From contig OZ245033.1 of the NCBI GenBank assembly GCA_965224025.1, positions 128,001 through 192,000 on the forward strand: 64,000 nucleotides of DNA, read 5' to 3'. How positions within the stretch are numbered: position 1 is the first letter of the stretch; each line of letters begins with the position of its first letter. This DNA comes from Candidatus Multivorans sp. Lineage in GTDB: Bacteria > Acidobacteriota > Thermoanaerobaculia > Multivoradales > Multivoraceae. Below the pieces are notes generated by a model. That model made no database searches and was not told the origin of the DNA. It saw only the letters and a list, made by a program, of their open reading frames with translations. The position numbers were made by a program, and so were the translations under genes. Of this stretch, positions 1 through 64,000 are shown piece after piece.

Positions 1-1509
1 GGACCAACCCCAGTGGATGCCCCGGCGCCGCACTTCCCCATGCCGGTGGGTGAGGTGGGAAAGGTGGTTCGGCAGCACCAGCATGGACTCGATCAACGAG
101 AACGCCAGGCAGCCGATGACGACCAGGGGAATCGTCCGCGCGATCGCCGCCGAGGGGCCCTCCATCGAGTAGATCAGCGGCGAGAAGGCGGCCACCGTGG
201 TGAGGATCGAGAACGTGACCGGCGTCGCCACCTGCCGCGCGCCGTCGACCGCCGCGCGCATGCCCCGCTTGCCCATCTCGAAGTGGCGGTAGATGTTCTC
301 GCCCACCACGATCGCGTCGTCAACCACGATCCCGAGTACCAGGATGAACGCGAACAGCGACATCACGTTGATCGTGACGTCGACGTACGGCAGCACGGCG
401 AGCGCGCCCATGAACGAGACCGCGATGCCGACGGAGACCCACAGGGCGAGCCGGAGCTTCAGGAACAGCGCCAGCACCAGAAACACGAGCAGGAGGCCCA
501 ACCGTCCGCTCTCGAGCAGCACCCGCAGCCGGTCCTGGAGCGGCACCGAATCGTCGAGCCAAGTCGTCATCCGCAGGCCCGGCGGCAGGGCCGCCGACCG
601 CTCCGCGATGAAGCCCCTGACCTGGCGGGAAATGCGCAGGGCGCTCTGATCGCCGACCCGGTAGACCTGGACCAGGGCGACCGGCTGGCCGTCGAACCGC
701 GATGTCACGTCCGTCTCGGCGAAGCCGTCCGTCACCCGCGCAATGTCGCCCAGTACGAGCCGGCTACCGTCGGGCCGCGCCCTCAGCACGATGCCCCCGT
801 ACTCGGCGCCCCGGTATGCCTGCCCCATCGTGCGCAGGAGGATCTCGCCCTCGCGCGCTCTGACCGCGCCGCCCGGAAGATCGAGCGATGACCGCCGCAC
901 CGCCAGCACGACCTCGTCGAAGGTGAGGCCGTACTGCCGGAGCGTGTCCTCCGAGACCTCGATCGAGATCTCGTAGGGCCGCACCGCGTCGAGTTCCACC
1001 TGGGTGATGTCGGGGAGTTCCGAGAGGCCCTCGCGCACCTGTTCCGCGACCGCCTTGAGGGCGCGTTCCTCCACATCGCCGTAGACCGCCACCGTGATCA
1101 CCCGGCGACGAATGAGCGCCTCCTGGATGATCGGCTTCTCGGTCTCTTCGGGAAAGGTCGTGATCGCATCGATCCGGGACTTGACCTTGTCCAGCACCTC
1201 GCGGGTGTCGGCGTCGCTTTCCAGTTCGATGACCACGGTGGCGACTCCCTCCGCCGCCGTGGACCGGACCGTGTCCACGCCTTCCAGGTCCTGCACCGCC
1301 TCCTCGACGCGCAGGCAGACGCCCTGCTCGACCTCCTCCGGCGCCGCGCCCAGGTAGGGCACGGTCACCGTGATGCTCTGGGTCTCCAGGCTCGGGAAGA
1401 CCTCGATCGGCATACCCGTCATGGCGAGCAGACCCCAGACCACGATGAAGACCATCAACAGGTTCGCCGCCACGCCGTTGCGGGCAAACCAACCGATCAC
1501 GGCGCTCAC
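1..1509 (-). CDS. RND efflux transporter permease subunit (AcrB/AcrD/AcrF family), 5' part; runs off the window's left edge
   Basis: Missing from the ORF track because there is no stop codon in the window. Manual translation from GTG 1509 gives MSAVIGWFARNGVAANLLMVFIVVWGLLAMTGMPIEVFPSLETQSITVTVPYLGAAPEEVEQGVCLRVEEAV, a typical RND N-terminus. GTGA overlap with the adaptor stop codon. Confidence 0.93.
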   Translation of the reverse strand, partial: MSAVIGWFARNGVAANLLMVFIVVWGLLAMTGMPIEVFPSLETQSITVTVPYLGAAPEEVEQGVCLRVEEAVQDLEGVDTVRSTAAEGVATVVIELESDADTREVLDKVKSRIDAITTFPEETEKPIIQEALIRRRVITVAVYGDVEERALKAVAEQVREGLSELPDITQVELDAVRPYEISIEVSEDTLRQYGLTFDEVVLAVRRSSLDLPGGAVRAREGEILLRTMGQAYRGAEYGGIVLRARPDGSRLVLGDIARVTDGFAETDVTSRFDGQPVALVQVYRVGDQSALRISRQVRGFIAERSAALPPGLRMTTWLDDSVPLQDRLRVLLESGRLGLLLVFLVLALFLKLRLALWVSVGIAVSFMGALAVLPYVDVTINVMSLFAFILVLGIVVDDAIVVGENIYRHFEMGKRGMRAAVDGARQVATPVTFSILTTVAAFSPLIYSMEGPSAAIARTIPLVVIGCLAFSLIESMLVLPNHLSHLTHRHGEVRRRGIHWGWS

Positions 1510-3110
1510 GGCGCGCCGCCGCGCAAGCGCAGCCGCAGCCCCGCAGGATCCGCGATCGGCGCCACGTCGCCCGCGGCGGCGCCGTCGATGACCACGCGGG
1601 TGACCGGGTCCGCGCCGCCGCGGAACTGGCCGACACGGACCGAGCGCGCCGGCGAGCCGCCGGTTGCGCCTCCGTCACCGCCCTGATCCACGCCGACCAG
1701 GGTGTTCGAGACGCGCATCACGCAACCCGAAAGGTCCACCACGTAGCGCGGTGGATCGTCCAGCCAGAACGTCCGGTAGACGGGTTCGCCGCCGGCGCGG
1801 AGCAGCAGGTCGACGTACCCCGCGCCACGCTCCAACTCGACGCCGGTGAGGACGCACCGGTCAGTCTTCGGCTCGTCGGCGACGGCGCGCACAGCCAGGG
1901 CTGCGGGCGTCGACTCCACGGAGCCGGTCGCCGACGAAGCGGCCGCGGGCGCGGGCGCTGCCACGGGTACCGGCTCCAACTCCGGCGTCACCAGCATGCC
2001 GTCCACGGCCGTTTCAAGAATCGTCAAGCTGATCCGATCCCCGCTCACCAGGCCGTCGGAGACGATCGCGACGTCCGGGTCCGAGCGCAGAATCCCGACC
2101 TGACGCAGGGCCAGCCGATCGTCCTCGACCAACCACAACCGGTCCGCTCCGACCAGCGCCCCGCGCGGCACCTCGAACACGGAGTCGACCGAACGGCCGA
2201 CCACGTCCGCGTCCACGAACAGACCCACCGACAACGGCGGGCGGCCGGAGGCAGCCCGGTACGGGTCCTCGACGCGGGCGATCAAGTTCACCATGCGCGT
2301 CGCCGGGTCGATCTCGCCGCCGACGCGGACGATCCGGGCCTCCCACTCATGCCGTCCGCCGGCGAACTGCGCCTGCAACAGGACCCGCGGCCCGGCGCCC
2401 CGCAGTTCCGCGCCCAGCGGCAGGTCGAGAAAGGCGAGTTCCGAGTCGGGTACCGGCAGCGTGACCTCCGCAGCGTCGACGGAGTAGATCGTTGCCAGGG
2501 GCACGCCGCGGTTCACGAACTCGCCGCGGTCGACCCGCTTGGCGCGCAGCCGGCCCGCGAACGGCGCCCGGATCGCCGTTCGCGAAAGATCCAGCTCGGC
2601 GCGCGCCTGGTTCGCCAGCGCGGCCTCCACGCGAGCCCTCGCCTCGTCCAACTGGGGCTCGCGGAGCACCAGGGGTCCGGGTTCGCCGGGCTCCTCGAGA
2701 TCCTCCCATTCCTCCCGCGCGACTTCGGCCTCCGCCTCTTCCCGTGTCAGCGCGACCCGCGCCTGCGCCACGGACGCCCGGGCACTCGCGACCGCCAGTT
2801 CGTAGTCGCGGCGGTCCAGGCGCAGCAGCACGTCGCCGGTGTCGAAGAAGCCGCCAACCTCGAAACTCTCCGCCACCCAGACGATGTTGCCGGCGACCTC
2901 CGACACCAGGTCCGCCTCGGTCGCCGGGATCACCGATCCCTGCGAACGCACCCGCAACTCGACCCGGGTCGGCTCCACGGTCACCACCCGAACGGGAGGC
3001 GGCGCGATCTGGCGCGGCGCGGTCTCCACCGCCGGCCGCGACCCGACCAGAGCCACGACGATCACTACGGCGACGGCCAGGATCGCGACAGGCAGGATCC
3101 ACTTCAGCAC
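1506..3110 (-). CDS. RND efflux periplasmic adaptor (membrane fusion protein) with extra C-terminal AMIN-like domain
   Basis: N-terminal TM anchor, lipoyl/hairpin motifs (SEVAGNIV, GDVLLRLD, IRAPFAG, IDPATRMV), then an Ala/Pro linker and FWLDDPPRYVVDL...VRVGQF...TRVVID. Confidence 0.9.
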   Translation of the reverse strand: MLKWILPVAILAVAVVIVVALVGSRPAVETAPRQIAPPPVRVVTVEPTRVELRVRSQGSVIPATEADLVSEVAGNIVWVAESFEVGGFFDTGDVLLRLDRRDYELAVASARASVAQARVALTREEAEAEVAREEWEDLEEPGEPGPLVLREPQLDEARARVEAALANQARAELDLSRTAIRAPFAGRLRAKRVDRGEFVNRGVPLATIYSVDAAEVTLPVPDSELAFLDLPLGAELRGAGPRVLLQAQFAGGRHEWEARIVRVGGEIDPATRMVNLIARVEDPYRAASGRPPLSVGLFVDADVVGRSVDSVFEVPRGALVGADRLWLVEDDRLALRQVGILRSDPDVAIVSDGLVSGDRISLTILETAVDGMLVTPELEPVPVAAPAPAAASSATGSVESTPAALAVRAVADEPKTDRCVLTGVELERGAGYVDLLLRAGGEPVYRTFWLDDPPRYVVDLSGCVMRVSNTLVGVDQGGDGGATGGSPARSVRVGQFRGGADPVTRVVIDGAAAGDVAPIADPAGLRLRLRGGAP

Positions 3111-3112
3111 GT

Positions 3113-4624
3113 CTAGCCTCCGCCGCCCGTGGCTGCGGCCGCCGCGACCGGTTCCGGATAGACGCCCCCACCCAACGCCAGAATCAGGTCCGTCCGCGAT
3201 TCGAGTTGCTGCCGGCGAGCGGCGAGCAACTGGCTCTCCGACTGAAACGACGTCCGTTGACTGTCGAGTACCTGCAGATAACCGACAAGGCCCTGCCGGT
3301 AGCGGCCCTCGGTCAGGCGTTCCGCCTCCCGGCTCTCGGTAGCCGCCCGCTCCAGCGCCCCCGCCCGCTCCGCCAGCATCCGTTCCGCCACGAGACCCGA
3401 CTCCACTTCGGCGAAGGCCGCGAGCGCCGTCTGCAACCAGTTCGCCTCCGCCGCGTCGAGACCGGCAGTCACCAGATCCAGCCCGGCCCGTAGGCGGCCG
3501 CCCGAAAGCAGGGGTTGCAGCAGTCCGGCGGCGAGACTCCAGACCGAGAAGTCGCCATCCAGCAGGTCGCTCAGAGAACCACTCGACGTGCCTGACGATC
3601 CGTCCAGTCTGAAGGTCGGGTAGAGAGAACGGCGGGCGGCGCGAATCCGCTGCGACGAGGCGATCGCGCGGTACTCCGCGGCCCGCAGGTCCGGACGGCG
3701 CGCCAGCAGGTCGGCCGGCACACCGGTCTCGGGCAGCGGCGGCAGATCGGGAAGGCCCGCGGCCGCCTCGATCTCGCCGGCCGGATAGCGGCCCAGCAGC
3801 ACCTCCATCTGCCGGCGCAGGCCGTCGAGCGTCTGCTTCTGCGCCGCCAGCGAGGCCTCGACGGTCGCTATCTGAGTCCGTGCCTGCCGCACCTCGAGCG
3901 CGGTCGCCACGCCCCGCCGGTAGCGGGCCTCGACCCGATCGCGCGTCCGCTCGCGGCTCGCCAGAGTGCGCTCCAGGAGTTCCACCTGTTGCATGGCCTC
4001 AACGACGCCGAAGTACACCTTCGCGACCTGGCCGGCGATCGAGAGGCGCGCCCCGGCGAAGTCGGCTTCGCCCGCCGCCGCCTCAGCCAGCGAGGCTGCC
4101 GTGAGGGCGCGGAGCCTCCCCCACAGGTCGACCTCCCAGCGGATGTTCAGGGACAAACCGTAGCTGGTGAAGGCGAAGCTGCGCACGCCGCCGGGCTCGA
4201 AGCCCGGAATCGGGATCGCCTCGGTCAGGCCGCTCTGGGCGGTGTTCTGCTTGCGCCGCCCAGGGTCGAGCGCCGCCTCCAGCTCCGGTCGCCGAGCCGC
4301 GCCGTCGAGCCGGGCCTGAGCGAAGGCCGCCTCGACATTCGCGGCCGCGGCACGCAGGCTCGCGTTGTGCTCCAACCCCTCTACGATCAACCCCGACAGC
4401 AACGGATCGCCGAAGTCGCTCCACCAGTCCGATGCGACCTGCGAAGAACCGGCCGGCGCCTTTGCCGCGCCCGCTACCTCGCCGTACTCGGCCGTCGCAG
4501 GCGCTTCCAGGGCCGGCGGACCCGTGCCCACGGCGCTGCAACCGAGCCAGAGGATCGGGGCGGCAACCAGCGGCAGCGACCAGCGCATCCGGCCCTGGAC
4601 GCCACCATGAAGGGGAACCATCAT
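3113..4624 (-). CDS. Outer membrane efflux lipoprotein (TolC/NodT/OprM family)
   Basis: Lipobox-like LWLGC, WWSDFGDPLL, WEVDLWGRLR, PADLLARRPDLRAAE, ALGGG C-terminus. Start could be a few codons later. Confidence 0.93.
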   Translation of the reverse strand: MMVPLHGGVQGRMRWSLPLVAAPILWLGCSAVGTGPPALEAPATAEYGEVAGAAKAPAGSSQVASDWWSDFGDPLLSGLIVEGLEHNASLRAAAANVEAAFAQARLDGAARRPELEAALDPGRRKQNTAQSGLTEAIPIPGFEPGGVRSFAFTSYGLSLNIRWEVDLWGRLRALTAASLAEAAAGEADFAGARLSIAGQVAKVYFGVVEAMQQVELLERTLASRERTRDRVEARYRRGVATALEVRQARTQIATVEASLAAQKQTLDGLRRQMEVLLGRYPAGEIEAAAGLPDLPPLPETGVPADLLARRPDLRAAEYRAIASSQRIRAARRSLYPTFRLDGSSGTSSGSLSDLLDGDFSVWSLAAGLLQPLLSGGRLRAGLDLVTAGLDAAEANWLQTALAAFAEVESGLVAERMLAERAGALERAATESREAERLTEGRYRQGLVGYLQVLDSQRTSFQSESQLLAARRQQLESRTDLILALGGGVYPEPVAAAAATGGGG

Positions 4625-4719
4625 CGTTTGTTGTGGGTACGGACAATCGACCCGGGAGTTCGACGCCGAGCCGAGACTACTAGCCGGCCGCCGGCCGGGA
4701 ATCAGTTAGCGTCATCGCG

Positions 4720-5808
4720 ATGGTTACCGAGGATCGCGCCGGCAACCCGCCTTCCGGACACCGCCGCGTCGACCGGCAGCTCAAGCTCGACCTGATCGAG
4801 GCCGCGGTGCGCGAGAACGAGGCCCAGCTTGGCCGGCAAAGCCCCGAGCACGCGGAGAACGACAGCCCGAAACACCGCCGGCGGCGCCGTTTCTCGCCCT
4901 GGAGCCTGCTCCTGCTGGCGCCGATCGCCGGTACCGCCGGACTCGGCTACCTGGAGCTGAAGCGTCCCGGAGCGGACATCCAACCCGATCGGCCCGTCGA
5001 GGCAACACAGCCGGCGCCCGAAGTGCTCTTCACCGAGCCACCGGAGCCTCTCGACCTCAGCGTCTTCCCTCTGCCCATCAAGAGGATCGTGCTCGATCCG
5101 GGCCACGGTGGCGCCGCCTCCGGCACGGTGGCCGGAGGCCTGACCGAGAAAGACCTCGCGCTCGACATCGCCCGTCGGGTGCGCGAGCTGCTGTCCGACC
5201 GGTACCGCGTCGCGATGACCCGCGAGGCGGACATCGACGTCGAACTCGATCGCCGGTCCGGCATCGCCAACCGGGCCGGGGCCGACCTGTTCGTCTCGAT
5301 TCACGTGAACTGGCTGACGCGGAATCAGAGCTGCGGCGTCGAGACCTACTTCCTCGGCCCCACAGACGACCCCGAGCTGACCGCACTCGCCGAACGGGAG
5401 AATGCCGAGGCGCACGGCTACTCTCTGGCCGACCTGCGCCGCCTCCTCGACGGCGTCTACGCACAGGCCATGCAGGACGAAAGCCGGACTCTCGCCAACG
5501 CGGTTCAGGACGCCCTGTTCGAACAACTGCGGACATCGAATCCGGGCCTGCGGAATCGCGGCGTGAAGTCAGCGCCCTTCGTGGTCCTGATCGACGCCGA
5601 GATGCCGGCCATCCTGGCCGAGGTGTCCTGCCTTTCGGACGCCGGCGAGATCGACCGGCTGCGCGAGAGCGACTACCTCCAGTCGATCGCCGAAGCCCTC
5701 GACACGGGCATCCGGAGCTACGCCGACTCGCTTCGCCTGCGGGCCGAGCCGCCGGCAGAGGACGCGGCGCTAAGCTCCGCGGCTTTGGAGATCAGGGAAG
5801 AGCAGTGA
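4720..5808 (+). CDS. N-acetylmuramoyl-L-alanine amidase (Amidase_3), membrane-anchored, no AMIN domain
   Basis: Zn/catalytic motifs IVLDPGHGG, EKDLAL, FVSIHVN, AILAEV; regulatory-helix-like LAERENA; hydrophobic segment after RRRRR at about aa 58-78. Confidence 0.92.
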   Translation: MVTEDRAGNPPSGHRRVDRQLKLDLIEAAVRENEAQLGRQSPEHAENDSPKHRRRRRFSPWSLLLLAPIAGTAGLGYLELKRPGADIQPDRPVEATQPAPEVLFTEPPEPLDLSVFPLPIKRIVLDPGHGGAASGTVAGGLTEKDLALDIARRVRELLSDRYRVAMTREADIDVELDRRSGIANRAGADLFVSIHVNWLTRNQSCGVETYFLGPTDDPELTALAERENAEAHGYSLADLRRLLDGVYAQAMQDESRTLANAVQDALFEQLRTSNPGLRNRGVKSAPFVVLIDAEMPAILAEVSCLSDAGEIDRLRESDYLQSIAEALDTGIRSYADSLRLRAEPPAEDAALSSAALEIREEQ

Positions 5809-6839
5809 GCAACACCACATCCAACGGAGGAGTCCTCAAGGTCGGAATCGACCTGGGGACCTCGCGGAGTTCGATCTCGGCCGCGAACGGCCAGCGCCAC
5901 ATGGTGCAGAGCTACGTTGGCTGGCCCCGCGACATGGTGGCGAGGAAGGTGCTCGGACGCGACGTGCTGGTCGGCGCCGATGCACTGGAGCACCGCCCCA
6001 TGCTCAACCTGCGCCGGCCCCTGGAGCGGGGTCTGATCAAGGAGGGATCGGTCGAGGACGAGAAGGCAGTGCGCGAACTCGTTCGCCGGCTGCTGGAACT
6101 CGCGGCGCCCGGCGGGCCCGGGCCGGCGCCCGCGATCCACGCCGTCGTCGGCGTTCCCGCCGAGACGCTCAGGGTCAACCGCCAGAACCTGCGGCGCATT
6201 CTGACCGGCCAGGTCGCCAACACGATGATCGTCTCCGAACCGTTCGCCGTCGCCTACGGACTGGATGCCCTGCTTCACACGATGGTCATCGACATCGGCG
6301 CCGGCACGACCGACTTCTGTGTCTTGATGGGCCGCTTCCCGACCGAGGACGATCAGCGCACCCTGAGCGCCGCCGGCGACGCGGTGGACCGTCACCTGCA
6401 CGGCCTGATCGAAGAGCGCTACCCCGACGCCTCGGTGTCCATCCACATGGTGCGGGCCTGGAAGGAACGTCACTCCTTCGTCGGCGAGGGCGCCCCGGTG
6501 GTGGTCGCCGCGCCTGTGCGCGGCAAGCCGACGCGCATCGACATCACCGAGCCCATGCGGCGCGCCTGCGAGAGCCTGCTGGAGCCCTTGCGCGAGACGA
6601 TGCTGGACCTCATCGCAAGGGTCGAACCCGAGTACCAGAGCCGGATCCGCAACAACGTGATCCTCACTGGCGGCTCCGGCCTGATCCGCGGCCTCGGCGC
6701 CGAGCTGCAGCAGGCCCTCGGCGAACTCGGCGGCGGCCGCGTACGCGTGGTCAAGGATCCGGTCTTCGTCGGCTCGGACGGCGGCCTGAGCCTGGCCAGG
6801 GACGTCGACGACGAGTACTGGAAGCGCCTCTCCGCCTAG
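5805..6839 (+). CDS. MamK-type actin-like ATPase
   Basis: Actin motifs GIDLGTS, VSEPFAVAYG, IDIGAGTTD, LTGGSGLIRG, plus MamK-like segments SYVGWPRD, FPTEDDQRTL, KERHSFVG, EPEYQ, VKDPVF, EYWKRL. GTGA overlap with the amidase. Confidence 0.88.
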   Translation: MSNTTSNGGVLKVGIDLGTSRSSISAANGQRHMVQSYVGWPRDMVARKVLGRDVLVGADALEHRPMLNLRRPLERGLIKEGSVEDEKAVRELVRRLLELAAPGGPGPAPAIHAVVGVPAETLRVNRQNLRRILTGQVANTMIVSEPFAVAYGLDALLHTMVIDIGAGTTDFCVLMGRFPTEDDQRTLSAAGDAVDRHLHGLIEERYPDASVSIHMVRAWKERHSFVGEGAPVVVAAPVRGKPTRIDITEPMRRACESLLEPLRETMLDLIARVEPEYQSRIRNNVILTGGSGLIRGLGAELQQALGELGGGRVRVVKDPVFVGSDGGLSLARDVDDEYWKRLSA

Positions 6840-6862
6840 CTTCGGTTGCACCCGCCCGCTTC

Positions 6863-7090
6863 GGGGCTCCGGGGGAGGTCTCCCAGGTGCCGTGCCATCC
6901 GTGCGCCCGATGACGGGCGCACGGACTGGTTCACGGGTGGCGCGGATCGCGCCACCCGGGTTCGCGCTTGGTCGGCTTGCGAACGGGGGTGCGCTCACTG
7001 CACTACGCTCGCTCCGGCTGGGCGTCCGTTGACGTCAGGTCGTCGGGCGTCGCTCGCTCCGAGCCACCTGGGAGCCTCCCCCGGAGCCCC
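6863..7090. repeat. Intergenic element bounded by ~27-bp inverted repeats (MITE/REP-like)
   Basis: 6863-6889 ggggctccgggggaggtctcccaggtg is the reverse complement of 7065-7090 except for a 1-nt indel. Internal direct repeat cgctcgctccg at 7006 and 7051. Confidence 0.65.
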
Positions 7091-7165
7091 CGTGCTGGCT
7101 GGACACCGTCGTTCCACCGTTACCACCGCGCGGAACCCATGGCGGTGGGGACGGACCTCAGCGCT

Positions 7166-7960
7166 TCACTTTGTCGCGCCGTTCGGCCTGCGGGCGGGCG
7201 GGCCTGGCAGCAACGTCGCCAGCTCGGTCAGGTCGGCCACCTTGGGGCAGTCGACCTCCGGCCAGTCGTTCCATGGATCGAGCAGAACGGCGTGAACGCC
7301 AGCGGCCCGAGCGCCTACTACGTCGGCCGCATAGAGGTCGCCAACGTGAACGGTGCGCTCCGGCCGGGCGCCGATCGTCTTGAGAGCGGCTTCGAAGACT
7401 CGCGGATCGGGCTTCTCGAAACCGACCGTCTTCGAGTCGATCAGAGCGTCGAAGAGCGGGCCGAGCCCAATCGACTCAACGTTTCGCTTCATGCTGCCGT
7501 CGGAGTTGCTGACCACGGCCATGCGATAGCCGAGCGAGCGGATCCGCTCCAGCGCCTCCTTCCTTCCTGGCAGTCGCCGGTTCCAGAGTAGTTCGTTCCG
7601 GCCGGGCACGTAGAGGCGCTGCGCAAGCCCGGAGGCCATGCCGGCAAGCTCGACGCCATCGAAGCAGGCAGCCGGCAGTCGGTCCAGGATCGCCTCCAGA
7701 TAGAAGCGGAAGGTGGACCCGCCCTCAGTCGACTGCAACTCCGCCGACAGGGCCGCCGAGATATCGGGCCGGGCCGCCGCTTCCGCGCGCTCCAACTGGC
7801 GCCCGGAGCAATCGAGGCCCAGGTCCGACGCGACCTCGGCGATGCGCTCGAAGTTCATGGACAGGAAGGTGTTTCCCGCGTCGAAGAAGATCGTGTCCAG
7901 TTCTACCCAGGGCACGTCGCGCGGCGGCGTCATGTTCGTCACGGCGTCGTAGTCTGCCAT
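7166..7960 (-). CDS. HAD-superfamily hydrolase
   Basis: Motifs FFDAGNT, VVSNSD, EKPDPRVF, HVGDLYAADVVGA. Start ATG 7960 (or 7933). Confidence 0.9.
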   Translation of the reverse strand: MADYDAVTNMTPPRDVPWVELDTIFFDAGNTFLSMNFERIAEVASDLGLDCSGRQLERAEAAARPDISAALSAELQSTEGGSTFRFYLEAILDRLPAACFDGVELAGMASGLAQRLYVPGRNELLWNRRLPGRKEALERIRSLGYRMAVVSNSDGSMKRNVESIGLGPLFDALIDSKTVGFEKPDPRVFEAALKTIGARPERTVHVGDLYAADVVGARAAGVHAVLLDPWNDWPEVDCPKVADLTELATLLPGPPARRPNGATK

Positions 7961-8037
7961 CAGGCGCGATCGTCTATTCTCAGCACCCACACGGGCGGGA
8001 CGCGCGTGCCGCCGGACCGGCACACCGGAGGACGATC

Positions 8038-9168
8038 ATGAAGGGAAGAAGGATCACGCGAAGGACGCCGTGGGCCGCCGCCGGGGCACTCCTCTTGGCG
8101 ACGGCAGCAGCCGCCCAGGACCAGCCGGAAGCGCTGGAACGGCTCGGTACCGACCTGTTCGCTGAACTCCTGTTCAACAACCAGGGCACGGACTACGCGA
8201 TCGCGTGTTCGGTGTGCCACGCGCTCGGCGAGTCGGTGGCCGGCAAGCCGGAGCGGTTCTACGCCGACCACACGCCGACCAGCCTGACCGCCGGCCGCGA
8301 GACCACCGCTCGCAACGCCCAGACCCTGGCCGGCGTTCACCGGGCCGAAGTGTTCGGCTGGGACGGCGCCTACGACTCGATGGAGGACATGATCCTCGAG
8401 AAGCTGATCGGCATCCAGTATGGCTGGAAACCCGACGCCCGCGAAGAGGCGATCGACAACGCCGCCTACGTGCTGCTGGACGAGGGCCACAATGCGATCT
8501 CGGGCGTGCCCTACGTCGAGCAGTTCCAGGAGGTCTACGGACTCGATCTGGAATCGCTGGAACGGCCGGAACTCGCGGCGGCGGCCGCCCGCGCCCTGGC
8601 CGACTACACGCGCACCTTCGATTTCTCGATGACCTCGCGCTGGGATGCGTTCACCGAACAGAACCGCTTCCGCACGGCGCCGAACGCGGGCGAAGACATC
8701 ATGAACTACGCCGCGAGCATCGAGAGCCGAATCTACAACCAGGAGGGCCGCGGCCTGATCCGGCGGCCGGAGGGGTTCACCGAAGCCGCGTACGAAGGCT
8801 TCAAGACCTTCTTCCGCGTGTTCGACGTGGAGTCGGTGGGAAACTGTGTCCGCTGCCATGTGCCGCCGACCTTCAGCGACTACGCCCTCCACGGCGCCGG
8901 CGGCGGCAGCTTCAAGACCCCGCCGCTGAGGAACCTGCCGCGCACCGACCCTTACCTCCACGACGGCAGCGCCGCCACGCTGGGGGAGGTACTCCAGGGC
9001 CACATGGCGCTGGCCGAAGCGGCCCGTGGCGAAGAGGAAGGCGTCGACGCGCTATTCGGCGAAATCCGAATCTCGGAGGCCGACATCGGACCGCTGGTCC
9101 AGTACCTCAGGATGCTGGACGAGGTGGATCCCGCGAACTTCCGCTACTACCTGATCAACTTCGAGTGA
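8038..9168 (+). CDS. Di-heme cytochrome c peroxidase/MauG-family protein, exported
   Basis: Signal peptide; heme motifs CSVCH and CVRCH; RNAQTL, FGWDG, FKTPPLRNL..TDPYLHDGS; GGAGG RBS. Confidence 0.85.
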   Translation: MKGRRITRRTPWAAAGALLLATAAAAQDQPEALERLGTDLFAELLFNNQGTDYAIACSVCHALGESVAGKPERFYADHTPTSLTAGRETTARNAQTLAGVHRAEVFGWDGAYDSMEDMILEKLIGIQYGWKPDAREEAIDNAAYVLLDEGHNAISGVPYVEQFQEVYGLDLESLERPELAAAAARALADYTRTFDFSMTSRWDAFTEQNRFRTAPNAGEDIMNYAASIESRIYNQEGRGLIRRPEGFTEAAYEGFKTFFRVFDVESVGNCVRCHVPPTFSDYALHGAGGGSFKTPPLRNLPRTDPYLHDGSAATLGEVLQGHMALAEAARGEEEGVDALFGEIRISEADIGPLVQYLRMLDEVDPANFRYYLINFE

Positions 9169-9839
9169 GCGCGGCAAGGCGGGCAACCGGCCCGCATCCG
9201 GTTGGCCTGCTCCTCGTCGCCCTCCTCTTGGCGGCGCCGCTCGCCGCCGCCCCGACGATGGAACGCACGGACGCTCTGCCGCCCGACCTGCCGGACTGGC
9301 TTGTCACCCTGCTCGATCCGTCCGGCTACCGGGTGATCCGCGATGAAGGCGAGCCAATCGAGTTCTGGTTCCCTCCCGCGCTGCCGATGCAGGACCCCTC
9401 AGCCGAGCTCGGCGTCGAGTACCCCACCCTGCCGCCGGGCGGTCTGATCGGGATCGTCCGTACGACCGGTGAGTGGAGCACCTACAAGGCGCAGATCGTG
9501 CCGCCGGGCACCTACACGCTCCGCTACGCGGTGCAGCCCGCCGACGGCGATCACACCGGGCAAACCTGGTTCCGCGACTTCCTGCTGCTCATTCCGCTGG
9601 CGCTCGACAGTTTCGACCCCTACGGCGTCCCCGAGCAGGAACCGCTGGTCGAAGCCAGCAACACGATCATCGAGGGCGGCACCCATCCGATGACCATGGC
9701 GCTGTTCCAGAACTACGACGACACGGGCGCCGCCGGCATGTTCTGGAACGACCTCGACCAGCCCACCCTGGCGGTGCCACTCGGCGACGTCACCTTGGGG
9801 CTGGTGATCGAAGGCCAGGGCGAAGAAGTGCCGCTCTAG
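9165..9839 (+). CDS. Hypothetical exported protein
   Basis: 3' part of ORF 8205..9839. GTG 9165 overlaps the peroxidase stop (GTGA). Signal peptide LLLVALLLAAPLAAA; globular region with PPGTYTLRYAVQPADGDH. Confidence 0.75.
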   Translation: MSAARRATGPHPVGLLLVALLLAAPLAAAPTMERTDALPPDLPDWLVTLLDPSGYRVIRDEGEPIEFWFPPALPMQDPSAELGVEYPTLPPGGLIGIVRTTGEWSTYKAQIVPPGTYTLRYAVQPADGDHTGQTWFRDFLLLIPLALDSFDPYGVPEQEPLVEASNTIIEGGTHPMTMALFQNYDDTGAAGMFWNDLDQPTLAVPLGDVTLGLVIEGQGEEVPL

Positions 9840-9899
9840 CCGACTCCACCCCTGGGACCCCGGGTGGCGCGACTCGCCCGCGTCCGGCCCCGAGGCCGC

Positions 9900-10703
9900 T
9901 CAACGATTCCGCGTCAACGGCACAAACCGCACCGGGATCACGCGGGTTCGCTCCACCTCTCCGTCGGCCTTCTTCTCCAGCACCTGGAGTTCCTGGCGGC
10001 CGCCCCGCGGTCCCATCGGCAGAACGAGCCGGCCGCCGGTCGCCAACTGCTCGATCAGCGGCCGCGGCACGTGGTCCGGCGCCGCCGTGACGACGATCGC
10101 GTCGAACGGCGCCTCGTCGGGCCAACCGGCGTAGCCGTCGCCGATCCGGGTCGTCACGTTCTCGTACCCGCCCATATCGAGCGCCGCCGCCGCCCGCAGC
10201 CCCAGGGGCTCCACGATCTCGATCGTGTACACGTGATCCACGATCTCGGCCAGCACGGCGGCCTGGTAACCCGAGCCGGTGCCGATCTCGAGCACCTTGT
10301 CCCCCGCGTCGGGCACCGCAAGCTCGGTCATCAGCGCCACGATGTACGGCTGCGAGATCGTCTGCTGCCAGCCGATTCCAAGCGGCGAATCGCGATAGGC
10401 CCAGTCGCGTATCTCCTCGGGAACGAACAGGTGACGCTCTACCTTCTCCATCGCGCCGATCACCCGGACGTCAAGCACCGGCGGGCGGCCGTCGCGGGGC
10501 TCGGCGATCGTGTCGCGCACCATGCGCCGCCGGAGTTCGGCGAAGTCCACCCGTTCCTGGGCCGACACGGTCGAGCCCGCGAACCCCATGACTGCTGCTG
10601 CCGCAACCCCGAGCCGCCAAGCCGGGCTCGAACCGCGCCGGAAGCCCGCGTGTAGCCTTCGCAGGCTCTTGCCGACACCGCCGCCAACCGAGATCCGCGT
10701 CAT
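9900..10703 (-). CDS. pcm: Protein-L-isoaspartate(D-aspartate) O-methyltransferase with signal-peptide-like N-terminus
   Basis: QTISQPYIVALMT, VLEIGTGSGYQAA, GDGYAGWP, APFDAIVVTAA, VRFVPL. ATG 10703 follows a GGGAGAG RBS. Confidence 0.9.
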   Translation of the reverse strand: MTRISVGGGVGKSLRRLHAGFRRGSSPAWRLGVAAAAVMGFAGSTVSAQERVDFAELRRRMVRDTIAEPRDGRPPVLDVRVIGAMEKVERHLFVPEEIRDWAYRDSPLGIGWQQTISQPYIVALMTELAVPDAGDKVLEIGTGSGYQAAVLAEIVDHVYTIEIVEPLGLRAAAALDMGGYENVTTRIGDGYAGWPDEAPFDAIVVTAAPDHVPRPLIEQLATGGRLVLPMGPRGGRQELQVLEKKADGEVERTRVIPVRFVPLTRNR

Positions 10704-10729
10704 CGTCTCTCCCGTCACTCCCGCCGTCA

Positions 10730-11124
10730 GTCTGTGGAACCGACCGGGCCTCCAAGCGTACATGGGGTCATGGGCCTGCTCGAGCGCCGGCTTCGCCATG
10801 CAGCAGCTCCTGCAGGTCTGGCTGCTGGCGGGCGTACTTCCAGCATCTTCAACGCCGGCGCCTTCCTGACCGTGTTCCCCTTCATCGTCCTTCGCGTCTA
10901 CGAGGGCGACGCGGAACTCCTGTCCTGGCTGATGATCGTCTTCTTCGCGGGCGCTGTCGTCTCCAATCTCCGGCCGCGTCATGTCCGTCTTCGGCCTCGG
11001 CCTGCTCGGCGGCTCGCTGATCGGCGCCCTCGCCGGCCTCGTCCCCGGCATGGCTGCCTCGGTGCTGCTGTTCGTGTACAGCATGGCGGCAACCGGGCTG
11101 TGGCGGTATCGGAGTTCACCGTAG
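10730..11124 (+). pseudogene. MFS transporter relic with large internal deletions
   Basis: Three fused pieces in different frames: LWNRPGLQAYMGSWACSSAGFAMQQLLQVWLL; SIFNAGAFLTVFPFIVLRVYEGDAELLSWLMIVFFAGAVVSNL; GRVMSVFGLGLLGGSLIGALAG...LWRYRSSP*. Confidence 0.65.
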
Positions 11125-11216
11125 CCTGGCCAGCGCCTGCGCGGCAGAAACCGGGTGCGCCGACGTTCTGACCGGCATTCGGCGAGGTAGCGCCCGGCCT
11201 CGGGAGTTCCGGCGCG

Positions 11217-11966
11217 CTAGTGGTTGGGCAGATCTCCGCGCAACCGAGCCTTGAGACTCGCCACCTCGCGCTCCAACCGGGCGACGGCTGCCCGGCCTGC
11301 ATCTGCCGCGGCTCTGGCTTCCTCTGCCGCGGCTCTGGCTTCCCCGACCTGATCGCTGCGCTCGAAGGCCTCCTCGCACGTCGGCAGGTACTTTCCCGGC
11401 GCTTGGTCGAAGAATCGGAGTTCGCCGCGCTCGAGCCGCAGCTCCAGGCCCAGGAGGCTGCGGAAACGGAGGCTGCCGTCGACCTGGACGACCGGGGCGA
11501 CAGGCAGGTACCCGCCATCGACGAGCCGCGAACCCTTGAGCACCGGGTCCAGGTAGTCGCCCGTGGGGTCGTACTGCCAGTACTCGTCCACCCCAAGTTG
11601 CCGGTACAGCCGGCGTTTCCGGCCCTCGTCCACCGTCCTCGTGTGCCTGGACGTGATCTCCAGCACGAAGTCGGGCGTCCTGCCTCCTTCCGCCCATACC
11701 AGCCAGGTGCTCCTCGGCGGCAACTTGGGCGCGCCGAGGACCACGAAGATGTCCGGCGCCACCGACCGCTTCGGATCGCCCTCCTCGTAGTAGAGGAGCA
11801 TGTCGACGCCAACGTAGACGTCCGGCCGGCCGCTGAAGTGCCGGCCGATGGCTTGACGCGCGTCCATCGTGACCACGGCGTGGCGTTCTGTTTCGGCCAT
11901 GGGGATGCCGTCCGAATGCGGATACTCGACCGAAGCGATAGCGACCTGGCTCTTCATTTGAACCAT
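11217..11966 (-). CDS. Uma2 family endonuclease with C-terminal coiled-coil tail
   Basis: YPHSDGIPMAETERH, VAPDIFVV, PDFVLEITS, YRQLGVDEYWQYDP; Ala/Glu/Arg-rich tail. Confidence 0.9.
   Translation of the reverse strand: MVQMKSQVAIASVEYPHSDGIPMAETERHAVVTMDARQAIGRHFSGRPDVYVGVDMLLYYEEGDPKRSVAPDIFVVLGAPKLPPRSTWLVWAEGGRTPDFVLEITSRHTRTVDEGRKRRLYRQLGVDEYWQYDPTGDYLDPVLKGSRLVDGGYLPVAPVVQVDGSLRFRSLLGLELRLERGELRFFDQAPGKYLPTCEEAFERSDQVGEARAAAEEARAAADAGRAAVARLEREVASLKARLRGDLPNH
11302..11343. repeat. Perfect 2 x 21-bp tandem repeat (heptad unit of the Uma2 coiled coil)
   Basis: tctgccgcggctctggcttcc twice; encodes EARAAAE/EARAAAD. Confidence 0.9.
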
Positions 11967-12077
11967 CGGCAAGGACCCTCCATGGCCAGCGGCGGCCGGG
12001 CGCCGTCCTGGAACCCGGGCGCCGCTCACGGCAAAACGTCCTCTTGACTATAGACGGATTGGCGGCCGCAAACCCGG

Positions 12078-13046
12078 TCACTCGCTGCCGATCAACGGCG
12101 GAAAACGCACTTCCCCCACCCGGGTCCGCTCCACAGAACCGTCGGCCCGCTTCTCCAGTACCTGGAGTACCTGCATTCCGTTCTCAGGACCCACCGGCGC
12201 CACGAGCTTCCCGCCCACTGCAAGCTGATCGATCAACGTCCGCGGCACGGACTCCACCGGCGCCTTGATGACGATCGAGTCGAACGGCGCGAGCTCTGGC
12301 CACCCCTGGTTGCCGTCGTCGATCCGGATCGTCACGTTGCCGTAGCCAAGGTCGCCCAGAGTGGCGGCCGCCCGTACGGCCAGGGGCTCAACGGGCTCGA
12401 TCGTGTAGACGTGGCCGGCCATCTCGGACAGCACGGCGGCCGAGTAGCCGGAGCCGGTACCGACCTCCAGCACCTTGCGGTCGGGAACAGGCACCGTGAA
12501 TGCGGTGAACACGGAGGCCTCTTTGCCGGCGCCGATCTCCACTTCGCGGGTGAGGACGGGCACTGCAAGTTCGGCCATCAGCAGAACGGTGTATGCATCT
12601 GGAATCGTCCGCCCCCAGCCGATCGGCAGCGCAGTGGGTCGATAGGCCCTGTCTTGCTGGGTCTCCGACACGAAGCGGTGCCGGGGCACCCGCATGATGA
12701 CGTTCAGAGCGCGGTCGACGCTGATGTCGGTCGGAGGTCCCGACCGGCCAAACAGGAACTCCATCCGCTCACGCTCTTCAAGCCGCTCGTAGCGGGCGAG
12801 GCCGGCCACGCTGCTGGCCACCTGGACTGCGAAGTACGATACCGCGAAGAGCGTGAACACGCCGGCCGCCCACACGACGACAGGACCGAACGCAAGCGGG
12901 CGAGCGGCCGAACGATCCGCCAGTCGCCCCTTCAGCACAGCCGCGAGAGGACGGTCAAGCCGAATCCCCTGACGGCCGAACAGCCCATGCCCCCGCGCCT
13001 GGTCGCCGATTCGCGGCTGGAAAGCCAAGGGTCGCCAGATCTTCAC
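12078..13046 (-). CDS. Second, divergent L-isoaspartate O-methyltransferase paralog with N-terminal TM helix
   Basis: VPRHRFV, VLEVGTGSGYSAA, APFDSIVIKA, VRFPPL; TM segment PVVVWAAGVFTLFAVSYFAV. Start uncertain. Confidence 0.8.
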   Translation of the reverse strand: MKIWRPLAFQPRIGDQARGHGLFGRQGIRLDRPLAAVLKGRLADRSAARPLAFGPVVVWAAGVFTLFAVSYFAVQVASSVAGLARYERLEERERMEFLFGRSGPPTDISVDRALNVIMRVPRHRFVSETQQDRAYRPTALPIGWGRTIPDAYTVLLMAELAVPVLTREVEIGAGKEASVFTAFTVPVPDRKVLEVGTGSGYSAAVLSEMAGHVYTIEPVEPLAVRAAATLGDLGYGNVTIRIDDGNQGWPELAPFDSIVIKAPVESVPRTLIDQLAVGGKLVAPVGPENGMQVLQVLEKRADGSVERTRVGEVRFPPLIGSE

Positions 13047-13053
13047 CCTAGCC

Positions 13054-13817
13054 TTAGAAGTCGGGTTCTGCCGGACAGTCCTCGTCGCTGCCTTCGATCA
13101 GCGTGTACCCGCCGTCAGAGTTCGGAAAATAGTCGCATGTCATGGATGACCCGCAACCTGGGGTGTTCGGGTGGTCAACGCACTGATCGCTTCCGCCGCC
13201 GGGACCGGGATCGGTTCCGCCGCCGGGGTTGGTGCCTCCGGGGTTGGGGCCACCGCCACCGCCGGGGTTGGGATTGGGGAGGCCCCTGGCGCGGCGCACA
13301 TCTCCACAAGTTTGGGAAGTAATGGCGCGGGGCCTACGCGGCCTCCCCACCCACATGATGCTCCCTGCGTTGCCATTGCGCGGCCCGCACATCACCATTG
13401 TCGTGTTCCTCAATCCGAGCACGTGTCCTAGTTCGTGCGTGTAGACGTCATTTTGCGGGCAAGGCACGTCCTTGTTGATCCTGAAAACGTTGCGATTGGC
13501 CTCCGCGCAGGCCCCACGATTGACCATCTGACTGTCAGACACAACAGATACCTGTACGACGTGCGCACCCGAAACTGCGCCAGCTTGTCCTCCGAAGGCG
13601 AAACTCGGAATGACGGACGCGGCGCGGCACGAGTTCCTCCAAGCGGAAGTGGCGGACCCAAGTTTGCCCCAATCTACATCCGAGCCTACAAAATGGATCT
13701 TCGCCGAAGTGGTGCCCGAGAAGCGATTGAGCGTACAGCCGACTTGCCCCCAGACATCGCCAGTAGAGCTGCGCCGAGAACAAAGGCGGCGCAGCAAGAC
13801 AGTTTGAGCTTTCTCAT
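13054..13817 (-). pseudogene. Secreted metzincin-like metallopeptidase with Gly/Pro linker and Cys-rich tail, split by a 1-nt frameshift
   Basis: ATG 13817 (ATGA overlap) gives signal peptide MRKLKLSCCAAFVLGAALLAMSG. One extra G in the G5 run at 13747-13751 joins it to QVGCTLNRF...HELGHVLGLRN...SIM... Confidence 0.7.
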
Positions 13818-14764
13818 TTCTGGTCCGTCCTGGGGCAGACGAAGCGGCTCGGAACCAACCCTTCCCCGGGTCTCTCTGCAACCGCCGCAATCCGACAGCC
13901 ATTGGATTCGTAGGCCCGCCACGTCTCGACGAACTCCCTACGGTCAGGCGAGCCGAACTCCTGGGATACGAGGTGCCTTGTCATGTCGAACAAGCCTCCG
14001 GCTACCGCTTCGTCCGCTCGTGCTTGCAGTCCCGTTAGTGTGGTGGGACCGCCGGACGTCACCGTGACATCCCACTGCAGAGTTCCTTGATCGCGCACCT
14101 GGGCCAAGGTTCCACCATGGGTCCACCACTGCTTCACCCGCACCACGTCTTCAGCGGGCCAGTTCCCCAGGACCACCACGCGGTCGCCGACTTCCGGCTG
14201 GGCTGTACCTCCCCAGACTATGTCCGATGGGTTTACCGCACAGAAGACGCGGCTGTGCACCACCAGTCGGTCGACCGGAACCACAATGTAGCCAACGGTC
14301 CTCGCCCGCTGATGCAGTGGCACAATGTCGGACAACTCGAACAGCAGTCCAGGGTTGCCGTTCGTGAGGAAGCCAGGAATCGCCTCGTTGAGCGTAGCGG
14401 CAACTGCCACCTCCGACAGCAGTAGCACGGAGATGAATCGTCCGTCGTGCTCGGTCTCCGGATAGGAGCCGAGTTCCATTACATCCGGGGCACACCATTG
14501 ATCGGTCGATGGGACATCGCCGTTCTCTAGCCCGTGATCGACGGCGCTTCGCTGAAGCTGCCACTCAAGTCCTTCTCGAAGCCGATCATGGACGCCTGTA
14601 GACTTCACGAATCCATCGGCGGTCAGCACACGCGAGGCGGCCACCCATTCGTAGCCGAAGTCTATGTCGCGGTTCCCCAGGGTCGTGGGGTGTCCTTCGG
14701 CAAAGGCAGCCGATGCCAGTTGTGGCACCAACAACGCGCCGAGAACGATCCCGTGTCTCTTCAT
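13814..14764 (-). CDS. Hypothetical secreted protein
   Basis: AAGGAGG RBS, signal peptide MKRHGIVLGALLVPQLASAAFA; less GC-biased codon usage than the flanking genes. Confidence 0.75.
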   Translation of the reverse strand: MKRHGIVLGALLVPQLASAAFAEGHPTTLGNRDIDFGYEWVAASRVLTADGFVKSTGVHDRLREGLEWQLQRSAVDHGLENGDVPSTDQWCAPDVMELGSYPETEHDGRFISVLLLSEVAVAATLNEAIPGFLTNGNPGLLFELSDIVPLHQRARTVGYIVVPVDRLVVHSRVFCAVNPSDIVWGGTAQPEVGDRVVVLGNWPAEDVVRVKQWWTHGGTLAQVRDQGTLQWDVTVTSGGPTTLTGLQARADEAVAGGLFDMTRHLVSQEFGSPDRREFVETWRAYESNGCRIAAVAERPGEGLVPSRFVCPRTDQK

Positions 14765-14861
14765 CCTGTCCTCCTTGGTCTGAGACGCTTCAGTCCGCCG
14801 TCCGCGGCACACCCGTAGGCCACAGGGGGGTGATGACCGAACATGCTAGCCGGTTAGGCCA

Positions 14862-15695
14862 TCACTGAGCTTCGCTCCGCCGACGCAGCCACTCCACCGT
14901 ACTCAACGCCAGCAGCGCGAACCCGATGAGGAAGGTGGCGACGGCCAGCAGCGTGGGGCTGATTTCCTCCCTGATGCCGGACCACATCTGGCGCGGCAAG
15001 GTGCGCTGCTCCAGGCCGCCCATGAAGAGGACGATCACGAGTTCGTCGAACGAAGCGGCGAAGGCGAACAGCGAGCCGGAGATGACGCCCGGCAGGATCA
15101 ACGGCAGTTGCACCCGGCGGAACGCGACCAGGGGGTTCGCCCCCAGGTTCGCCGCGGCGCGCATGACCGTCCAGTCGAAACCGGCCAGGGTCGCGCTCAC
15201 GGTGATCACGACAAAGGGCGCTCCGAACACGGCGTGCGCGAGGATGATCCCGATGTAGGTCTGCGAAAGCCCCAGGCTCGAGTAGAAGAAGAACATTCCG
15301 ACGCCGGCGATGATCACCGGCGTGATCATGGGCGAGATGAGGAGCGACGAGACCATTCGGCGACCGGGCATCGCCGGATGCGCCAGGCCCAACGCCGCGG
15401 CCGCGCCCAGCACGGTGGCGACGACGGTCGCCGAGATGCCGATGATCAGGCTGTTCACGATCGGGCGCGTCCACTCGTCGCCGTCGAAGACGCTCCGGTA
15501 CCAGCGGAGCGAGTACGCCTCCGGGTCGAGCCGCAGCATGCCCTCGGTGAAGGTGAAGTACGGTTCGGCGTTGAAGCTGAGCGGAACGAGGACCAGGATC
15601 GGCGCGATCAGGAACACGAACGCGGCGACGCAGAACGCCAGGTAGCCCCAGCGAGCGGCGCGGTACCCGGGACTCAGGGCCGCGTGAGTTCTCAT
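14862..15695 (-). CDS. Polyamine/opine-type ABC transporter permease (PotC-like)
   Basis: 3' part of ORF 14862..16922; ATG 15695 in an ATGA overlap. YSLRWY, EAA-like AAANLGA, SFDELVI, TLPRQMW. Confidence 0.9.
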   Translation of the reverse strand: MRTHAALSPGYRAARWGYLAFCVAAFVFLIAPILVLVPLSFNAEPYFTFTEGMLRLDPEAYSLRWYRSVFDGDEWTRPIVNSLIIGISATVVATVLGAAAALGLAHPAMPGRRMVSSLLISPMITPVIIAGVGMFFFYSSLGLSQTYIGIILAHAVFGAPFVVITVSATLAGFDWTVMRAAANLGANPLVAFRRVQLPLILPGVISGSLFAFAASFDELVIVLFMGGLEQRTLPRQMWSGIREEISPTLLAVATFLIGFALLALSTVEWLRRRSEAQ

Positions 15696-16972
15696 GACCC
15701 GAGTCCGATCCGGTCGATGCCGACCAGGCGGTCGTAGACGACGTACAGCGTGGTGACGCCGGCCAGAAGAAGCGCGGCCAACGCTGCCGCCAGACCCCAG
15801 TTGAGGGACGTCTGGACGTGGTAGGCGATCATGTTGGAGATCAACTGCCCGCTCTGACCGCCGACCAGTGCGGGAGTGATGTAGTAGCCGATCGCCAGGA
15901 TGAAGGTGAGCAGGCAACCGGCGCCGACGCCGGGCAGCGTTTGCGGCCAGTAGACCCGGCGGAGCGCCTGGATCGGATTCGCCCCGAGCGAAGCGGCCGC
16001 ATTCATGTACGCCGGCGGAATCGAACGCATCACCGAGTAGAGCGGCAGCACCAGGAACGGCAGCAGCACGTGCGTCATCGCGATGAAGGTGCCAGTCATG
16101 TTGTAGATCATCGCGATCCGGCCCTCGTCGCCGATCAGACCGATGGCGACCAGGAAGTCGTTGATCACGCCCTGGGTCTGGAGCAGCACGATCCACGACG
16201 TCGTCCGCACCAGCAGCGAGGTCCAGAACGGCAGCAGGACGAGCACCAGCAGCACATTCGCGCGTCGCGGCGGCGAGTTGGCGATCAAGTGCGCGATGGG
16301 ATAACCGATCACCAGGCACAGCAACGTGACGCCGAGGCTCACTTTCAGGGTGCGCCAGAACAGGGGCACGTAGATGCGCCACTCCTCGGCCTGGCGGACG
16401 TAGCCGCCGTCGGGATTCCGCTCGAAGTCGAGCGCCTTCATGTAGTGGCGAGCCGTCAACCGTTGTCCGGCAGCGCGGAGCGCGCGCCACGGCTCGGGCG
16501 TTCCCCAACGGGGATCGATGTCGTTCATCGTTTGACGCCAGAACGCGCCGTCCATCCTCGTACCCGCCGCCTCCGCGGCGGCCGCCGCCTCGACCATCTG
16601 CCGCGACCCGCCCATGATCACGCTGCGCATGCCGCTCACGACGCGGTTGACCCGGTTCGCCGTACGGCCGAGTGTGCGCGCCGTCCGCGCCGCGACGAAC
16701 TCGCGAGCTGTCGTCGCAAAGACCTCGTCGGGAGGGGCGCCGTCGCCTTCCCACTGACGCAGCGCCGCCATCGTCTCCGGCAGAGCATCGGCGACCTCGG
16801 GATCGTAGAAGCTCTTCGCCAGCAGGCTGACCATGGGGCCGACGAAGGTCACCGTCACGAACGCAACCAGCGGCAGAGCCAATCCGACCGCCCGCAGCCG
16901 CGGCCCGAGCGCCCGCCGCCACGGCGGCCGAGCAGCCGGCGTGCTGCCTGTCGAAGATCCTTCTGATGTCAC
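15692..16972 (-). CDS. Polyamine/opine-type ABC transporter permease (PotB-like) with large periplasmic loop
   Basis: LLPFWTSLLVRT, LPFLVLPLYSVM, AAASLGANP, GYYITPALVGG. Confidence 0.9.
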   Translation of the reverse strand: MTSEGSSTGSTPAARPPWRRALGPRLRAVGLALPLVAFVTVTFVGPMVSLLAKSFYDPEVADALPETMAALRQWEGDGAPPDEVFATTAREFVAARTARTLGRTANRVNRVVSGMRSVIMGGSRQMVEAAAAAEAAGTRMDGAFWRQTMNDIDPRWGTPEPWRALRAAGQRLTARHYMKALDFERNPDGGYVRQAEEWRIYVPLFWRTLKVSLGVTLLCLVIGYPIAHLIANSPPRRANVLLVLVLLPFWTSLLVRTTSWIVLLQTQGVINDFLVAIGLIGDEGRIAMIYNMTGTFIAMTHVLLPFLVLPLYSVMRSIPPAYMNAAASLGANPIQALRRVYWPQTLPGVGAGCLLTFILAIGYYITPALVGGQSGQLISNMIAYHVQTSLNWGLAAALAALLLAGVTTLYVVYDRLVGIDRIGLGS

Positions 16973-16988
16973 GGCTTCACGCCGCCCC

Positions 16989-18137
16989 TCACCGCGCCAG
17001 CCACGCGGCGAACCGTTCCTGCATCTCGTCGCTGTGATCCGCCCACCACTCCCAGTCGGCCATCAGGAAGTTCTTCATGTTCTCCGGATTCGTCGGCATA
17101 TGTGGCCACATGTCCGTGCCGGTTTCCGCCTGCCGGTCGATCAGCGGTTGGCCGGAGTGCCGCGCCGGGCTGTACGAGATGTAGCGCCCCACACCTGCCA
17201 TCGACTCGGAACGGGCGGCGTGCCTCACGAACCGGAGCGCGTCTTCGAGCTTCGGCGTGCCGGCAACGACGACGAGTTGGCCGCGGTCCATGATCTGGCC
17301 ATCCCAGACGATCACGAAGGGCTGCCCCTCGAGCACCTGGGCGTTGAAGATACGCCCGTTCCAGGCCGTGCTCATGACCACTTCGCCGTCCGCGAGGAGC
17401 TGGGGCGGCTGAGCGCCCGCTTCCCACCACACGACTTCGTCCTTGATCGTGTCCAGCTTGCGGAAGGCACGGTCGAGGCCCTCCGGGGTCGACAGCAGCT
17501 CGTAGACCCGCTGCTTGGCCACACCGTCCGCCAGGAGCGCGAACTCCAGGTTCGCGTCGGGCCTCCGGTTCATTCCCCGCCGACCTGGAAAGCGCTCCAG
17601 GTCGAAGAAGTCGGCGATCGTCGTCGGTGGCGGCCCGCGCAGGGTCTCCGGGTTGTAGGCGTAGATCGTCGAGAACAGCAGCGTGCCCACGCCGCATTCC
17701 GTGTTCGTCTCGGGCAGGAAGTCCTCCGCCGGCGGTTCACCGTTCGGGCCGGGCGGCAAGATCGAAGGGTCGATCAGTTCCAGGATGCCTTCGTCGCAGC
17801 CGGTCACGGACTCGGACACGTTCATATCGACCACGTCCCAGTGGACCGATCCCGCCTCGACCTGCGCCCGGATCTGGGCGAGACCGCCGTTGTAGTCCTC
17901 CAGGTTCGCCCTGATGCCCGTTTCGGCGGTGAACGACTCGTGATAGCCCTTGACGCAGGCGCGGGCATAGGAACCTCCGAACGAGACGACGGTGATCGAT
18001 CGATCGTCCGTGACCTCGTCCGCGACCGGCGCCTGGATGTCCGACGGGCCTCCGGAGGGCCCGCAGCCAGCCATCAGGGCGGCCGCTGCCGCGGCTACGA
18101 AGCCCACCGCGAGAATGCGGCCGGCGGCCGTTCTCAC
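16989..18137 (-). CDS. ABC transporter substrate-binding lipoprotein (PotD/PotF-like)
   Basis: GTG 18137 overlaps the ATPase stop; lipobox MAGC; VVSFGGSY, WDVVD, FPGRRG, QLLADGEV, AWNGRI. Confidence 0.88.
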   Translation of the reverse strand: MRTAAGRILAVGFVAAAAAALMAGCGPSGGPSDIQAPVADEVTDDRSITVVSFGGSYARACVKGYHESFTAETGIRANLEDYNGGLAQIRAQVEAGSVHWDVVDMNVSESVTGCDEGILELIDPSILPPGPNGEPPAEDFLPETNTECGVGTLLFSTIYAYNPETLRGPPPTTIADFFDLERFPGRRGMNRRPDANLEFALLADGVAKQRVYELLSTPEGLDRAFRKLDTIKDEVVWWEAGAQPPQLLADGEVVMSTAWNGRIFNAQVLEGQPFVIVWDGQIMDRGQLVVVAGTPKLEDALRFVRHAARSESMAGVGRYISYSPARHSGQPLIDRQAETGTDMWPHMPTNPENMKNFLMADWEWWADHSDEMQERFAAWLAR

Positions 18138-19276
18138 CACTCTTCCTCGTCCTCGCCGAGCTCCTCGGGCACGAGCGCCCGGCAGTCCAGGGCCGCCCAG
18201 CCGACTGTCACCGTGTCGCCCGGCAGCACGGCGCCGTGGCCCACGATGTTCGGGATCTTGGCGATGAAGCCGGAGCAGCCGCCAACCGTCATGCGAACCC
18301 GCAGGTGGTCGCCGAGGAAGATCATGTCGTCGATCCGCGTCTCGACCTCGTTCCGATAGCGGCCAGGGCGCGCCGAAACCGCTACCCGCTCCGGCCGGAT
18401 GACCACGGTCGCCCGCGCGCCCGGCGGACACAGGCCGAGGCTCATCGCCCTGACTTGGAACCCTCCGACATCGACTTCGCAGACGCCGTCGCCCTCGCTC
18501 ACGACGACGCCGTCCAGGCGGTTGTTCTCGCCGATGAACCGGGCGACGAAGGCCCGCTCGGGTTCCTCGTAGAGAACCTCAGGCGCCGCCGCCTGCTCGA
18601 TCATGCCGTTGTGGAACACCGCCACCCGATCGGACAGCGTCATCGCCTCCTGCTGGTCGTGGGTCACGTAGACGACGGTCACGCCCAGGGCCGAGTGGAT
18701 GCGCCGGATCTCGTACTGCATCTCTTCGCGCAGGCGCCGGTCGAGGGCGCCCAGGGGTTCGTCCATCAGTACGAGTTCCGGCTCGAAGACCAGGGCACGG
18801 GCGATCGCCACGCGCTGCTGCTGGCCGCCCGAGAGTTGCGACGGCTTCCGGTCCTCCAGCCCCTCGAGCTGCACCAGGCTCAGCGCCCGCGCGACCCGCT
18901 CCCTGCGCAGCGCCGGCTCGACCCCGCGGACCTCGAGCGGGAAGGCCAGGTTGCCGCCCACCGTCATGTGCGGAAACAGCGCGTAGTTCTGGAACACCAT
19001 GCCGATGCCGCGCTTGTGCGGCGGCTGATCCTGAATTGGCTGGCCGCCGATCAGGATCGTTCCGGCGGTCGTCGCCTCGAATCCGGCGAGCATCATCAGG
19101 CAGGTCGTCTTGCCGGAGCCGGAAGGCCCGAGCAGGGTCAGGAACTCGCCCCTCTCGACCGCAAGGTCCAGGCCCAGCACGACCAGGTTGCGGCCATCGT
19201 AGCTCTTGTCTACGCCCACGAACTCGACGTGGGGAACGGCGCTCTCGGCGCGCTCGTCAGAGGGCGGGACGTCCAC
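18134..19276 (-). CDS. ABC transporter ATP-binding protein (PotA-like)
   Basis: GPSGSGKTT, LSGGQQQRVA, LMDEPLGALD, VTHDQQEA; TOBE-like C-terminus. Confidence 0.95.
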   Translation of the reverse strand: MDVPPSDERAESAVPHVEFVGVDKSYDGRNLVVLGLDLAVERGEFLTLLGPSGSGKTTCLMMLAGFEATTAGTILIGGQPIQDQPPHKRGIGMVFQNYALFPHMTVGGNLAFPLEVRGVEPALRRERVARALSLVQLEGLEDRKPSQLSGGQQQRVAIARALVFEPELVLMDEPLGALDRRLREEMQYEIRRIHSALGVTVVYVTHDQQEAMTLSDRVAVFHNGMIEQAAAPEVLYEEPERAFVARFIGENNRLDGVVVSEGDGVCEVDVGGFQVRAMSLGLCPPGARATVVIRPERVAVSARPGRYRNEVETRIDDMIFLGDHLRVRMTVGGCSGFIAKIPNIVGHGAVLPGDTVTVGWAALDCRALVPEELGEDEEEW

Positions 19277-19285
19277 GAGGCCGCG

Positions 19286-19293
19286 ACTATACT
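19286..19293. promoter_or_regulatory. Overlapping divergent -10 hexamers
   Basis: actatact reads TATAGT on the - strand (19291-19286, 9 nt before the ABC ATPase GTG) and TATACT on the + strand (19288-19293, upstream of boxC). Confidence 0.5.
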
Positions 19294-19328
19294 TGCCACT
19301 TGCCGTTTCCGGTCCGTCAGATCAGCAG

Positions 19329-21044
19329 ATGACCACCCAAGCCGCCGCGGACGACCCCTCGTCCGGCAGCACTGGAACCGGGACACCCGCGGATGAACTC
19401 ATCGATTTCCGCACGGCCCCGGACCGTTACCGGCACTGGCGACTCGATATCGCACCGCCGCTCGCCTTCCTGACTCTCGAAGTCGACGAGCAGGCGGGGC
19501 TCAGGCCCGGCTACCAGCTCAAGCAGAACTCCTACGACCTCGGCGTCGACTTCGAGCTCTACGACGCGACCCAGCGGCTGCGCTTCGAGCACCCGGAGGT
19601 CCACGCCGTGGTGCTCCGCTCCGGCCGGGAGCGAATCTTCTGCGCCGGCGCGAACATCGGCATGCTCGGCGGCTCTTCCCACCAGTTGAAGGTCAACTTC
19701 TGCAAGTTCACGAACGAGACTCGGCTGGGGATCGAGGACGCCAGCCGGTACTCGGGCCAGCGCTACCTGTGCGCCGTCAAGGGCACGGCGGCCGGCGGCG
19801 GCTACGAACTGGCACTCGCCTGCGACCGCATCCTGCTCGCCGACGACGGCAGTTCCGCGGTCTCCCTGCCGGAGGTGCCTCTGTTGGGCGTCCTGCCCGG
19901 CACCGGCGGACTGACTCGCCTGCTCGACAAGCGCCGGGTGCGCCGCGACCTGGCCGACCTCTTCTGCACGCTCGAAGAAGGCGTGAAGGGCCGGCGGGCG
20001 GTGGACTGGAACCTGGTCGACGAGTTGCTTCCGCGGTCTTCCTTCGACGACGACGCCGCGGCCCGCGCGCAGCAGTTGGCCGCACAGAGCGACCGCCCCA
20101 CGGAGGCCGGCGGGACGGCCTGGCCCGCGATCGAACCGGCGTTGGGAACCGACACGCTCACCTACTCCACGCTGAGGATCGAGTTCGACCGCGCCCTCGG
20201 CGTGGCCCACCTGACCGTCCTCGGGCCGACCGAACCGCCGCCCACGGCCGGCGCCGCGGCACTCGCCGAGGGCGCCGGCTTCTGGCCCCTCACCCTGGCG
20301 CGCGAACTCGACGACGCCCTGCTCCACCTGCGGCTCAACGAGACCCGGCTCGGTCAACTCGTGATCCACTCCCGCGGCGAACTGGAAGCGGTCGCCGCGT
20401 TCGACGAACTCCTGCACCGGGACCGCGGCGACTGGTTCCTGCGCGAAGTCCTGCTGTACTGGAAGCGGGTGCTCAAGCGGATCGATCTCACCGCCCGCAG
20501 CGTCTTCACCCTGATCGAGCCCGGAAGCTGCTTCGCCGGCTTCCTGCTGGAGCTGGCGCTGGCCGCGGACCGCTCATACATGTTCGAGGGCGAGGCCGAG
20601 GACGGCGCCCCCGCGCCACACGTCCAACTCGGCGAGTTGAGCTTCGCCGCGCTCCCGATGCCGAACGGCCTGAGCCGGCTCGAGACCCGGTTTCTGGGCC
20701 AGCCGGAAGCCGCGGACCGGCTGCGCGAGCTGATCGGGAAGCCACTGGACGCCGAGGTCGCCGAACGGGCCGGCCTGGTCACCGAAGTGCTCGACGATCT
20801 GGACTGGGACGACGAGGTCCGCATCGCTCTCGAGGAGCGGGCCAGCTTCTCACCCGACGCGCTGACCGCGATGGAAGCCAACCTCCGCTTCCCCGGCCCA
20901 GAGACCCTCGAGAGCAAGATCTTCGGCCGCTTGAGCGCGTGGCAGAACTGGATCTTCCAGCGTCCGAACGCGGTCGGCGATCAGGGAGCGCTCCGCCTCT
21001 ACGGCACCGGCCGCCGGCCCCGCTTCGACCGCGAGCGCGTCTGA
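19329..21044 (+). CDS. boxC: 2,3-epoxybenzoyl-CoA dihydrolase / benzoyl-CoA-dihydrodiol lyase
   Basis: YQLKQNSYDLGVDFELYDA, KVNFCKFTNETR, LPEVPLLGVLPGTGG, FGRLSAWQNWIFQRPNAVG. Confidence 0.95.
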   Translation: MTTQAAADDPSSGSTGTGTPADELIDFRTAPDRYRHWRLDIAPPLAFLTLEVDEQAGLRPGYQLKQNSYDLGVDFELYDATQRLRFEHPEVHAVVLRSGRERIFCAGANIGMLGGSSHQLKVNFCKFTNETRLGIEDASRYSGQRYLCAVKGTAAGGGYELALACDRILLADDGSSAVSLPEVPLLGVLPGTGGLTRLLDKRRVRRDLADLFCTLEEGVKGRRAVDWNLVDELLPRSSFDDDAAARAQQLAAQSDRPTEAGGTAWPAIEPALGTDTLTYSTLRIEFDRALGVAHLTVLGPTEPPPTAGAAALAEGAGFWPLTLARELDDALLHLRLNETRLGQLVIHSRGELEAVAAFDELLHRDRGDWFLREVLLYWKRVLKRIDLTARSVFTLIEPGSCFAGFLLELALAADRSYMFEGEAEDGAPAPHVQLGELSFAALPMPNGLSRLETRFLGQPEAADRLRELIGKPLDAEVAERAGLVTEVLDDLDWDDEVRIALEERASFSPDALTAMEANLRFPGPETLESKIFGRLSAWQNWIFQRPNAVGDQGALRLYGTGRRPRFDRERV

Positions 21045-21081
21045 CCAGGACCCCGCAATCTCCCCCGGAGCACCCGACTCG

Positions 21082-22545
21082 ATGACGATTACAGGCAGCA
21101 CCGTCGACTACGATTTCCTGATTCCGAACAACGTCGCCCTCGCGTCGGACGCCCGCGTCCGTCGCGGCCTCGAGCGCTGGCATCCAGGCTACATCGACTG
21201 GTGGATGGACATGGGGCCCGACGGCTTCCAGACATCGGACGTCTACCTGCGCACCGCGGTGCGGGTCGAGTCCAAAGGCCGGGAGAAGTGGGCCGTGTTC
21301 GACTACGTGAAGATGCCCGACTACCGCTGGGGCATCCTGCTGGCGCCCCAGGCCCCGGACCGAAAGATCCCCTTCGGCCGGCACTGCGGCGAGCCGGCCT
21401 GGCAGGAGATCCCGGGCGAGTACCGGGCCATGCTGCGACGCCTGATCGTGATTCAGGGCGACACCGAGCCGGCGTCCGTCGAGCAGCAGCGCTTCCTGGG
21501 CAAGACGGCCCCCTCGCTCTACGACATGCGCAACCTGTTCCAGGTCAACGTCGAAGAGGGCCGCCACCTGTGGGCGATGGTCTACCTGCTGCAGAAGTAC
21601 TTCGGCCGCGACGGCCGCGAGGAGGCTGGCGAACTGCTTCGGCGGCGCTCCGGCTCGGACGACGCGCCGCGCATGCTCGGCGCCTTCAACGAGGAGACGC
21701 CGGACTGGCTCTCCTTCTTCCTGTTCACCTTCTTCACCGACCGCGACGGCAGGATGCAGCTTGAGTCGCTCGCCCAGTCCGGCTTCGACCCGCTGTCGCG
21801 GACCTGCCGTTTCATGCTCACCGAGGAGGCGTTCCACATGTTCGTCGGCGAGACCGGCGTCACCCGGATCGTGCAGTGCACCTGCGAGGCGATGCAAGCG
21901 GCCGGCATCGACGATCCGGCCGACATCGAGGCGGTGCGGGCCCTGGGCGTGATCGACCTGCCGACGATCCAGAAGAAGGTGAACCTGCACTACTCGCTGA
22001 CCCTCGACCTGTTCGGCTCCGAGCTGTCCACGAACTCGGCGAACTTCTTCAACGCCGGCCTCAAGGGCCGTTTCCGCGAGCACCGGCTGGAGGACGACCA
22101 CCGGCTGCACGAGGCCACGTACGGCATCCCCGAACCGGCCAACGGCGGCTGGACCGTCGTCCAGCATCCGGCCTTGAACGCGCTGAACGCGCGGCTGCGC
22201 GACGACTTCACGGAGGACTGCAACCTCGGCGTCGGCCGATGGAACAAGGCGATCAGCCAGTCCGGCGTCGACTTCGAGCTCAAGCTTCCCCACGTCGCCT
22301 TCCACCGGCAGATCGGCGTCTACCGCGACCTGCACGCGACGCCCGCGGGCGAACTGATCACCGAGGACGACTGGCAGGGTCAACGAGGCGACTGGCTGCC
22401 CGACGACAGCGACCGCGCCTTCATCGAGTCGTTGATGAAGGCGGAGTTCCGGCCCGGCCGCTACGCCTCCTGGATCGCGGAACCCAGGATCCGGATCAAC
22501 CACAAGCCCGGCGACTTCGAGTGGGTCAAACTGGCTGAGGCATAG
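21082..22545 (+). CDS. boxB: Benzoyl-CoA 2,3-epoxidase subunit B (di-iron)
   Basis: IPNNV, WWMDMGPDGFQ, QGDTEPASVEQQ, VNVEEGRHLWAM, FMLTEEAFHMFVG. Confidence 0.96.
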   Translation: MTITGSTVDYDFLIPNNVALASDARVRRGLERWHPGYIDWWMDMGPDGFQTSDVYLRTAVRVESKGREKWAVFDYVKMPDYRWGILLAPQAPDRKIPFGRHCGEPAWQEIPGEYRAMLRRLIVIQGDTEPASVEQQRFLGKTAPSLYDMRNLFQVNVEEGRHLWAMVYLLQKYFGRDGREEAGELLRRRSGSDDAPRMLGAFNEETPDWLSFFLFTFFTDRDGRMQLESLAQSGFDPLSRTCRFMLTEEAFHMFVGETGVTRIVQCTCEAMQAAGIDDPADIEAVRALGVIDLPTIQKKVNLHYSLTLDLFGSELSTNSANFFNAGLKGRFREHRLEDDHRLHEATYGIPEPANGGWTVVQHPALNALNARLRDDFTEDCNLGVGRWNKAISQSGVDFELKLPHVAFHRQIGVYRDLHATPAGELITEDDWQGQRGDWLPDDSDRAFIESLMKAEFRPGRYASWIAEPRIRINHKPGDFEWVKLAEA

Positions 22546-22567
22546 AGACCAACGGCCTGGCGACCTG

Positions 22568-22858
22568 ATGAGCAGCCCAAGCGATGGCACCGACCTGGTG
22601 CGCGAGGCGGAGCAGGAACTCGAGCGGCTGATCGCATCCTCGGCGGCCGACACCGCAGCACGAGCCTGCGACACCGCTGCACGAACCTGGCAGGCGGCCG
22701 CCGTGGCCATTCGCCATGCTCGAAGATGGTCGCGTCGCTTCGGGGATGACGACGATTGGGAGGCCCTTGCCGACGTACGTCTCGATTGGCCGGATGTCCT
22801 CGAGGAACGGCACGGGAGCAGCCAATGGCACTGCCTCAGAACCAAACTGAGACACTAA
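22568..22858 (+). CDS. Small hypothetical protein (possibly a gene fragment)
   Basis: 96-aa ORF with plausible protein composition; imperfect 21-bp tandem repeat at 22649-22690 (DTAARAC/DTAARTW). Confidence 0.5.
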   Translation: MSSPSDGTDLVREAEQELERLIASSAADTAARACDTAARTWQAAAVAIRHARRWSRRFGDDDDWEALADVRLDWPDVLEERHGSSQWHCLRTKLRH

Positions 22859-22971
22859 CGGTGCGGCCAGCAGCTTGACCGACGATGAGCCGTGCTGCAG
22901 ACTAAGAGGCTTGCTGCTCGCCGACGGCCCTCCAACTGCTAGGCCGCAGCCGCTTCGCCCCAGGAGATGAC

Positions 22972-23451
22972 ATGACCGAGTACGCACTGTTCTTCGAGAG
23001 TGGCGGTCCCGTCCTCGGCGAGGGCTACATCGTCTCGGTTCGCGTGCGCGGCCGGGCCTTGGCGATCCGCGATGACGAAGACGGCGAGTTCCAGCTCAGC
23101 GGAGTGAATCCGGGTAGCCTCCTAGGGTTCGGGCGAACGCTGAACGAGGCTTACCAGGAGTTCGTCGAGTCGCTACGATGCGTACTCATCGACATCGCGT
23201 CAGATGCGCCGAGCTTCGAGGACTTTCGTCGGGAAGCCCAGGACTTCTTCCATACGGAGGATCCTCGATCCGAGACAAGGTGGGATGCAGCGCGGGAGCG
23301 GGTTCGGAGAGGAGAAACGCCGAACGAGCTGAATCTCAGGCTGGAGAGTTCGACGCCTGATCTTGGCATCGACGTTCAGCACGTAGAGGTGCCATCGCTT
23401 TCCGCCAACGCTCCCGCGCAGCAACTGTCGCCAAGCGCGGTCGCCGCCTGA
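22972..23451 (+). CDS. HicB-like antitoxin candidate
   Basis: AGGAG RBS; GFGRTLNEAYQEFVESL resembles the HicB G-x-T-x-x-EA motif; acidic; possible promoter TTGACC-17-CAGACT at 22875-22903. Confidence 0.55.
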   Translation: MTEYALFFESGGPVLGEGYIVSVRVRGRALAIRDDEDGEFQLSGVNPGSLLGFGRTLNEAYQEFVESLRCVLIDIASDAPSFEDFRREAQDFFHTEDPRSETRWDAARERVRRGETPNELNLRLESSTPDLGIDVQHVEVPSLSANAPAQQLSPSAVAA

Positions 23452-23469
23452 AGCGACCCAGCGGGTTCG

Positions 23470-23721
23470 ATGGCTACCAGGGGATTCGTACGCCTGAGCG
23501 CGATCTGGCGCATGCTCGACCTGTGTGCTCCTGGTCACGAACGGGTTCTGAAGACCCACCGATGGTGGGTCACATGGCACGGACGGACCTTCCGGGGCCT
23601 CCCCAAGGGACCCGGGCGCAACCAGAACGCTGAGGTTCGCTTTCAGTACGTCCAGAAACTGGTCGCCGTCCTCGAGATCGACCCCGATTGCGCGGCCGGG
23701 TCCTTCCGTCAGACGCTCTGA
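23470..23721 (+). CDS. HicA-like toxin candidate
   Basis: 83 aa, basic, alpha-beta-beta-beta-alpha pattern, His in LKTHRWW, C-terminal helix EVRFQYVQKLVAVLEI. Confidence 0.5.
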   Translation: MATRGFVRLSAIWRMLDLCAPGHERVLKTHRWWVTWHGRTFRGLPKGPGRNQNAEVRFQYVQKLVAVLEIDPDCAAGSFRQTL

Positions 23722-23731
23722 ACTCGACGCG

Positions 23732-24313
23732 CTACGGGTACAGCAGGCCCATCCGCCACGAGTCACCCTCCCGCTCGTAGTAAGTCCGGTCGTGGAGCCG
23801 GTGCTCCCGGGCGACCCAGAACTCAAAGCGCCGGGGCACGACTCTGAGCCCCGTCCAGTGCAGCGGACGGGGCACCTCGAGGCCGGAAAAGCGCTCGCTC
23901 ACGCGCTCGAAATCAGCGAGAAGCTGTTCCCGGCTCGCCAGGGGCCGGCTCTGCCGGGATGCCCACGCGCCGACCTGGCTGTTCCGGCTGCGAGTCGCGA
24001 AGTAGGCGTCGGCCTCGGCGTCGCCGACCCGCTCGGCGCGGCCGAAGATCGACACCTGTTCCTTCGGCTCACGCCAGAAGAAGTTCAGGCTCACGTCCGG
24101 CCGCGCGAGAATCTCCCGGCCCTTGCGGCTCTCCAGGTTCGTGTAGAAGACGAAGCCCTCGCGGTCGAAGTGCTTGAGCAGCACGACCCGTGACGACGGG
24201 CGGCCCTGCTCGTCGGCACTTGATACGACCATCGCGTTCGGCTCGGCGAGGCCGGTGGCCGAGGCGCGCTCGAAGAGGCCGCGGAAGCGGTCGAAGGGGT
24301 CGCTCACAGTCAC
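23732..24313 (-). CDS. pdxH: Pyridoxine/pyridoxamine 5'-phosphate oxidase
   Basis: EPNAM, PSSRVVLLK, FYTNLESRKG, GAWASRQS, EFW...RLHDR. Confidence 0.95.
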   Translation of the reverse strand: MTVSDPFDRFRGLFERASATGLAEPNAMVVSSADEQGRPSSRVVLLKHFDREGFVFYTNLESRKGREILARPDVSLNFFWREPKEQVSIFGRAERVGDAEADAYFATRSRNSQVGAWASRQSRPLASREQLLADFERVSERFSGLEVPRPLHWTGLRVVPRRFEFWVAREHRLHDRTYYEREGDSWRMGLLYP

Positions 24314-24371
24314 GATCGAACTCTCACCGATCAGGCGGCTGGAGCCAAGCCTCCGCCAGCCCGGCGCCTGC

Positions 24372-25406
24372 TCAGATGCGCGGCAGGACCTCGTCCGTAA
24401 AGAGAACGAACGAGCCGTGACTGAGCGGGGCGCAAAGGAGATAGTCGAGGAACATCTCTTCCTTCAGCCGGGCGATCTCGTCCACCAGTTCGTTCGGCGT
24501 GCCGTAGAGGATGACGCCGTTCAGATACCGGTCGACCGCGGACTGTTCCTCGGCGCTCTGACTGAAGGCAGGGGCCGCCAGTTCCGGCCGCTCGAGGTTT
24601 CGCCTCGTATCGGTCGCAACCGGCCGGGTCCCCTTCTGCTTGTGTGACCTGATGGTCCACAAGGCGCCGGCGCGAGCGATCTCCTCCGCTTCGGCCCGGG
24701 TACGTGCACAGGCGATCAGACGCGCCATCGGGATCTCCCGGCCCTCGATCGCGTGGCCGTGCGACTCGAGGATCTCCCGGTACAGCTCTCGCTTCTCGGC
24801 GATCCGGTCGTGCGCCGAGTGCGGGTCGAGCATGATCGAGAAGCCGTTCTCGGCAGCCCAGGTCATCGACTCCGGCGACGACGATGCAAGCCACACCGGA
24901 GGGTGCGGCTTCTGCGCCGGCTTCGGCAGCACCTCGACATCGCGGCACTGGAAGTGCTCGCCCTCGAAGGTGAGGCTCTCATTCGTCCAGGCGCCGACCA
25001 CCGCCTGCACGTGTTCCCGGAACACCGGATAGCTGTGCCGCGGGTCAACGCCGAACGCCCTGAACTCGCCCTCCGCGTATCCACGGCCGACGCCCCAGTT
25101 GACCCGACCGCCGGAGAGCACGTCGAGCAGCGCCACCTCCTCCGCCAAGCGCAGCGGGTTGTAGAACGGCGCCAGGGAGACGCCGGTGCCGATCCGCAGG
25201 TTCTTCGTCCTCGCCGCCACCTCGATACCCATCATGTGGATCGAGGGACAGATGCTGAACGAGCTGAAGTGATGCTCGGCCAACCACACCGCGTCGTAGC
25301 CGTTCCGGTCCATGATGTCGATGCGCTGGAACGCTCGGCGGTAGACCTCTTCCAGCGGAATCCGCCGGTCGGGCCAGGAGAAGAACTGGAGGACTGCGGC
25401 CTTCAT
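24372..25406 (-). CDS. Luciferase-like (LLM class) flavin-dependent oxidoreductase
   Basis: VWLAEHHFS, PLRLAEEVALLDVLSGGRVNWGVGRG, PKPAQKPHPPVW. Confidence 0.92.
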   Translation of the reverse strand: MKAAVLQFFSWPDRRIPLEEVYRRAFQRIDIMDRNGYDAVWLAEHHFSSFSICPSIHMMGIEVAARTKNLRIGTGVSLAPFYNPLRLAEEVALLDVLSGGRVNWGVGRGYAEGEFRAFGVDPRHSYPVFREHVQAVVGAWTNESLTFEGEHFQCRDVEVLPKPAQKPHPPVWLASSSPESMTWAAENGFSIMLDPHSAHDRIAEKRELYREILESHGHAIEGREIPMARLIACARTRAEAEEIARAGALWTIRSHKQKGTRPVATDTRRNLERPELAAPAFSQSAEEQSAVDRYLNGVILYGTPNELVDEIARLKEEMFLDYLLCAPLSHGSFVLFTDEVLPRI

Positions 25407-25438
25407 CGGCCGGCAATCGTCTCACAGTTGCCGAACGA

Positions 25439-25750
25439 CTATTGGCGGCGGCGCTTGTAGACGTAGGACAGGCCCTCCTCGGCGAAGGCGCGGCAGGCCT
25501 TGTCCTTGAACTCAACCGCCTTGTCCCACTCCTCGATGTCGTAGTAGTCGCGCTCGGCGACGACGCGGATCTCGCGTACCGTCCGCTCGTCGAGGTCGAG
25601 ACGCTCGGCGATCTCGCGGTCGGAGAGACCCCGGCGCCGCTTCTCTCCCGGCAGGTGCTCGTGGATGTCGACCTGGATCGAGTTCGAGAGTTCCAGGATC
25701 TCGTCGCGGTGACGGCGGTAGGTCTCCGGATCGATGAAGAAGAAAGCCAT
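25439..25750 (-). CDS. Small hypothetical protein with HTH-like segment
   Basis: ATG 25750, MAFFFIDPETY...; GLSDREIAERLDLDERTVREIR resembles a helix-turn-helix; 103 aa. Confidence 0.75.
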   Translation of the reverse strand: MAFFFIDPETYRRHRDEILELSNSIQVDIHEHLPGEKRRRGLSDREIAERLDLDERTVREIRVVAERDYYDIEEWDKAVEFKDKACRAFAEEGLSYVYKRRRQ

Positions 25751-25766
25751 GTTCCGCCCTCGCCTT

Positions 25767-26654
25767 CTACGCCTTCTCCCGATACCCGGCGCCGACCGGG
25801 CAGACACGCATGCACTCCCAGCACTGGCCCTGACTCTGGGCGGCATAGGTCATCGACCAGAGAGTCTTCGTGAAGTGGCTTGAGTAGAGCACCATCTTGC
25901 GGGCCTCCGGATCCTCCTGGTCGAGGGCCAGTTCGAGCCCTTTCTGAAAGCCCGGAATCCAGTGCGTGTAGACCCGGGACGTGCAGCGCGCTGCGTCGTA
26001 CCGGCGTTCGACGAGCCGGCCGTTCTCGATCCGCCCGTCCAGGCAACCGCCGTCACCCAGGGGACACACGCGGGTGCACGGCGTCGCGCCTTCAGCCTCC
26101 CACATCTCGACGCAGGCCGGCGCCGGGCAGGCCGGTTCGGCCGGTTGCTCTGTGACCGGAAAGGGATACGTAGTGATGATCGCCGAGTAGAAGAGCAGGC
26201 CGTACTCGGGATGCAGCACGGGCCCGGCCAGACTGCGGGAGCCGCAACCGGCGAGTTCCGCCGCCAGCGCCACGCTCAAGAAAGGCTGGTTGCCGCGACG
26301 CACGCCCGGCGGCACGAACAGCGCGTAGTAGCCGAATTCGGCCTCGATGAACTTCGCCGTCTTGAGTCCGAGCGAGTTGATCCGGTCGCTGGTGCCCATC
26401 GTCTCCAGGTGCTCGTGAACCGGACTCGCCCAGTCGGCGGCCCGCGGCGGACTGCCGCCGACCACCACGACGCGGCGGGCCGAGGGCAAGAGGTCGCCGG
26501 GTCGGAAGCCCTCCGGCGCGTCCTCGAAGGCGTCGGCGTCGGCGTCGGCGACGCCCCAGGCAAGCGCGCCGCCGCGCTCGACCATCGCGGCCAGACGTCC
26601 GCGGGCAGCCGAGGTCTCCGACGCGGTCGGCGCCGCCGGCACGGCCTCGGTCAC
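25767..26654 (-). CDS. QueG/reductive-dehalogenase-like Fe-S protein, paralog 2
   Basis: GTG 26654 (GTGA overlap). GVADA..F..APEGFRPGDLLPSARRVVV, AAELAGCG, LHPEYGLLFY, C-x4-C-x11-C-x3-CP, YDAARC, CWECMRVCP. Confidence 0.75.
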   Translation of the reverse strand: MTEAVPAAPTASETSAARGRLAAMVERGGALAWGVADADADAFEDAPEGFRPGDLLPSARRVVVVGGSPPRAADWASPVHEHLETMGTSDRINSLGLKTAKFIEAEFGYYALFVPPGVRRGNQPFLSVALAAELAGCGSRSLAGPVLHPEYGLLFYSAIITTYPFPVTEQPAEPACPAPACVEMWEAEGATPCTRVCPLGDGGCLDGRIENGRLVERRYDAARCTSRVYTHWIPGFQKGLELALDQEDPEARKMVLYSSHFTKTLWSMTYAAQSQGQCWECMRVCPVGAGYREKA

Positions 26655-27514
26655 TGGAGCCGCCTCTCGTGCATGCCGACCGGGCACACCCGCATGCACT
26701 CGAAGCACTGCGCCACGCTCTCCTTGTAGTGGCTGAGCGACGAAAGCGACTGGGTGAAGAAGTCCGAATAGACCATCGACCGGCGCCGCTCCCGGTCCTC
26801 CTCCGTAGTGATCTGCACCAGCGACTTCTGAATCGAACCGATGCCGAAGTTCATCGCCCGCGAGGTGCAGCGTTCGCGGTCGTAGTACGAATAGCTGATA
26901 CGGCCATCCTCGTCGATGGCGCCGTCCAGGCAACCGCCCTCGTCCTTCGGACACGACGCGAGGCACGGCGTGGTGCCCAGCTTCTCGTACATCTGGATGC
27001 AGGGCTTCGACGGGCAGACATCCTCCTCAAGCGGATGGTCCGGCTCAAGATCGAGGGTCGTGACCAGGGCGGCGTAGTACAGCAGGCCGTACTTCGGATG
27101 CAGGATGATGTTCGCGGCCAGCGAGCGTGTGCCGAGCCCCGCGAGCACCGCCGCCAGCATCATGCTCATCGGCGGGTTGTGGCCCGCGGTGGGCAGCGAC
27201 GGCGCCTGGAGCGCGCGGTGGCCGTGCTCACGCTCGATGTAGTCGCACATCACGTGGATCGCCACGTTCTCCCGGAAGTCGTAGCCTGTGATCTCCATCA
27301 CCCGGTGATCGGGACTTCGCCAGGCGCCAGCCGTCGGTCCCTGGTTGCCGGCGACGACGACGCTCCGGGCGCCGGGCAAGACGTCTTCCGGCCGATGTCC
27401 CTCCGGCACGAAATCGTTGAAGGCGTTCGCCGCCGCAACGCCGACCACGAGGGCCCCGGCGCCGGCGCCCACATCGCGCACAGCCGCCGTTCTCTGCTGT
27501 CGGGCGTCCGCCAT
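26651..27514 (-). CDS. QueG/reductive-dehalogenase-like Fe-S protein, paralog 1
   Basis: VGVAAA..F...PEGHRPEDVLPGARSVVV, AAVLAGLG, LHPKYGLLYY, same Cys pattern, CFECMRVCP. Confidence 0.75.
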   Translation of the reverse strand: MADARQQRTAAVRDVGAGAGALVVGVAAANAFNDFVPEGHRPEDVLPGARSVVVAGNQGPTAGAWRSPDHRVMEITGYDFRENVAIHVMCDYIEREHGHRALQAPSLPTAGHNPPMSMMLAAVLAGLGTRSLAANIILHPKYGLLYYAALVTTLDLEPDHPLEEDVCPSKPCIQMYEKLGTTPCLASCPKDEGGCLDGAIDEDGRISYSYYDRERCTSRAMNFGIGSIQKSLVQITTEEDRERRRSMVYSDFFTQSLSSLSHYKESVAQCFECMRVCPVGMHERRLQ

Positions 27515-27543
27515 CGGGGGATCCGTCAGGTAGTGTGCTCCTC

Positions 27544-28263
27544 GTGAACTCCGGCGACGATAGCACCGGCACAGGGAACAACGCCGAGGTAGTCAACCCC
27601 TGGGAGGAACGGAAGGACCGCGGCAGAGTGTCGGCCCTCGTCGCTTCTCTGGTTCTCCTGGCCACTTCTCCTCGGAGGTTCTTCGAGGGGACTCGGGCCG
27701 ATGCAGGCATCTGGGGTCCGCTCCTCTTCCTGGGCGTGGTCGCCGTGCTCCTTGTCCTGCTGAACAGCGTGGTTCTCACGATCCTCGCCTTCACTCTTCC
27801 GGAACCGGCACTTGACCTCGTCTACCGAATGGAACTCTCGGGCGACCCGTCCGAGTCCGCCGGCTCGGAGGAGCTGCCGTTCGGGCCCGTCGTGAGCGCC
27901 ATCATCTTTCTGCAGGTTCTCCTGCTCTTCCTACCCGTCATCTTTGCCTTCACGCTGATCGTGGCGCCGGTGTTCGGCGCACTCGTCCACCTTCTTCTCA
28001 TCGTCACCCGCACACCGAGACCACACGGGTTCCGCGGTACCTGGGCCGTGATTTGCTACGCGAACGGAGCCAGCCTCCTGGGCATCGTTCCCATCGCGGG
28101 CGACATCCTGGGGGTCGTCTGCAGCGCGGCGCTGTTCGGGCTCGGTCTCCACGTCGTCCAGGGAGTCGGAGTCATCAGAGCCGCGGTTCTGGCCTCGATC
28201 CTGCCCCTGTTGCTGCTCTTGAACGTGCTGTTCCTTCGCGGCATGGAGGCCGCCACCCTCTGA
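27544..28263 (+). CDS. YIP1-family membrane protein
   Basis: NPWEER...LLATSPRRFFEG, about 5 TM helices, GFRGTWAVICYA. GTG 27544 lies 7 nt after TAGTGT. Confidence 0.8.
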   Translation: MNSGDDSTGTGNNAEVVNPWEERKDRGRVSALVASLVLLATSPRRFFEGTRADAGIWGPLLFLGVVAVLLVLLNSVVLTILAFTLPEPALDLVYRMELSGDPSESAGSEELPFGPVVSAIIFLQVLLLFLPVIFAFTLIVAPVFGALVHLLLIVTRTPRPHGFRGTWAVICYANGASLLGIVPIAGDILGVVCSAALFGLGLHVVQGVGVIRAAVLASILPLLLLLNVLFLRGMEAATL

Positions 28264-28304
28264 GGTGCGGGCGGGCGCCGAACCAAGACCCGCCTGACGC
28301 CGCC

Positions 28305-29341
<1,037 letters not shown>

Positions 29342-29342
<1 letters not shown>

Positions 29343-31885
29343 TGCGCGTTCCGCTCAGTTGGCTCGGCGATTTCGTCGAGCTCGAAGGCTCGCCCGAGGA
29401 GCTCGCCGAACTGCTCACCAACGCCGGCCTGGAAGTCAAGGCGATCGAGCGCTTCGGCGTCCACGGCGCCGAGTTGCCGTGGCCGGCGGACCTGGTCATG
29501 GCCGCGAAGGTCCTCCGCGTCGATCCGGCGCCGGACGCCGACCGCCTGGTGCTGGCAACCGTCGACTACGGCGCGGACTCGACGCGCCAGGTGGTCACCG
29601 GAGCGCCAAACCTCTTCCCGTACCTCGGCCAGGATCTTGCGGATGCCGACCTCTGGGGCGCCCTCCTGCTCGCCGGCGCCAGCTACCGCAACCCCTACCG
29701 CGACCTGAAGATCACACGCCTCAAGGCGAAGAAGCTCCGCGGCATCACGAGCGACGCGATGCTGTGTTCGGCGGCGGAACTCGGGCTCGGCGACGAACAC
29801 GAGGGCATCATCCTGTTCGAGCCGGCCGATGAGTTGCCGGCGCTCCGGCCCGGCCGGCCTCTGACCGAAGTGCTCGGGAACGTCGTCCTCGACATCGACG
29901 TGATCCCGAACATCGCCCGCTGCGCCTCGATCGTGGGGGTCGCGCGCGAGGTCGCCGCGCTCACCCGCGCCGCGTTCAAGCCGCCGGCCGTCCCGGTCAC
30001 CATGACGGGAGCGCCGATCGAGGGTCGCATCGAGATCGCCACCGAGAACCCGGAACTCAATCCCCGCTTCGCCGCCCTGCTCATCGAAGGCATGGAACAG
30101 GGGCCTTCGCCCTGGTGGATGCAGCACCGGCTGCAGCTCGCCGGCCAGCGCCCGATCAGCAACGTCGTCGACATCAGCAACTACGTGATGCTCGAGGTCG
30201 GTCAGCCGAACCACACCTTCGACTACGACCTGCTGCGGCAGCGCGCCGACGGGTACGCCCTGGACGGCCCGGTCCGGATCGTTACCCGTTTGGCCCACGC
30301 GGGCGAACGACTGACCACGCTCGACGGCGCCGAGCAGAAGCTGCGCCCGAACCAGATCCTGGTCACGGACCCGGCCGGCGCCTTGAGCGTCGGCGGCGTG
30401 ATGGGCGGCCGGGACAGCGAGATCGGCGCGGAAACCCGCAACGTCCTGCTCGAAGCGGCGGCCTGGGCGCCCCGGAGCATCCGGCGCACCCAGCGCCAGC
30501 TCGGCGTTCACACCGAGGCGGGTTTCCGCTTCAGCCGCGGCGTCCACCCCAGCCAGGCGCTGCTCGGCGCCAAGCGCGCGGCCGAACTGCTGCGGCGCCA
30601 CGCCGGCGGCGCCGTCGCTCACGGCATCATCGACCACCACCCGCAGCCCGCGCCGACCGTAACCGTCGATTTCGACCTCGGCTACCTGCGTCGCATCAGC
30701 GGCCTGGACCTCGGCGCAGAGGAGACTGCGGATTTGTTGCGGCGCCTGAAGTTCGAGGTCGAGGCGACGGACGACTCCACCGCCCTGCGCGTCACCGTTC
30801 CAGACCACCGCCTCGACATCGAAGGTCCGCACGACCTGGTCGAGGAGGTCTGCCGCATCTACGGCTACGACCGCATCCCCTCCACCGTCCTCAGCGACGT
30901 GCTGCCGCCCCAGCGCGGCAACCGCGAGCAGGCGTTCGAGGATCGGGTCAAGGACACCTTCGCCGACCTGGGGCTCCAGGAGATCGTGAGCTACCGGCTG
31001 ACCACGCCGGAGGCGGAAGCGAGACTGCGACTCGAGGACGCCGAGCCGCCGCTCTACATCCAGCTCGCCAAGCCCTCGACCCTCGACCGCGTGGTCATGC
31101 GCCGTAACCTGCTGGCGTCGGTGCTGGAGGCGGCGGCATCGAACAGCCGCTTCGCGGACCGGCTTGCCCTGTTCGAGGTCGGCCGCGTGTTCCCGGTGAA
31201 CGAGGGCGATTCGCTTCCGGAGGAGCGGCAGTGGGCCGCCGTCGTGCTCATCGGCCCGCGCCGGGGGAACCACTGGCAGGCGCCTGGCGACAACGACGAG
31301 TTCTTCGATTTCTTCGACGTCAAGGGCGTCGTCGAGGCCGTCTTCGACCGGCTCGGCCTGGAAGTTCAGTACACGACGACGCCGGAAGGCACGGCAGCAG
31401 CATTCCGCTCAGGTCGCTCGGCTGCGGTCCTGCTCGGCGGAGACGCAGAGCCCGTCGGTTGGCTCGGCGAAGTCCACCCGACCGTAGCCGCCAACTTCGG
31501 CCTCGAACCCGCGCCTGAACGACCCGTCCTGGCTGCCGAACTCGAACTCGACCGGATCATCGAACGCCTCCCCGATTCGCTCCAGCTCGCTCCCGTGCCC
31601 GTCTATCCCGAGGTGCGCGAGGACCTTGCGCTAATCGTCGACGAAGCGACACCGGCCGCCGCCGTCGAGAGAGCCCTGCTCGGGGCCGGCAAACCTCTGC
31701 TGTGCGCCGTCGACCTGTTCGACGTGTTCCGCGGCGAGGCGATCGGGGAAGGCTCGAAGAGCCTCGCCTACCACCTGACCTTCCGAGCGCCGAACCGGAC
31801 CCTGCGCGACCGGGACGTGAAAAAGCTTCGCAGGCGGATCCTGGGCCAGATCGGCCGAACGGTCGGCGCGAGGCTGCGGGAATAG
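29342..31885 (+). CDS. pheT: Phenylalanine--tRNA ligase beta subunit
   Basis: MRVPLSWL start overlapping the pheS stop, KLRGITSDAMLCS, ISNVVDISNYVMLE, DLVEEVCRIYGYD, C-terminal FDX-ACB domain. Confidence 0.97.
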
Positions 31886-31889
31886 GCAC

Positions 31890-32633
31890 TCAGGCTCGGA
31901 CGCTCAGCCGCGACAGCAGCGCAATGACGGCATGCTCCACGCGGAGGGCCCGCCGCCCCAGGCTGACGGTACGGGCGCCGCCCCGCACAAACGAGGCGAG
32001 TTCCTCACTGAAGAAGCCACCCTCGGGGCCGACGAGCAGGGCCGTCGGACCGTCGACGCCGAGCGGACATGGTTCGTCGCCTGCCGCGTCGGCAACCAGC
32101 ACGTCATCTTGGTTCAGCACCAGGCCGGGCAGGGCTTCGATCAGGTCCCGCGACCGCACAAGGCATTCGATCTCCGGGAGCACCGTGTCCCGCGCCTGCG
32201 CCAGGCCCAGCATCAGGTGGCGCCGCAACGCCCCCGGCCGCATCACCGAGCTCTGCCAGTAGCTCTTCTCGACCCGCGCCGTGTGGACGAGCAGGATCCG
32301 CTTGACGCCCATCGCCGTCGCGCTTTGCAGGATGCGGCCCACGAACTTGGGCCTGGGCAGCGCGAGCACCAGGGTCACGGGCAAGGGCGCCGGGGGCTCC
32401 TGATCGAGCGGTCCGAGTTCCACCACGACGCGCTCGCGGTTCAGCTCAACGATCCGCCCGCGACCGACGCCGACGCCGAGGCGGCCCACTTCCAGCGTGT
32501 CGCCGACCTCCGCCCGCAGCACCTTCCGCACATGCAGGAGCCGTTCGCCCCGGACGACCGCACGCGCTGCCGGCCGCCGGCCGGAATCGGCTGCAAGATC
32601 GAGGTCGCGATCCTCCAAGAGGAGCAGGTTCAT
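31890..32633 (-). CDS. rsmE: 16S rRNA m3U1498 methyltransferase
   Basis: LALPRPK, LAQARDTVLPEI, VGPEGGF, SLGRRALRVEHA (SPOUT knot). Confidence 0.9.
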   Translation of the reverse strand: MNLLLLEDRDLDLAADSGRRPAARAVVRGERLLHVRKVLRAEVGDTLEVGRLGVGVGRGRIVELNRERVVVELGPLDQEPPAPLPVTLVLALPRPKFVGRILQSATAMGVKRILLVHTARVEKSYWQSSVMRPGALRRHLMLGLAQARDTVLPEIECLVRSRDLIEALPGLVLNQDDVLVADAAGDEPCPLGVDGPTALLVGPEGGFFSEELASFVRGGARTVSLGRRALRVEHAVIALLSRLSVRA

Positions 32634-32708
32634 GCTGCTAGAGTCACGCGCTCAAACGACGCAGAGAGTTGCCTTCCAGAGACCACTGGCAGAGGAGGAC
32701 GGAACCGT

Positions 32709-33200
32709 ATGGCAGCAGAGAAGTTCCCGATCGAGGCCGGACACATCATGATGTTCGCCCGCGCGGTCGGCGACCCGAACCCCATCTATCACGACGCGGA
32801 GGCGGCGGCGGACACCGAGCCCGGCAACGTGATCGCCCCGCCAACCTTCTATCAGGCCTCGGCGCAGTTCGACCCGAACTACTTCCTGCGCCCCAAGATC
32901 GGCGAACCGTGGTTCGGCTCCGGCAAGGAACCCACAGGCGTGCCGCCCACCCGCACCGGCGGCGACGGCGGCACGGGCCTGCACGCGGAGCAGCGCTTCG
33001 AGTACTTCCGGCACGTGAACCCGGGCGAGACGCTGACCATCAAGACGCGCCCCGGCAAGACCTGGGAACGGCAGGGCAAGCGCGGCGGCAAGCTCACCTT
33101 CAGCGAGAACATCACCGAGTACTTCGACGAATCCGGCGAACTCGTCGTGCGCGCCACCGGCGTGGGCGTGCGCACCGAGAAGGTCGTCGAGAGCGACTGA
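32709..33200 (+). CDS. MaoC-like hotdog dehydratase, N-terminal-type (HadA/FAS1-like) subunit
   Basis: IEAGHIMMFARAVGDPNPIY, APPTF, LHAEQRFEY; GAGGAGG RBS. Confidence 0.85.
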   Translation: MAAEKFPIEAGHIMMFARAVGDPNPIYHDAEAAADTEPGNVIAPPTFYQASAQFDPNYFLRPKIGEPWFGSGKEPTGVPPTRTGGDGGTGLHAEQRFEYFRHVNPGETLTIKTRPGKTWERQGKRGGKLTFSENITEYFDESGELVVRATGVGVRTEKVVESD

Positions 33201-33211
33201 GGAGAGAACAG

Positions 33212-33634
33212 ATGGCACTTCAGGCAAGCAAGGTCCAGGTCGGCGACACCTACACCCAGAAGCTCACGGAAGACCTCTCCCGCACGCAGATCGTCCAGTA
33301 CGCGGGCGCCTCGGGCGACTACAACCCGCTCCACTCGGACGAGATCTTCACCACCAAGGTGGCGAAGTACCCCACCGTCTTCGCCCACGGCATGCTCACG
33401 ATGGGCATGACCGGCCGCATGGTCACCGACTTCGTCGGCGACGGCAGGCTGACGGCCTACGGCGTCCGCTTCACGCGCCAGGTCTGGCCCGGCGACAGCC
33501 TGAGCGCGACCGCGACCATCGATGCCGTGCGCGAAGAGGACGGCCAGCACCTCGTCGACCTGTCGGTCACGACGGTGAACCAGGACGGCGAGGTGGTCGT
33601 GATGGGGAAGGCGACGGCTCGGGTCGATCCGTAG
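33212..33634 (+). CDS. MaoC-family (R)-specific hydratase/dehydratase (HadB-like)
   Basis: YAGASGDYNPLH, AHGMLTMG, RFTRQVWPGD; GAGGAG RBS. Confidence 0.9.
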   Translation: MALQASKVQVGDTYTQKLTEDLSRTQIVQYAGASGDYNPLHSDEIFTTKVAKYPTVFAHGMLTMGMTGRMVTDFVGDGRLTAYGVRFTRQVWPGDSLSATATIDAVREEDGQHLVDLSVTTVNQDGEVVVMGKATARVDP

Positions 33635-33670
33635 GACGCAGAAGGTCGCCGCTGCGCGGCGGCGCTTTCC

Positions 33671-33694
33671 TCCCCGGGTCAGAAGACCCGGGGA
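33671..33694. terminator. GC-rich hairpin between convergent genes
   Basis: tccccgggtc-agaa-gacccgggga, a perfect 10-bp stem; no U-tract. Confidence 0.45.
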
Positions 33695-33741
33695 CACTGC
33701 AGGGCGGCGGCGCGGATCGACCCGTAGGCGGAGGCGCGCCC

Positions 33742-34827
33742 CTAGTCGCGCACCACCTGTTGGCGCAGGGCGTGGTCGGCCAGCGCCAGCGCCACCATCG
33801 CCTCGCCCATGGGGACGAAGCGCGGCAGCAGGCAGGGGTCGTGGCGGCCCTTGGTGGCGATGGTCGTCGGCTCGCCGGCACGGGTCACCGTGTCCTGGGG
33901 CTGCGGCAGGCTGCTGGTCGGCTTGACCGCGCAGCGGAGCACGATCGGCTGGCCTGAGGAGATACCGCCCAGCATGCCGCCGTGGCGGTTGCCGCGGGTG
34001 GCCACCCGGCCTGCCCGCATCTCGAACGGATCGTTGTTCTCGCTGCCGCGGGCGCGCGCGACCCCGAAGCCGGCACCGTACTCGACGCCCAGCACCGCCG
34101 GCAGGCTGAACAGCGCCTTGCCCAGGTCCGCCTTGAGCTTGTCGAACACCGGTTCGCCCCAGCCCGGCGGCACGCCGGTGGCCACGAGTTCCGAGATGCC
34201 GCCGACCGAGTCGCGCTCCGAGCGCATCCGCTCGATCAGTTCCGCCATCCGCGCCGCGGCCTCCTGGTCCGGGCAACGCACCGGGTTCGCCTCGACCTGG
34301 TCGAGCGTGACCGCGGCCGGATCCTCGATCCGAGCCTCGATGTTGCCGATCCGCCTCACGTAGCCGACGATCCCGACCCCCCAACGCTCCCGCAACAGCT
34401 TCTTCGCCACCGCCGCCGCCGCCACCCGCACCGATGTCTCGCGGGCACTGGAGCGTCCGCCGCCCCGGTAGTCGCGAAAGCCGTACTTCGCGTCGAACGT
34501 GTAGTCGGCGTGGCCCGGGCGGTACTTGTCCTTGATCTCGCTGTAGTCCTTCGGACGCTGGTCCCGGTTCTCGATCAGAAAGGCGATCGACGTGCCGGTC
34601 GTCTTGCCCTCGAACACGCCGGACAGGATGCGGCACTGGTCCGGTTCGTTCCGCTGCGTCGTCAATCTCGACTGACCCGGCCGGCGGCGGTCGAGGTCCG
34701 GCTGCAGATCGGCCTCCGACAACTTGAGACCGGGCGGAATGCCGTCGAGGATGCCGAGGTAGCCCGGCCCGTGGCTCTCGCCGGCCGTGGTGAGCCGCAG
34801 GGAGGATCCGAACGTGTTTCCGGCCAT
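33742..34827 (-). CDS. aroC: Chorismate synthase
   Basis: [46 protein letters not shown]. Confidence 0.97.
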
Positions 34828-34872
34828 GACAGGGGCACTCTGCCACAGCCGTGCCGCGGAGCGGCGACCGCC

Positions 34873-35595
34873 TTACCGGCCGGGGACGATCTCGCCCGCT
34901 TCGATCTCCAGATCGAGGCCGGGAACGGATAGACGGTCGCTGCCGGAGTGAGTGGACGACTCGACGTAGCCGTCCGGCCCGGGCAAGCGGTAGACATCGA
35001 CCGTGTCCGCACGCAGGTCGACGACCCAGACCTCGGCGACGCCGTTGCGGGCGTACAGCCCCAGCTTCTCTCCGCGGTCGTAGTCGAGGCTCGAGTCCGC
35101 CAACTCGATGACGACCAGCGTGTCCCGCGGGCCGGGATGCTGGCTGGCATACCCGTCACTCCGCCAACGAAGCAGGGCGATATCCGGCTGCGGCTCGGAC
35201 GAATCGTCCAACCGCAACGGGTTCTGGGGTGCAACGGTCACCCGGCCCCGCGCGGCGGGGACGAGAAGTTCATTGAGCCGGTTCAGGCAGCCGGCATGGC
35301 GGCTGCCGACAGGTGACATCAATACGATTTCTCCCGCGATCAGTTCCACACGGTCGTCCTCGCCAAGGATGCCGGCCTCCGCCATGGCGTAGTACTCGTC
35401 TACGTTGAACAATCGTGGTGCGGGCGGCGCAGCGTGCTTCCGGATGATCGTCCCCTCGATCAGCTCCAGCTTCTCTTCGTGATGCAGGATGTCCGCCCGC
35501 GCCATCGCGTAGTACTCGCGCACGTTGAACCGTCGCCTCGCCGGCCCCTCGCCGGTCAGGCCCTTCTCCAATTCACGCGCCGCGATGGTCATCAT
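34873..35595 (-). CDS. Uma2 family endonuclease with duplicated N-terminal module
   Basis: RRFNVREYYAMARADIL...ELIEG then RLFNVDEYYAMAEAGIL...ELIAG; EPQPD, IELADSS, KLGLYARNGVAEVWVVD. Confidence 0.9.
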   Translation of the reverse strand: MMTIAARELEKGLTGEGPARRRFNVREYYAMARADILHHEEKLELIEGTIIRKHAAPPAPRLFNVDEYYAMAEAGILGEDDRVELIAGEIVLMSPVGSRHAGCLNRLNELLVPAARGRVTVAPQNPLRLDDSSEPQPDIALLRWRSDGYASQHPGPRDTLVVIELADSSLDYDRGEKLGLYARNGVAEVWVVDLRADTVDVYRLPGPDGYVESSTHSGSDRLSVPGLDLEIEAGEIVPGR

Positions 35596-35645
35596 CAGGG
35601 ATCATACCGGCCGGAACGGGCCGGATCGGGCGTAGACTCGTACGG

Positions 35646-36572
35646 ATGGAGCTTCACGCGCAGGCCATGCACAGCGGACCTCAAGCCGCTTCATTCGACT
35701 CGCCGCCCATCGACGCGGTCGGTGTCGAGGAACGGGTGGCGAGGCTCTGCTCGCGCTCCATCAAGAAGGACGCCAAACTCCAGGCGCTGCACCTGACCCT
35801 GTCGATGATCGACCTGACGACGCTCGAGGGCGCCGACTCGGAGGGCAAGGTCGGGCAGCTCTGCGCCAAGGCGCTGCAGCTTCACGCGGCGCTGCCGGAT
35901 CTGCCGCACGTCGCCGCGGTCTGCGTCTACCCGGCCCTGGTCGGCGTCGCCAGGCGGGCGCTCGAAGGCAGCGGCATCCACGTCGCCTCGGTCGCCACCA
36001 GCTTCCCCGCCGGGCAGGCGCCACTGGAGATCAAGTTGCTGGAGGTGCGGAAAGCCGTCGAGGCCGGCGCGGACGAGGTCGACATGGTCATCTCCCGCGG
36101 GCGCTTCCTGGCCGGCGACTTCGCCTACACGGCGGACGAGATCGCCTCGGTCAAGGAGGCCTGCGGCGACGCCCACCTCAAGGTGATCCTCGAGACCGGC
36201 GAACTCGGCACCCTCGACGCGGTGCGCCGCGCCTCGGACCTGGCGATGCGCTCCGGCGCCGACTTCATCAAGACCTCGACCGGCAAGATCAAGCCCGCCG
36301 CCACGATGCCGGTGGTGCTCGTCATGCTGGAGGCGATCCGCGACCACTACCTCAAGACGGGCCAGCGAATCGGAATGAAGCCCGCCGGCGGAATCTCCAC
36401 CGCCAAGGACGCGATCCGGCACCTGGTCATGGTGCGGGAAACGCTGGGCCAGGACTGGCTCGACCCGGACCTCTACCGGTTCGGAGCGAGTTCGCTCGCA
36501 AACGACGTCCTGCGGCAGATCGTCAAGCAGCGGAGCGGCATCTACCAGTCCTTCGACGACTTCTCCCTCTGA
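35646..36572 (+). CDS. deoC: Deoxyribose-phosphate aldolase
   Basis: IDLTTLEGAD, GADEVDMVI, LKVILETGEL, ADFIKTSTGK, KPAGGI, RFGASSL. Confidence 0.96.
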   Translation: MELHAQAMHSGPQAASFDSPPIDAVGVEERVARLCSRSIKKDAKLQALHLTLSMIDLTTLEGADSEGKVGQLCAKALQLHAALPDLPHVAAVCVYPALVGVARRALEGSGIHVASVATSFPAGQAPLEIKLLEVRKAVEAGADEVDMVISRGRFLAGDFAYTADEIASVKEACGDAHLKVILETGELGTLDAVRRASDLAMRSGADFIKTSTGKIKPAATMPVVLVMLEAIRDHYLKTGQRIGMKPAGGISTAKDAIRHLVMVRETLGQDWLDPDLYRFGASSLANDVLRQIVKQRSGIYQSFDDFSL

Positions 36573-36592
36573 AGGAAAGGTGACGAGAGTTC

Positions 36593-38092
36593 ATGGCCAG
36601 CAGCGCAACATCCGCAGGAATCGCCCCGTTACGGCTCGGCGGCGACGACGGCTGGGCCTACGCGCCAGCACCCGAATCGACCGACCACGTCGAGCTGCGG
36701 GACCGCTACGGCCTGTTCATCGACGGTGAGTTCACGGACGCGGCCGACGGCCAGACCTTCGAGACGACGAACCCGGCCACCGAGCAGAAGATCGCCGACG
36801 TGGCGCTGGCCTCCGATGTCGATGTCGACACCGCGGTGGCCGCGGCACGGCGCGCCTACGAGGACGTCTGGTCGAAGCTGGCGCCGCGGGAGCGCGGCAA
36901 GTACGTCTACCGCATCGCGCGGGTGCTCCAGGAACGCGGCCGCGAACTCGCGATCACCGAGTCCCTCGACGGCGGCAAGCCGATCCGCGAATCGCGGGAT
37001 GTCGACATTCCGCTCGCGGCAGCGCATTTCTTCTACTACGCCGGCTGGGCCGACAAGGTCGACTACGCCTTCCCCGGCCGGGGCGCCCGTTCCCTCGGCG
37101 TCGCCGGCCAGGTCATCCCGTGGAACTTCCCGCTGCTCATGGCGGCCTGGAAGATCGCGCCGGCGCTGGCTGCCGGAAACACGGTGGTGCTCAAGCCGGC
37201 CGAGACCACGCCGCTCACGGCGCTCAAGCTGGCTGAGATCGTCCGCGACGCCGGGCTGCCGCCCGGGGTCGTCAACATCGTCACCGGCGCCGGCGAGACC
37301 GGCGCCTCCGTGGTCCAGCACGACGACGTCGACAAAGTCGCCTTCACCGGCTCCACCGAGGTCGGCAAACTGATCCGGCACGCGCTCGCCGGTACCGGCA
37401 AGCACTACACCCTGGAACTCGGCGGCAAGGCGGCGAACCTGGTGTTCGAGGACGCCGCCATCGACCAGGCGGTCGAGGGCATCGTCAACGGCATCTTCTT
37501 CAACCAGGGGCACGTCTGTTGCGCCGGTTCGCGCCTCCTGGTCCAGGAATCGGTCGCCGACGAGGTGATCGCCAAGCTGAAGGACCGGATGGAGACCCTG
37601 ATCGTCGGCGATCCGCTGGACAAGAACACCGACATCGGCGCGATCAACTCGCGCGCCCAGCTCGACAAGATCGAGGAGTACCTGGGGATAGGCGAGAACG
37701 AAGGCGCCGAGCCGTTTCAGACCTCGTGCCCGGTACCCGAACGCGGCTACTGGTGCCGTCCCACGCTGTTCCTGCGCGCCTCGCAGTCCCACCGCGTCGT
37801 CCAGGAGGAAATCTTCGGCCCCGTGCTCGCGGTGCAGACGTTCCGCACGGTGGACGAGGGCATCGCGATGGCGAACAACACGCCCTACGGCCTCTCCGGC
37901 GGCGTCTGGAGCGACAAGGGCGCCAAGGCCTTCCGGGTCACGAGCCGGATCCGCGCCGGCGTCCTGTGGGCCAACACGTACAACAAGTTCGATCCGACCG
38001 CGCCGTTCGGCGGCTACAAGGAGAGCGGCATCGGCCGCGAGGGCGGGCTGAGCGGCCTGCAGGCCTATCTGCGGCCGGAGGAGGCGGCATGA
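36593..38092 (+). CDS. Aldehyde dehydrogenase (probably acetaldehyde from DeoC)
   Basis: PWNFP, FTGSTEVG, LELGGK, FFNQGHVCCAGSR, EEIFGPV, FGGYKESG. Confidence 0.95.
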   Translation: MASSATSAGIAPLRLGGDDGWAYAPAPESTDHVELRDRYGLFIDGEFTDAADGQTFETTNPATEQKIADVALASDVDVDTAVAAARRAYEDVWSKLAPRERGKYVYRIARVLQERGRELAITESLDGGKPIRESRDVDIPLAAAHFFYYAGWADKVDYAFPGRGARSLGVAGQVIPWNFPLLMAAWKIAPALAAGNTVVLKPAETTPLTALKLAEIVRDAGLPPGVVNIVTGAGETGASVVQHDDVDKVAFTGSTEVGKLIRHALAGTGKHYTLELGGKAANLVFEDAAIDQAVEGIVNGIFFNQGHVCCAGSRLLVQESVADEVIAKLKDRMETLIVGDPLDKNTDIGAINSRAQLDKIEEYLGIGENEGAEPFQTSCPVPERGYWCRPTLFLRASQSHRVVQEEIFGPVLAVQTFRTVDEGIAMANNTPYGLSGGVWSDKGAKAFRVTSRIRAGVLWANTYNKFDPTAPFGGYKESGIGREGGLSGLQAYLRPEEAA

Positions 38093-38967
38093 GCGACCCG
38101 CGACCCGCCACCGCGACCGACCGGCTGCCGGTGCTCAAGACCCACAAGGTCTACGTCGGCGGCAAGTTCCCGCGCTCCGAGTCCGGGCGCTTCGACCGCG
38201 CGCTGGCGCCGGACGGTCGACCGATCGCGAACATATGCCGCTGCTCGCGCAAGGACGTGCGCGACGCGGTGACGGCGGCGCGCGCCGCCCAGGCGGGCTG
38301 GGCCGCACGCACGGCGTACAACCGCGGCCAGATCCTCTACCGGATCGCCGAGATGCTCGAGGGACGGAGCGCCCAATTCGAGGCTCTGCTCGGGGCGGGC
38401 GGCGCGACCCCGGAGAGCGCGGCGGCCGAGGTCCAGGCCGCGGTCGACCGGCTCGTCCACTACGCCGGATGGACGGACAAGTTCCAGCAGATCTTCTCGA
38501 GCGTCAACCCCGTCGCAACGAAGCACTTCAACTTCTCGATCCTCGAGCCCATGGGCGTGGTCGGCGTGCTGGCGCCCGAATCGCCCCTGCTCGGCCTGGT
38601 GTCGGCCACCGCGCCCGCAATCGCCGGCGGCAACACGACGGTGGTGCTGATCACCGGCAGTCAGCCGCTTCCGGCAGTGACCTTCGGCGAGGTCCTCAAC
38701 TCCTCCGACGTACCCGGCGGCGTCGTCAACCTCCTGACCGGCCGGCGCGGGGAGATGCTCGCCCCGCTCGCCGCCCATCGCGACGTCGACGCACTGCTCC
38801 TCTGTACCTCCGACCCGGAGATCGCCAAGGCCGCCGAGATCGAGGCCGTCCACAACCTCAAGCGCGTCCTGCATCGCCGCTACGAGGACTGGGCGGACGT
38901 CCAGAACCCTTACGAAATCACCGGCCTGCAGGAAGTGAAGACGACATGGCATCCGATCGGGAGTTGA
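38089..38967 (+). CDS. Short aldehyde-dehydrogenase-like protein lacking the catalytic domain
   Basis: ATG 38089 (ATGA overlap); KTHKVYVGGKFPRSESGR, YAGWTDK, PGGVVNLLTG, KTTWHPIG; no ELGG or catalytic Cys motif. Confidence 0.85.
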   Translation: MSDPRPATATDRLPVLKTHKVYVGGKFPRSESGRFDRALAPDGRPIANICRCSRKDVRDAVTAARAAQAGWAARTAYNRGQILYRIAEMLEGRSAQFEALLGAGGATPESAAAEVQAAVDRLVHYAGWTDKFQQIFSSVNPVATKHFNFSILEPMGVVGVLAPESPLLGLVSATAPAIAGGNTTVVLITGSQPLPAVTFGEVLNSSDVPGGVVNLLTGRRGEMLAPLAAHRDVDALLLCTSDPEIAKAAEIEAVHNLKRVLHRRYEDWADVQNPYEITGLQEVKTTWHPIGS

Positions 38968-39473
38968 ACGGCGGCGCCATCGAGACGGCGTCCCCCGTGG
39001 AACCAACTGAACCGCCCGAAGCCGGTGAGATGGAACTCCCGCTCCACGCCCGCAACCGCGCCGCGGAGATCGTCAAGTCGCCGGAGAAGCTCCGGGACAT
39101 GGTTGCGGAGGCGAGGGCGAAGGCGTACACGGCGGGCAGTTCGTCCAACCCCCTCAGCGGTGTGATCGAGGACCTGAAGACCCTGTTCGAGATGCTGAGG
39201 GCGGTCGCCAGGGGCTCCTACCGCCTCCGAAAGGAGACTCTGATCCTCGTCGCCGGCGCGGTCCTCTACTTCGTGATTCCGATCGACGTCATTCCTGATT
39301 TCATCCCGGTGGCAGGTTTCCTCGACGACGCCGCGGTGATCGCCTGGGTGGTCAAGACCTGCAAGGGCGAGATCGATCTCTTCAGGGCTCTGACGGTAAA
39401 TGGCGGAGGCTCCGCGGCGGCCTCCGCCGAGCCGGCCGAGCCGAGAGCCGAGTCTCCCCAAGCGACGTCCTAG
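38946..39473 (+). CDS. YkvA/DUF1232 family membrane protein
   Basis: AVLYFVIPIDVIPDFIPVAGFLDDAAV signature; start uncertain. Confidence 0.85.
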   Translation: MASDRELNGGAIETASPVEPTEPPEAGEMELPLHARNRAAEIVKSPEKLRDMVAEARAKAYTAGSSSNPLSGVIEDLKTLFEMLRAVARGSYRLRKETLILVAGAVLYFVIPIDVIPDFIPVAGFLDDAAVIAWVVKTCKGEIDLFRALTVNGGGSAAASAEPAEPRAESPQATS

Positions 39474-39548
39474 CGGTACCAGCCGAACTGCCTTGAAGCT
39501 GATGGCGGCGATTCCCGGAATTCCTACGCCGGCTCTTCCGATTTCAGA

Positions 39549-42500
39549 ATGTTGACTCCCACGAACGGAGCCGTAGCACCAACCGCCGAAGGCCCGCGAG
39601 GCCATTCGCCGGAAAGACGGGAGGGGGATCGACTCGTCGAGGCACAAGCGAGGCGGCAAGTGCAGACGTTCTTCGACGAACTGAAGAACGGGACCCGGAA
39701 CTACCGGACAGTCGCCAGCCTGAGCGGCCAGATCACGCAGGAGTATCGAGGCCGCTGCGTCCTGGAACTCCTGCAGAACGCCCACGACGCGCTCGCCGGC
39801 GCCCGGCCGGACGACCCACGCAGGATCTCCTTCGTGCTCGCTACCGAGCCCGAACCGGTGCTCCTGATCGCCAACAGCGGCCGCCCGTTCCGCCATGAGG
39901 ATTTTGAGGGAATCTGCCAACTCGGCCAAAGCCCCAAGGATCCCAACGAGAGCGTCGGCAACAAGGGCCTCGGCTTCCAGAGCGTGCTCGAAGTCTCGAC
40001 GCGGCCCCAGATCTGGTCCATGACGGCCGAAGCGGGCGACCCGGAGTTCGTCTTCGGTTTCGACCCCGCCGGGACGGAGCGCCTCGTAGAGCAGGCTCTC
40101 GCCGAGATCGAGAGTGGTCTCTCGCCTCCACATGCCGCTACCGGTCGACGAATCATCAACTGGTCGGAAGAACAAGTGCACGACTACCAGAACGGCGATG
40201 GGTCCGGCGGAGCGGTCGACGCCGCTCGCGAAGCCCGGAAGTACGTGTCGCCATACTCGATCCCACTGCCGATCGAAGAAACGCCCCCGGAGGTAGCCGA
40301 GCTTCTCGATGCGGGTCACGCAACGGTCATCCGGCTGCGGCTCGACGGTGGCAGAACCGGCGCATTGGACAAGGCTGTCGAGTCCATCGGGGACTCTGAT
40401 CGGGCTGCAGGTGCTTCTGCCGACCGGCGGCGCGCAGTGGACGAGGCGGTCGAGTCGATTAGGGACCAACTCAACCGACTGGACGCCCGCTCGGCTGTCT
40501 TCCTGCCGGACCTCGAGAGACTGACCATAGACGTGGACGGAGAGAGCCGCATCCTCGAGCGCATCGTCGACTCCAGCGCTGACCTGCCGGGATCGCGACC
40601 TGCACGCGAGCAAGTGCTGCTGGTCGGTCGTTCAGCCGGAAGCGCCCTCGACGAAACGACGCGGGAGTTCCGCGTATGGTCGCGCGGCCTGGGAGGCGAC
40701 CGCGATCCCGCGGAAGCGCGACGAATCCGGGACGCCGTCAAACACCTGCCGAACCGTTGGCCCGAGGTTCGACAAGTCAAGGTCGGTGTAGCGGTCGAGG
40801 ACAGCAGTACCCCAGAACCCGGCGCGTTCGTCATCTTTCTGCCCACTGAAGTCGGCACCGGCACCGGAGCGCACATCAACGCCCCGTTCTACGGCTCGCT
40901 CGACCGCCGCCAGATCAACTTCAACGACGAATACAACGCGCTGCTCATCGAGTACGTGAAGGATCTGGCGCTCGACGTGGCCACCGAACTCGCGGCGGGA
41001 CCGACCGAAGGCTGGCGCGCGCGAGCGGTCATCGACTTGCTGGCCTCCGCCGGCCCGAGACCCGCAGACGGGCGACCGCCCCTCATGGACCAGATGCGCC
41101 AGCGGGCGGAGGACACGCAACGGGATCTCGACAAGGCCGCCCTGCTTCTTTGCGACGACGGTTGGCGGAGGGCCGAAAGCGCGAGGACCATGCCCGACGT
41201 TCCCGGCGACGGCGCGCTGGGCGCGGCCCGATGGCGCGAGAGCGCGGCGTTCGATGTCGTCTCTTCCGAGCTCGACGGCCGCCGCAAGAAGGTCGAAGCG
41301 CTTCTTGACTGTCTCGGCGGATCGTCTGCACCGACGCCGGCCGAGTGGGCGCATACGGTCGAGCGGCTCGCGGATCGCATTCACCGCGGCGAGATAGACG
41401 CCTCCTGGGACGCGTTTCTGAGGAGTCTGCAAACCGTCCTGCCCCGGGAGGTCCGATCCGAACCCAAGGCCGGGGCGGCCGACCCGCTCGCAACCGCGAA
41501 GTTCCTTCCCACCCGTGACAGCCGCGTCCTCTCCGCCTCCGGCGACCTCCAGATCTTCTTCCGGCCGCGTAGGGGATTCGACGACGCGACGGAGTTCGCC
41601 GCCCTGGTTCCCGAGTCGCTCGCGGACCGCATCGCGTTCCTTCACGACGGCGTGAGGACCCATGAGGGTCCGCAGCGGCGGACCGAAGTCCAGGCCTTCC
41701 TCAGCGGACGGAACGGACGCTTTGTCCAGAGCTTCCGACGAGAAGACCTTCTCCGGGATGTGGTCCTTCCGGCACTCCCCGAGTTGCCCGTGGAACACGG
41801 TACACCAGAGGCCGGGCGCTGCTCCGAGATCCTGGGATGGACCCTCTTGCTGCTTGGCGGTGAAGAGCTGGAAGCGGTCGAGGACCTACTGAGACGTCTG
41901 CCCGTAGCCTGCTACGGCGGTTGGTTGGCGGCCGGCAGAGCCGTCTTCGGCCGGGGGTGGCAAGGTCAGCATGGCGAGTGCCTCCAGACTCTGGTCGACG
42001 GTCTGCCCGACGGTAGGCGCCGTCTACTCGACCAAGCACTCCTGCCGCCACAGGACCGGCGGTGGGGCCTCTCCGCCGCAGCTCCGAACGGACTGCTCGA
42101 AAGAGCCGGGGTCGTCGACGGACTCCCGATGGAAACCGCGGAACCAGTTCTCTTCGCGATGTCCGCGAAGTATCGGGAGTTGCCGCGGAACGCGCCCCAA
42201 GGCATTCCCCAAGACGCATGGGACGACTGGCTCGACGCCGTGGAGACGGAGTTGAAGCCAGAGATCAAGAGTCGGACCGCCTACCGGCTCGACAACGTCC
42301 ACGTGACGTCCGAGATCCACTACCTGCACGATCTCCAGGACCGAGCGCGAGAAGCTCTCTCCGACCTGATCCTCTCTTCTCTCGACAAGTGGGACGATGA
42401 CTGGGAGTCCGCGAGGTTCCTGAGACCGCGCTATCCGGCCGCCGCGAAGCGCGTCGCTTCTCCCCTGCGCCACTGGCTAACGACCCTCCCGTGGCTCCAC

Positions 42501-45180
42501 GACAACCAGGTCGAGCCGCGACCTCTGTGCCAACGGTGGTTCGTGCCGGAGTCTCTCCTCCGAGGTCAAGGCGGCCGGTTCGCCCATCTGGCGCCCTTGT
42601 CGCTGAAGCTGGCCCGCCGCCTGGGCGAGAGCCCCGATCTGCTCGCGACGCTCACCCGGCTCGGCCTGAACGTCTATCCGACGGAGGGCGACCGGACGGG
42701 GCCCGAGTTGCTCGAAGCGCTGGCGGACGCGCATGAGAAGAACGAGATGCCCGCCGGCGGATTCGACGTCTTTCTGGGTCAGGTGCGTCACGCCTGGAGC
42801 CACCTCGACCCTGACGACGAACTGCCGAAACGTTTCCTCGTCCGGACAGCGGCGCGCAGGTTCGAGATCAGGAGCGCAAGCCAACTGGCCGACGTGTACC
42901 TGCCCGATCACAACCTCCGCAGCCGCTCCCTCAAGAGCCACCGGAAGCCGCTCCTCGAAATGCTCCTCAAGGAGGCGCGTGGCCCGGCCGGCGATCGTCT
43001 CGACGCGCTCGACTTGAGACGCGCGTCGAATCTGCGCGAACGCTGCCTCGTCGACGGCCAGCCCCTCCTTGACGACGCGACCGCCGGGGCAGCGCCGATT
43101 GAAGACACGGAACTGAGCTGGCTGCCCCTCGTGCTGCTCACTCTCGCCGCACATGGAGGCGGCGATCCCAGGGGCCCGGCTACCGCCCCCTGGCGGAACG
43201 CCATGGGGCGGCTCCGCGGCGCCCTCGTGCGCCGCTGCGGCTCGCTCGCGGTGGAACTGATGGACGCCGACCAGGTCGTTGACTACAGCGAGCCCCGCGT
43301 CCACTGGCTCCCGAACGAACGAGTGCTTCTGCTCTGCCACGGCGCGAGATACGACGACCTGGCATCCGCTAGCCAGGCGCTGCTCGAACGTCAGGATCTT
43401 CTGAAGGACCTCCGCCTCGTCCTGGGAACCCTGACAGGCGCGGCGCCGGAACCGACCCGCCAACAGATCGAGTCCGCGCTCGACCGAGCCGAAATCGATG
43501 GCGAAGCGGTGGCCGACATACGCCATCGGTGGTTCGGCGCCACCGCGCTCCTCGTCGACCGCATTCGGCCCGTGCTGAAGCTGCTCGGGCTGCCTGACGC
43601 GGGGCTCGAGGCGGCGGTGAGCGATACCAAGGCCCTGGAGGCATGGCTGGCGTCGCACCTGCCGGAAGGCACGACCGACTGCTGGTCGCCAGAAGAAACT
43701 CGTCTCGGCCGCCAGAAGAAGTCGCGACGACATCGAGATGGGACGAGCTGCCTTCAGGCACCTCGGCGAGAAAGCTCAACTTCCAGGCTGGAACAACGCC
43801 TTGGCCCAGCTTGGCGACCGCTGCGCGCCAGTGGCGAACGTCGACGCAGCCGAGCAGACGAAGCGGCACGTCAAGGAAGCCGCGCCGTGTCTGCGGGCGC
43901 TGGCTCGGCACCTCGCCATCGAGAAAGACAGGCCAGAACTGTTCCGAAAGCTCGAACAGGTAGCCGAGAACTTCGAAGCTCCAGACGACTGGTCAGCCAA
44001 GTGGTGGGAAGTGCCCTTCCGCGCCGTGACCGCGAAACTACGCACCGGCTACGCGGGCGTAGTTGGCACAGACTCAGGCTTGGTGGAGGCCCTTGAAGAC
44101 GCTGGTTCGCCCAAAGACCTTCGCGCGGCACTCGAACAGCGAGGCGTGGTCCTTGACTGCGACCCGTACGAGACCTTCCGGCGGAACGAGAACCGGCTCG
44201 AAAAGGAGATCGGCCAAGTGAGCGATCTCCACCGAGCATGGCTGGAGGTTTCGGAAGCAGGACCGGCCCCTCCCCGGCACGAGGCGTCCGGGTCGCCCCG
44301 AATGGACTCCTCGGAATACCTTCGGAACTGGTCTGACGCGGAGGTCTTCGAGCAAGCGCTTGAGGCGTTGGACGATGCGGAGTTCAGCAGACGATGCGAC
44401 GGGTGCCGAGCCGTCGACGAGGCGCGGGCGAAGCTCGGAGTCACTTCACAAGTCGTCGAACAAGTACGGCGGAAGCGTCTTGAGCGGCAGCGGGAAGAGG
44501 AGCGGGCGAAGAGGACCTTCACGATCGCCGGCAGGCCGTTCGAGGTGGGCGGCCGCGAGAGCTACGGCGATCTCCTGGCTCGTCTCGGCACCCTGCCCGA
44601 ACCGAAGGGGCCCAGCGTCAAGGGCGACGAGTCGACGCGGCTGGTCCCACCGGGCCGCGGTCCAGCCCCAAGGCATCGTCCCGCCCCAGCCTCACCCGGC
44701 AGAACCTCCCACCTGTACTCGCGGCCCCACCTTCCCGGCCTGGTCGGAATCGTCGGCGAGATGCACGCCTACCGCTACCTTCGGTCTGAATTCGGCAGCG
44801 ACATCGTCACGGCTGCCGCCTGGGTGTCCGAGAACGGCCTCGAGGTCCTGCCGCTGGCAGGAGGCGAGAAGCGTGACGCACGCGACAACCACGGCTTCGA
44901 CTTCCGGTTCGCCAGCGACGGCATCACGTGGCGCTTCGAGGTCAAGGCGACCACGGAGGACGACACGAGCTTCTCGCTCCCGCCGAGCGAAATTCGCGCG
45001 GCCACGAGCCTCGCGAACAGGCGTCGCGACCGCTGGCGCATCCTGCGCATCAGGCATGCGCTCTCCGACACACCGGAGATCGACTTGCTTCCCAATCCCT
45101 TCGAGACCGGCTTCTCGGACCTCTTCCGGCTCAGCAGCGGCGGGCTGAACGTCCGCTACGCACTGGACGCCGCTACGTAG
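39549..45180 (+). pseudogene. Giant sacsin-like GHKL ATPase with C-terminal DUF3883-like nuclease, ~1876 aa if a 1-nt frameshift at ~43696-43698 is repaired
   Basis: ELLQNAHDA, IANSGRPF, SVGNKGLGFQSV, HINAPFY in ORF 39549..44096; GEMHAY...HGFDFRF...FEVKAT...SEI in ORF 43738..45180. Removing one A from GAAGAAACTC gives WSPEE-LVSAARRSRDDIEMG. Confidence 0.75.
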
Positions 45181-45201
45181 CTGCCGCGACCAACCGCGCA
45201 A

Positions 45202-45804
45202 TCACCGGTACGGAAACAGCCTCCGTACTTCGAGATCGATCTCCACACCCGGCACTCTCAGGCAATCGCCGCCGTCGTGGACCGAGCGCTCCCCATAGCC
45301 CTCCGGCCCAGGTGCGCGGTGCACTTCGACGGTGCGACTGCGCAGATCGATCAGCCAGAACTGCCGTATGCCATGGCGGGCATAGAGCAGCGCCTTGACT
45401 CGGCGATCGTAGTCGAGCGTCGTGTCCGAGACCTCGATGGCCAGGAGCACGTCCTCGGGCTGTGGGAGACGTTCGCTGTACGCGTCGTCGCGTCTGACGA
45501 GCACGCATACGTCGGGCTCCGGCTCCGTGGAGTCGTCGAGACGGACCGGGCTCTGAACCCGGATGGCGGTGCGGTGGTCGGCCGCACGGATGAGCAACTC
45601 GGCAAGGATGTCGACACAGGCCGCGTGGCGGCTGCCGACGGGGGACGTCACGACGATTTCTCCTTCGATGAGCTCGACCCGGTCGTCTTCGCCCAGGATT
45701 CCCGCCCGCGCCATCGCGTGGTAGTCGTCCACCGTGAACAACCGTCTGGCGGGCGTGGTCGGCGGCGTCCCCTCCGCACTCGTTCTTCGCGCGGCCACCG
45801 TCAT
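45202..45804 (-). CDS. Uma2 family endonuclease
   Basis: RRLFTVDDYHAMARAGIL, ELIEGEIV, EPEPD, IEVSDTT, KALLYARHGI; ATG 45804 lies 7 nt after TAAGAT. Confidence 0.9.
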   Translation of the reverse strand: MTVAARRTSAEGTPPTTPARRLFTVDDYHAMARAGILGEDDRVELIEGEIVVTSPVGSRHAACVDILAELLIRAADHRTAIRVQSPVRLDDSTEPEPDVCVLVRRDDAYSERLPQPEDVLLAIEVSDTTLDYDRRVKALLYARHGIRQFWLIDLRSRTVEVHRAPGPEGYGERSVHDGGDCLRVPGVEIDLEVRRLFPYR

Positions 45805-45878
45805 GCGGACGATCTTATCCGCCGAAGCGAATCGCACCGTCGTCGGTGAGGCGGATCCGACCTCGCCGCCGAATGAAG

Positions 45879-47087
45879 CTACAACGACGCCGCGCCGTGG
45901 TAGGCCCGAGCCACCCACGCCATGAGCTGAGCGCACAGGAGACCCAGCGGCGTGCCGACCAGGTTGCCGAGCACGCCCATCAGCACACCGACCGCGGCCA
46001 GGGCGGGCTGGAAGACGCCCGCGACGACGGGCGTCGAGATCACGCCGCCGACGTTGCCCATGCTGCCCGTGGCGAACAGGAACAGCGGCGCCCGCAGCAG
46101 GCGCATGGCCACGTACAGACAGGCGACGTGGATGCCGATCCACACGGCGCCGACCGCGAGTACCTGAGGCGCCTCGGCGACCGCGGCCAGGTTGCCGCCG
46201 GCGCCCATCGTCGCGACCATCAGGTAGAGGCCGCCGTAGGCCACCGGCGTCGCGCCCCGGTGGTCGAGGCGGCGAATCGGCGTGAACGACAGTCCCAGGC
46301 CGACGGCCACGACGAGCAGGATGCCCCAGGTGAAGTGCGAGAGCACGGAGCCTACCCGCGGCAACAGCTCCCCGCCCCGCATGCAGAGCCAACTCCCCAC
46401 CAGGCCGACGCCGAGCATGGTGGCGAAGGCCGGCAGAGTGATCGGCCGGGCCTTTTCCTTCTGGACCTTCTGCAGCCGCTCGTTCAGCCGGTCGAGTTCT
46501 TCGCGGCGCGCCCGGTGGCGGCGGTCGATCCGGTTCTGGTGGCCGCTCAGCAGAATGATGATCGACATCCAGCCGTAACCGACGACCGAGTCGACGATGA
46601 TCATCGGAGCGAAGATGTTGTCCGGAGCGCCGACGCCCTCCTTGATCGCGATCATGTTCGAGAGGCCGCCGATCCAGGAGCCGGATAGCGCCGCCAGGCC
46701 CTTCCAGGCCTGCGGATCGAGGAAGGGCTGGAAGATCGCCAGGGCGATCGGGCCGCCGATCACGATGCCGGCGGAGCCGGCGAGGAGCATCGCCGCCGCC
46801 AGCGGCCCCAGCCGCTTGATCGCCGGCACGTCGGTCGCCAGGACCAGGAGCAGCAGGGCGCACGGCATCAGGTAGTCCGTGCACCAGTCGTAGAACGGCG
46901 ACTCGGCCGGCGTGATGCCAAGCGTGGTCAGGACCACGGGCAGCAGGTAGATCCAGACGATCGGCGGCAGCGTCCTGAACAGCCGCTCGAACGCCGGGGT
47001 CCGCGCGAGGGCGAAGATCAGCGCCACGAAGCCGGCGAAGAAGACGAGTAGCGCGGTCGGATCGTTGATCAGCGCCTGCTCCGTCAT
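45879..47087 (-). CDS. DUF819 family multi-pass membrane protein
   Basis: About 11 TM helices, GSWIGGLSNMIAI, GSMGNVGGVISTPVVA. Confidence 0.8.
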   Translation of the reverse strand: MTEQALINDPTALLVFFAGFVALIFALARTPAFERLFRTLPPIVWIYLLPVVLTTLGITPAESPFYDWCTDYLMPCALLLLVLATDVPAIKRLGPLAAAMLLAGSAGIVIGGPIALAIFQPFLDPQAWKGLAALSGSWIGGLSNMIAIKEGVGAPDNIFAPMIIVDSVVGYGWMSIIILLSGHQNRIDRRHRARREELDRLNERLQKVQKEKARPITLPAFATMLGVGLVGSWLCMRGGELLPRVGSVLSHFTWGILLVVAVGLGLSFTPIRRLDHRGATPVAYGGLYLMVATMGAGGNLAAVAEAPQVLAVGAVWIGIHVACLYVAMRLLRAPLFLFATGSMGNVGGVISTPVVAGVFQPALAAVGVLMGVLGNLVGTPLGLLCAQLMAWVARAYHGAASL

Positions 47088-47192
47088 CGCGGGCGAGTCT
47101 ATGAGCTTGCGTCACAGCACGCGGCGGAGCGAGTGTTGCTATCTTCCGACGCCACTTTCACCTGGCGTTGCACCCTCCGAAAGGCTGACCAC

Positions 47193-48245
47193 ATGAGACC
47201 CACGCGCCACTCCGCCGCGACCATCCTGTCCGCCGCGGCCGCGGCCTGCCTTGTGTTCGCATCGGCCGTCGAGGCTCAGTTCGGGACCCGGCCGCCCAAC
47301 CGTTCGTCCCTGCTCGACGACGGCGCCCTCCACGTCGTCATCTGCGGCAGCGGATCGCCGCTGCCGAGCGTCGAGCGCGCCGGCCCGTGCACGGCGGTGA
47401 TCGCAGGGGGCCGGATGTTCCTGATCGACGTCGGCGCCGGCTCGACGGAGAACCTGCGCCTCTGGGGACTTCCCGTCGGCAGCCTGACCGGCGTGCTACT
47501 GACCCACTTCCATTCGGATCACATCGGAGAGCTCGGCGAGGTGACCTTCAGGAGTTGGACCGGCGGACGGGCCGTGCCCCTCGACGTCTACGGTCCGGAC
47601 GGCGTCGAGCGCGTCGTTGCCGGCTTCCAGGCCGCGTACGAACTCGACGTCTCCTACCGGGTCGCCCACCACGGCGCCAACCTGCTGCCGCCGGACGGCG
47701 GCAAGGCGGCAGCGCACCCGATCGAACTCAACGAAGACGCCTCATCGCGCGTCGTCTACGACGAGGACGGCCTCAAGATCACGGCGTTCCTGGTCGAACA
47801 CGAGCCGATTTCGCCGGCGGTCGGCTACCGGATCGACTTCGGCGGCCGCTCGGTCGTCGTCAGCGGCGACACGATCCGTTCGGCGAACCTGGAGGCCGCG
47901 AGCCAGGGCGTCGACGTCCTGGTCCACGAGGTCCTCTCCGACGCCCTGATCGGCGGGGCGGCGCAGGCTCTCGAGAGCGGCGGCAACGAACGAACCGGAC
48001 AGATGCTCCGGGACACGCTCGACTACCACACCTTCCCAGCCGACGTACATGCGCTGGCCGCCGACGCCAAGGTCAAGCTCCTGGTCCTGAGCCACCTCGT
48101 GCCGCCCCTGCCCGCGGCACAGGCGGAGACCGTGTTCATGCGCGGCCGGGTGGAGGACGCGCCGAACGAGGCCGTGGTAGCCGTCGACGGCATGCACATC
48201 GTTCTGCCTGCCAACAGCGACGAACGGACGATCGAGAGCTTCTAG
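47193..48245 (+). CDS. Exported MBL-fold metallo-hydrolase (RNase Z/AtsA-like)
   Basis: Signal peptide; CGSGSP, THFHSDHIG, VSGDT, LVHE, YHT, LSHLVP. Confidence 0.88.
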   Translation: MRPTRHSAATILSAAAAACLVFASAVEAQFGTRPPNRSSLLDDGALHVVICGSGSPLPSVERAGPCTAVIAGGRMFLIDVGAGSTENLRLWGLPVGSLTGVLLTHFHSDHIGELGEVTFRSWTGGRAVPLDVYGPDGVERVVAGFQAAYELDVSYRVAHHGANLLPPDGGKAAAHPIELNEDASSRVVYDEDGLKITAFLVEHEPISPAVGYRIDFGGRSVVVSGDTIRSANLEAASQGVDVLVHEVLSDALIGGAAQALESGGNERTGQMLRDTLDYHTFPADVHALAADAKVKLLVLSHLVPPLPAAQAETVFMRGRVEDAPNEAVVAVDGMHIVLPANSDERTIESF

Positions 48246-48291
48246 AGTCTCTTTCGGCTCGGACCGCCAGTCTGCCGCGTAAGCTCTCACC

Positions 48292-49077
48292 GTGACGAGC
48301 TACGAAGCCGAACTCGACTTCGCGGTCGAGACCGCGTGGATCGCCGGTCAGTTGACGCTCGAGTTCTTCCGGCTCGGCGTCGAGGCCGAAGTCAAGAGCG
48401 ACATGACACCGGTCACCGAGGCCGACCGGGGCGCCGAGGAACTGATCCGTGCGCGGATCAAGGAGACCTTCCCCGGCGACTCGATCGTCGGCGAGGAGTT
48501 CGGAACGAGCGACGGCTCGGCGGACGCGGAAGGCGCCTGTGGACGCCACTGGTACGTCGATCCGATCGACGGCACCCGCTCCTTTGTCCGCGGCGTGCCT
48601 CTCTACGGCATCCTGATCGGCCTGGAGGTCAACGGACGGGTCGAGGTCGGCGTCGCCCACTTCCCGGGCATCGGCGAGACGGTGGCGGCCGCCTCCGGCC
48701 ACGGCTGCACGCTGAACGGCGAGCCGGCCCGAGTGTGCGGAACAAGCAGCCTGGCAGAGGGTTACGTCTCGTTCGGCGACCCCGGGCTCTTCGTTGACGC
48801 CAGGCACAAGAGGGCCTGGAAGCGCATGATGGAGAGCACCGCCTACCGCGTCGGCTGGTCCGACGCGTACGGCCACGCCCTGGTGGCCTCGGGCCGGCTC
48901 GAACTGATGGTCGATCCGCGGATGAGCGCCTGGGACTGCGGACCGTTCCCGCTCATCCTACGCGAAGCGGGCGGCTACTTCGGCGACTGGGACGGCAACG
49001 AGACGATCCACTGCGAGCGGGCGGTTAGCACCAGCCGCCGGCTGCTGCCCGAAGTTCTGGAACTGCTCGGCGACTGA
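48292..49077 (+). CDS. Inositol monophosphatase family protein (histidinol-phosphatase HisN-like)
   Basis: PVTEADRGAE, GEEFG, WYVDPIDGTRSF, WD....ILREAGG. Confidence 0.88.
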   Translation: MTSYEAELDFAVETAWIAGQLTLEFFRLGVEAEVKSDMTPVTEADRGAEELIRARIKETFPGDSIVGEEFGTSDGSADAEGACGRHWYVDPIDGTRSFVRGVPLYGILIGLEVNGRVEVGVAHFPGIGETVAAASGHGCTLNGEPARVCGTSSLAEGYVSFGDPGLFVDARHKRAWKRMMESTAYRVGWSDAYGHALVASGRLELMVDPRMSAWDCGPFPLILREAGGYFGDWDGNETIHCERAVSTSRRLLPEVLELLGD

Positions 49078-49080
49078 TCA

Positions 49081-49332
49081 TCAGCCGCCCGGAGGCTCCT
49101 CGCCGTCCTCGACCGGACCGGCCACGCAGCTCAGCAGCTCCCGGACCTCGTCGAGCCGGTTGTCCGGCACGCACAACGACACGGGCACCGGCGACTTCCC
49201 CATCATCCCCATACCGAACATGCCGACCCCGGCGCTCTGCACCAGGAACGGAATGTCGTACTGGTCCAGGGCATGGCCGATCGACTCGGCCTCCAGCCTG
49301 GAATCGAAGGTGGCAAGTTTGACGAACTTCAT
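49081..49332 (-). CDS. DUF2007-like (putative signal-transducing) small protein
   Basis: MKFVKLATFDSRLEAESIGHALDQYDIPFLV...SLCVPDNRLDEVRELL. Confidence 0.7.
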   Translation of the reverse strand: MKFVKLATFDSRLEAESIGHALDQYDIPFLVQSAGVGMFGMGMMGKSPVPVSLCVPDNRLDEVRELLSCVAGPVEDGEEPPGG

Positions 49333-49438
49333 GGCGAACCTCACGGGCAGCCTACTGTACTGCCCGTGAGCGGGCTTCCTCACAGAGGCTGCCCACAGGC
49401 AGCTGCGGCAAGACGTCCAGACGTCTATAGTCCGCGAC

Positions 49439-50641
49439 ATGGAACCGCACCGTCGTCCACCGGGCCAGGTCCGAGACGCAGTCGTTGCCGTGCTCCGCAC
49501 CTATCCGGACGGAGCGTCACCGAGCCAGATTGAGCAGGGCGTGCAACAGCGCATCGGACCCGTGGCAGGTTCGAGCATTCGCTCCTACCTCCGGCTCAAC
49601 ACGCCCAGCCTCTTCGAGAGGCCCGCCCGGGGCCTCTATCGGCTTCGCAACGGCGAGACTCGATGGTGTCCGCCGAGCAGTGAACTCCGGGACGCGCTGC
49701 CGGCCTTTGACCACGGCCGGGCATCGATCGTCCATGCCGACTGCCTGGACTGGCTAAGGACGTGCGAACCCAACACGATTCACGCCGTGATTACCGACCC
49801 TCCCTACGGCCTCGTCGAGTACTCCAGTCTCGAACAGGAGAAGCTCCGGGCCGGGCGCGGCGGCGTGTGGCGCATCCCGCCTTCCTTCGACGGCGCGAAG
49901 CGGTCTCCTCTACCGCGGTTCACGACGCTCTCGGACAAGGACAAAGAGGCCCTGGGCGCGTTCTTCGAAACTTGGGCGAGACTACTGCTGCCGGCACTCG
50001 TTCCCGGCGCCAACGTCGTCGTCGCCACCAACCCCCTGCTCTCCTACCTGGTCTCGGGCGCGCTCGCACGGGGTGGTTTGGAACGGCGCGGCGAACTCGT
50101 GCGGCTAGTCACTACGATGCGCGGTGGAGACCGTCCAAAGGGAGCCCACGTCGAATTCGAGGATGTGAGCGTGATGCCCAGGTCCATGTGGGAGCCGTGG
50201 CTGCTGTTCCGCAAACCTCCGGAGGGCAGGATCCAGGACAACCTGCGGAAGTGGGGCACTGGCGGATTCCGCCGTCCTGAGAGCGGTCGACCATTCGGCG
50301 ACGTCATCCGCTCAGCGCCAACTCAAGCTTCCGAACGAAAGCTGGCCCCACACCCGAGCCTGAAACCACAACGCTTCCTCCGACCGCTTGTGCGGGCGGT
50401 CTTGCCGCTGGGCAAGGGCGTCGTGCTCGACCCGTTCTGCGGTGCCGCTTCCACACTGGCCGGGGCGAACGCCGTCGGCTACGGGAGCGTCGGCATCGAG
50501 AAGGACCCGCACTACTACCGCATGGCCTGCGAGGCTCTTCCGCGGCTCACCGCCCTACAAGGGCAACACCAACTCTCTTGGCCACGACCGCCGACTACTC
50601 GATGCAGGCCCACTGCCCGAAGACCCTCTCGAAGCACATGA
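49439..50641 (+). CDS. Beta-class N4/N6 DNA methyltransferase with N-terminal winged-HTH-like domain
   Basis: TDPPY (motif IV) before HPSLKP and LDPFCG (motif I); N-terminal VRDAVVAVL...SSIRSYLRLN...RGLYRL; TATAGT 7 nt before the ATG. Confidence 0.88.
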   Translation: MEPHRRPPGQVRDAVVAVLRTYPDGASPSQIEQGVQQRIGPVAGSSIRSYLRLNTPSLFERPARGLYRLRNGETRWCPPSSELRDALPAFDHGRASIVHADCLDWLRTCEPNTIHAVITDPPYGLVEYSSLEQEKLRAGRGGVWRIPPSFDGAKRSPLPRFTTLSDKDKEALGAFFETWARLLLPALVPGANVVVATNPLLSYLVSGALARGGLERRGELVRLVTTMRGGDRPKGAHVEFEDVSVMPRSMWEPWLLFRKPPEGRIQDNLRKWGTGGFRRPESGRPFGDVIRSAPTQASERKLAPHPSLKPQRFLRPLVRAVLPLGKGVVLDPFCGAASTLAGANAVGYGSVGIEKDPHYYRMACEALPRLTALQGQHQLSWPRPPTTRCRPTARRPSRST

Positions 50642-50946
50642 ACACTAGGCCGGAGAGCCTGGAGCTTCGGGCAACCTTCAGAAGGACGCACCGTCAGGAG
50701 TGGCGACGAAATGGATGAAGTGGATGACACCAAGCGAGACCCTGCCGTCACGTTCTGGGTCGGCTTCCTTATGGGGAGGATCACAGGTCAGTAGCTCATC
50801 TCGATGCCTGCAGGGCGGAGCGCCACGAGGCCCTTGGAGAGACCGGCACGCGTCGTGGTTCACGCCCAGCTACTTCGCCAGACCCGAAACGCGGGCCGCC
50901 TCGCGAAAGTGCCGTTTCTTCTTGGGCGAACCCTCCCCCCCCACAC

Positions 50947-51558
50947 CTAAGAACGGAGTCGGTACAGCCAGTTCTGGCGGAACTTCCGAATTCCGTCTCG
51001 ATCGAGCGTCGCCGTCCGCGTTCCCAACTCACCCCGCTCGTTTCGACGGAAGTCGTCCACCGTGACGTAGCCGAGGTAGACTTCGGTGAAAACCATCGGC
51101 CTTCGAGCACGGGCCGGCTCGGTCACGTGATCGGTCTCGTACACGAAGACGCAGAGCCACTGCTCCCGGGCACCGTGGAAGTCGACGGCGCCGCCCTTCT
51201 TTCGGGTCGTCTTGATCTCAAGGCCCTCTTCCCCCGCCGCAACGCTGTTGTCGGGATAGACGCCCTCGACGAGAAGATCCGGATGGCCATTGTGGTAGCG
51301 GTTCTCGGTCAGGCTTCGCGCGTGGTTCGCAAGACTCGCCGTCAGCATGTCCGAGACGAATCCGGACATCGCGGCCGGCCGCAGTAGATCGTCGAGGCGC
51401 TTCAACCCTCGCCCGAGCAGGTTGCTGTTGACGTCGAAGAAGAAGTCGTAGACATCCTGCATCGCCAGGTCGAAGTCCTTGATGCGCGGTTCGTACGGGA
51501 GCCGCAGTTCCCGGTTGAAGCCAGCAGGGGCGACGTGGCTTCGATCCATCGGCTTCAT
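50947..51558 (-). CDS. Putative type II restriction endonuclease (PD-(D/E)XK)
   Basis: GHPDLL...GLEIKTT; 203 aa; convergent with the MTase; ATG 51558 overlaps the maoC stop. Confidence 0.65.
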
Positions 51559-52034
51559 CCGCCGGAGTCCCTCTTGCTCTCCTTCTCCGGCACCTTCAGC
51601 ATCAGCCCCAGCCGGATGCAGCGGGCAACCAGCTCGTCGTGCTGGTTGTAGGCCCGGTGCTCGAAGGTCACGATCCCGGCGTTGGGCCGCGAACGGCTCT
51701 CCCGCTTGTCCTTGACCTCGGTCTCGATCCGCAGCGTGTCGCCATGGAAGACGGGGCGTGGAAACACGACATCGTTCCAGCCCAGGTTGGCGATCGTCGT
51801 GCCGAGCGTCGTGTCGCCCACCGAAACCCCGACCATGAGACTCAGGGTGAAGCAACTGTTGACAATCCGCTGTCCGAACTCGCTGTTCTTCATCGCCTCG
51901 GCGTCGAGGTGGAGCGCCGCCGGGTTGTGGGTCATCGCGGTGAAGAAGACGTTGTCCGCCTCGGTGACCGTCCTCCGCAAGGCGTGGTCGAAGAGTTGCC
52001 CGACTTCGAACTGCTCGTAGTAGAGCCCTGCCAT
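51555..52034 (-). CDS. MaoC family dehydratase
   Basis: [43 protein letters not shown]. Confidence 0.9.
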
Positions 52035-52122
52035 GAAGACAACCCTACAGCCACTACCGCCTTCGGCGGATGCGGGCGGGATGCCCGCGTTCCCAAGGCC
52101 GGATACCGGCGGGTGCCGCTTG

Positions 52123-53448
52123 CTAGCCGACGCGTTCGATGTCGGCGCCGAGCGAGCGCAGCCGCTCGTCGATCCGCTCGTAGCCGCGGTCGATCTGCTG
52201 CACGTTGTCGATCACGCTGCGGCCCTCGGCGCACAGCGCGGCGATCAGCATCGCCATGCCGGCGCGGATGTCGGGGCTCACCATGTCCCGCCCGTAGAGC
52301 TTCGACGGCCCGCTGACGACCACCCGGTGCGGGTCGCAGAGCACGATCTGGGCGCCCATCGCGACCAACCGGTCGACGAAGAACATGCGCGACTCGAACA
52401 GCTTCTCGTGGATCAGCACCGAGCCGCGGCTCTGGGTCGCACCGACCACCGCGATCGAGGTCAGATCGGCAGGAAAACCGGGCCAAGGCGCGTCCTCGAT
52501 CTTCGGAATCGCGCCTTGGAGATCTGTACGCACGCACAGCTCCTGGCCGCCCGGAACGAACAGGTCACGGCCGTCGACGGAGACCTCGAAGTCGATCCCC
52601 AGACGCCCGAACGCAAGCCGCGTCGCGCGGTGCTCCCGCGGCCGCGCGTTGGGAATGCGCAGTTCGCCGCCGGTCACCGCGGCCAGCGTGATGAGCGACC
52701 CGACCTCGATGTAGTCGGGCCCGATCTCGAACTCGGCGCCGCCGAGCCGTTCCGCACCCTCGATGGTCAGCGCGTTCGTCCCGATCCCGTCGATCGGCAC
52801 CCCCATCGACCGCAGCAGCCGGCAGAGGTCCTGGATGTGCGGCTCGCTCGCAGCGTTGAGAATCCGTGTCTGGCCCCCAGCGAGAGACGCCGCCATCACC
52901 GCGTTCTCGGTAGCCGTCACCGACGCCTCGTCGAGAAAGATCTCGGCGCCGCACAGCCGGCCGTCGGCGGCCTTGACGCGGCACTCGAGGCCGCCGCGGG
53001 GACAGAGCGTGATTTCGGCGCCCAGGGCCTCGAGTGCCAGCACATGGGTGTCGAGTCGCCGCCGGCCGATCACGTCGCCGCCCGGAGGCGGCATGCTCAC
53101 CCGGCCCCGCCGTGCGAGCAACGGCCCCGCAAGCAGGATCGAGGCCCGGATCGCCCGGCACAGGTCCGGGTCCGGATCCGCGTCACCGAGAGCGGCGGCG
53201 CAGACACGGACCGTGTCCGCGCCCACGAACCGGGCCGCGGCCCCGAGCTGACGGAGCAACTCGATCTGCGCTTCGACATCGCGGATTCGCGGCACGTTGC
53301 GCAGCGTCACCTCGTCGTCGGTGAGCAGCGCGGCAGCCAGAATCGGCAGCGCCGCGTTCTTGTTGCCGCGCGCTTCCAGGGTACCCGAGATCGGTCGGCC
53401 GCCCTCGATCACGAACTGGGAGCGGGGCATGTGTCCGGCGGTGTCCAT
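52123..53448 (-). CDS. murA: UDP-N-acetylglucosamine 1-carboxyvinyltransferase (Cys-to-Asp type)
   Basis: [56 protein letters not shown]. Start may be ATG 53430. Confidence 0.96.
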
Positions 53449-53468
53449 CGGATGTCAAGTTGACCACA

Positions 53469-53538
53469 GGAACGTCGTGACGGGTCCTCCGTCTTCCGAT
53501 ACCGGCCGATCCTGAAACTTCGACGGCGCTCTCGCGTC
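53469..53538 (+). promoter_or_regulatory. Two tandem ECF-sigma-type promoters
   Basis: GGAAC-N16-CGTC (53469-53493) and TGAAAC-N16-CGTC (53513-53538). Confidence 0.55.
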
Positions 53539-53604
53539 CTAAAGAAGTACAGCGCAAACAGGCCGCCCTGCCCCCCGGCCTGCCCCGGAACAAGGAGAAC
53601 CGAC

Positions 53605-54276
53605 ATGAAGAACCGTCACCACCCGTGGACAGCCCTGGCGTTCGCACTGCTCATCGCCATCGTGCCCGCCGCCGCCATCGCGCAGGCGGATGACGACCAC
53701 GGCCACGACGAGCGATGGGAGGAACTCGGCCAACGCTGGCAGGAGTGGGGCGAGCGATTCGGCCGCAGCTTCGAGGAAGCCGACTGGGAGTCCCAGCACA
53801 AGAGCTGGGAGGAGTACGGCAAGCGCTGGGAGGTGTGGGGCGAACAGTTCGCCGCGTCCTTCGAGAGCGCTTTCAACGAAGAAGAGTGGGAAGCCTGGGC
53901 CGAGCAGTTCGAGGACATGGAGCACGAAGACGGCGAAGTCGACTGGGATCGCTTCGGCGAGTTCTGGGAGCAGTTCGGCGAGCGGTTCGGCAACTCCCTC
54001 GGCGAAGCGCTCGAAGGCGCTGACTGGGAGACCTTCGGTGAAGCCCTGGGCGCGCTTGGCGAGCAGATGGGCGAGCTGGCGGAGCTGATCGCGGCCAGCG
54101 TCGAGAACGCCGATTGGGATGGCTTCGCCGACCTCGTCGGCGAGACGGTGGACCAGGCGGTCGAGAACGCCGAGGAAGCTGTCGAGGCGGCCGAGGAAGC
54201 GGCCGAAGCAGCAGCAGACGCCGCCGAAGAAGCCGCCGAGCACGCCGCGGAGGCAGCCGAGGAGATCGACGCCTAA
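53605..54276 (+). CDS. Secreted acidic, Trp/Phe-rich amphipathic helical repeat protein
   Basis: AAGGAG RBS, signal peptide ending AAIAQA; repeats such as WEELGQRWQEWGERF, WEEYGKRWEVWGEQF, WDRFGEFWEQFGERF; AEEA-rich tail. Confidence 0.85.
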   Translation: MKNRHHPWTALAFALLIAIVPAAAIAQADDDHGHDERWEELGQRWQEWGERFGRSFEEADWESQHKSWEEYGKRWEVWGEQFAASFESAFNEEEWEAWAEQFEDMEHEDGEVDWDRFGEFWEQFGERFGNSLGEALEGADWETFGEALGALGEQMGELAELIAASVENADWDGFADLVGETVDQAVENAEEAVEAAEEAAEAAADAAEEAAEHAAEAAEEIDA

Positions 54277-54335
54277 GGGCCACACGCAATGCCGTAGGCT
54301 ACGCACTCCGTTTCACCAGCCACGGAGTGCCCCAC

Positions 54336-55286
54336 ATGCCCGTCGACCCCCAGGTACAGGCCTTCCTCGAAGTTCAGGCGCGGGCCGCGATCGAAAACCA
54401 GGTTCCGCCCATCACGGAACAGACCGTGGCGATGGCCCGGGCCGGCTATCTCGCGGTCGCCGAGATGCTCGGCCAAGGGCCCGATGTCGACACCGAGGAC
54501 TGCGCCGTGCCCGGCCCGGCCGGCGACATCCCGGTCCGCATCTACAGGCCGAAGGACGCCGGCGCCGGCCTGCCCATCCTCGTCTACTACCACGGCGGCG
54601 GCTGGGTGATCGGCGATCTCGACACCCACGACTACGCGTGCCGCGAGCTCTGCGTAGGCGCCGTCTGCGTCGTCGTCGCGGTCGACTACCGGCTCGCCCC
54701 CGAAGCCCAGTTCCCGGCCGCGGTCGACGATTCCTGGGCCGCCCTCCAGTGGGTCGCGGACAACGCGGAAGCTCTCCGCGGCGACCCGAACCGGATCGCG
54801 GTCGGCGGCGACAGCGCCGGCGGCAGCCTCTCCGCCGTGATGAGCCTCCTCGCCCGCGACGCCGGCGGCCCGAACCTCGCCTTCCAACTCCTGATCTACC
54901 CGGCCGTGGACATGGAGTTCAGCCGCGCCTCGATCGACGAGAACGCGGACGGCTACGTCCTCACCAAGGACCACATGATCTGGTTCCGCGGCCACTACCT
55001 CCGCTCTGACGCCGACCGCGCCGACTTCCGCGCCTCGCCGCTCTTAGCCTCCGACCACAGCGGCCTGCCGCCCGCGCTCGTCATCACGGCCGAGTTCGAC
55101 CCGCTCCGTGACGAAGGCCGTGACTACGCCGAGACCCTCCAGGCCGGCGGCGTCCAGACCACGCTCTCGAACTACGAAGGCCAGGTCCACGTGTTCTTCC
55201 AGCTCTCCCCGATCCTCGACGGCGGCCGCAACGCGGTCGACGAGGCATGCGCCGCACTTCGAAAGGCGTTCGGCGACGCGTCATAG
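54336..55286 (+). CDS. Hormone-sensitive-lipase family esterase (alpha/beta hydrolase)
   Basis: HGGGW, VDYRLAPE, GDSAGG, FDPLRDEG, VHVF. Confidence 0.93.
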   Translation: MPVDPQVQAFLEVQARAAIENQVPPITEQTVAMARAGYLAVAEMLGQGPDVDTEDCAVPGPAGDIPVRIYRPKDAGAGLPILVYYHGGGWVIGDLDTHDYACRELCVGAVCVVVAVDYRLAPEAQFPAAVDDSWAALQWVADNAEALRGDPNRIAVGGDSAGGSLSAVMSLLARDAGGPNLAFQLLIYPAVDMEFSRASIDENADGYVLTKDHMIWFRGHYLRSDADRADFRASPLLASDHSGLPPALVITAEFDPLRDEGRDYAETLQAGGVQTTLSNYEGQVHVFFQLSPILDGGRNAVDEACAALRKAFGDAS

Positions 55287-55373
55287 AAGTTGCCCCCGCA
55301 GGCCGTTACCGCCCGGCGGCGCGGTTGGAGCGGCTGCGCTCCAGAAGCCAGGCGCGCGGTAGGATCGCATGTA

Positions 55374-56960
55374 GTGAGCGTCCCCGCTATCCGGCCTACA
55401 GACGCCGCCGAGTCTCTCCAGACCGAACGGGAACTCGGCGCCGTGGCGGCGGAACTGGCCGGCACAAAGGGACCACTGGCAGCCAGGCCGCCGGAACACG
55501 GGGTCGTCGAGACCCTCCGAGACCAGATCCGAGCCGGTGGCGATCCTCTCGGCGAGGCTTTCTGCAGAATCCGAACCCCGCGGGAACGCCGCGACAAGGG
55601 AGCCACCTACACGCCGGCAGCGATCGTCGACAACATGCTCGCATGGACGGTGAAGCACAAGTCGCCGGCGCGCGTCGTCGATCCGGGAGCCGGATCCGGG
55701 CGCTTCATTCTCGCGGCGGGACATCGGTTCCCGGGTGCCGCCCTGGTCGCAGTCGAGACCGACCCGCTCGCGATTCTGATCCTCAGGGCCAACGCGGCGG
55801 TTCTGGGACTTTCCGATCGTTTGATGATCGAAGAGACCGACTACCGAGACTTGTCACTGCCGGCGATCGATGGACCGACACTATTCATCGGCAATCCGCC
55901 CTACGTTCGCCACCATCGGATCAACGCGAAGCGAAAGGACTGGTTCGTCAACATAGCCGCGAAGCACGGCCTTCGCGCGAGCAAGCTGGCCGGTCTCCAC
56001 ATCCACTTCTTCCTCAAGAGTCTGGAACTGGCCCAGCCCGGCGACTACGGCGCATTCATCACCGCGGCCGAGTGGCTGGACGTGAACTACGGCTCGGTGC
56101 TTCGCCATGCCCTCGCTGACGGGCTAGGCGGACTGGCCCTCCACCTCCTCTCGCCGACTGCCGAACCCTTCCCCGACGCGCTGACCTCGGCCGCCATCAC
56201 ATGCTGGGAAGCCGGCCATCACGGATCGTCGGTCGGGATACGCATGATCGAAGGTCCGGACCAGCTAGACGGCCTGCGATCGGGCCGCTCGGTGCCTTGG
56301 AGCACCCTCAGAAAGGCGCATCGGTGGTCAACAGTCATCAGACCCTGCAGCCGCAAACGCGCCGGCGCCATCGAGCTTGGTGAGCTCTGCCGCGTTCACC
56401 GCGGCCAGGTGACCGGCAACAACGGGGTGTGGGTCGCTGGGAAGTACGAGGGTGACTTGCCGCCCAGAGTCCTCTTTCCGGCTATCACACGCGCTCGAGA
56501 GCTGTTCTCGGCAGGCCCTGTTCTTGCTCACGCGGACCATCTGCGCCGCATCGTGGACCTGCCACGCGACCTCGACTGCCTTGAAGGTTCGGACCGCGAC
56601 CTGCTCGACGAGTTCCTGCGCTGGGCACAACAGCAAGGCGCCCACAAGTCCTACATCGCCCGCCACCGACGACCCTGGTGGACGGTCGGCCTTCGAGCGC
56701 CCGCGCCGGTTCTCTGCACCTACATGGCACGTCGTCCACCCGCTTTCGTGCGGAACCCATGCGGCGCCCGGCACATCAATGTCGCCCACGGGCTCTACCC
56801 CCGGCAAGAACTCTCCGAGGACCAGCTTGCGGCGCTCACCGAATGGTTGAACGGCCACGTCGGCACCGACCAAGGTCGCACCTACGCCGAAGGCCTGACG
56901 AAGTTCGAGCCCAAGGAAGTCGAGCGGCTCCTGATCCCAAGGCTTGAAGACCTCGGATGA
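55374..56960 (+). CDS. Gamma-class N6-adenine DNA methyltransferase (XamI-system type)
   Basis: GATYTP, VVDPGAGSGRF, IGNPPYVRHH, C-terminal TKFEPKEVERL. GTG 55374 lies 8 nt after TAGGAT (track start is 55290). Confidence 0.88.
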   Translation: MSVPAIRPTDAAESLQTERELGAVAAELAGTKGPLAARPPEHGVVETLRDQIRAGGDPLGEAFCRIRTPRERRDKGATYTPAAIVDNMLAWTVKHKSPARVVDPGAGSGRFILAAGHRFPGAALVAVETDPLAILILRANAAVLGLSDRLMIEETDYRDLSLPAIDGPTLFIGNPPYVRHHRINAKRKDWFVNIAAKHGLRASKLAGLHIHFFLKSLELAQPGDYGAFITAAEWLDVNYGSVLRHALADGLGGLALHLLSPTAEPFPDALTSAAITCWEAGHHGSSVGIRMIEGPDQLDGLRSGRSVPWSTLRKAHRWSTVIRPCSRKRAGAIELGELCRVHRGQVTGNNGVWVAGKYEGDLPPRVLFPAITRARELFSAGPVLAHADHLRRIVDLPRDLDCLEGSDRDLLDEFLRWAQQQGAHKSYIARHRRPWWTVGLRAPAPVLCTYMARRPPAFVRNPCGARHINVAHGLYPRQELSEDQLAALTEWLNGHVGTDQGRTYAEGLTKFEPKEVERLLIPRLEDLG

Positions 56961-57883
56961 TCGAACCGAGGCGTTGGACCCTCGCCGAGCTTGAACGAAG
57001 CGCGGAAGAGGCCACGTCCGTGTTTCGCGAAGGACGCCTCAAGGAGTCCCTGAACCAATACTCCAACTTCTTCGAACACTTCTCGAGCGTCTTCCGCGAA
57101 CTCATCGACCGCCTGCCGGCCCTTGCGCGTGCCGAGGACTCCGCGGACACTGTCATCGAGATCCTCAGCGAGGACGATGCGCGAACCGCTCTCCGCTATC
57201 TGGCGGCGCCGCCCGTGTCCGACGACGACCTCAAAACTCTCGCCGAGACCAAGCTCTCCGCCTCCGCCCTCCGAAGCACACCCGAGAACGCCCACCGCAT
57301 AGCCGCCCTCGTCTTCCATCTCCTCGATCCCCACCGCTTTCCCTGGATCACCGAGAGCCGCCCACCGACGAGCGATGAACTCGAACGAGCCGTCATCGCC
57401 TCCGCCGCTCTCGTAGCGGCACAGAAGGTGTCCACCTCCCGCCGGAGCGCGAGCAAGGTCCAAGAAGATGCGGTCAAGGAGGTGCTCCGCTCCTGCGGCT
57501 TCATCCAAGACGCTTCCCGGCCCGACATCGAGACTCTCGTGGATGCCCCGGCGCCGAACCACTTCCGAGGCGAGAGCAAACTAGGCCGAACGAAGGCCGA
57601 CATCGTGGCCCGTCTGGCCGATCAGCGCCTCTTGGCGATCGAATGCAAGGTGTCGAACAGCGCCGTCAACTCGTACAAGCGCGTGAACCACGAGGCCGTC
57701 GGCAAGGCACGATCGTGGCTGTCCGACTTCGGAAGACGCCAGATCGTCCCTGCGGCCGTCCTCAGCGGCGTGTTCAAGCCCGCTAACCTCGCAACAGCTC
57801 AAGACGAGGGTCTCGCTCTCTTCTGGGCCTTTCGGCTCGACGACTTGGCAGCCTTCGTTCAGACCACCAGCGGCGAGCGTTAG
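56957..57883 (+). CDS. XamI family type II restriction endonuclease
   Basis: RYLAAPPVSDDDLKTL, LDPHRFPW, KADIV...AIECKVSNSAVNSYKRVN, AAVLSGVFK; ATGA overlap with the MTase. Confidence 0.85.
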   Translation: MIEPRRWTLAELERSAEEATSVFREGRLKESLNQYSNFFEHFSSVFRELIDRLPALARAEDSADTVIEILSEDDARTALRYLAAPPVSDDDLKTLAETKLSASALRSTPENAHRIAALVFHLLDPHRFPWITESRPPTSDELERAVIASAALVAAQKVSTSRRSASKVQEDAVKEVLRSCGFIQDASRPDIETLVDAPAPNHFRGESKLGRTKADIVARLADQRLLAIECKVSNSAVNSYKRVNHEAVGKARSWLSDFGRRQIVPAAVLSGVFKPANLATAQDEGLALFWAFRLDDLAAFVQTTSGER

Positions 57884-57966
57884 GACATCCAGACCGCGGA
57901 CTGCTTCTTCGGCCGTTCAGTGGCGAACGCCTCCTCCACTTCGTCTGGACATCACCGCAGTGCAGC

Positions 57967-58640
57967 TCACGAGACAATCCACCCTGTCATCTCAGGGCGC
58001 CGAAACGGCCGCCCGCACTCAGTGGCCTCCACCATGGCTACGGAATTCCCAATCACGAATTCGCGGGAGGCCTCTGCGATCCAGACGTTCAAGTCCTTCA
58101 CCATATCTGCACACACTGGTTTCATCGCGCACCCAACAACTTTGGGCAACAACAAGAAGGCGCTGCGGGGCGAAAGCGGATAGCAAGGACAGTGACGTGG
58201 CCCCGTCTCACTTCTTCGACAATAGAGTCGGCCCGGCTCTCGACCTGACTGAAATACGCCTCCCCCACGCTCTTGGCGGCACGCCGCATCCTCTCCTTCG
58301 TGCACTCAGATGTAAGCGGGAGCCCATCTACACACGACTCGGTGCGAGAGAACGAAACGTACGCTTGCAAGATGCTCTTCGCATGGGCTCTCACGTTCGG
58401 ATTCGCGAACGACAGTTCCACATACTGGCCGAGAGAGTCTATGTCACGCTCGTTCAGCAGGGGCATCCGATAGAAATCCCTCTTCGCGAGAACGTTCGCC
58501 GGATTGGTGGGCTGAGGGTTCACGACGCCATTCCGTGAGAAGAACACCTGGCCGTTCGTATTCCCCCACTTCTCCAGATAGGCCCTCGGTACATAGTGGT
58601 GCCTCCTGGCGATCGACTGCCGAGACTTGGGTTTCTTCAT
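57967..58640 (-). pseudogene. DUF4238-family gene relic with internal deletion/frameshift
   Basis: N-terminal RRHHYVPRAYLEKW...RDFY; near 58185 the frame switches to C-terminal-type YPLSPRSAFLL...DLNVWIAEASREFVIG. Confidence 0.65.
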
Positions 58641-58759
58641 GCTTGGTGCCACCGTTCTCGGGTCGAGTTCATACGGTCGCGTACATTACTGGAACTAGAA
58701 GGAGCGACGGCGTCCATCGTGGTCGGGCTTGGCGAGTGCCACCATCGCCGCTGGAGCGC

Positions 58760-61700
58760 CTACACCGCCGGCAGCAGACGGCTGACGCGGTAGCCGTCGG
58801 AGTCCTTCTCGAAGCCGCAGGCGTCGAGGGTCGGAGCCCAGCGCGATTCAGGGGCAGGCCGGCCGTCGATCCGCAGGAGGCGGATCGACCGGCGCTTGCG
58901 CCGGCCGGCAAGGTCCCGCAGGGCGGACCAGGCTTCCCGTGGATCGGGGTCGTCGCCGAGCGCCGAGAACGTCCAGACGCCCTGACCGCCGGCTTCGAGA
59001 TACAGGCACGGCGTGCCGGCGCGCAGCACGAGCCAGGCGCGGGGAATGCGCCGGGGACCGGAACGGGCCGACTCGACTTCGCTCCCGAGCTGGGGCCACG
59101 GCAACACCGCGCCCCAGGGATTGGCCGGATCGACCGCGGCCAGGCTCTCGATCGGCCCTCGCCTTCCCGGCGTCCGGCGCGCCCGCCGCAGGCGCTCGAC
59201 CGCGACCGGCAGGGCGAACTGGCGGCCAGCCAGACCGTGAACGAAGTAGCCGCGGCGCAGATGGCCGACCTCCTCCATCTCGCGCAGCACCGGGTAGAGC
59301 GCCTCGAACCCGCCAGGCACGTTCTCGGCACGGGCCGTCTCGGCCGCGACGACGCCGTAGCGGTCGAGCAGAAGCGTGGCCGTCGCGTGAGCCCACTCGG
59401 TGTCGCTGACCGCGGCGTCCGGCGCCGCGAGACCGGCGACCAGGGACCAGCGTCCGCCGGCCAGGGTCGCGGCGCGGCTGCGCCGGACGCCGGCGGGTGG
59501 CCGGCCCCGTGCCGGTCGACGAGGCCAGCCTCGCGGGATTCCCCGAGGCTGAGGTCCGGCGGAAGGTGTCCTGCGGCGCTTGTCCAGCGACTCGAGCGGT
59601 AGAAACGTGTCGTTCGTGATCCGGCCCGCCCACACGAGGTCCCAGATCGCCGCCTCGACTTCCGTTTCGCCCCAGTCGCCGGCACCGACCACGCCGCGCA
59701 CGAGGTCGAAAGTGAAGCAGGCGCCGCGGGTCTCGAGCCGCTGGAGGATCGCCCGGTGCAAACCGCCCGTCCACTGTGCCTCCGGTCCGGCCGCCTGGCC
59801 CCCATCTCCGGCGTCCGCGGCCTCGGAGGCCTGCTCTGCCAGGCCGTGGGCCAGAACGCCGAAGCGATCGCGTCCGTAGACGCCCACCCGGCCGTCCCGC
59901 GGTCCGAGCCGCCCGCGGCCCACCCACAGCAAGTCGCCCGCCATCGCCAGCCGGTCCAGCATCTCCACCCGGAAGCCAGGAATCCGGGCCGGCAGGATGT
60001 GATCGACGAGAGTCCGCCAGGACAGCGGAAGGCCTTCGAGCTGAGACACCGTTTCCTCGAGCCGTCCGAGCGTCCGGTCCGGCACCGTGGAAGCCGCCGG
60101 CGCGGCCCGGGCACGGCTCCGCGGCGCCGGCGGGCTGGCCGACGCGACCCCCTGATCCACGCCCTGCCACCGCCCGAGAAAGCGCGCCAGCGCCGCCCCG
60201 TCGACCGGCTCCGCTTCCCGGCGCAGCTTGGCCAGGGTGCGGCGCTTGATCTGCCGGAGCACCTCCCGGTCGCACCATTCGAACCCGTCGACGCCCGACC
60301 GGAATTCACCGCGAACGAGCGAACCGGCATCTTCGAGCGCCTCGAGCAAGGGTTCGACCGCTCCCTGCGGCAGACCGAAGCGGCCGGCGGCGCCGCCGCT
60401 CGCGAACGGTCCCCGGCTGCGCGCGAAGCGCCCGACCAGCGCCTTGAGCGGCGCCGGCCGGGTCGCCAGCAAATCGCGCGGCAGGCCTTCGGGCAGGTCC
60501 GCGTCGAGGCCGTCGCGGTAGAGCGCCGCATCCTCGACCGCCACCCAGAACCGCGTGCCATCGCCTGACTCGACCTCGACCGCGCGTTTCTGGCGTTCCA
60601 GTTCGGACAGCCAGTCGTCCGCGTCGGCCGGCGCGCGTGCGCCGACTTCAGCCCTCGTCAGCCCGCCGGTACTCCGCAGCAGGTCGTAGAGATCGTCCTC
60701 GTGCCGCGGACCCCGGCCCGTCGCCAGCCCCTGCAGTTCCTCGCCTACGGCCTGGATCACGTCCTCGTCCAGCAACTCCTTCAGACTGGACGTGCCGAGC
60801 AGCTCGCGCAGCAGTTCGCGGTCCAGCGTCAGCGCCTGCGCGCGGCGCTCCGCCGCCGGCGCGTCGTCGTCGTAGAGAAACCGCTCCTCGTAGGCGAAGA
60901 CCAGGGAGCGGGCGAACGGCGACGGCCCCGGGGTCTCCACGTCGTCGACCCGGATCGCGCCGTCTTCGATGTTCCTCATCAGGTCCACGAGGCCGGACAG
61001 GTCGAAGAGATCGCTCATGCACTCGCGGTAGGTCTCGAGCAGCACCGGAAAGTCCGGGTAGCGGCGCGCCACGGAAAGCAGGTTCTTCGAGCGTTGGCGC
61101 TGCTGCCAGAGGGGCGTTCGCCGACCCGGCCGGTTGCGTGGCAGAAGCAGGGCGCGGGCGGCGTTCTCCCGAAAGCGGCTCGCGAACATCGGCGTCGACG
61201 CGACCTGGTCCGTGACCAGATCCTCGACCTCGTCCGGATCGAGCAGGAACGTCCGCGCCGGCGGCAGGCTGTCCACGTCGGCGAACCGGAGGGCTATGCC
61301 GTCGTCCGTCCAGTGCGTCTGGACCTGGACGCCGGTGCGCTCGCTGAAGCGGCGCTCCAGGGCCATCGCCCAGGGGGCGTGGATGCGAGAGCCGAAGGGG
61401 GTCAGGATGCACACCCTCCAGTCGCCGATCTCGTCCCGGAACCGCTCGATTGTCAACGCGCGGTCGGTGGGCAGGGTGCCCGTCTGGTCGCGCTGTTCGT
61501 CGACGTAGGCGAAGAGGTTCGCCGCGGCGTAGCGGTCTAGCGGAGCCTCCTCGGCCAGGAAGCGCCGGGCGTCGTCGCGGTCGCGGCGGCCGAGTTCGCG
61601 CAGGAACGCGCCGAGGGCCTCGCCGAGTTCCACCGGCCGGCCCGGACCGTCGCCGTGCCAGAAGGGCATGCGGCCCGGTTCGCCGGGAGCCGGCCGCACG

Positions 61701-63457
61701 ATGACCCGGTCCCGGGTGATCTCGGTCACCCGCCAGGCAGCGGCGCCGAGCAGGAACGTGTCGCCGGCGCGGGACTCGTAGACCATCTCCTCGTCGAGCT
61801 CGCCCAACCGTGGCCCGTCGGGACCGAGGTGGACGGTGAACAGCCCGCGGTCGGGAATCGTGCCGGCGTTCATCCGTACGAGCAGGGCGGCACCGCGGCG
61901 AGCGGTCAGCACTCCGCGACCGTGATCCCAGGAGAGTCGCGGGCGCAGGTCGGCGAACTCCTCCGAGGGATAGCGGCCGACCAGCATGTGGAGCACCGTG
62001 GTCAGCACGCCGCGGGTCAGGCCGCGGTATGGCCGCGCGCGCCGGGCCACGTTCAGCAGGTCCTCGATCGTCCGCTCCCGGTCGCAGCACATCGCGACGA
62101 TCTGCTGCGCCAGCACGTCGAGCGGGTTCTCCGGCAGCCGCATGGACTCGATGGAACCCCGCTGCATCTGGATCGCGGTGACCGTGCACTCCAGCAGATC
62201 GCCCCGGAACTTGGGGAACATCAGGCCGCGGCTGCGCTCGCCGACCGCGTGGCCGGCACGGCCGACGCGCTGCAGACCGCGGACGGCGGAACCGGGCGCC
62301 TCGACCAGCAGCACCAGATCGACGCTGCCCATGTCGATCCCGAGCTCCAGCGAGCTCGTAGCGACGATGCAGCGCAGGCGCCCCGCCTTGAGGGACTCCT
62401 CGATCTCCCGCCGCTGCTCGTGGGAGATGCTGCCGTGGTGGGCCCGGACCAGCGGTCCCATCTCCGCGTCCTCCGCGGCGCCGTCCATGTCGCCGCCGTC
62501 GCCGACCGCCAGGTCGTTCAGCCGCTGGGCGAGCCGCTCGCACAGGGAACGGCTGTTGACGAAGACGATCGTCGACCGGTGGTTGCTGACCGCCTCCAGG
62601 ATGCGCGGGTACACCGAGGGCCACAAACCGGCCGTCTCTGACCCGGGCGGCGGTTCCTCACCGTCTCCGAGTGCCTCCGCCGCGGGCGGCGCCTCCATGT
62701 CCGCCACGGGCACGACGACCTCGATATCGATGTGCGGCGGCTCGGAAGCATCCACGACCTCCACCGGCCGGTCGCCGCCGAGGAACTCGGCCGCCAGCGC
62801 CATCGGCCGCACGGTCGCCGAAAGGCCGATCCGTTGCGGCTCCCGGTCACCCGTCAACTCGGCCAGACGCTCCAGCGACAGGGCGAGATGAGCGCCGCGC
62901 TTGGTCGCCGCCATCGCATGGACCTCGTCGACGATCACGGTCTCGACCGTGCGCAGGTTCGCCGCCGCCCGTGACCCCAGGATGAGAAACAGCGACTCCG
63001 GCGTGGTGACCAGGATCTCGCCCGGCCGCCGCAGTTGACGGCGGCGCTCGTGGGGCGTCGTGTCGCCGGTCCGCACGTCGACGGTGACTGGACGCACCGG
63101 CCGCCCGAGCTTCCGAGCCGCGCGACGAACACCGGCCAGCGGCGCGTCGAGATTGCGCTCGATGTCGTAGACCAGGGCCTTCAGCGGCGAGACGTAGAGC
63201 ACACGGACGCCCGACTCAGGCGCCGTAGCGTCGGCATCCTCAGCCGCCGCGGCGGCGCCATTGGTCTGGAACGCGCCGAAACTGAGGCGGTCGATCGCCC
63301 ACAGGAACGCCGCCAGCGTCTTGCCGCTGCCGGTCGGTGCAACGAGCAGGGCGTTCCTGCCCCGGGTGAGCACGGGCCAGCCCAACTCCTGCACCCGGGT
63401 CGGCCCCGGGAACGTGTCGTCGAACCACCGGCGTACCGGCTGGGAGAACGAGTCCAT
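58760..63457 (-). CDS. lhr: Full-length Lhr ATP-dependent helicase with extended C-terminal domain
   Basis: APTGSGKT, SPLKAL, DEVH, SAT, ATSSLELGID, QRVGRAGH, MNAGTIPD, RRGYFV.GL...QFA, AVDPANPWG. Confidence 0.93.
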   Translation of the reverse strand: MDSFSQPVRRWFDDTFPGPTRVQELGWPVLTRGRNALLVAPTGSGKTLAAFLWAIDRLSFGAFQTNGAAAAAEDADATAPESGVRVLYVSPLKALVYDIERNLDAPLAGVRRAARKLGRPVRPVTVDVRTGDTTPHERRRQLRRPGEILVTTPESLFLILGSRAAANLRTVETVIVDEVHAMAATKRGAHLALSLERLAELTGDREPQRIGLSATVRPMALAAEFLGGDRPVEVVDASEPPHIDIEVVVPVADMEAPPAAEALGDGEEPPPGSETAGLWPSVYPRILEAVSNHRSTIVFVNSRSLCERLAQRLNDLAVGDGGDMDGAAEDAEMGPLVRAHHGSISHEQRREIEESLKAGRLRCIVATSSLELGIDMGSVDLVLLVEAPGSAVRGLQRVGRAGHAVGERSRGLMFPKFRGDLLECTVTAIQMQRGSIESMRLPENPLDVLAQQIVAMCCDRERTIEDLLNVARRARPYRGLTRGVLTTVLHMLVGRYPSEEFADLRPRLSWDHGRGVLTARRGAALLVRMNAGTIPDRGLFTVHLGPDGPRLGELDEEMVYESRAGDTFLLGAAAWRVTEITRDRVIVRPAPGEPGRMPFWHGDGPGRPVELGEALGAFLRELGRRDRDDARRFLAEEAPLDRYAAANLFAYVDEQRDQTGTLPTDRALTIERFRDEIGDWRVCILTPFGSRIHAPWAMALERRFSERTGVQVQTHWTDDGIALRFADVDSLPPARTFLLDPDEVEDLVTDQVASTPMFASRFRENAARALLLPRNRPGRRTPLWQQRQRSKNLLSVARRYPDFPVLLETYRECMSDLFDLSGLVDLMRNIEDGAIRVDDVETPGPSPFARSLVFAYEERFLYDDDAPAAERRAQALTLDRELLRELLGTSSLKELLDEDVIQAVGEELQGLATGRGPRHEDDLYDLLRSTGGLTRAEVGARAPADADDWLSELERQKRAVEVESGDGTRFWVAVEDAALYRDGLDADLPEGLPRDLLATRPAPLKALVGRFARSRGPFASGGAAGRFGLPQGAVEPLLEALEDAGSLVRGEFRSGVDGFEWCDREVLRQIKRRTLAKLRREAEPVDGAALARFLGRWQGVDQGVASASPPAPRSRARAAPAASTVPDRTLGRLEETVSQLEGLPLSWRTLVDHILPARIPGFRVEMLDRLAMAGDLLWVGRGRLGPRDGRVGVYGRDRFGVLAHGLAEQASEAADAGDGGQAAGPEAQWTGGLHRAILQRLETRGACFTFDLVRGVVGAGDWGETEVEAAIWDLVWAGRITNDTFLPLESLDKRRRTPSAGPQPRGIPRGWPRRPARGRPPAGVRRSRAATLAGGRWSLVAGLAAPDAAVSDTEWAHATATLLLDRYGVVAAETARAENVPGGFEALYPVLREMEEVGHLRRGYFVHGLAGRQFALPVAVERLRRARRTPGRRGPIESLAAVDPANPWGAVLPWPQLGSEVESARSGPRRIPRAWLVLRAGTPCLYLEAGGQGVWTFSALGDDPDPREAWSALRDLAGRRKRRSIRLLRIDGRPAPESRWAPTLDACGFEKDSDGYRVSRLLPAV

Positions 63458-63580
63458 GAGGCATCCTACGCACGGATCGGGATGTCGATCCCGCCGGCAC
63501 CCGACTGTTACTCTCGACCACCTTCAAAGCAGCCCGAAGCCACGTTCAGAGCAACCGAAACGTCGACGATCGAGATCGGA

Positions 63581-63886
63581 TTGGCCCACCACGACCACAG
63601 GAAGCACGGCGGCAAGAGGTACTGGCTCGACAGCAAGCGAAACGTCGCCAAGGTCTTCTACGCGCTGATCGCCATCGACGCTCTGTGGCTGGCGTCGGAC
63701 TTCTTCTACGACAAGCACGCCGAGTTCGAGGCGCTCGGCGGCTGGGCGGACGGCGGGATCGGGTTCTACCCGGTCTACGGCTTCGTCGGCGCCTTCCTTC
63801 TGGTGCTGGCGGCCAAGCAGATGCGTCGGGTCCTGATGCGGCCCGAGGACTACTACGACCGCGAAGAGCGGTCCGGGAGCTCCTGA
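63581..63886 (+). CDS. Small two-TM membrane protein of the type found in Mrp/antiporter-like operons
   Basis: WLDSKRNVAKVFYAL...GFYPVYGFVG..LLVLAAKQMRRVLMRPEDYYD; TTG 63581 start uncertain. Confidence 0.65.
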   Translation: MAHHDHRKHGGKRYWLDSKRNVAKVFYALIAIDALWLASDFFYDKHAEFEALGGWADGGIGFYPVYGFVGAFLLVLAAKQMRRVLMRPEDYYDREERSGSS

Positions 63887-63893
63887 GTTTCCG

Positions 63894-64000
63894 ATGGTCG
63901 AGTTGCTGCTCTCGCCGCCCCTGCTCCTGATGGTCGGCAGCCTCGCGCTCGCCGCGGCGCCGCGTTCCGTCCTGCCCCGGAGCGTGCTGCGCGCGCTGCT
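63894..64000 (+). CDS. 5' end of a hydrophobic membrane protein (possibly MrpD/antiporter-like), truncated by the window
   Basis: MVELLLSPPLLLMVGSLALAAAPRSVLPRSVLRAL..., 7 nt after the previous stop; product inferred from context only. Confidence 0.4.
   Translation, partial: MVELLLSPPLLLMVGSLALAAAPRSVLPRSVLRAL

What the first reader, a model, noticed from the sequence alone, without database searches (positions are those of the whole stretch)
4720..6839. MamK-type actin coupled to a membrane-anchored cell-wall amidase, with no magnetosome genes: candidate new cytoskeleton/wall-remodelling system
Seen: the two genes overlap by GTGA. The amidase has ~55 aa of N-terminal, predicted cytoplasmic sequence with a helix (RQLKLDLIEAAVRENEAQL), a poly-Arg stop, one TM helix, then an intact Amidase_3 domain. 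Known: the actin's segments (SYVGWPRD, VSEPF.V.YGLD, DIGAGTTD, P..DDQ.TL..AG, KE..SFVG, PEYQ, VKDP.F, YW..L) match my recollection of Magnetospirillum MamK much better than MreB or ParM. No mreCD, parR or mam genes are adjacent. Inference: a MamK-like filament could position a periplasmic amidase through the enzyme's cytoplasmic N-terminus, giving actin-guided wall hydrolysis for shape, division or envelope-machine insertion. This may represent a non-magnetotactic or ancestral role of the MamK clade.
Basis: partly seen in the sequence, partly recalled or inferred. Interest (0 to 1): 0.85.

Follow-up and report, generated by a model that had tools for sequence, protein, structure and literature searches.

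The report
Actin-like protein paired with wall amidase
A bacterial actin related to the magnetosome protein MamK is encoded, in many non-magnetic bacteria, directly behind a membrane-anchored cell-wall-cutting enzyme whose short cytoplasmic tail is predicted to dock onto it, which points to an undescribed way for a cytoskeleton to steer wall remodelling.

Summary
Window 4720-5808 (+) encodes a 362-aa single-pass Amidase_3 enzyme. Window 5805-6839 (+) encodes a 344-aa MamK-family actin. The two genes overlap by GTGA.

The pair is a conserved two-gene module. The amidase lies directly upstream on the same strand in:
- 79 of 80 Acidobacteriota loci;
- 30 of 30 actin-bearing genomes in a 401-genome phylum sample, a set that overlaps the first;
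- 67 of 67 assessable metagenome loci of the sister clade, 46-53% identical.

No other neighbour is conserved.

The amidase's cytoplasmic N-terminus carries a 13-residue motif with a near-invariant Asn. A co-fold places this motif in a cleft of the actin (score 0.78, best of 3 controls 0.01).

The genome has its own mreBCD, and MamI, MamP and MamQ do not reach their cut-offs. The amidase keeps the AmiA/B/C-type autoinhibitory insert.

Best reading: a cytoskeleton-tethered wall amidase that is gated separately. Binding, polymerisation and cellular role are inferred, not shown. I found no paper linking a MamK-type actin to an amidase.

The parts
4625..4719 (.). 95-nt intergenic region between the divergent outer-membrane efflux gene (3113-4624, minus) and the amidase. 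It presumably holds both promoters.
   Evidence: ORF map; sequence. The sigma-70 consensus scan found no site, so a promoter here is inferred only.
4720..5808 (+). Gene for a 362-aa single-pass (N-terminus in the cytoplasm) N-acetylmuramoyl-L-alanine amidase of the Amidase_3 family.
   Evidence: Pfam Amidase_3 E 6.1e-43. Best solved relatives are E. coli AmiC 4bin (E 7.3e-23) and AmiA 8c2o. Foldseek top hits are AmiC and AmiA. AF2 model mean pLDDT 79.5.
4768..4833 (+). Cytoplasmic N-terminal helix (residues 17-38) holding the conserved motif K22-x2-[LIM]-[LIV]-x2-[AVL]-[VY]-x-[ED]-N33-[LV]. Predicted actin-docking peptide.
   Evidence: N33 is invariant and K22 and V30 are at least 90% conserved in a 40-row alignment. 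AF2 helix 19-38. Co-fold contacts fall on amidase residues 17-18, 21-22, 24-30, 32-34 and 36-37.
4870..4953 (+). Basic cluster (K51-R57) followed by the hydrophobic membrane-spanning stretch (F58-L78).
   Evidence: Translation. AF2 helix 60-80. Across relatives there is a median of 7 K/R before an uncharged run of median 21 to 22.5 residues.
4960..5082 (+). Variable, low-confidence periplasmic linker (residues 81-121).
   Evidence: pLDDT 51-71. The alignment is gappy here. Length from the hydrophobic run to the catalytic domain is 29-79 residues in the Acidobacteriota clade and 43-119 in the sister clade.
5083..5745 (+). Amidase_3 catalytic domain (residues 122-342), with invariant H129, E143, H195 and E301.
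   Evidence: Invariant columns. Alignment to AmiC. pLDDT is mostly above 90.
5356..5481 (+). Regulatory insert (residues 213-254). It contains the putative blocking helix (218-228, invariant E227-N228) and the interaction helix (236-243), as in AmiA/B/C.
   Evidence: The insert is missing from the alignment to Nostoc AmiC2 5emi but aligns through in AmiC, AmiA and AmiB. E227 aligns with chain position 285 of AmiC 4bin. Helices are in the AF2 model. The roles of the two helices come from passages of PMC10268282.
5805..5808 (+). GTGA start/stop overlap, suggesting translational coupling.
   Evidence: Sequence.
5805..6839 (+). Gene for a 344-aa MamK-family actin-like ATPase.
   Evidence: NCBIfam MamK 360.3 bits against a cut-off of 400. 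PDB MamK 5jyg E 5e-79. The nucleotide-binding motifs (D16-S20, D163-D170, G289-G290) and E145 are invariant in 16 relatives.
6898..6958 (.). Two perfect GC-rich hairpins, 60-120 nt after the actin stop. Possibly the end of the transcript.
   Evidence: Inverted repeats I3 (12 bp stem) and I4 (11 bp stem). The terminator scan did not call them because they lack a T run. No Rfam match.

Best explanation
A two-gene operon encodes a wall-cutting enzyme together with the cytoskeletal filament that holds it.

**Gene 1** makes an N-acetylmuramoyl-L-alanine amidase anchored in the inner membrane by one helix.
- Its first ~40 residues stay in the cytoplasm.
- Its catalytic domain reaches the peptidoglycan on a flexible linker.

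**Gene 2** makes a MamK-family actin-like ATPase, which is expected to polymerise in the cytoplasm.

**Proposed contact.** The amidase's N-terminal amphipathic helix (residues 17-38) carries the motif K-x2-[LIM]-[LIV]-x2-[AVL]-[VY]-x-[ED]-N-[LV]. This helix docks into the hydrophobic cleft of the actin, formed by the strand and helix at 140-157, the 176-178 loop and the C-terminal helix 330-342. The filament, or its end, would therefore fix where amidase molecules sit in the membrane.

**Gating.** The enzyme itself looks switched off by an AmiA/B/C-type blocking helix (E227). It probably needs a separate LytM-type activator. On this model the filament sets the place and the activator sets the time of wall cleavage.

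**Status of each step.**
- Shown: the gene pair, its conservation, the motif and the domain make-up.
- Supported by a model only: the contact.
- Inferred from family knowledge: polymerisation, membrane topology, autoinhibition, and the purpose (cell separation or a local wall opening).
For: **Linkage**
- The amidase lies directly upstream on the same strand in 79 of 80 genome loci, at 61-96% actin identity.
- The same holds in 30 of 30 actin-bearing genomes among 401 sampled Acidobacteriota. That set overlaps the first, so it is not independent.
- It also holds in 67 of 67 metagenome loci of the sister clade that have at least 700 nt of upstream sequence.
- In 5 of 5 class relatives without the actin, the best amidase match is a different, longer paralogue without the motif. 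One of these genomes, G024, is unpublished; without it the count is 4 of 4.
- Among ORFs within 5 kb, only these two genes recur. All other neighbours occur in 17 loci or fewer of 80.

**Motif**
- It is present in 71 of 71, 28 of 29 and 55 of 57 assessable loci.
- N33 is the only invariant residue outside the catalytic domain in a 40-row alignment.

**Co-fold**
- Score 0.78 in all three runs, against 0.01 for the best of 3 controls.
- That mark was reached by 58 of 80 solved complexes and by 2 of 110 mismatched pairs.
- The runs share at least 75% of their contacts.
- The confident contacts fall on amidase residues 17-37, which is the motif.

**Actin competence**
- The phosphate-binding and adenosine motifs are invariant.
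- So is E145. It aligns with MamK residue 143, which I recall as the residue mutated in the ATPase-dead form.

**Amidase competence and regulation**
- H129, E143, H195 and E301 are invariant.
- The regulatory insert aligns with AmiC, AmiA and AmiB.
- It contains a glutamate at the position of the zinc-latching residue described in passages of PMC10268282.

**Not the cell's MreB**
- A canonical mreBCD operon lies elsewhere in the genome.
Against: - There is no experiment of any kind, and no RNA run was listed for this stretch.
- The co-fold score is the model's own confidence. The partner's pLDDT is only 54, and my own alignments were used, so the calibration counts hold only roughly.
- Peptide-in-cleft complexes of actins such as ParM-ParR have been solved (recalled). 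Part of the pass could therefore reflect that likeness.
- From family knowledge, the same cleft takes part in the longitudinal contacts of actin-like filaments. The tail may therefore bind only monomers or one filament end, which would fit nucleation or capping better than lateral tethering.
[quoted passage not shown] - Several contact positions differ between the two clades (142, 157, 177, 334, 338), alongside the motif change from A-V to V-Y. That is a single split, so it is not statistical evidence of co-variation.
- Twin arginines precede the hydrophobic stretch in 61 of 70 and 33 of 56 proteins. A-x-A occurs in 30 of 70 of the Ala-rich Acidobacteriota forms. Tat export or cleavage is therefore not excluded.
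- The module holds no LytM activator, and no conserved neighbour hints at a process.
- Exceptions exist. L019 has the actin but no amidase within the 1995 nt upstream. L103 has Asp in place of the motif's Asn.
Confidence: 0.55

Rival explanations
1. **Anchor in reverse.** On this reading the amidase is mainly an adaptor. It ties or nucleates the filament at the envelope, with its periplasmic domain holding on to peptidoglycan. The filament's real cargo or task lies elsewhere, for example chromosome, organelle, polarity or cell shape. Wall cleavage would be secondary or absent.
For: - The predicted docking site is the cleft that end-binding adaptors such as ParR use on ParM (recalled), and contacts 140-157 and 330-342 match that cleft.
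- The amidase looks autoinhibited.
- An Asn (N197, invariant) replaces the Asp that is a resting-state zinc ligand in AmiA.
- The same conservation data fit this reading equally well.
Against: - The catalytic residues H129, E143, H195 and E301 are invariant over both clades, as expected of a working enzyme.
- No candidate cargo gene is conserved nearby.
Confidence: 0.15
2. **Export escort.** On this reading the hydrophobic stretch is a Tat or Sec signal that is cleaved. The actin would bind the precursor's long N-terminal region in the cytoplasm. It would act as a holding or targeting factor that decides when or where the amidase is exported. After export the enzyme would be free in the periplasm.
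For: - E. coli AmiA and AmiC are Tat substrates (recalled).
- Twin arginines lie within 12 residues before the hydrophobic run in 61 of 70 and 33 of 56 proteins.
- In the window's own protein the hydrophobic stretch is only moderately hydrophobic: its best 19-residue window averages 1.57 in L003, a 91%-identical relative with the same stretch.
Against: - The runs are long and hydrophobic for a Tat signal: median 21-22.5 uncharged residues, with a best 15-residue mean of 2.16 and 2.51.
- An A-x-A site is present in only 4 of 56 sister-clade proteins.
- 23 of 56 sister-clade proteins have no twin arginine.
- No signal-peptide predictor was available, so this remains open.
Confidence: 0.13
3. **Linked genes, no physical contact.** On this reading the two proteins act in the same process and are co-expressed, but they do not touch. 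The N-terminal motif would bind something else, such as the membrane, a division protein or a regulator, and the co-fold would be a false positive.
For: - 2 of 110 mismatched pairs reached the mark in the tool's calibration.
- The partner's pLDDT is 54.
- The actin's interface positions are not specially conserved.
Against: - All three controls scored 0.01 or less.
- The confident contacts coincide with the independently defined conserved motif.
- The two genes are present together and absent together.
Confidence: 0.1
4. **Magnetosome relic or silent magnetosome system.** On this reading the actin is a true MamK, left over from or belonging to a magnetosome gene cluster.
For: - MamK is the closest solved relative.
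- NCBI names some sister-clade proteins 'MamK family actin-like protein'.
Against: - MamP, MamI and MamQ families have no match above cut-off in a genome rated 100% complete. The MamI search rang in none of the 14 control genomes, none of which is known to me to carry it, so its blank is weak evidence.
- The Magnetospirillum-type MamK forms a separate clade (SH-aLRT 98), labelled through P0153.
- No mam-like neighbour appears in 80 loci.
Confidence: 0.02

Closest known systems
MamK of Magnetospirillum (PDB 5jyg, 5ljv)
   Same: - Closest solved relative (E 5e-79 over residues 11-342).
- Same nucleotide-binding motifs.
- Same superfamily in the tree.
   Different: - It is not in a magnetosome cluster, and no MamI, MamP or MamQ was found.
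- It scores below NCBIfam's MamK cut-off (360 against 400).
- It lies in a different clade from the Magnetospirillum-type representative P0153.
- Its fixed partner is an amidase, not MamJ or other magnetosome proteins.
Other MamK-related actins of non-magnetic bacteria: BeeR (Verrucomicrobiota), Bbp (giant bacteria), saltatorellin (Saltatorellota)
   Same: All are MamK-like actins found outside magnetotactic bacteria and of unknown cellular role. Sources are passages of PMC11929497, PMC10580974 and bioRxiv 10.1101/817700.
   Different: - BeeR forms a separate basal clade. The window's actin scores 210 bits against BeeR's cut-off of 530, and it lacks the disordered N-terminal domain called a BeeR hallmark.
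- The Bbp operon is described with a second gene and a Kelch-like protein.
- The word 'amidase' occurs 0 times in the main text of all three papers.
- I could not place Bbp or saltatorellin in my tree because I held no sequences of them.
ParM-ParR (plasmid segregation)
   Same: It may work alike: a short helical peptide of a partner protein inserts into the cleft between the two halves of an actin-like protein (recalled). The predicted contacts here are of that kind.
   Different: - There is no sequence relation.
- Here the peptide is the N-terminus of a membrane enzyme, not the tail of a DNA-binding adaptor.
- This is a chromosomal module, not a plasmid one.
FtsEX-EnvC-AmiA/AmiB
   Same: - A cytoplasmic ATPase is coupled across the membrane to a periplasmic amidase.
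- That amidase is autoinhibited by a blocking helix (passages of PMC10268282).
- The amidase here keeps the same regulatory insert.
   Different: - The ATPase here is an actin, not an ABC transporter.
- The link is the enzyme's own membrane anchor and tail, not a LytM activator.
- No activation mechanism follows from the contact.
MreB-RodZ and the elongasome
   Same: An actin-like filament under the membrane is linked through a single-pass membrane protein's cytoplasmic part to cell-wall enzymes (recalled).
   Different: - MreB guides synthases, whereas here the direct partner is a hydrolase.
- The genome has a separate mreBCD.
- The MreB families score far below their cut-offs.
E. coli AmiC / AmiA / AmiB (Amidase_3 with a regulatory domain)
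   Same: - Same catalytic fold.
- The zinc ligands are conserved.
[quoted passage not shown]
   Different: - No AMIN targeting domain.
- It has an N-terminal cytoplasmic motif plus a membrane helix in place of a plain export signal.
- Asn replaces the H-x-D aspartate (N197).
- It scores far below the NCBIfam cut-offs for AmiA, AmiB and AmiC.

Membership tests
MamK family (NCBIfam NF040964, subfamily model) | Score at or above the curated cut-off of 400 bits. | tested here: not met
   360.3 bits over model positions 1-331 of 335. The sister representative P0124 scores 425 and the Magnetospirillum-type representative P0153 scores 508.
MamK in the strict sense (magnetosome actin) | Encoded within a magnetosome gene cluster, in an organism that has magnetosome genes. 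| tested here: not met
   Neighbours are efflux and HAD genes. MamP scores 34.8 against 300, MamI has no match, and MamQ scores 75.7 against 250 in the organism's own genome. Only three Mam families were searched.
MamK superfamily (fold and sequence) | Closer to MamK than to MreB, ParM or FtsA, with intact actin-fold nucleotide motifs. | tested here: met
   PDB E-values: 5e-79 for MamK against 8e-11 for MreB. The tree places it among MamK-like representatives with MreB as outgroup. Motifs are invariant.
MamK superfamily (behaviour) | ATP-dependent polymerisation into filaments. | not testable with these tools
   Inferred from family only. Saltatorellin, a MamK-like actin, forms filaments in E. 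coli (passage of 10.1101/817700).
MreB | NCBIfam MreB cut-off reached, and location in an mreBCD operon. | tested here: not met
   PRK13927 scores 50.1 against 293 and TIGR00904 scores 39.1 against 365.75. The true mreB-mreC-mreD lies at C1:1134605 onward. The Pfam MreB_Mbl hit (57.7 bits) reflects only the shared fold.
BeeR | NCBIfam cut-off of 530 bits, and a disordered N-terminal domain of about 35 residues. | tested here: not met
   209.6 bits. Only 10 residues precede the core. The BeeR clade is separate in the tree.
Amidase_3 (PF01520) | Pfam gathering score reached, with zinc-binding His/Glu/His and the catalytic Glu present. | tested here: met
   147.3 bits against a threshold of 27. 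H129, E143, H195 and E301 are invariant in 40 sequences.
AmiA/AmiB/AmiC-type regulated amidases | A regulatory insert with a blocking helix that carries a zinc-latching Glu or Gln, plus an interaction helix. | tested here: met
   Insert 213-254 aligns through in AmiC, AmiA and AmiB but is skipped against insert-less 5emi. Invariant E227 sits at the aligned latch position. Helices 218-228 and 236-243 appear in the model. Whether it is truly autoinhibited is not testable here.
AmiA/AmiB/AmiC equivalogs (NCBIfam) | Curated cut-offs of 400, 532 and 700 bits. | tested here: not met
   Scores are 90.2, 65.8 and 88.4 bits. No AMIN domain is present.
Tat-exported amidases | A twin-arginine signal peptide with a cleavage site. 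| tested here: inconclusive
   Twin arginines are frequent (61 of 70; 33 of 56), but the hydrophobic runs are membrane-helix-like and A-x-A is rare in the sister clade. No dedicated predictor was on hand.

The most novel reading that the evidence does not exclude
MamK-type actins would not primarily be magnetosome proteins. A large branch of the family, spread over Acidobacteriota, Desulfobacterota and other phyla, would be a self-contained wall-cutting device. In that device a dynamic cytoplasmic filament directly carries, clusters or moves a membrane-anchored peptidoglycan amidase through a built-in 13-residue docking tag. This would be the first bacterial actin whose direct cargo is a wall hydrolase. 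The magnetosome MamK would then be one specialised offshoot of a wall-associated cytoskeleton.
Probability: 0.3. Interest if true: 0.9.

Novelty: new variant of a known kind. Interest (0 to 1): 0.78.

Why it matters
**The gap it addresses.** Bacterial actins are known to guide wall synthesis (MreB), division (FtsA), plasmids (ParM) and magnetosomes (MamK). How wall hydrolases are placed is far less understood. It is known mainly through periplasmic targeting domains and the FtsEX-EnvC switch.

**What is new here.** This is a very widespread and tightly conserved pair. At least several thousand actin sequences belong to the two clades. The hydrolase appears to carry its own docking tag for a cytoplasmic filament.

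**What it would give if true.**
- A function for a large group of proteins now annotated as 'rod shape-determining protein' or 'MamK family'.
- A new principle for the spatial control of autolysins.
- A 13-residue tag that can be tested directly in E. coli with two plasmids.
- A fresh angle on where the magnetosome cytoskeleton came from.

Tried and rejected
- **Cluster names.** Instead I labelled tree clades with NCBIfam scans, PDB look-ups and the names given in the search for homologous proteins.
- **Finding the MamK clade.** P0128, P0133, P0137 and P0124 were tried as possible stand-ins for Magnetospirillum MamK. They gave only 214-313 bits to 5jyg. P0153 gave 463 bits.
- **RNA evidence.** No RNA holder was listed for window 4600-6900. 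Two coded DNA-type runs from one study hold the stretch.
- **Promoter, terminator and RNA scans.** The promoter and terminator scan found 0 sites. The Rfam search at E up to 0.1 found 0 matches.
- **A third conserved gene.** None was found. The 149-aa ORF at 6846-7295 has no Pfam match and did not appear among the 15 most widespread neighbour clusters printed.
- **Fusions as evidence of coupling.** Long proteins with a C-terminal MamK-like domain carry no amidase or other Pfam domain in their N-terminal parts (10 of 10 scanned). They say nothing about the amidase link.
- **Motif regexes.**
  - My first two regexes undercounted. They rejected Tyr at position 9 and looked only upstream of the BLAST hit.
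  - The two sister-clade misses, L153 and L185, carry variant forms by eye.
- **Interface co-variation.** This was examined and set aside as one phylogenetic split.
- **Blind accession guesses.** NF040962 and NF040967 turned out to be unrelated families, near_HgcAB and cytc_ExtN.
- **Not examined.**
  - The gene context of the Planctomycetota clade (P0129), of the fusion clade, and of Bbp or saltatorellin.
  - Supplementary files. They were closed, so the supplementary trees and figures of PMC11929497, PMC10653835 and PMC10580974 were not seen. They may already contain members of this clade.
- **Literature claim.** 'No paper found' rests on searches of the held library only.

Full report
**What is in the window.**
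- Two same-strand ORFs fill 4720-6839: a 362-aa protein (ATG 4720 to TGA 5808) and a 344-aa protein (GTG 5805 to TAG 6839).
- The second start overlaps the first stop as GTGA, and a purine-rich stretch lies just upstream.
- Upstream, on the other strand, lies an RND efflux operon: outer-membrane factor 3113-4624, HlyD-type adaptor 1506-3110 and an AcrB-type pump at 1-1509.
- Downstream, a HAD hydrolase (7166-8023) converges.
- The region is 64-72% G+C.
- The window is C1:128001-192000 of a 5.14-Mb, 3-contig genome rated 100% complete with 5.66% contamination.
- The closest public relatives are MAGs titled Candidatus Multivorans and Thermoanaerobaculia, of the phylum Acidobacteriota.

**The amidase.**
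- Pfam finds one Amidase_3 domain at residues 123-332 (E 6.1e-43).
- The protein reads, in order:
  - a poorly conserved start;
  - a helix at 19-38;
  - a disordered acidic stretch;
  - KHRRRRR at 51-57;
  - an uncharged stretch at 58-78;
  - a low-confidence linker to about residue 121;
  - a confident catalytic domain at 122-342 (AlphaFold2 model, mean pLDDT 79.5).
- The best solved relatives by sequence and by fold are E. coli AmiC (4bin) and AmiA (8c2o).
- The alignment runs straight through residues 213-254 in AmiC, AmiA and Bartonella AmiB. Against Nostoc AmiC2 (5emi), which lacks that insert, it breaks into two pieces.
- According to passages of PMC10268282, this insert is the regulatory domain of the division amidases. 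A blocking helix has a glutamate that latches onto the zinc, and an interaction helix is gripped by a LytM activator.
- Here E227 is invariant in 40 relatives and aligns with chain position 285 of AmiC 4bin. I recall that position as Gln299, the latch of AmiC.
- The model shows helices at 218-228 and 236-243.
- H129, E143, H195 and E301 are invariant.
- The enzyme therefore looks catalytically intact and autoinhibited. That is an inference from alignment, not a test.

**The actin.**
- NCBIfam scores: MamK 360.3 bits (cut-off 400), BeeR 209.6 (cut-off 530), MreB 50.1 (cut-off 293).
- The best solved relative is Magnetospirillum MamK (E 5e-79). BeeR follows at 2.4e-42 and MreB at 8.3e-11.
- The phosphate-binding and adenosine motifs, and E145, are invariant in 16 relatives.
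- The genome has a separate mreB (472 bits to Pfam MreB_Mbl), followed by mreC and mreD. It also has two other Amidase_3 genes of a longer type.
- Magnetosome families gave nothing above cut-off in this genome: MamP 34.8 against 300, MamI none, MamQ 75.7 against 250.
- The MamI search rang in none of the 14 control genomes, none of which is known to me to carry it, so its blank is weak. Only three Mam families were tried.

**Is the pairing conserved?**
- *Genome collection.*
  - A scan with an alignment of 16 relatives confirmed 574 of 598 candidate stretches and returned the best 80.
  - In 79 of those 80 the amidase lies directly upstream on the same strand, with BLAST-hit gaps of 0-222 nt. 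Actin identities range from 96% down to 61%.
  - The exception, L019, has 1995 nt of upstream sequence without an amidase.
- *Phylum sample.* In an even sample of 401 Acidobacteriota genomes, 30 carry the actin at E up to 1e-60:

| Group | Genomes with the actin |
|---|---|
| The window's genome and its genus | 10 of 10 |
| Rest of the order | 7 of 8 |
| Rest of the class | 8 of 21 |
| Other classes | 5 of 362 |

  - All 30 have the amidase directly upstream.
  - This sample draws on the same species genomes, so it is not independent.
- *Sister clade.*
  - An independent scan of metagenome contigs used the sister representative P0124. It confirmed 208 of 308 stretches and kept 80, which are 46-53% identical to the window's actin.
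  - All 67 loci with at least 700 nt of upstream sequence have the amidase directly upstream.
  - Of the other 13, 6 show a cut-off amidase at the contig edge and 7 have too little sequence to tell.
  - Named proteins of this clade come from Desulfobulbaceae, Syntrophobacteraceae, Defluviicoccus and Hyphomicrobium MAGs.
- *Joint absence.*
  - In 5 of 5 class relatives that lack the actin, the best amidase match is only 36-43% identical.
  - It sits in a 527-930-aa frame with a long periplasmic N-terminal part and no motif. G024 among them is unpublished.
- *Other neighbours.* Clustering all ORFs within 5 kb in the first 80 loci found only the actin (80 loci) and the amidase (79 loci) widely shared. 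The next clusters reach 17 loci at most.
- The unit is therefore a mobile or independently retained two-gene module.

**The N-terminal tag.**
- Aligning 40 amidases shows one conserved block outside the catalytic domain: K22, V30 and an invariant N33.
- Over both clades the motif is K/R-x2-[LIM]-[LIV]-x2-[AVL]-[VY]-x-[ED]-N-[LV].
- It was found in 71 of 71 assessable loci of the first set. Another 8 are cut by contig ends and 1 has no amidase.
- It was found in 28 of 29 of the phylum sample, where L103 has Asp in place of Asn.
- It was found in 55 of 57 of the sister clade by regex, and the two misses look like variants by eye.
- It sits about 5-10 residues from the start in most proteins.
- It is followed, after a median of 20-23 residues holding 7 K/R, by an uncharged run of median 21-22.5 residues with a best 15-residue hydropathy of 2.16-2.51.
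- This arrangement is what the positive-inside rule predicts for a helix that leaves the N-terminus in the cytoplasm. That is established knowledge, not a test made here.

**Does the tag touch the actin?**
- I co-folded the actin (16-row alignment) with amidase residues 1-60 (40-row alignment).
- The score was 0.78 in each of three runs, against 0.01, 0.00 and 0.00 in three controls.
- That mark was reached by 58 of 80 solved complexes and by 2 of 110 mismatched pairs.
- The runs share at least 75% of contacts, and the partner's pLDDT is 54.
- The confident contacts on the amidase are residues 17-37, which is the conserved motif. The tightest pairs involve K22, I26, A29, V30 and N33.
- On the actin the contacts are 123-130, 140-143, 151-157, 176-178 and 330-342. 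By my knowledge of the actin fold, these form the hydrophobic cleft between subdomains IA and IIA together with the C-terminal helix.
- Caveats:
  - The score is the model's own confidence.
  - My own alignments were used.
  - Solved peptide-in-cleft complexes of other actins could lend likeness.
  - This cleft also serves filament contacts, so the tag may see only monomers or one filament end.
  - The actin's contact positions are no more conserved than average (0.64 against 0.69).

**Place in the family.**
- A search of 1.84 billion cluster representatives found 167 at E up to 1e-30.
- I built a quick maximum-likelihood tree with SH-aLRT support only. It had 78 rows: 67 full-length representatives, 9 amidase-linked proteins, the query and the genome's own MreB as outgroup.
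- The 83 fragmentary representatives among the 150 listed were left out.
- The tree shows:
  - the Acidobacteriota amidase-linked clade (12 rows, support 100);
  - P0124 as its sister (support 98);
  - a separate clade (13 rows, support 98) holding P0153, which matches Magnetospirillum MamK at 463 bits;
  - a basal BeeR clade (P0229 matches 8r2n at 567 bits);
  - a clade of long proteins with a C-terminal actin domain.
- Deeper branches have support of 81-91 or are unresolved. Whether the amidase link is older than the magnetosome role therefore cannot be told.
- The neighbouring P0129 clade is from Planctomycetota. Its gene context was not examined.

**Literature.**
- Searches combining MamK with amidase terms gave one irrelevant paper and then none.
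- MamK-like actins outside magnetotactic bacteria are in print:
  - BeeR (PMC11929497, passages);
  - Bbp of giant bacteria, with a different operon (PMC10580974, passages);
  - saltatorellin, which forms filaments in E. coli (bioRxiv 10.1101/817700, passages).
- None of these three main texts contains the word 'amidase'.
- Supplements were closed and could hold trees that include this clade.

**Verdict.**
- What is established is a deeply conserved amidase-actin gene pair with a conserved cytoplasmic tag.
- What is model-supported is that the tag docks on the actin.
- What remains inference is filament formation, an uncleaved membrane anchor, autoinhibition and the cellular purpose.
- I rate the tethered-amidase mechanism at 0.55. 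The main rivals are a reversed anchor role (0.15), an export-escort role (0.13) and linkage without contact (0.10).

Noticed in passing
window 1506-3110 (minus strand): The HlyD-type membrane-fusion protein of the neighbouring RND efflux operon carries an AMIN domain near its C-terminus (Pfam E 9e-06, residues 424-512). AMIN is better known from septum-targeted amidases and pilus secretins.
   Followed up: no
window 6851-7102: After the actin stop there are two perfect GC-rich hairpins (6898-6925, 12-bp stem; 6934-6958, 11-bp stem). They lie inside a pair of 28-nt imperfect inverted repeats (6851-6889 and 7065-7102). There is no Rfam match and no T-run terminator.
   Followed up: partly
proteins P0135-P0157, P0175, P0183, P0192: Many cluster representatives are long proteins (523-1232 aa) with the MamK-like domain at the C-terminus. 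Their N-terminal part is charged and rich in K/E/P/A/S, with no Pfam domain (10 of 10 scanned). Fourteen of them form their own clade (support 99). The acidic Pro/Ala/Glu-rich parts recall MamJ-like linkers (recalled).
   Followed up: partly
window 5308-5310 (amidase N197): The whole amidase family has an invariant Asn in the H-x-N triplet, where AmiC has H-A-D. The matching Asp135 of AmiA is a resting-state zinc ligand that lets go on activation (passages of PMC10268282). This could change how the enzyme is switched.
   Followed up: partly
L019:1-2997: This is the one locus of 80 with the actin but no amidase in the 1995 nt upstream, nor anywhere else in the 12997 bases held. It is a contig titled Candidatus Multivorans thiocomprendens.
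   Followed up: partly
L103 (G176:C31): The only assessable amidase in which the motif's otherwise invariant Asn is Asp.
   Followed up: no
window 9900-11084 (minus strand): A protein-L-isoaspartate O-methyltransferase domain fills only residues 205-393 of a 394-aa ORF. The first ~200 residues have no Pfam match. The ORF start may be overcalled.
   Followed up: no
G000:C1:581706-585488 (L084) and C1:2256410-2260177 (L085): The genome has two further Amidase_3 genes with long N-terminal periplasmic parts, one of them with a LysM domain. L084 has the same build (a long periplasmic N-terminal part, no motif) as the amidases found in class relatives that lack the actin.
   Followed up: partly

Follow-up and report, generated by a model that had tools for sequence, protein, structure and literature searches.

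We describe a compact cassette of three genes that may encode a cytoplasmic, heteromeric reductase of the QueG/RdhA superfamily that acts on an aromatic acyl-CoA. We give this reading a probability of about 0.45. The cassette is probably linked to the bacterial breakdown of aromatic acids and not to tRNA modification. It lies in a 64,000-nucleotide stretch of DNA from Candidatus Multivorans sp., a member of the Acidobacteriota, and by the window we mean this whole stretch. The features that we refer to are as follows, with positions in the window.

Gene A: 26651..27514, minus strand, 287 amino acids; QueG/RdhA-like core and ferredoxin-like domain, with eight predicted cluster cysteines
Gene B: 25767..26654, minus strand, 295 amino acids; paralog of A that keeps the eight cluster cysteines and differs in the catalytic-loop region
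Small gene: 25439..25750, minus strand, 103 amino acids, all-helical, with an invariant Cys86; proposed third subunit
Codons for G77-Y78-D79-F80 of A: 27275..27286, minus strand; B has T-S-D at the same site
First cysteine block of A (C167-x4-C172-x11-C184-x3-C188-P-x5-C195): 26930..27016, minus strand
Last cysteine motif of A (C270-x2-C273-x3-C277-P278): 26681..26707, minus strand
boxC, 2,3-epoxybenzoyl-CoA dihydrolase: 19206..21044, plus strand; context, outside the cassette
boxB, benzoyl-CoA 2,3-epoxidase: 21082..22545, plus strand; context, outside the cassette
pdxH: 23732..24313, minus strand; context, outside the cassette and 3' of the small gene
Luciferase-like oxidoreductase gene: 24372..25406, minus strand; context, outside the cassette and 3' of the small gene

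The original prediction was of two paralogs of about 290 amino acids that are coupled by GTGA, that retain some identity in their DNA, and that differ in a middle region (MEITGYDFRE in A and LETMGTSDRI in B). All of this is present. The GTG start of B overlaps the TGA stop of A, and the two proteins are 44% identical across 283 residues (E = 8e-66). Across 284 aligned codons their genes are 57.6% identical, and the longest stretch without a mismatch is 17 nt. The small gene begins 16 nt past the stop of B, so that all three genes fit within 2.1 kb. This third conserved gene is beyond what the original prediction saw, as are the asymmetry between the catalytic loops of A and B and the association with CoA ligases and the Box pathway.

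Both large proteins contain nine cysteines with the predicted spacing, C-x4-C-x11-C-x3-C-x6-C...RC...C-x2-C-x3-CP (residues 167, 172, 184, 188, 195, 216, 270, 273, and 277 of A and residues 176, 181, 193, 197, 204, 224, 278, 281, and 285 of B). In an alignment of 100 A, B, and distant sequences, C167, C184, C216, C270, C273, and C277 are invariant, and C172 and C188 are each conserved in at least 90%. Going by this pattern of conservation, these eight cysteines would bind two [4Fe-4S] clusters per large subunit. Each large subunit would consist of a nitroreductase-like cofactor-binding core (roughly residues 1-160) followed by a ferredoxin-like domain. A helical insertion of about 55 residues lies inside the second iron-sulfur motif, before the last C-x2-C-x3-CP. 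This insertion had also been predicted, and the AlphaFold model of A (pLDDT 88.9, pTM 0.84) places four helices between Cys216 and Cys270 (213-220, 225-237, 241-248, and 251-261). Likewise, neither a Tat signal nor an rdhB-type anchor had been seen: there is no twin-arginine motif in the first 45 residues of A or B, and there is no gene for an rdhB-like membrane anchor in the operon, where the neighbors are the small soluble protein, the luciferase-like oxidoreductase, and pdxH. A Pfam search of A, B, and the small protein gave nothing above the cut-offs, and we saw no sign in any of the three of a domain that binds NAD(P)H or FAD.

Sequence profiles and the structural model indicate that A and B most likely belong to the QueG/RdhA superfamily, which is to say the class III cobalamin enzymes with two [4Fe-4S] clusters. 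In a search of PDB sequences with the single sequence, QueG was the sole match (E = 0.029), and a profile search was needed. The family profile matched QueG (5d08, E = 1.3e-16), PceA (4uqu, E = 6.5e-15), a PceA-type enzyme (8q4h, E = 8.9e-14), and NpRdhA (4ras, E = 8.5e-10). When we compared profiles with hhalign, orthologs of A matched QueG from Acidobacteriota with a probability of 98.1 (E = 1.1e-13), and orthologs of B did so with a probability of 96.0 (E = 4e-9). The best-conserved segments of the profile alignments, P..D.LP.A.SV and S...AA..AG.G...P.YG, are shared with QueG and RdhA. Similarly, when the model of A was compared with 48,161 chains by VIA-align, the best match was QueG (Z = 17.1, rmsd 3.2 Å, 207 residues aligned), and the other matches included PceA (Z = 15.1-15.2), NpRdhA (Z = 14.8), the B12 chaperone MMACHC (Z = 9.2 and 8.9), and FMN nitroreductases (Z of at most 6.9). 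All four solved types in the family were matched at Z of 14.8-17.1 over 207-213 residues, and the top matches from Foldseek were to the same B12 proteins (E = 3e-10). The ESM Atlas gave only unnamed or "iron-sulfur" clusters for A. So the kinship with QueG and RdhA that was originally proposed holds up, and A and B have the class III arrangement of a nitroreductase-like core followed by a ferredoxin-like domain with eight cysteines for two predicted clusters. They fall far short of the cut-offs of both named families: A and B score just 17.9 and 14.5 bits against the QueG equivalog (TIGR00276, cut-off 200) and 28.5 and 23.2 bits against RdhA (TIGR02486, cut-off 160.35).

We compared the cassette to QueG from B. 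subtilis (5d08 and 5t8y) and S. thermophilus (5d6s). QueG is the best match to A by structure and by profile, is also cytoplasmic, and also has a nitroreductase-like cofactor core followed by an eight-cysteine domain for two [4Fe-4S] clusters. However, the first cysteine motif is C-x4-C-x11-C-x3-CP in the cassette and C-x2-C-x2-C-x3-CP in QueG, QueG does not have the helical insertion before the last C-x2-C-x3-CP, and the cassette encodes two paralogous subunits and a small one. Also, A ends 10 residues past its last CP motif, and the hhalign match stops at position 245 of the 333 positions in the QueG profile, so A lacks the C-terminal domain of QueG. This helical-repeat domain is what binds tRNA in QueG (PMC4646009).

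We also compared the cassette to the reductive dehalogenases PceA (4uqu and 8q4h) and NpRdhA (4ras and 6zxu), which share its fold (Z = 15.2, 15.1, and 14.8). The second iron-sulfur motif of the cassette proteins is truncated and its first cysteine is distant, which is common in RdhAs. On the other hand, the cassette lacks a Tat signal, RdhB, and an NAD(P)H-reductase module. The dehalogenases offer a precedent for the A/B pair in their dimeric or pseudo-dimeric organization: PceA is a homodimer, and NpRdhA is presumably of the long cytosolic type with a vestigial second core. Such a core is mentioned for long cytosolic RdhA-like proteins (PMC12219181). As for MMACHC (CblC), it has a corrinoid-binding core fold in common with A, but it lacks the ferredoxin domain and the clusters.

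Within the pair, A is likely to be the catalytic subunit. A and B each have their own set of invariant residues in alignments of their orthologs, and only A carries G-Y-D-F: G77, D79, and F80 are invariant in A orthologs, and Y78 is present in at least 90% of them. These residues lie in the loop before a long helix, which is where QueG (D-Y-H) and PceA (Tyr246) hold their active-site tyrosines. In the profile alignment, Tyr246 of PceA aligns with Asp79 of A, beside the conserved Tyr78, and B has Thr/Ser there. By hhalign, the D-Y-H of QueG aligns instead with P68-D69-H70 of A, although the position before the long helix favors G77-Y78-D79-F80. The two alignment methods disagree as to which residues match the active-site tyrosine, and the exact equivalence is ambiguous. 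As we read the profile alignment, the counterpart of PceA Arg305 is Tyr146 in A and Phe155 in B. In B. subtilis QueG, the catalytic Asp134 and Arg141 are described as lying below the corrin (PMC5175355). In our alignment-dependent reading, neither A nor B has these two residues: their counterparts are His112 and Met119 in A, and Asn122 and Ala129 in B.

The small protein is predicted to be all-helical (pLDDT 79.2). We found no Pfam family for it, its best match in a profile search of the PDB had E = 0.085, and the ESM Atlas returned only unnamed clusters. Its Foldseek matches were to helix-turn-helix proteins that resemble sigma region 4, at a best E of 1.1. What it does resemble is the C-terminal domain of two distant relatives, P0153 and P0146, in which a QueG-like domain is fused to a homolog of the small protein (probability 98.0, E = 1.5e-13 and probability 97.0, E = 8.7e-11, respectively). 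Because of these fusions to an enzyme domain and the tight conservation of the three genes together, we rank low the idea that the small protein is a DNA-binding regulator with a helix-turn-helix-like stretch. Two other relatives, P0212 and P0218, have two QueG-like domains in one chain. We do not accept any of three longer forms of A as a natural fusion to B: P0273 and P0124 resemble the products of frameshifts that let A run on into B, and P0274 resembles the product of a miscalled start.

The original prediction had taken the paralogs to be partners, and the homologs are indeed not solitary. Across 80 related loci that span many phyla, A always occurs together with B, and 78 of these loci also have the small gene (in one of the two without it, the contig ends inside B). 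The median projected gap is 0 nt between A and B and 23 nt between B and the small gene. Judged by the names attached to the sequences, the cassette occurs in at least seven phylum-level groups, and its proteins are 60-80% identical between phyla. It is nevertheless rare and patchy: it is absent from all 100 genomes that were searched in one order (relatives of G051). The background samples may make it seem rarer than it is, because only 6 or 11 first-look candidates per genome were scored in those searches. The cassette can also be lost. Two complete genomes from the same genus lack the equivalent of roughly 25427-27399 of the window; B and the small gene are gone from both, and one of the two retains residues 1-42 of A. 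These genomes still contain boxCB, pdxH, the luciferase-like gene, Yip1, and pheS. Since pdxH and the luciferase-like gene adjoin the cassette on the same strand only in close relatives, and since they are retained when the cassette is lost, we do not consider them to be part of the unit.

The survey of gene neighborhoods is informative as to function. In 29 of 53 loci, the cassette has a gene for an AMP-binding ligase as a neighbor (FadD-type in 21, PaaK-like in 9, and both in one); none was found in the other 24. Among the FadD-type ligases there are at least four subgroups, which are just 24-36% identical to each other, and this diversity suggests that ligases were recruited beside the cassette independently. 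Genes for enoyl-CoA hydratases, thioesterases, CoA-transferases, and carboxyltransferases are recurrent neighbors as well. We did not assign an ortholog of the neighboring ligase in the window genome, where the best of 13 paralogs is 41% identical.

The other link is to the Box pathway. In the window, boxC (850.3 bits, cut-off 712.3) and boxB (828.7 bits, cut-off 499.1) are 3.2 kb from the cassette. BoxB is above its cut-off in 23 of 30 cassette genomes and in 12 of 20 further ones (35 of 50 in all, leaving 15 without it). In background samples, it is found in 38 of 400 Pseudomonadota and 36 of 200 Acidobacteriota. These genome counts are not phylogenetically independent, and the genomes include many incomplete MAGs. 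PaaA, the control marker, is above its cut-off in only 23 of 50 cassette genomes, versus 75 of 400 in the background, and at least one of BoxB and PaaA is above its cut-off in 42 of the 50. In lineages other than that of the window, the cassette does not adjoin boxB (60 kb to 1.7 Mb away when on the same contig), and none of A, B, or the small gene is within 8 kb on either side of boxB in 20 neighborhoods. Also, because the two cassette-less genomes from the same genus keep boxCB, the cassette is not needed for the core Box pathway.

The original prediction was of a cytoplasmic B12-type reductase of a small molecule, either a dehalogenase or an epoxide reductase. Its assignment to the superfamily stands, and so does its separation from the cell's QueG, as a canonical queG is present elsewhere in the genome (321.5 bits, cut-off 200). 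Given the association with CoA ligases and the Box pathway, an aryl-CoA is a more likely substrate than free halo-aromatics. In the mechanism that we propose, we infer the contacts between the subunits, the cobalamin, the electron donor, the substrate, and the reaction. A would carry the active site, with its conserved G77-Y78-D79-F80, and B would be a diverged partner, serving either to pass electrons along or to complete the dimer. The small helical protein may cap the complex or dock to it, like the fused C-terminal domain in single-chain relatives. A nearby CoA ligase would make the aromatic acyl-CoA. Low-potential electrons from a ferredoxin or flavodoxin would pass through the clusters to a base-off corrinoid, which would carry out a two-electron reductive elimination of a halide, a hydroxyl, or an epoxide oxygen from the acyl-CoA. 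The product, benzoyl-CoA or an analogue, could then enter the epoxide pathway of BoxB and BoxC.

There are other ways to read these data. It is unlikely, in our view, that A and B have kept the QueG/RdhA fold and its clusters without a corrinoid and work as a redox enzyme that depends on flavin or on the clusters only, or else as an electron carrier. The core is nitroreductase-like, and FMN nitroreductases are detectable structural neighbors; Asp134 and Arg141 of QueG are not conserved; and the Pfam and NCBIfam models for QueG and RdhA score far below their cut-offs. We also did not find cobS in this genome, which is 100% complete, so any corrinoid would have to be imported. But the cell does use B12 in other enzymes (it has MetH at 1096.8 bits, an acyl-CoA mutase at 743 bits, and queG), the B12 enzymes and MMACHC are clearly closer to A in structure than any flavin protein is, and the best-conserved part of the profile alignments is made up of the segments shared with QueG and RdhA. 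A small-molecule counterpart of QueG is quite unlikely as well: a cobalamin-dependent reductase that deoxygenates the ring epoxides of CoA-dependent aerobic pathways back to aromatic thioesters, acting on 2,3-epoxybenzoyl-CoA from BoxB or perhaps on 1,2-epoxyphenylacetyl-CoA from PaaA. It is compatible with QueG being the closest solved relative, with the presence of BoxB or PaaA in most cassette genomes, and with the cassette being dispensable. Such an enzyme would be a dedicated safety valve or redox bypass where the Box system lacks BoxA. A QueG-like pair that modifies tRNA, acting on epoxyqueuosine or a related nucleoside, is very improbable, even though JGI's automatic name for many of the orthologs is "epoxyqueuosine reductase QueG" and QueG is the top match by both methods. 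Both proteins miss the TIGR00276 cut-off by a wide margin, A has no tRNA-binding domain, 5 of 5 other cassette genomes that we checked have a canonical queG too, and the cassette is patchy even within a genus. We find a respiratory, membrane-associated reductive dehalogenase hardly credible. Besides the homology to PceA, 3 of 53 loci have a gene of the reductive-dehalogenase family in the gene row of the cassette, one of them above the cut-off of 160.35 (178.9 bits at L071; 97.9 at L047 and 92.4 at L049 are below). However, A and B themselves fall far short of that cut-off, and they have neither the signal nor the anchor.

A different kind of explanation, which we consider improbable, is that the cassette is the missing electron donor of BoxB and replaces BoxA, the NADPH-dependent FAD/[4Fe-4S] reductase. 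Like BoxA, the cassette encodes iron-sulfur proteins with a link to BoxB, and A and B would have four [4Fe-4S] clusters in all. The window genome has boxB and boxC without boxA (the best match to TIGR03224 is 33 bits, versus a cut-off of 459.2, and the cassette is not matched). Of the first 30 cassette genomes, 23 are positive for BoxB, and BoxA is below its cut-off in 21 of these, whereas 25 of 38 BoxB-positive Pseudomonadota from the background have BoxA, usually right beside boxB. Yet the other 13 of those 38 lack BoxA with no cassette detected, and we did not find BoxA in any of the five BoxB-positive Acidobacteriota that we tested, whether they lack the cassette (G716, G726, G015, and G040) or carry it (G720). 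Lack of BoxA is thus not tied to the presence of the cassette. The loss of the cassette from genomes that keep boxCB also argues against this idea, as does its distance from boxB in the 20 loci. Furthermore, BoxA has an FNR-like FAD/NADPH domain and an N-terminal domain for two [4Fe-4S] clusters, and A, B, and the small protein have no such combination, no FNR-like module, and no similarity to BoxA in sequence or domains. Finally, BoxA-less boxCB clusters offer another route for electrons: in 7 of 20, a 2-oxoacid:acceptor oxidoreductase is beside boxB; a flavodoxin occurs in 3 and a pyridine-nucleotide-disulphide oxidoreductase in 4.

To our knowledge, the class III cobalamin enzymes have only two established activities, tRNA epoxyqueuosine reduction and reductive dehalogenation, and the solved examples that we found are QueG, the PceA-type enzymes, and NpRdhA. 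Our literature searches did not find a paper that describes the A/B pair or the cassette, nor a described counterpart of a heteromer with a third small subunit. If an aryl-CoA reductase is the correct reading, then this conserved heteromer would point to a third branch of class III chemistry, in aerobic or microaerobic heterotrophs, that is tied to the catabolism of aromatic compounds via CoA thioesters. This would also be relevant to the identity of the redox partners of class III enzymes and to the way in which electrons and substrates reach the Box pathway in the many genomes that lack BoxA. Because the cassette is so compact, heterologous expression and direct assays should be practical.

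There is also a functional analogy to 4-hydroxybenzoyl-CoA reductase, a molybdenum enzyme that carries out the ferredoxin-dependent reductive loss of a ring substituent from a CoA thioester to give benzoyl-CoA. The analogy is to function only, as its fold and its cofactors are unrelated to those of the cassette. In 5 of 20 cassette genomes, genes for related molybdenum enzymes (758.8 bits, which is below the equivalog cut-off of 994.55) adjoin boxCB.

Genes A and B are adjacent on the minus strand of a window with a high GC content (about 68%), and a third gene lies downstream of B; we refer to the three genes as the cassette:

26651-27514, minus: gene A, encoding P0001, 287 aa
GTG start at 26654, directly after A, minus: gene B, encoding P0002, 295 aa, its GTG overlapping the TGA stop of A as GTGA
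25439-25750, minus: small gene downstream of B, 103 aa

The longest reading frame of B extends beyond 295 aa, and we chose the GTG at 26654 from the GTGA overlap. Over 283 residues the two proteins share 44% identity (E = 8e-66), and the genes have 57.6% nucleotide identity over 284 aligned codons. Nine cysteines are common to both proteins at the same spacing, and each protein has one extra, unshared cysteine. These coordinates, identities, and cysteine positions agree with the original prediction of tandem, GTGA-coupled paralogs with a nine-cysteine pattern; the observed pair is confirmed as real, far beyond chance. The claim that there is no Tat signal also stands, as neither A nor B contains a twin-arginine motif. 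In an alignment of 100 family members (A, B, and distant relatives), six cysteines are found in every sequence and two further ones in at least 90%, as many as two [4Fe-4S] clusters would need. The remaining shared cysteine, the ninth (C195 of A), is conserved in A and B alone.

The homology of A and B is almost invisible to single-sequence tools. Pfam gave no match over its cut-offs, the NCBIfam models scored far too low (RDH, 28.5 and 23.2 bits against a cut-off of 160.35; QueG, 17.9 and 14.5 bits against 200), and a single-sequence phmmer search of PDB sequences returned QueG, the tRNA epoxyqueuosine reductase, as its sole match (E 0.029). The predicted homology to QueG and to reductive dehalogenases (RdhA) was borne out by a profile of the 100 members (A1), which matched QueG (5d08, 1.3e-16), PceA (4uqu, 6.5e-15), 8q4h (8.9e-14), and NpRdhA (4ras, 8.5e-10). 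Against a profile of 19 Acidobacteriota QueG sequences (A4, leaving out unpublished G024), profile-profile comparison gave a probability of 98.1 (E 1.1e-13) for orthologs of A and 96.0 (E 4e-9) for orthologs of B. AlphaFold2 modelled A with confidence (pLDDT 88.9, pTM 0.84), and the best PDB matches of this model by Foldseek are QueG (E 3e-10), PceA, NpRdhA, and MMACHC. VIA-align against 48,161 chains gave Z scores of 17.1 for QueG, 15.2 and 15.1 for PceA-type proteins, 14.8 for NpRdhA, 9.2 to 7.8 for MMACHC/CblC, and at most 6.9 for FMN nitroreductases. The profile, Foldseek, and VIA-align matches all point to the fold of the class III cobalamin/[4Fe-4S] reductases, and we consider this predicted superfamily assignment secure. 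Within the nitroreductase-like fold, the modelled A is closer to the B12-binding members than to the flavin-binding ones.

We reject membership of A and B in QueG or RdhA proper. A separate canonical queG, which the original prediction had listed as something to look for, is present in the genome (G000:C1:3249195-3250196, 321.5 bits) and in all five of the other cassette genomes examined. Unlike QueG, A has no C-terminal domain, and by HMM alignment it is also missing Asp134 and Arg141 of Bs-QueG. No RdhA in the genome scores over the cut-off (the best has 39.6 bits). The cell uses cobalamin, as the genome encodes QueG, MetH (1096.8 bits), and acyl-CoA mutases (743.2 bits), but it probably imports the cofactor: cobS was not found in this 100%-complete genome.

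We retrieved 80 related loci, of which 29 are from close relatives (titled Candidatus Multivorans, Acidobacteria, Thermoanaerobaculia, or Holophagales). The titles of the other 51 include Acidobacteriota, Myxococcota, Entotheonella/Tectomicrobia, Planctomycetes, Alpha- and Gammaproteobacteria, Burkholderiales, Anaerolineales, and Acidimicrobiales. By tblastn, A and B occur together in 80/80 loci, so the homologs are not solitary, and the small gene occurs in 78 (in L032 the contig stops within B, and in L040 none was found). The projected gaps have medians of 0 nt between A and B and 23 nt between B and the small gene. Relative to the window's proteins, identity is 60% or more for orthologs of A and 51% or more for those of B, as against 39-49% between A and B across loci, so the duplication predates the spread of the pair. 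The luciferase-like gene and pdxH downstream adjoin the cassette in close relatives only.

The cassette is rare. It was in 0/100 genomes from the order of G051, with nearly all candidates scored, and in 0/400 sampled Pseudomonadota and 1/200 sampled Acidobacteriota, where scoring covered only 6 or 11 first-look candidates per genome and false negatives are possible. We found no publication describing it in open PMC or bioRxiv. It can also be lost: with every first-look candidate scored, two complete genomes of the same genus (G716 and G726, locus L139) have no match to A. DNA comparison shows that both keep boxC, boxB, pdxH, an inverted luciferase-like gene, Yip1, pheS, and pheT but are missing window positions ~25427-27399, so the small gene, B, and most of A were lost as one block. 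In G716, a remnant of A codons 1-42 (L140 1464-1616) abuts the end of the inverted luciferase-like gene. Among close relatives this gene has two orientations, with 77-82% identity if inverted and 90-95% if not.

The invariant gene order and coupling, gene fusions, and subunit-specific residues suggest that the three products work together, and a heteromer of A and B with a third small subunit is, indirectly, well supported by the sequences. A search of 1.84 billion representatives gave 379 clusters at E <=1e-3 and 131 at E <=1e-10. Two of the proteins combine a QueG-like domain with a C-terminal domain that is homologous to the small protein (P0153, probability 98.0, E 1.5e-13; P0146, probability 97.0, E 8.7e-11), and P0212 and P0218 have two QueG-like domains in one chain. 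The public database entries P0124, P0273, P0274, and P0003 could pass for natural fusions, but such entries look like A-into-B read-throughs, with a garbled middle, or like miscalled long N-terminal extensions. The small protein is predicted to be all-helical (pLDDT 79.2) and has an invariant Cys86, with no significant match in Pfam, a PDB profile search, the ESM Atlas, or Foldseek.

The invariant residues differ between A and B, so each is under its own constraint. As predicted, they diverge in the middle region (MEITGYDFRE in A, LETMGTSDRI in B), in the loop preceding the long helix 81-97 of the model of A. Orthologs of A all have G77, D79, and F80, and at least 90% have Y78; B has Thr/Ser-Asp at this site. 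According to PMC4646009, one tyrosine above the corrin is the sole active-site residue common to QueG (in its D-Y-H motif), PceA (Tyr246), and NpRdhA. An HMM alignment puts PceA Tyr246 on Asp79 of A, adjoining Tyr78; at odds with this, hhalign puts the D-Y-H of QueG on P68-D69-H70. Under either alignment, the difference appears to fall in the catalytic-loop region, from which we infer that A is the catalytic subunit.

Gene neighbourhoods, which the original prediction had proposed to survey, add CoA ligases to the picture. Among 53 loci (L028-L080, with L035 and L039 from close relatives and L037 from an unpublished genome), 29 have AMP-binding ligases near the cassette (29/52 without L037): FadD-type in 21, PaaK-like in 9, and both in one. 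The 19 full-length FadD-type ligases form several subgroups that are 24-36% identical to each other, which suggests that different ligases were recruited independently. Pfam scans of 145 of the 192 neighbour-cluster representatives identified other recurrent neighbours (enoyl-CoA hydratase, SDR, P450, carboxyltransferase, nitroreductase, SRPBCC, MarR, TonB receptors, and ABC transport), and also thioesterase, CoA-transferase, Rieske oxygenase, and an old-yellow-enzyme homolog. In three proteobacterial loci, the gene row begins with a reductive-dehalogenase-like gene, followed by enoyl-CoA hydratase (not in L071), CoA ligase, A, B, and the small gene:

L071 3104-4363: reductive-dehalogenase-like gene, 178.9 bits, over the cut-off of 160.35
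L047 1900-3489: reductive-dehalogenase-like gene, below the cut-off of 160.35
L049 2548-3525: reductive-dehalogenase-like gene, below the cut-off of 160.35

The window also has boxC (850.3 bits) and boxB (828.7 bits), for the 2,3-epoxybenzoyl-CoA dihydrolase and the benzoyl-CoA 2,3-epoxidase, on the strand opposite to the cassette and 3.2 kb away from it (19206-22545). The interval between boxB and pdxH (22568-23721, plus strand) has small ORFs of 96, 159, and 83 aa without a Pfam family; for the latter two, conservation extends to no more than a few close relatives.

Genomes with BoxB or PaaA (the control) over curated cut-offs; the genomes are phylogenetically non-independent and many are MAGs
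Cassette genomes, first set: BoxB 23/30
Cassette genomes, second set: BoxB 13/21 (12/20 without unpublished G735), one more genome having a contig-end fragment
Cassette genomes, combined: BoxB 35/50, PaaA 23/50
Sampled Pseudomonadota: BoxB 38/400, PaaA 75/400
Sampled Acidobacteriota: BoxB 36/200 (unpublished G682 counted as positive, unpublished G024 among the negatives)

BoxB or PaaA is present in 42/50 cassette genomes. A link between the cassette and aryl-CoA and Box metabolism is supported, by statistics and gene neighbourhood rather than by mechanism.

Might the cassette replace BoxA, the reductase of BoxB? The whole 100%-complete genome has no boxA (best 33 bits, cut-off 459.2), and BoxA is over the cut-off in only 2/30 first-set cassette genomes, as compared to 25 of the 38 BoxB-positive Pseudomonadota in the background sample. 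However, the other 13 of those 38 are without BoxA and the cassette was not detected in them, and BoxA is missing from all five BoxB-positive Acidobacteriota that we examined (G716, G726, G015, G040, and G720), of which only G720 has the cassette. Furthermore, A, B, and the small gene are in 0/20 boxB neighbourhoods from cassette genomes. These neighbourhoods contain a 2-oxoacid:acceptor oxidoreductase in seven (alpha 578.6 bits, cut-off 482.75; beta 262.7, cut-off 261.9), flavodoxin in three, a pyridine-nucleotide-disulphide oxidoreductase in four, a benzoate-CoA-ligase-family gene in five, and a 4-hydroxybenzoyl-CoA-reductase-like Mo enzyme, below the equivalog cut-off, in five. Given the BoxA-less genomes without the cassette and the cassette-free boxB neighbourhoods, we rank replacement of BoxA low.

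In the seven loci, the oxidoreductase genes (alpha and beta) are directly 3' of boxB (L119, L120, L123, L124, L125, L136, and L137), which suggests that the Box pathway of these BoxA-less clusters is a variant fed by ferredoxin. We read the cassette as a putative reductive step, accessory and peripheral, that is almost confined to organisms whose Box pathway is BoxA-less and probably ferredoxin-fed. For its reaction we propose a reductive elimination, with an aromatic acyl-CoA as the substrate, and give this statement as a whole a confidence of 0.45.

A further tandem array in the genome consists of three QueG-like paralogs (G000:C1:768654-771500; L085 8654-11500, minus). In these the first motif, C-x4/5-C-x2-C-x3-CP, is closer to the canonical form, and the last C-x2-C-x3-CP is preceded by the same long insertion as in A and B; a small-subunit gene was not seen. 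About 7 kb away is an ORF whose N-terminus resembles, by appearance, a candidate 2-oxoacid:ferredoxin oxidoreductase beta subunit. Elsewhere in the window, a MamK-family actin-like protein (5805-6836, plus; 360.3 bits against a cut-off of 400) adjoins an N-acetylmuramoyl-L-alanine amidase-like gene. Two protein-L-isoaspartate O-methyltransferase-like genes (9903-11084 and 12081-13046, minus) have N-terminal extensions of ~190-200 residues and an unassigned 270-aa ORF between them, and there are two very long ORFs, of 1515 aa (39549-44096, plus) and 1565 aa (58760-63457, minus).
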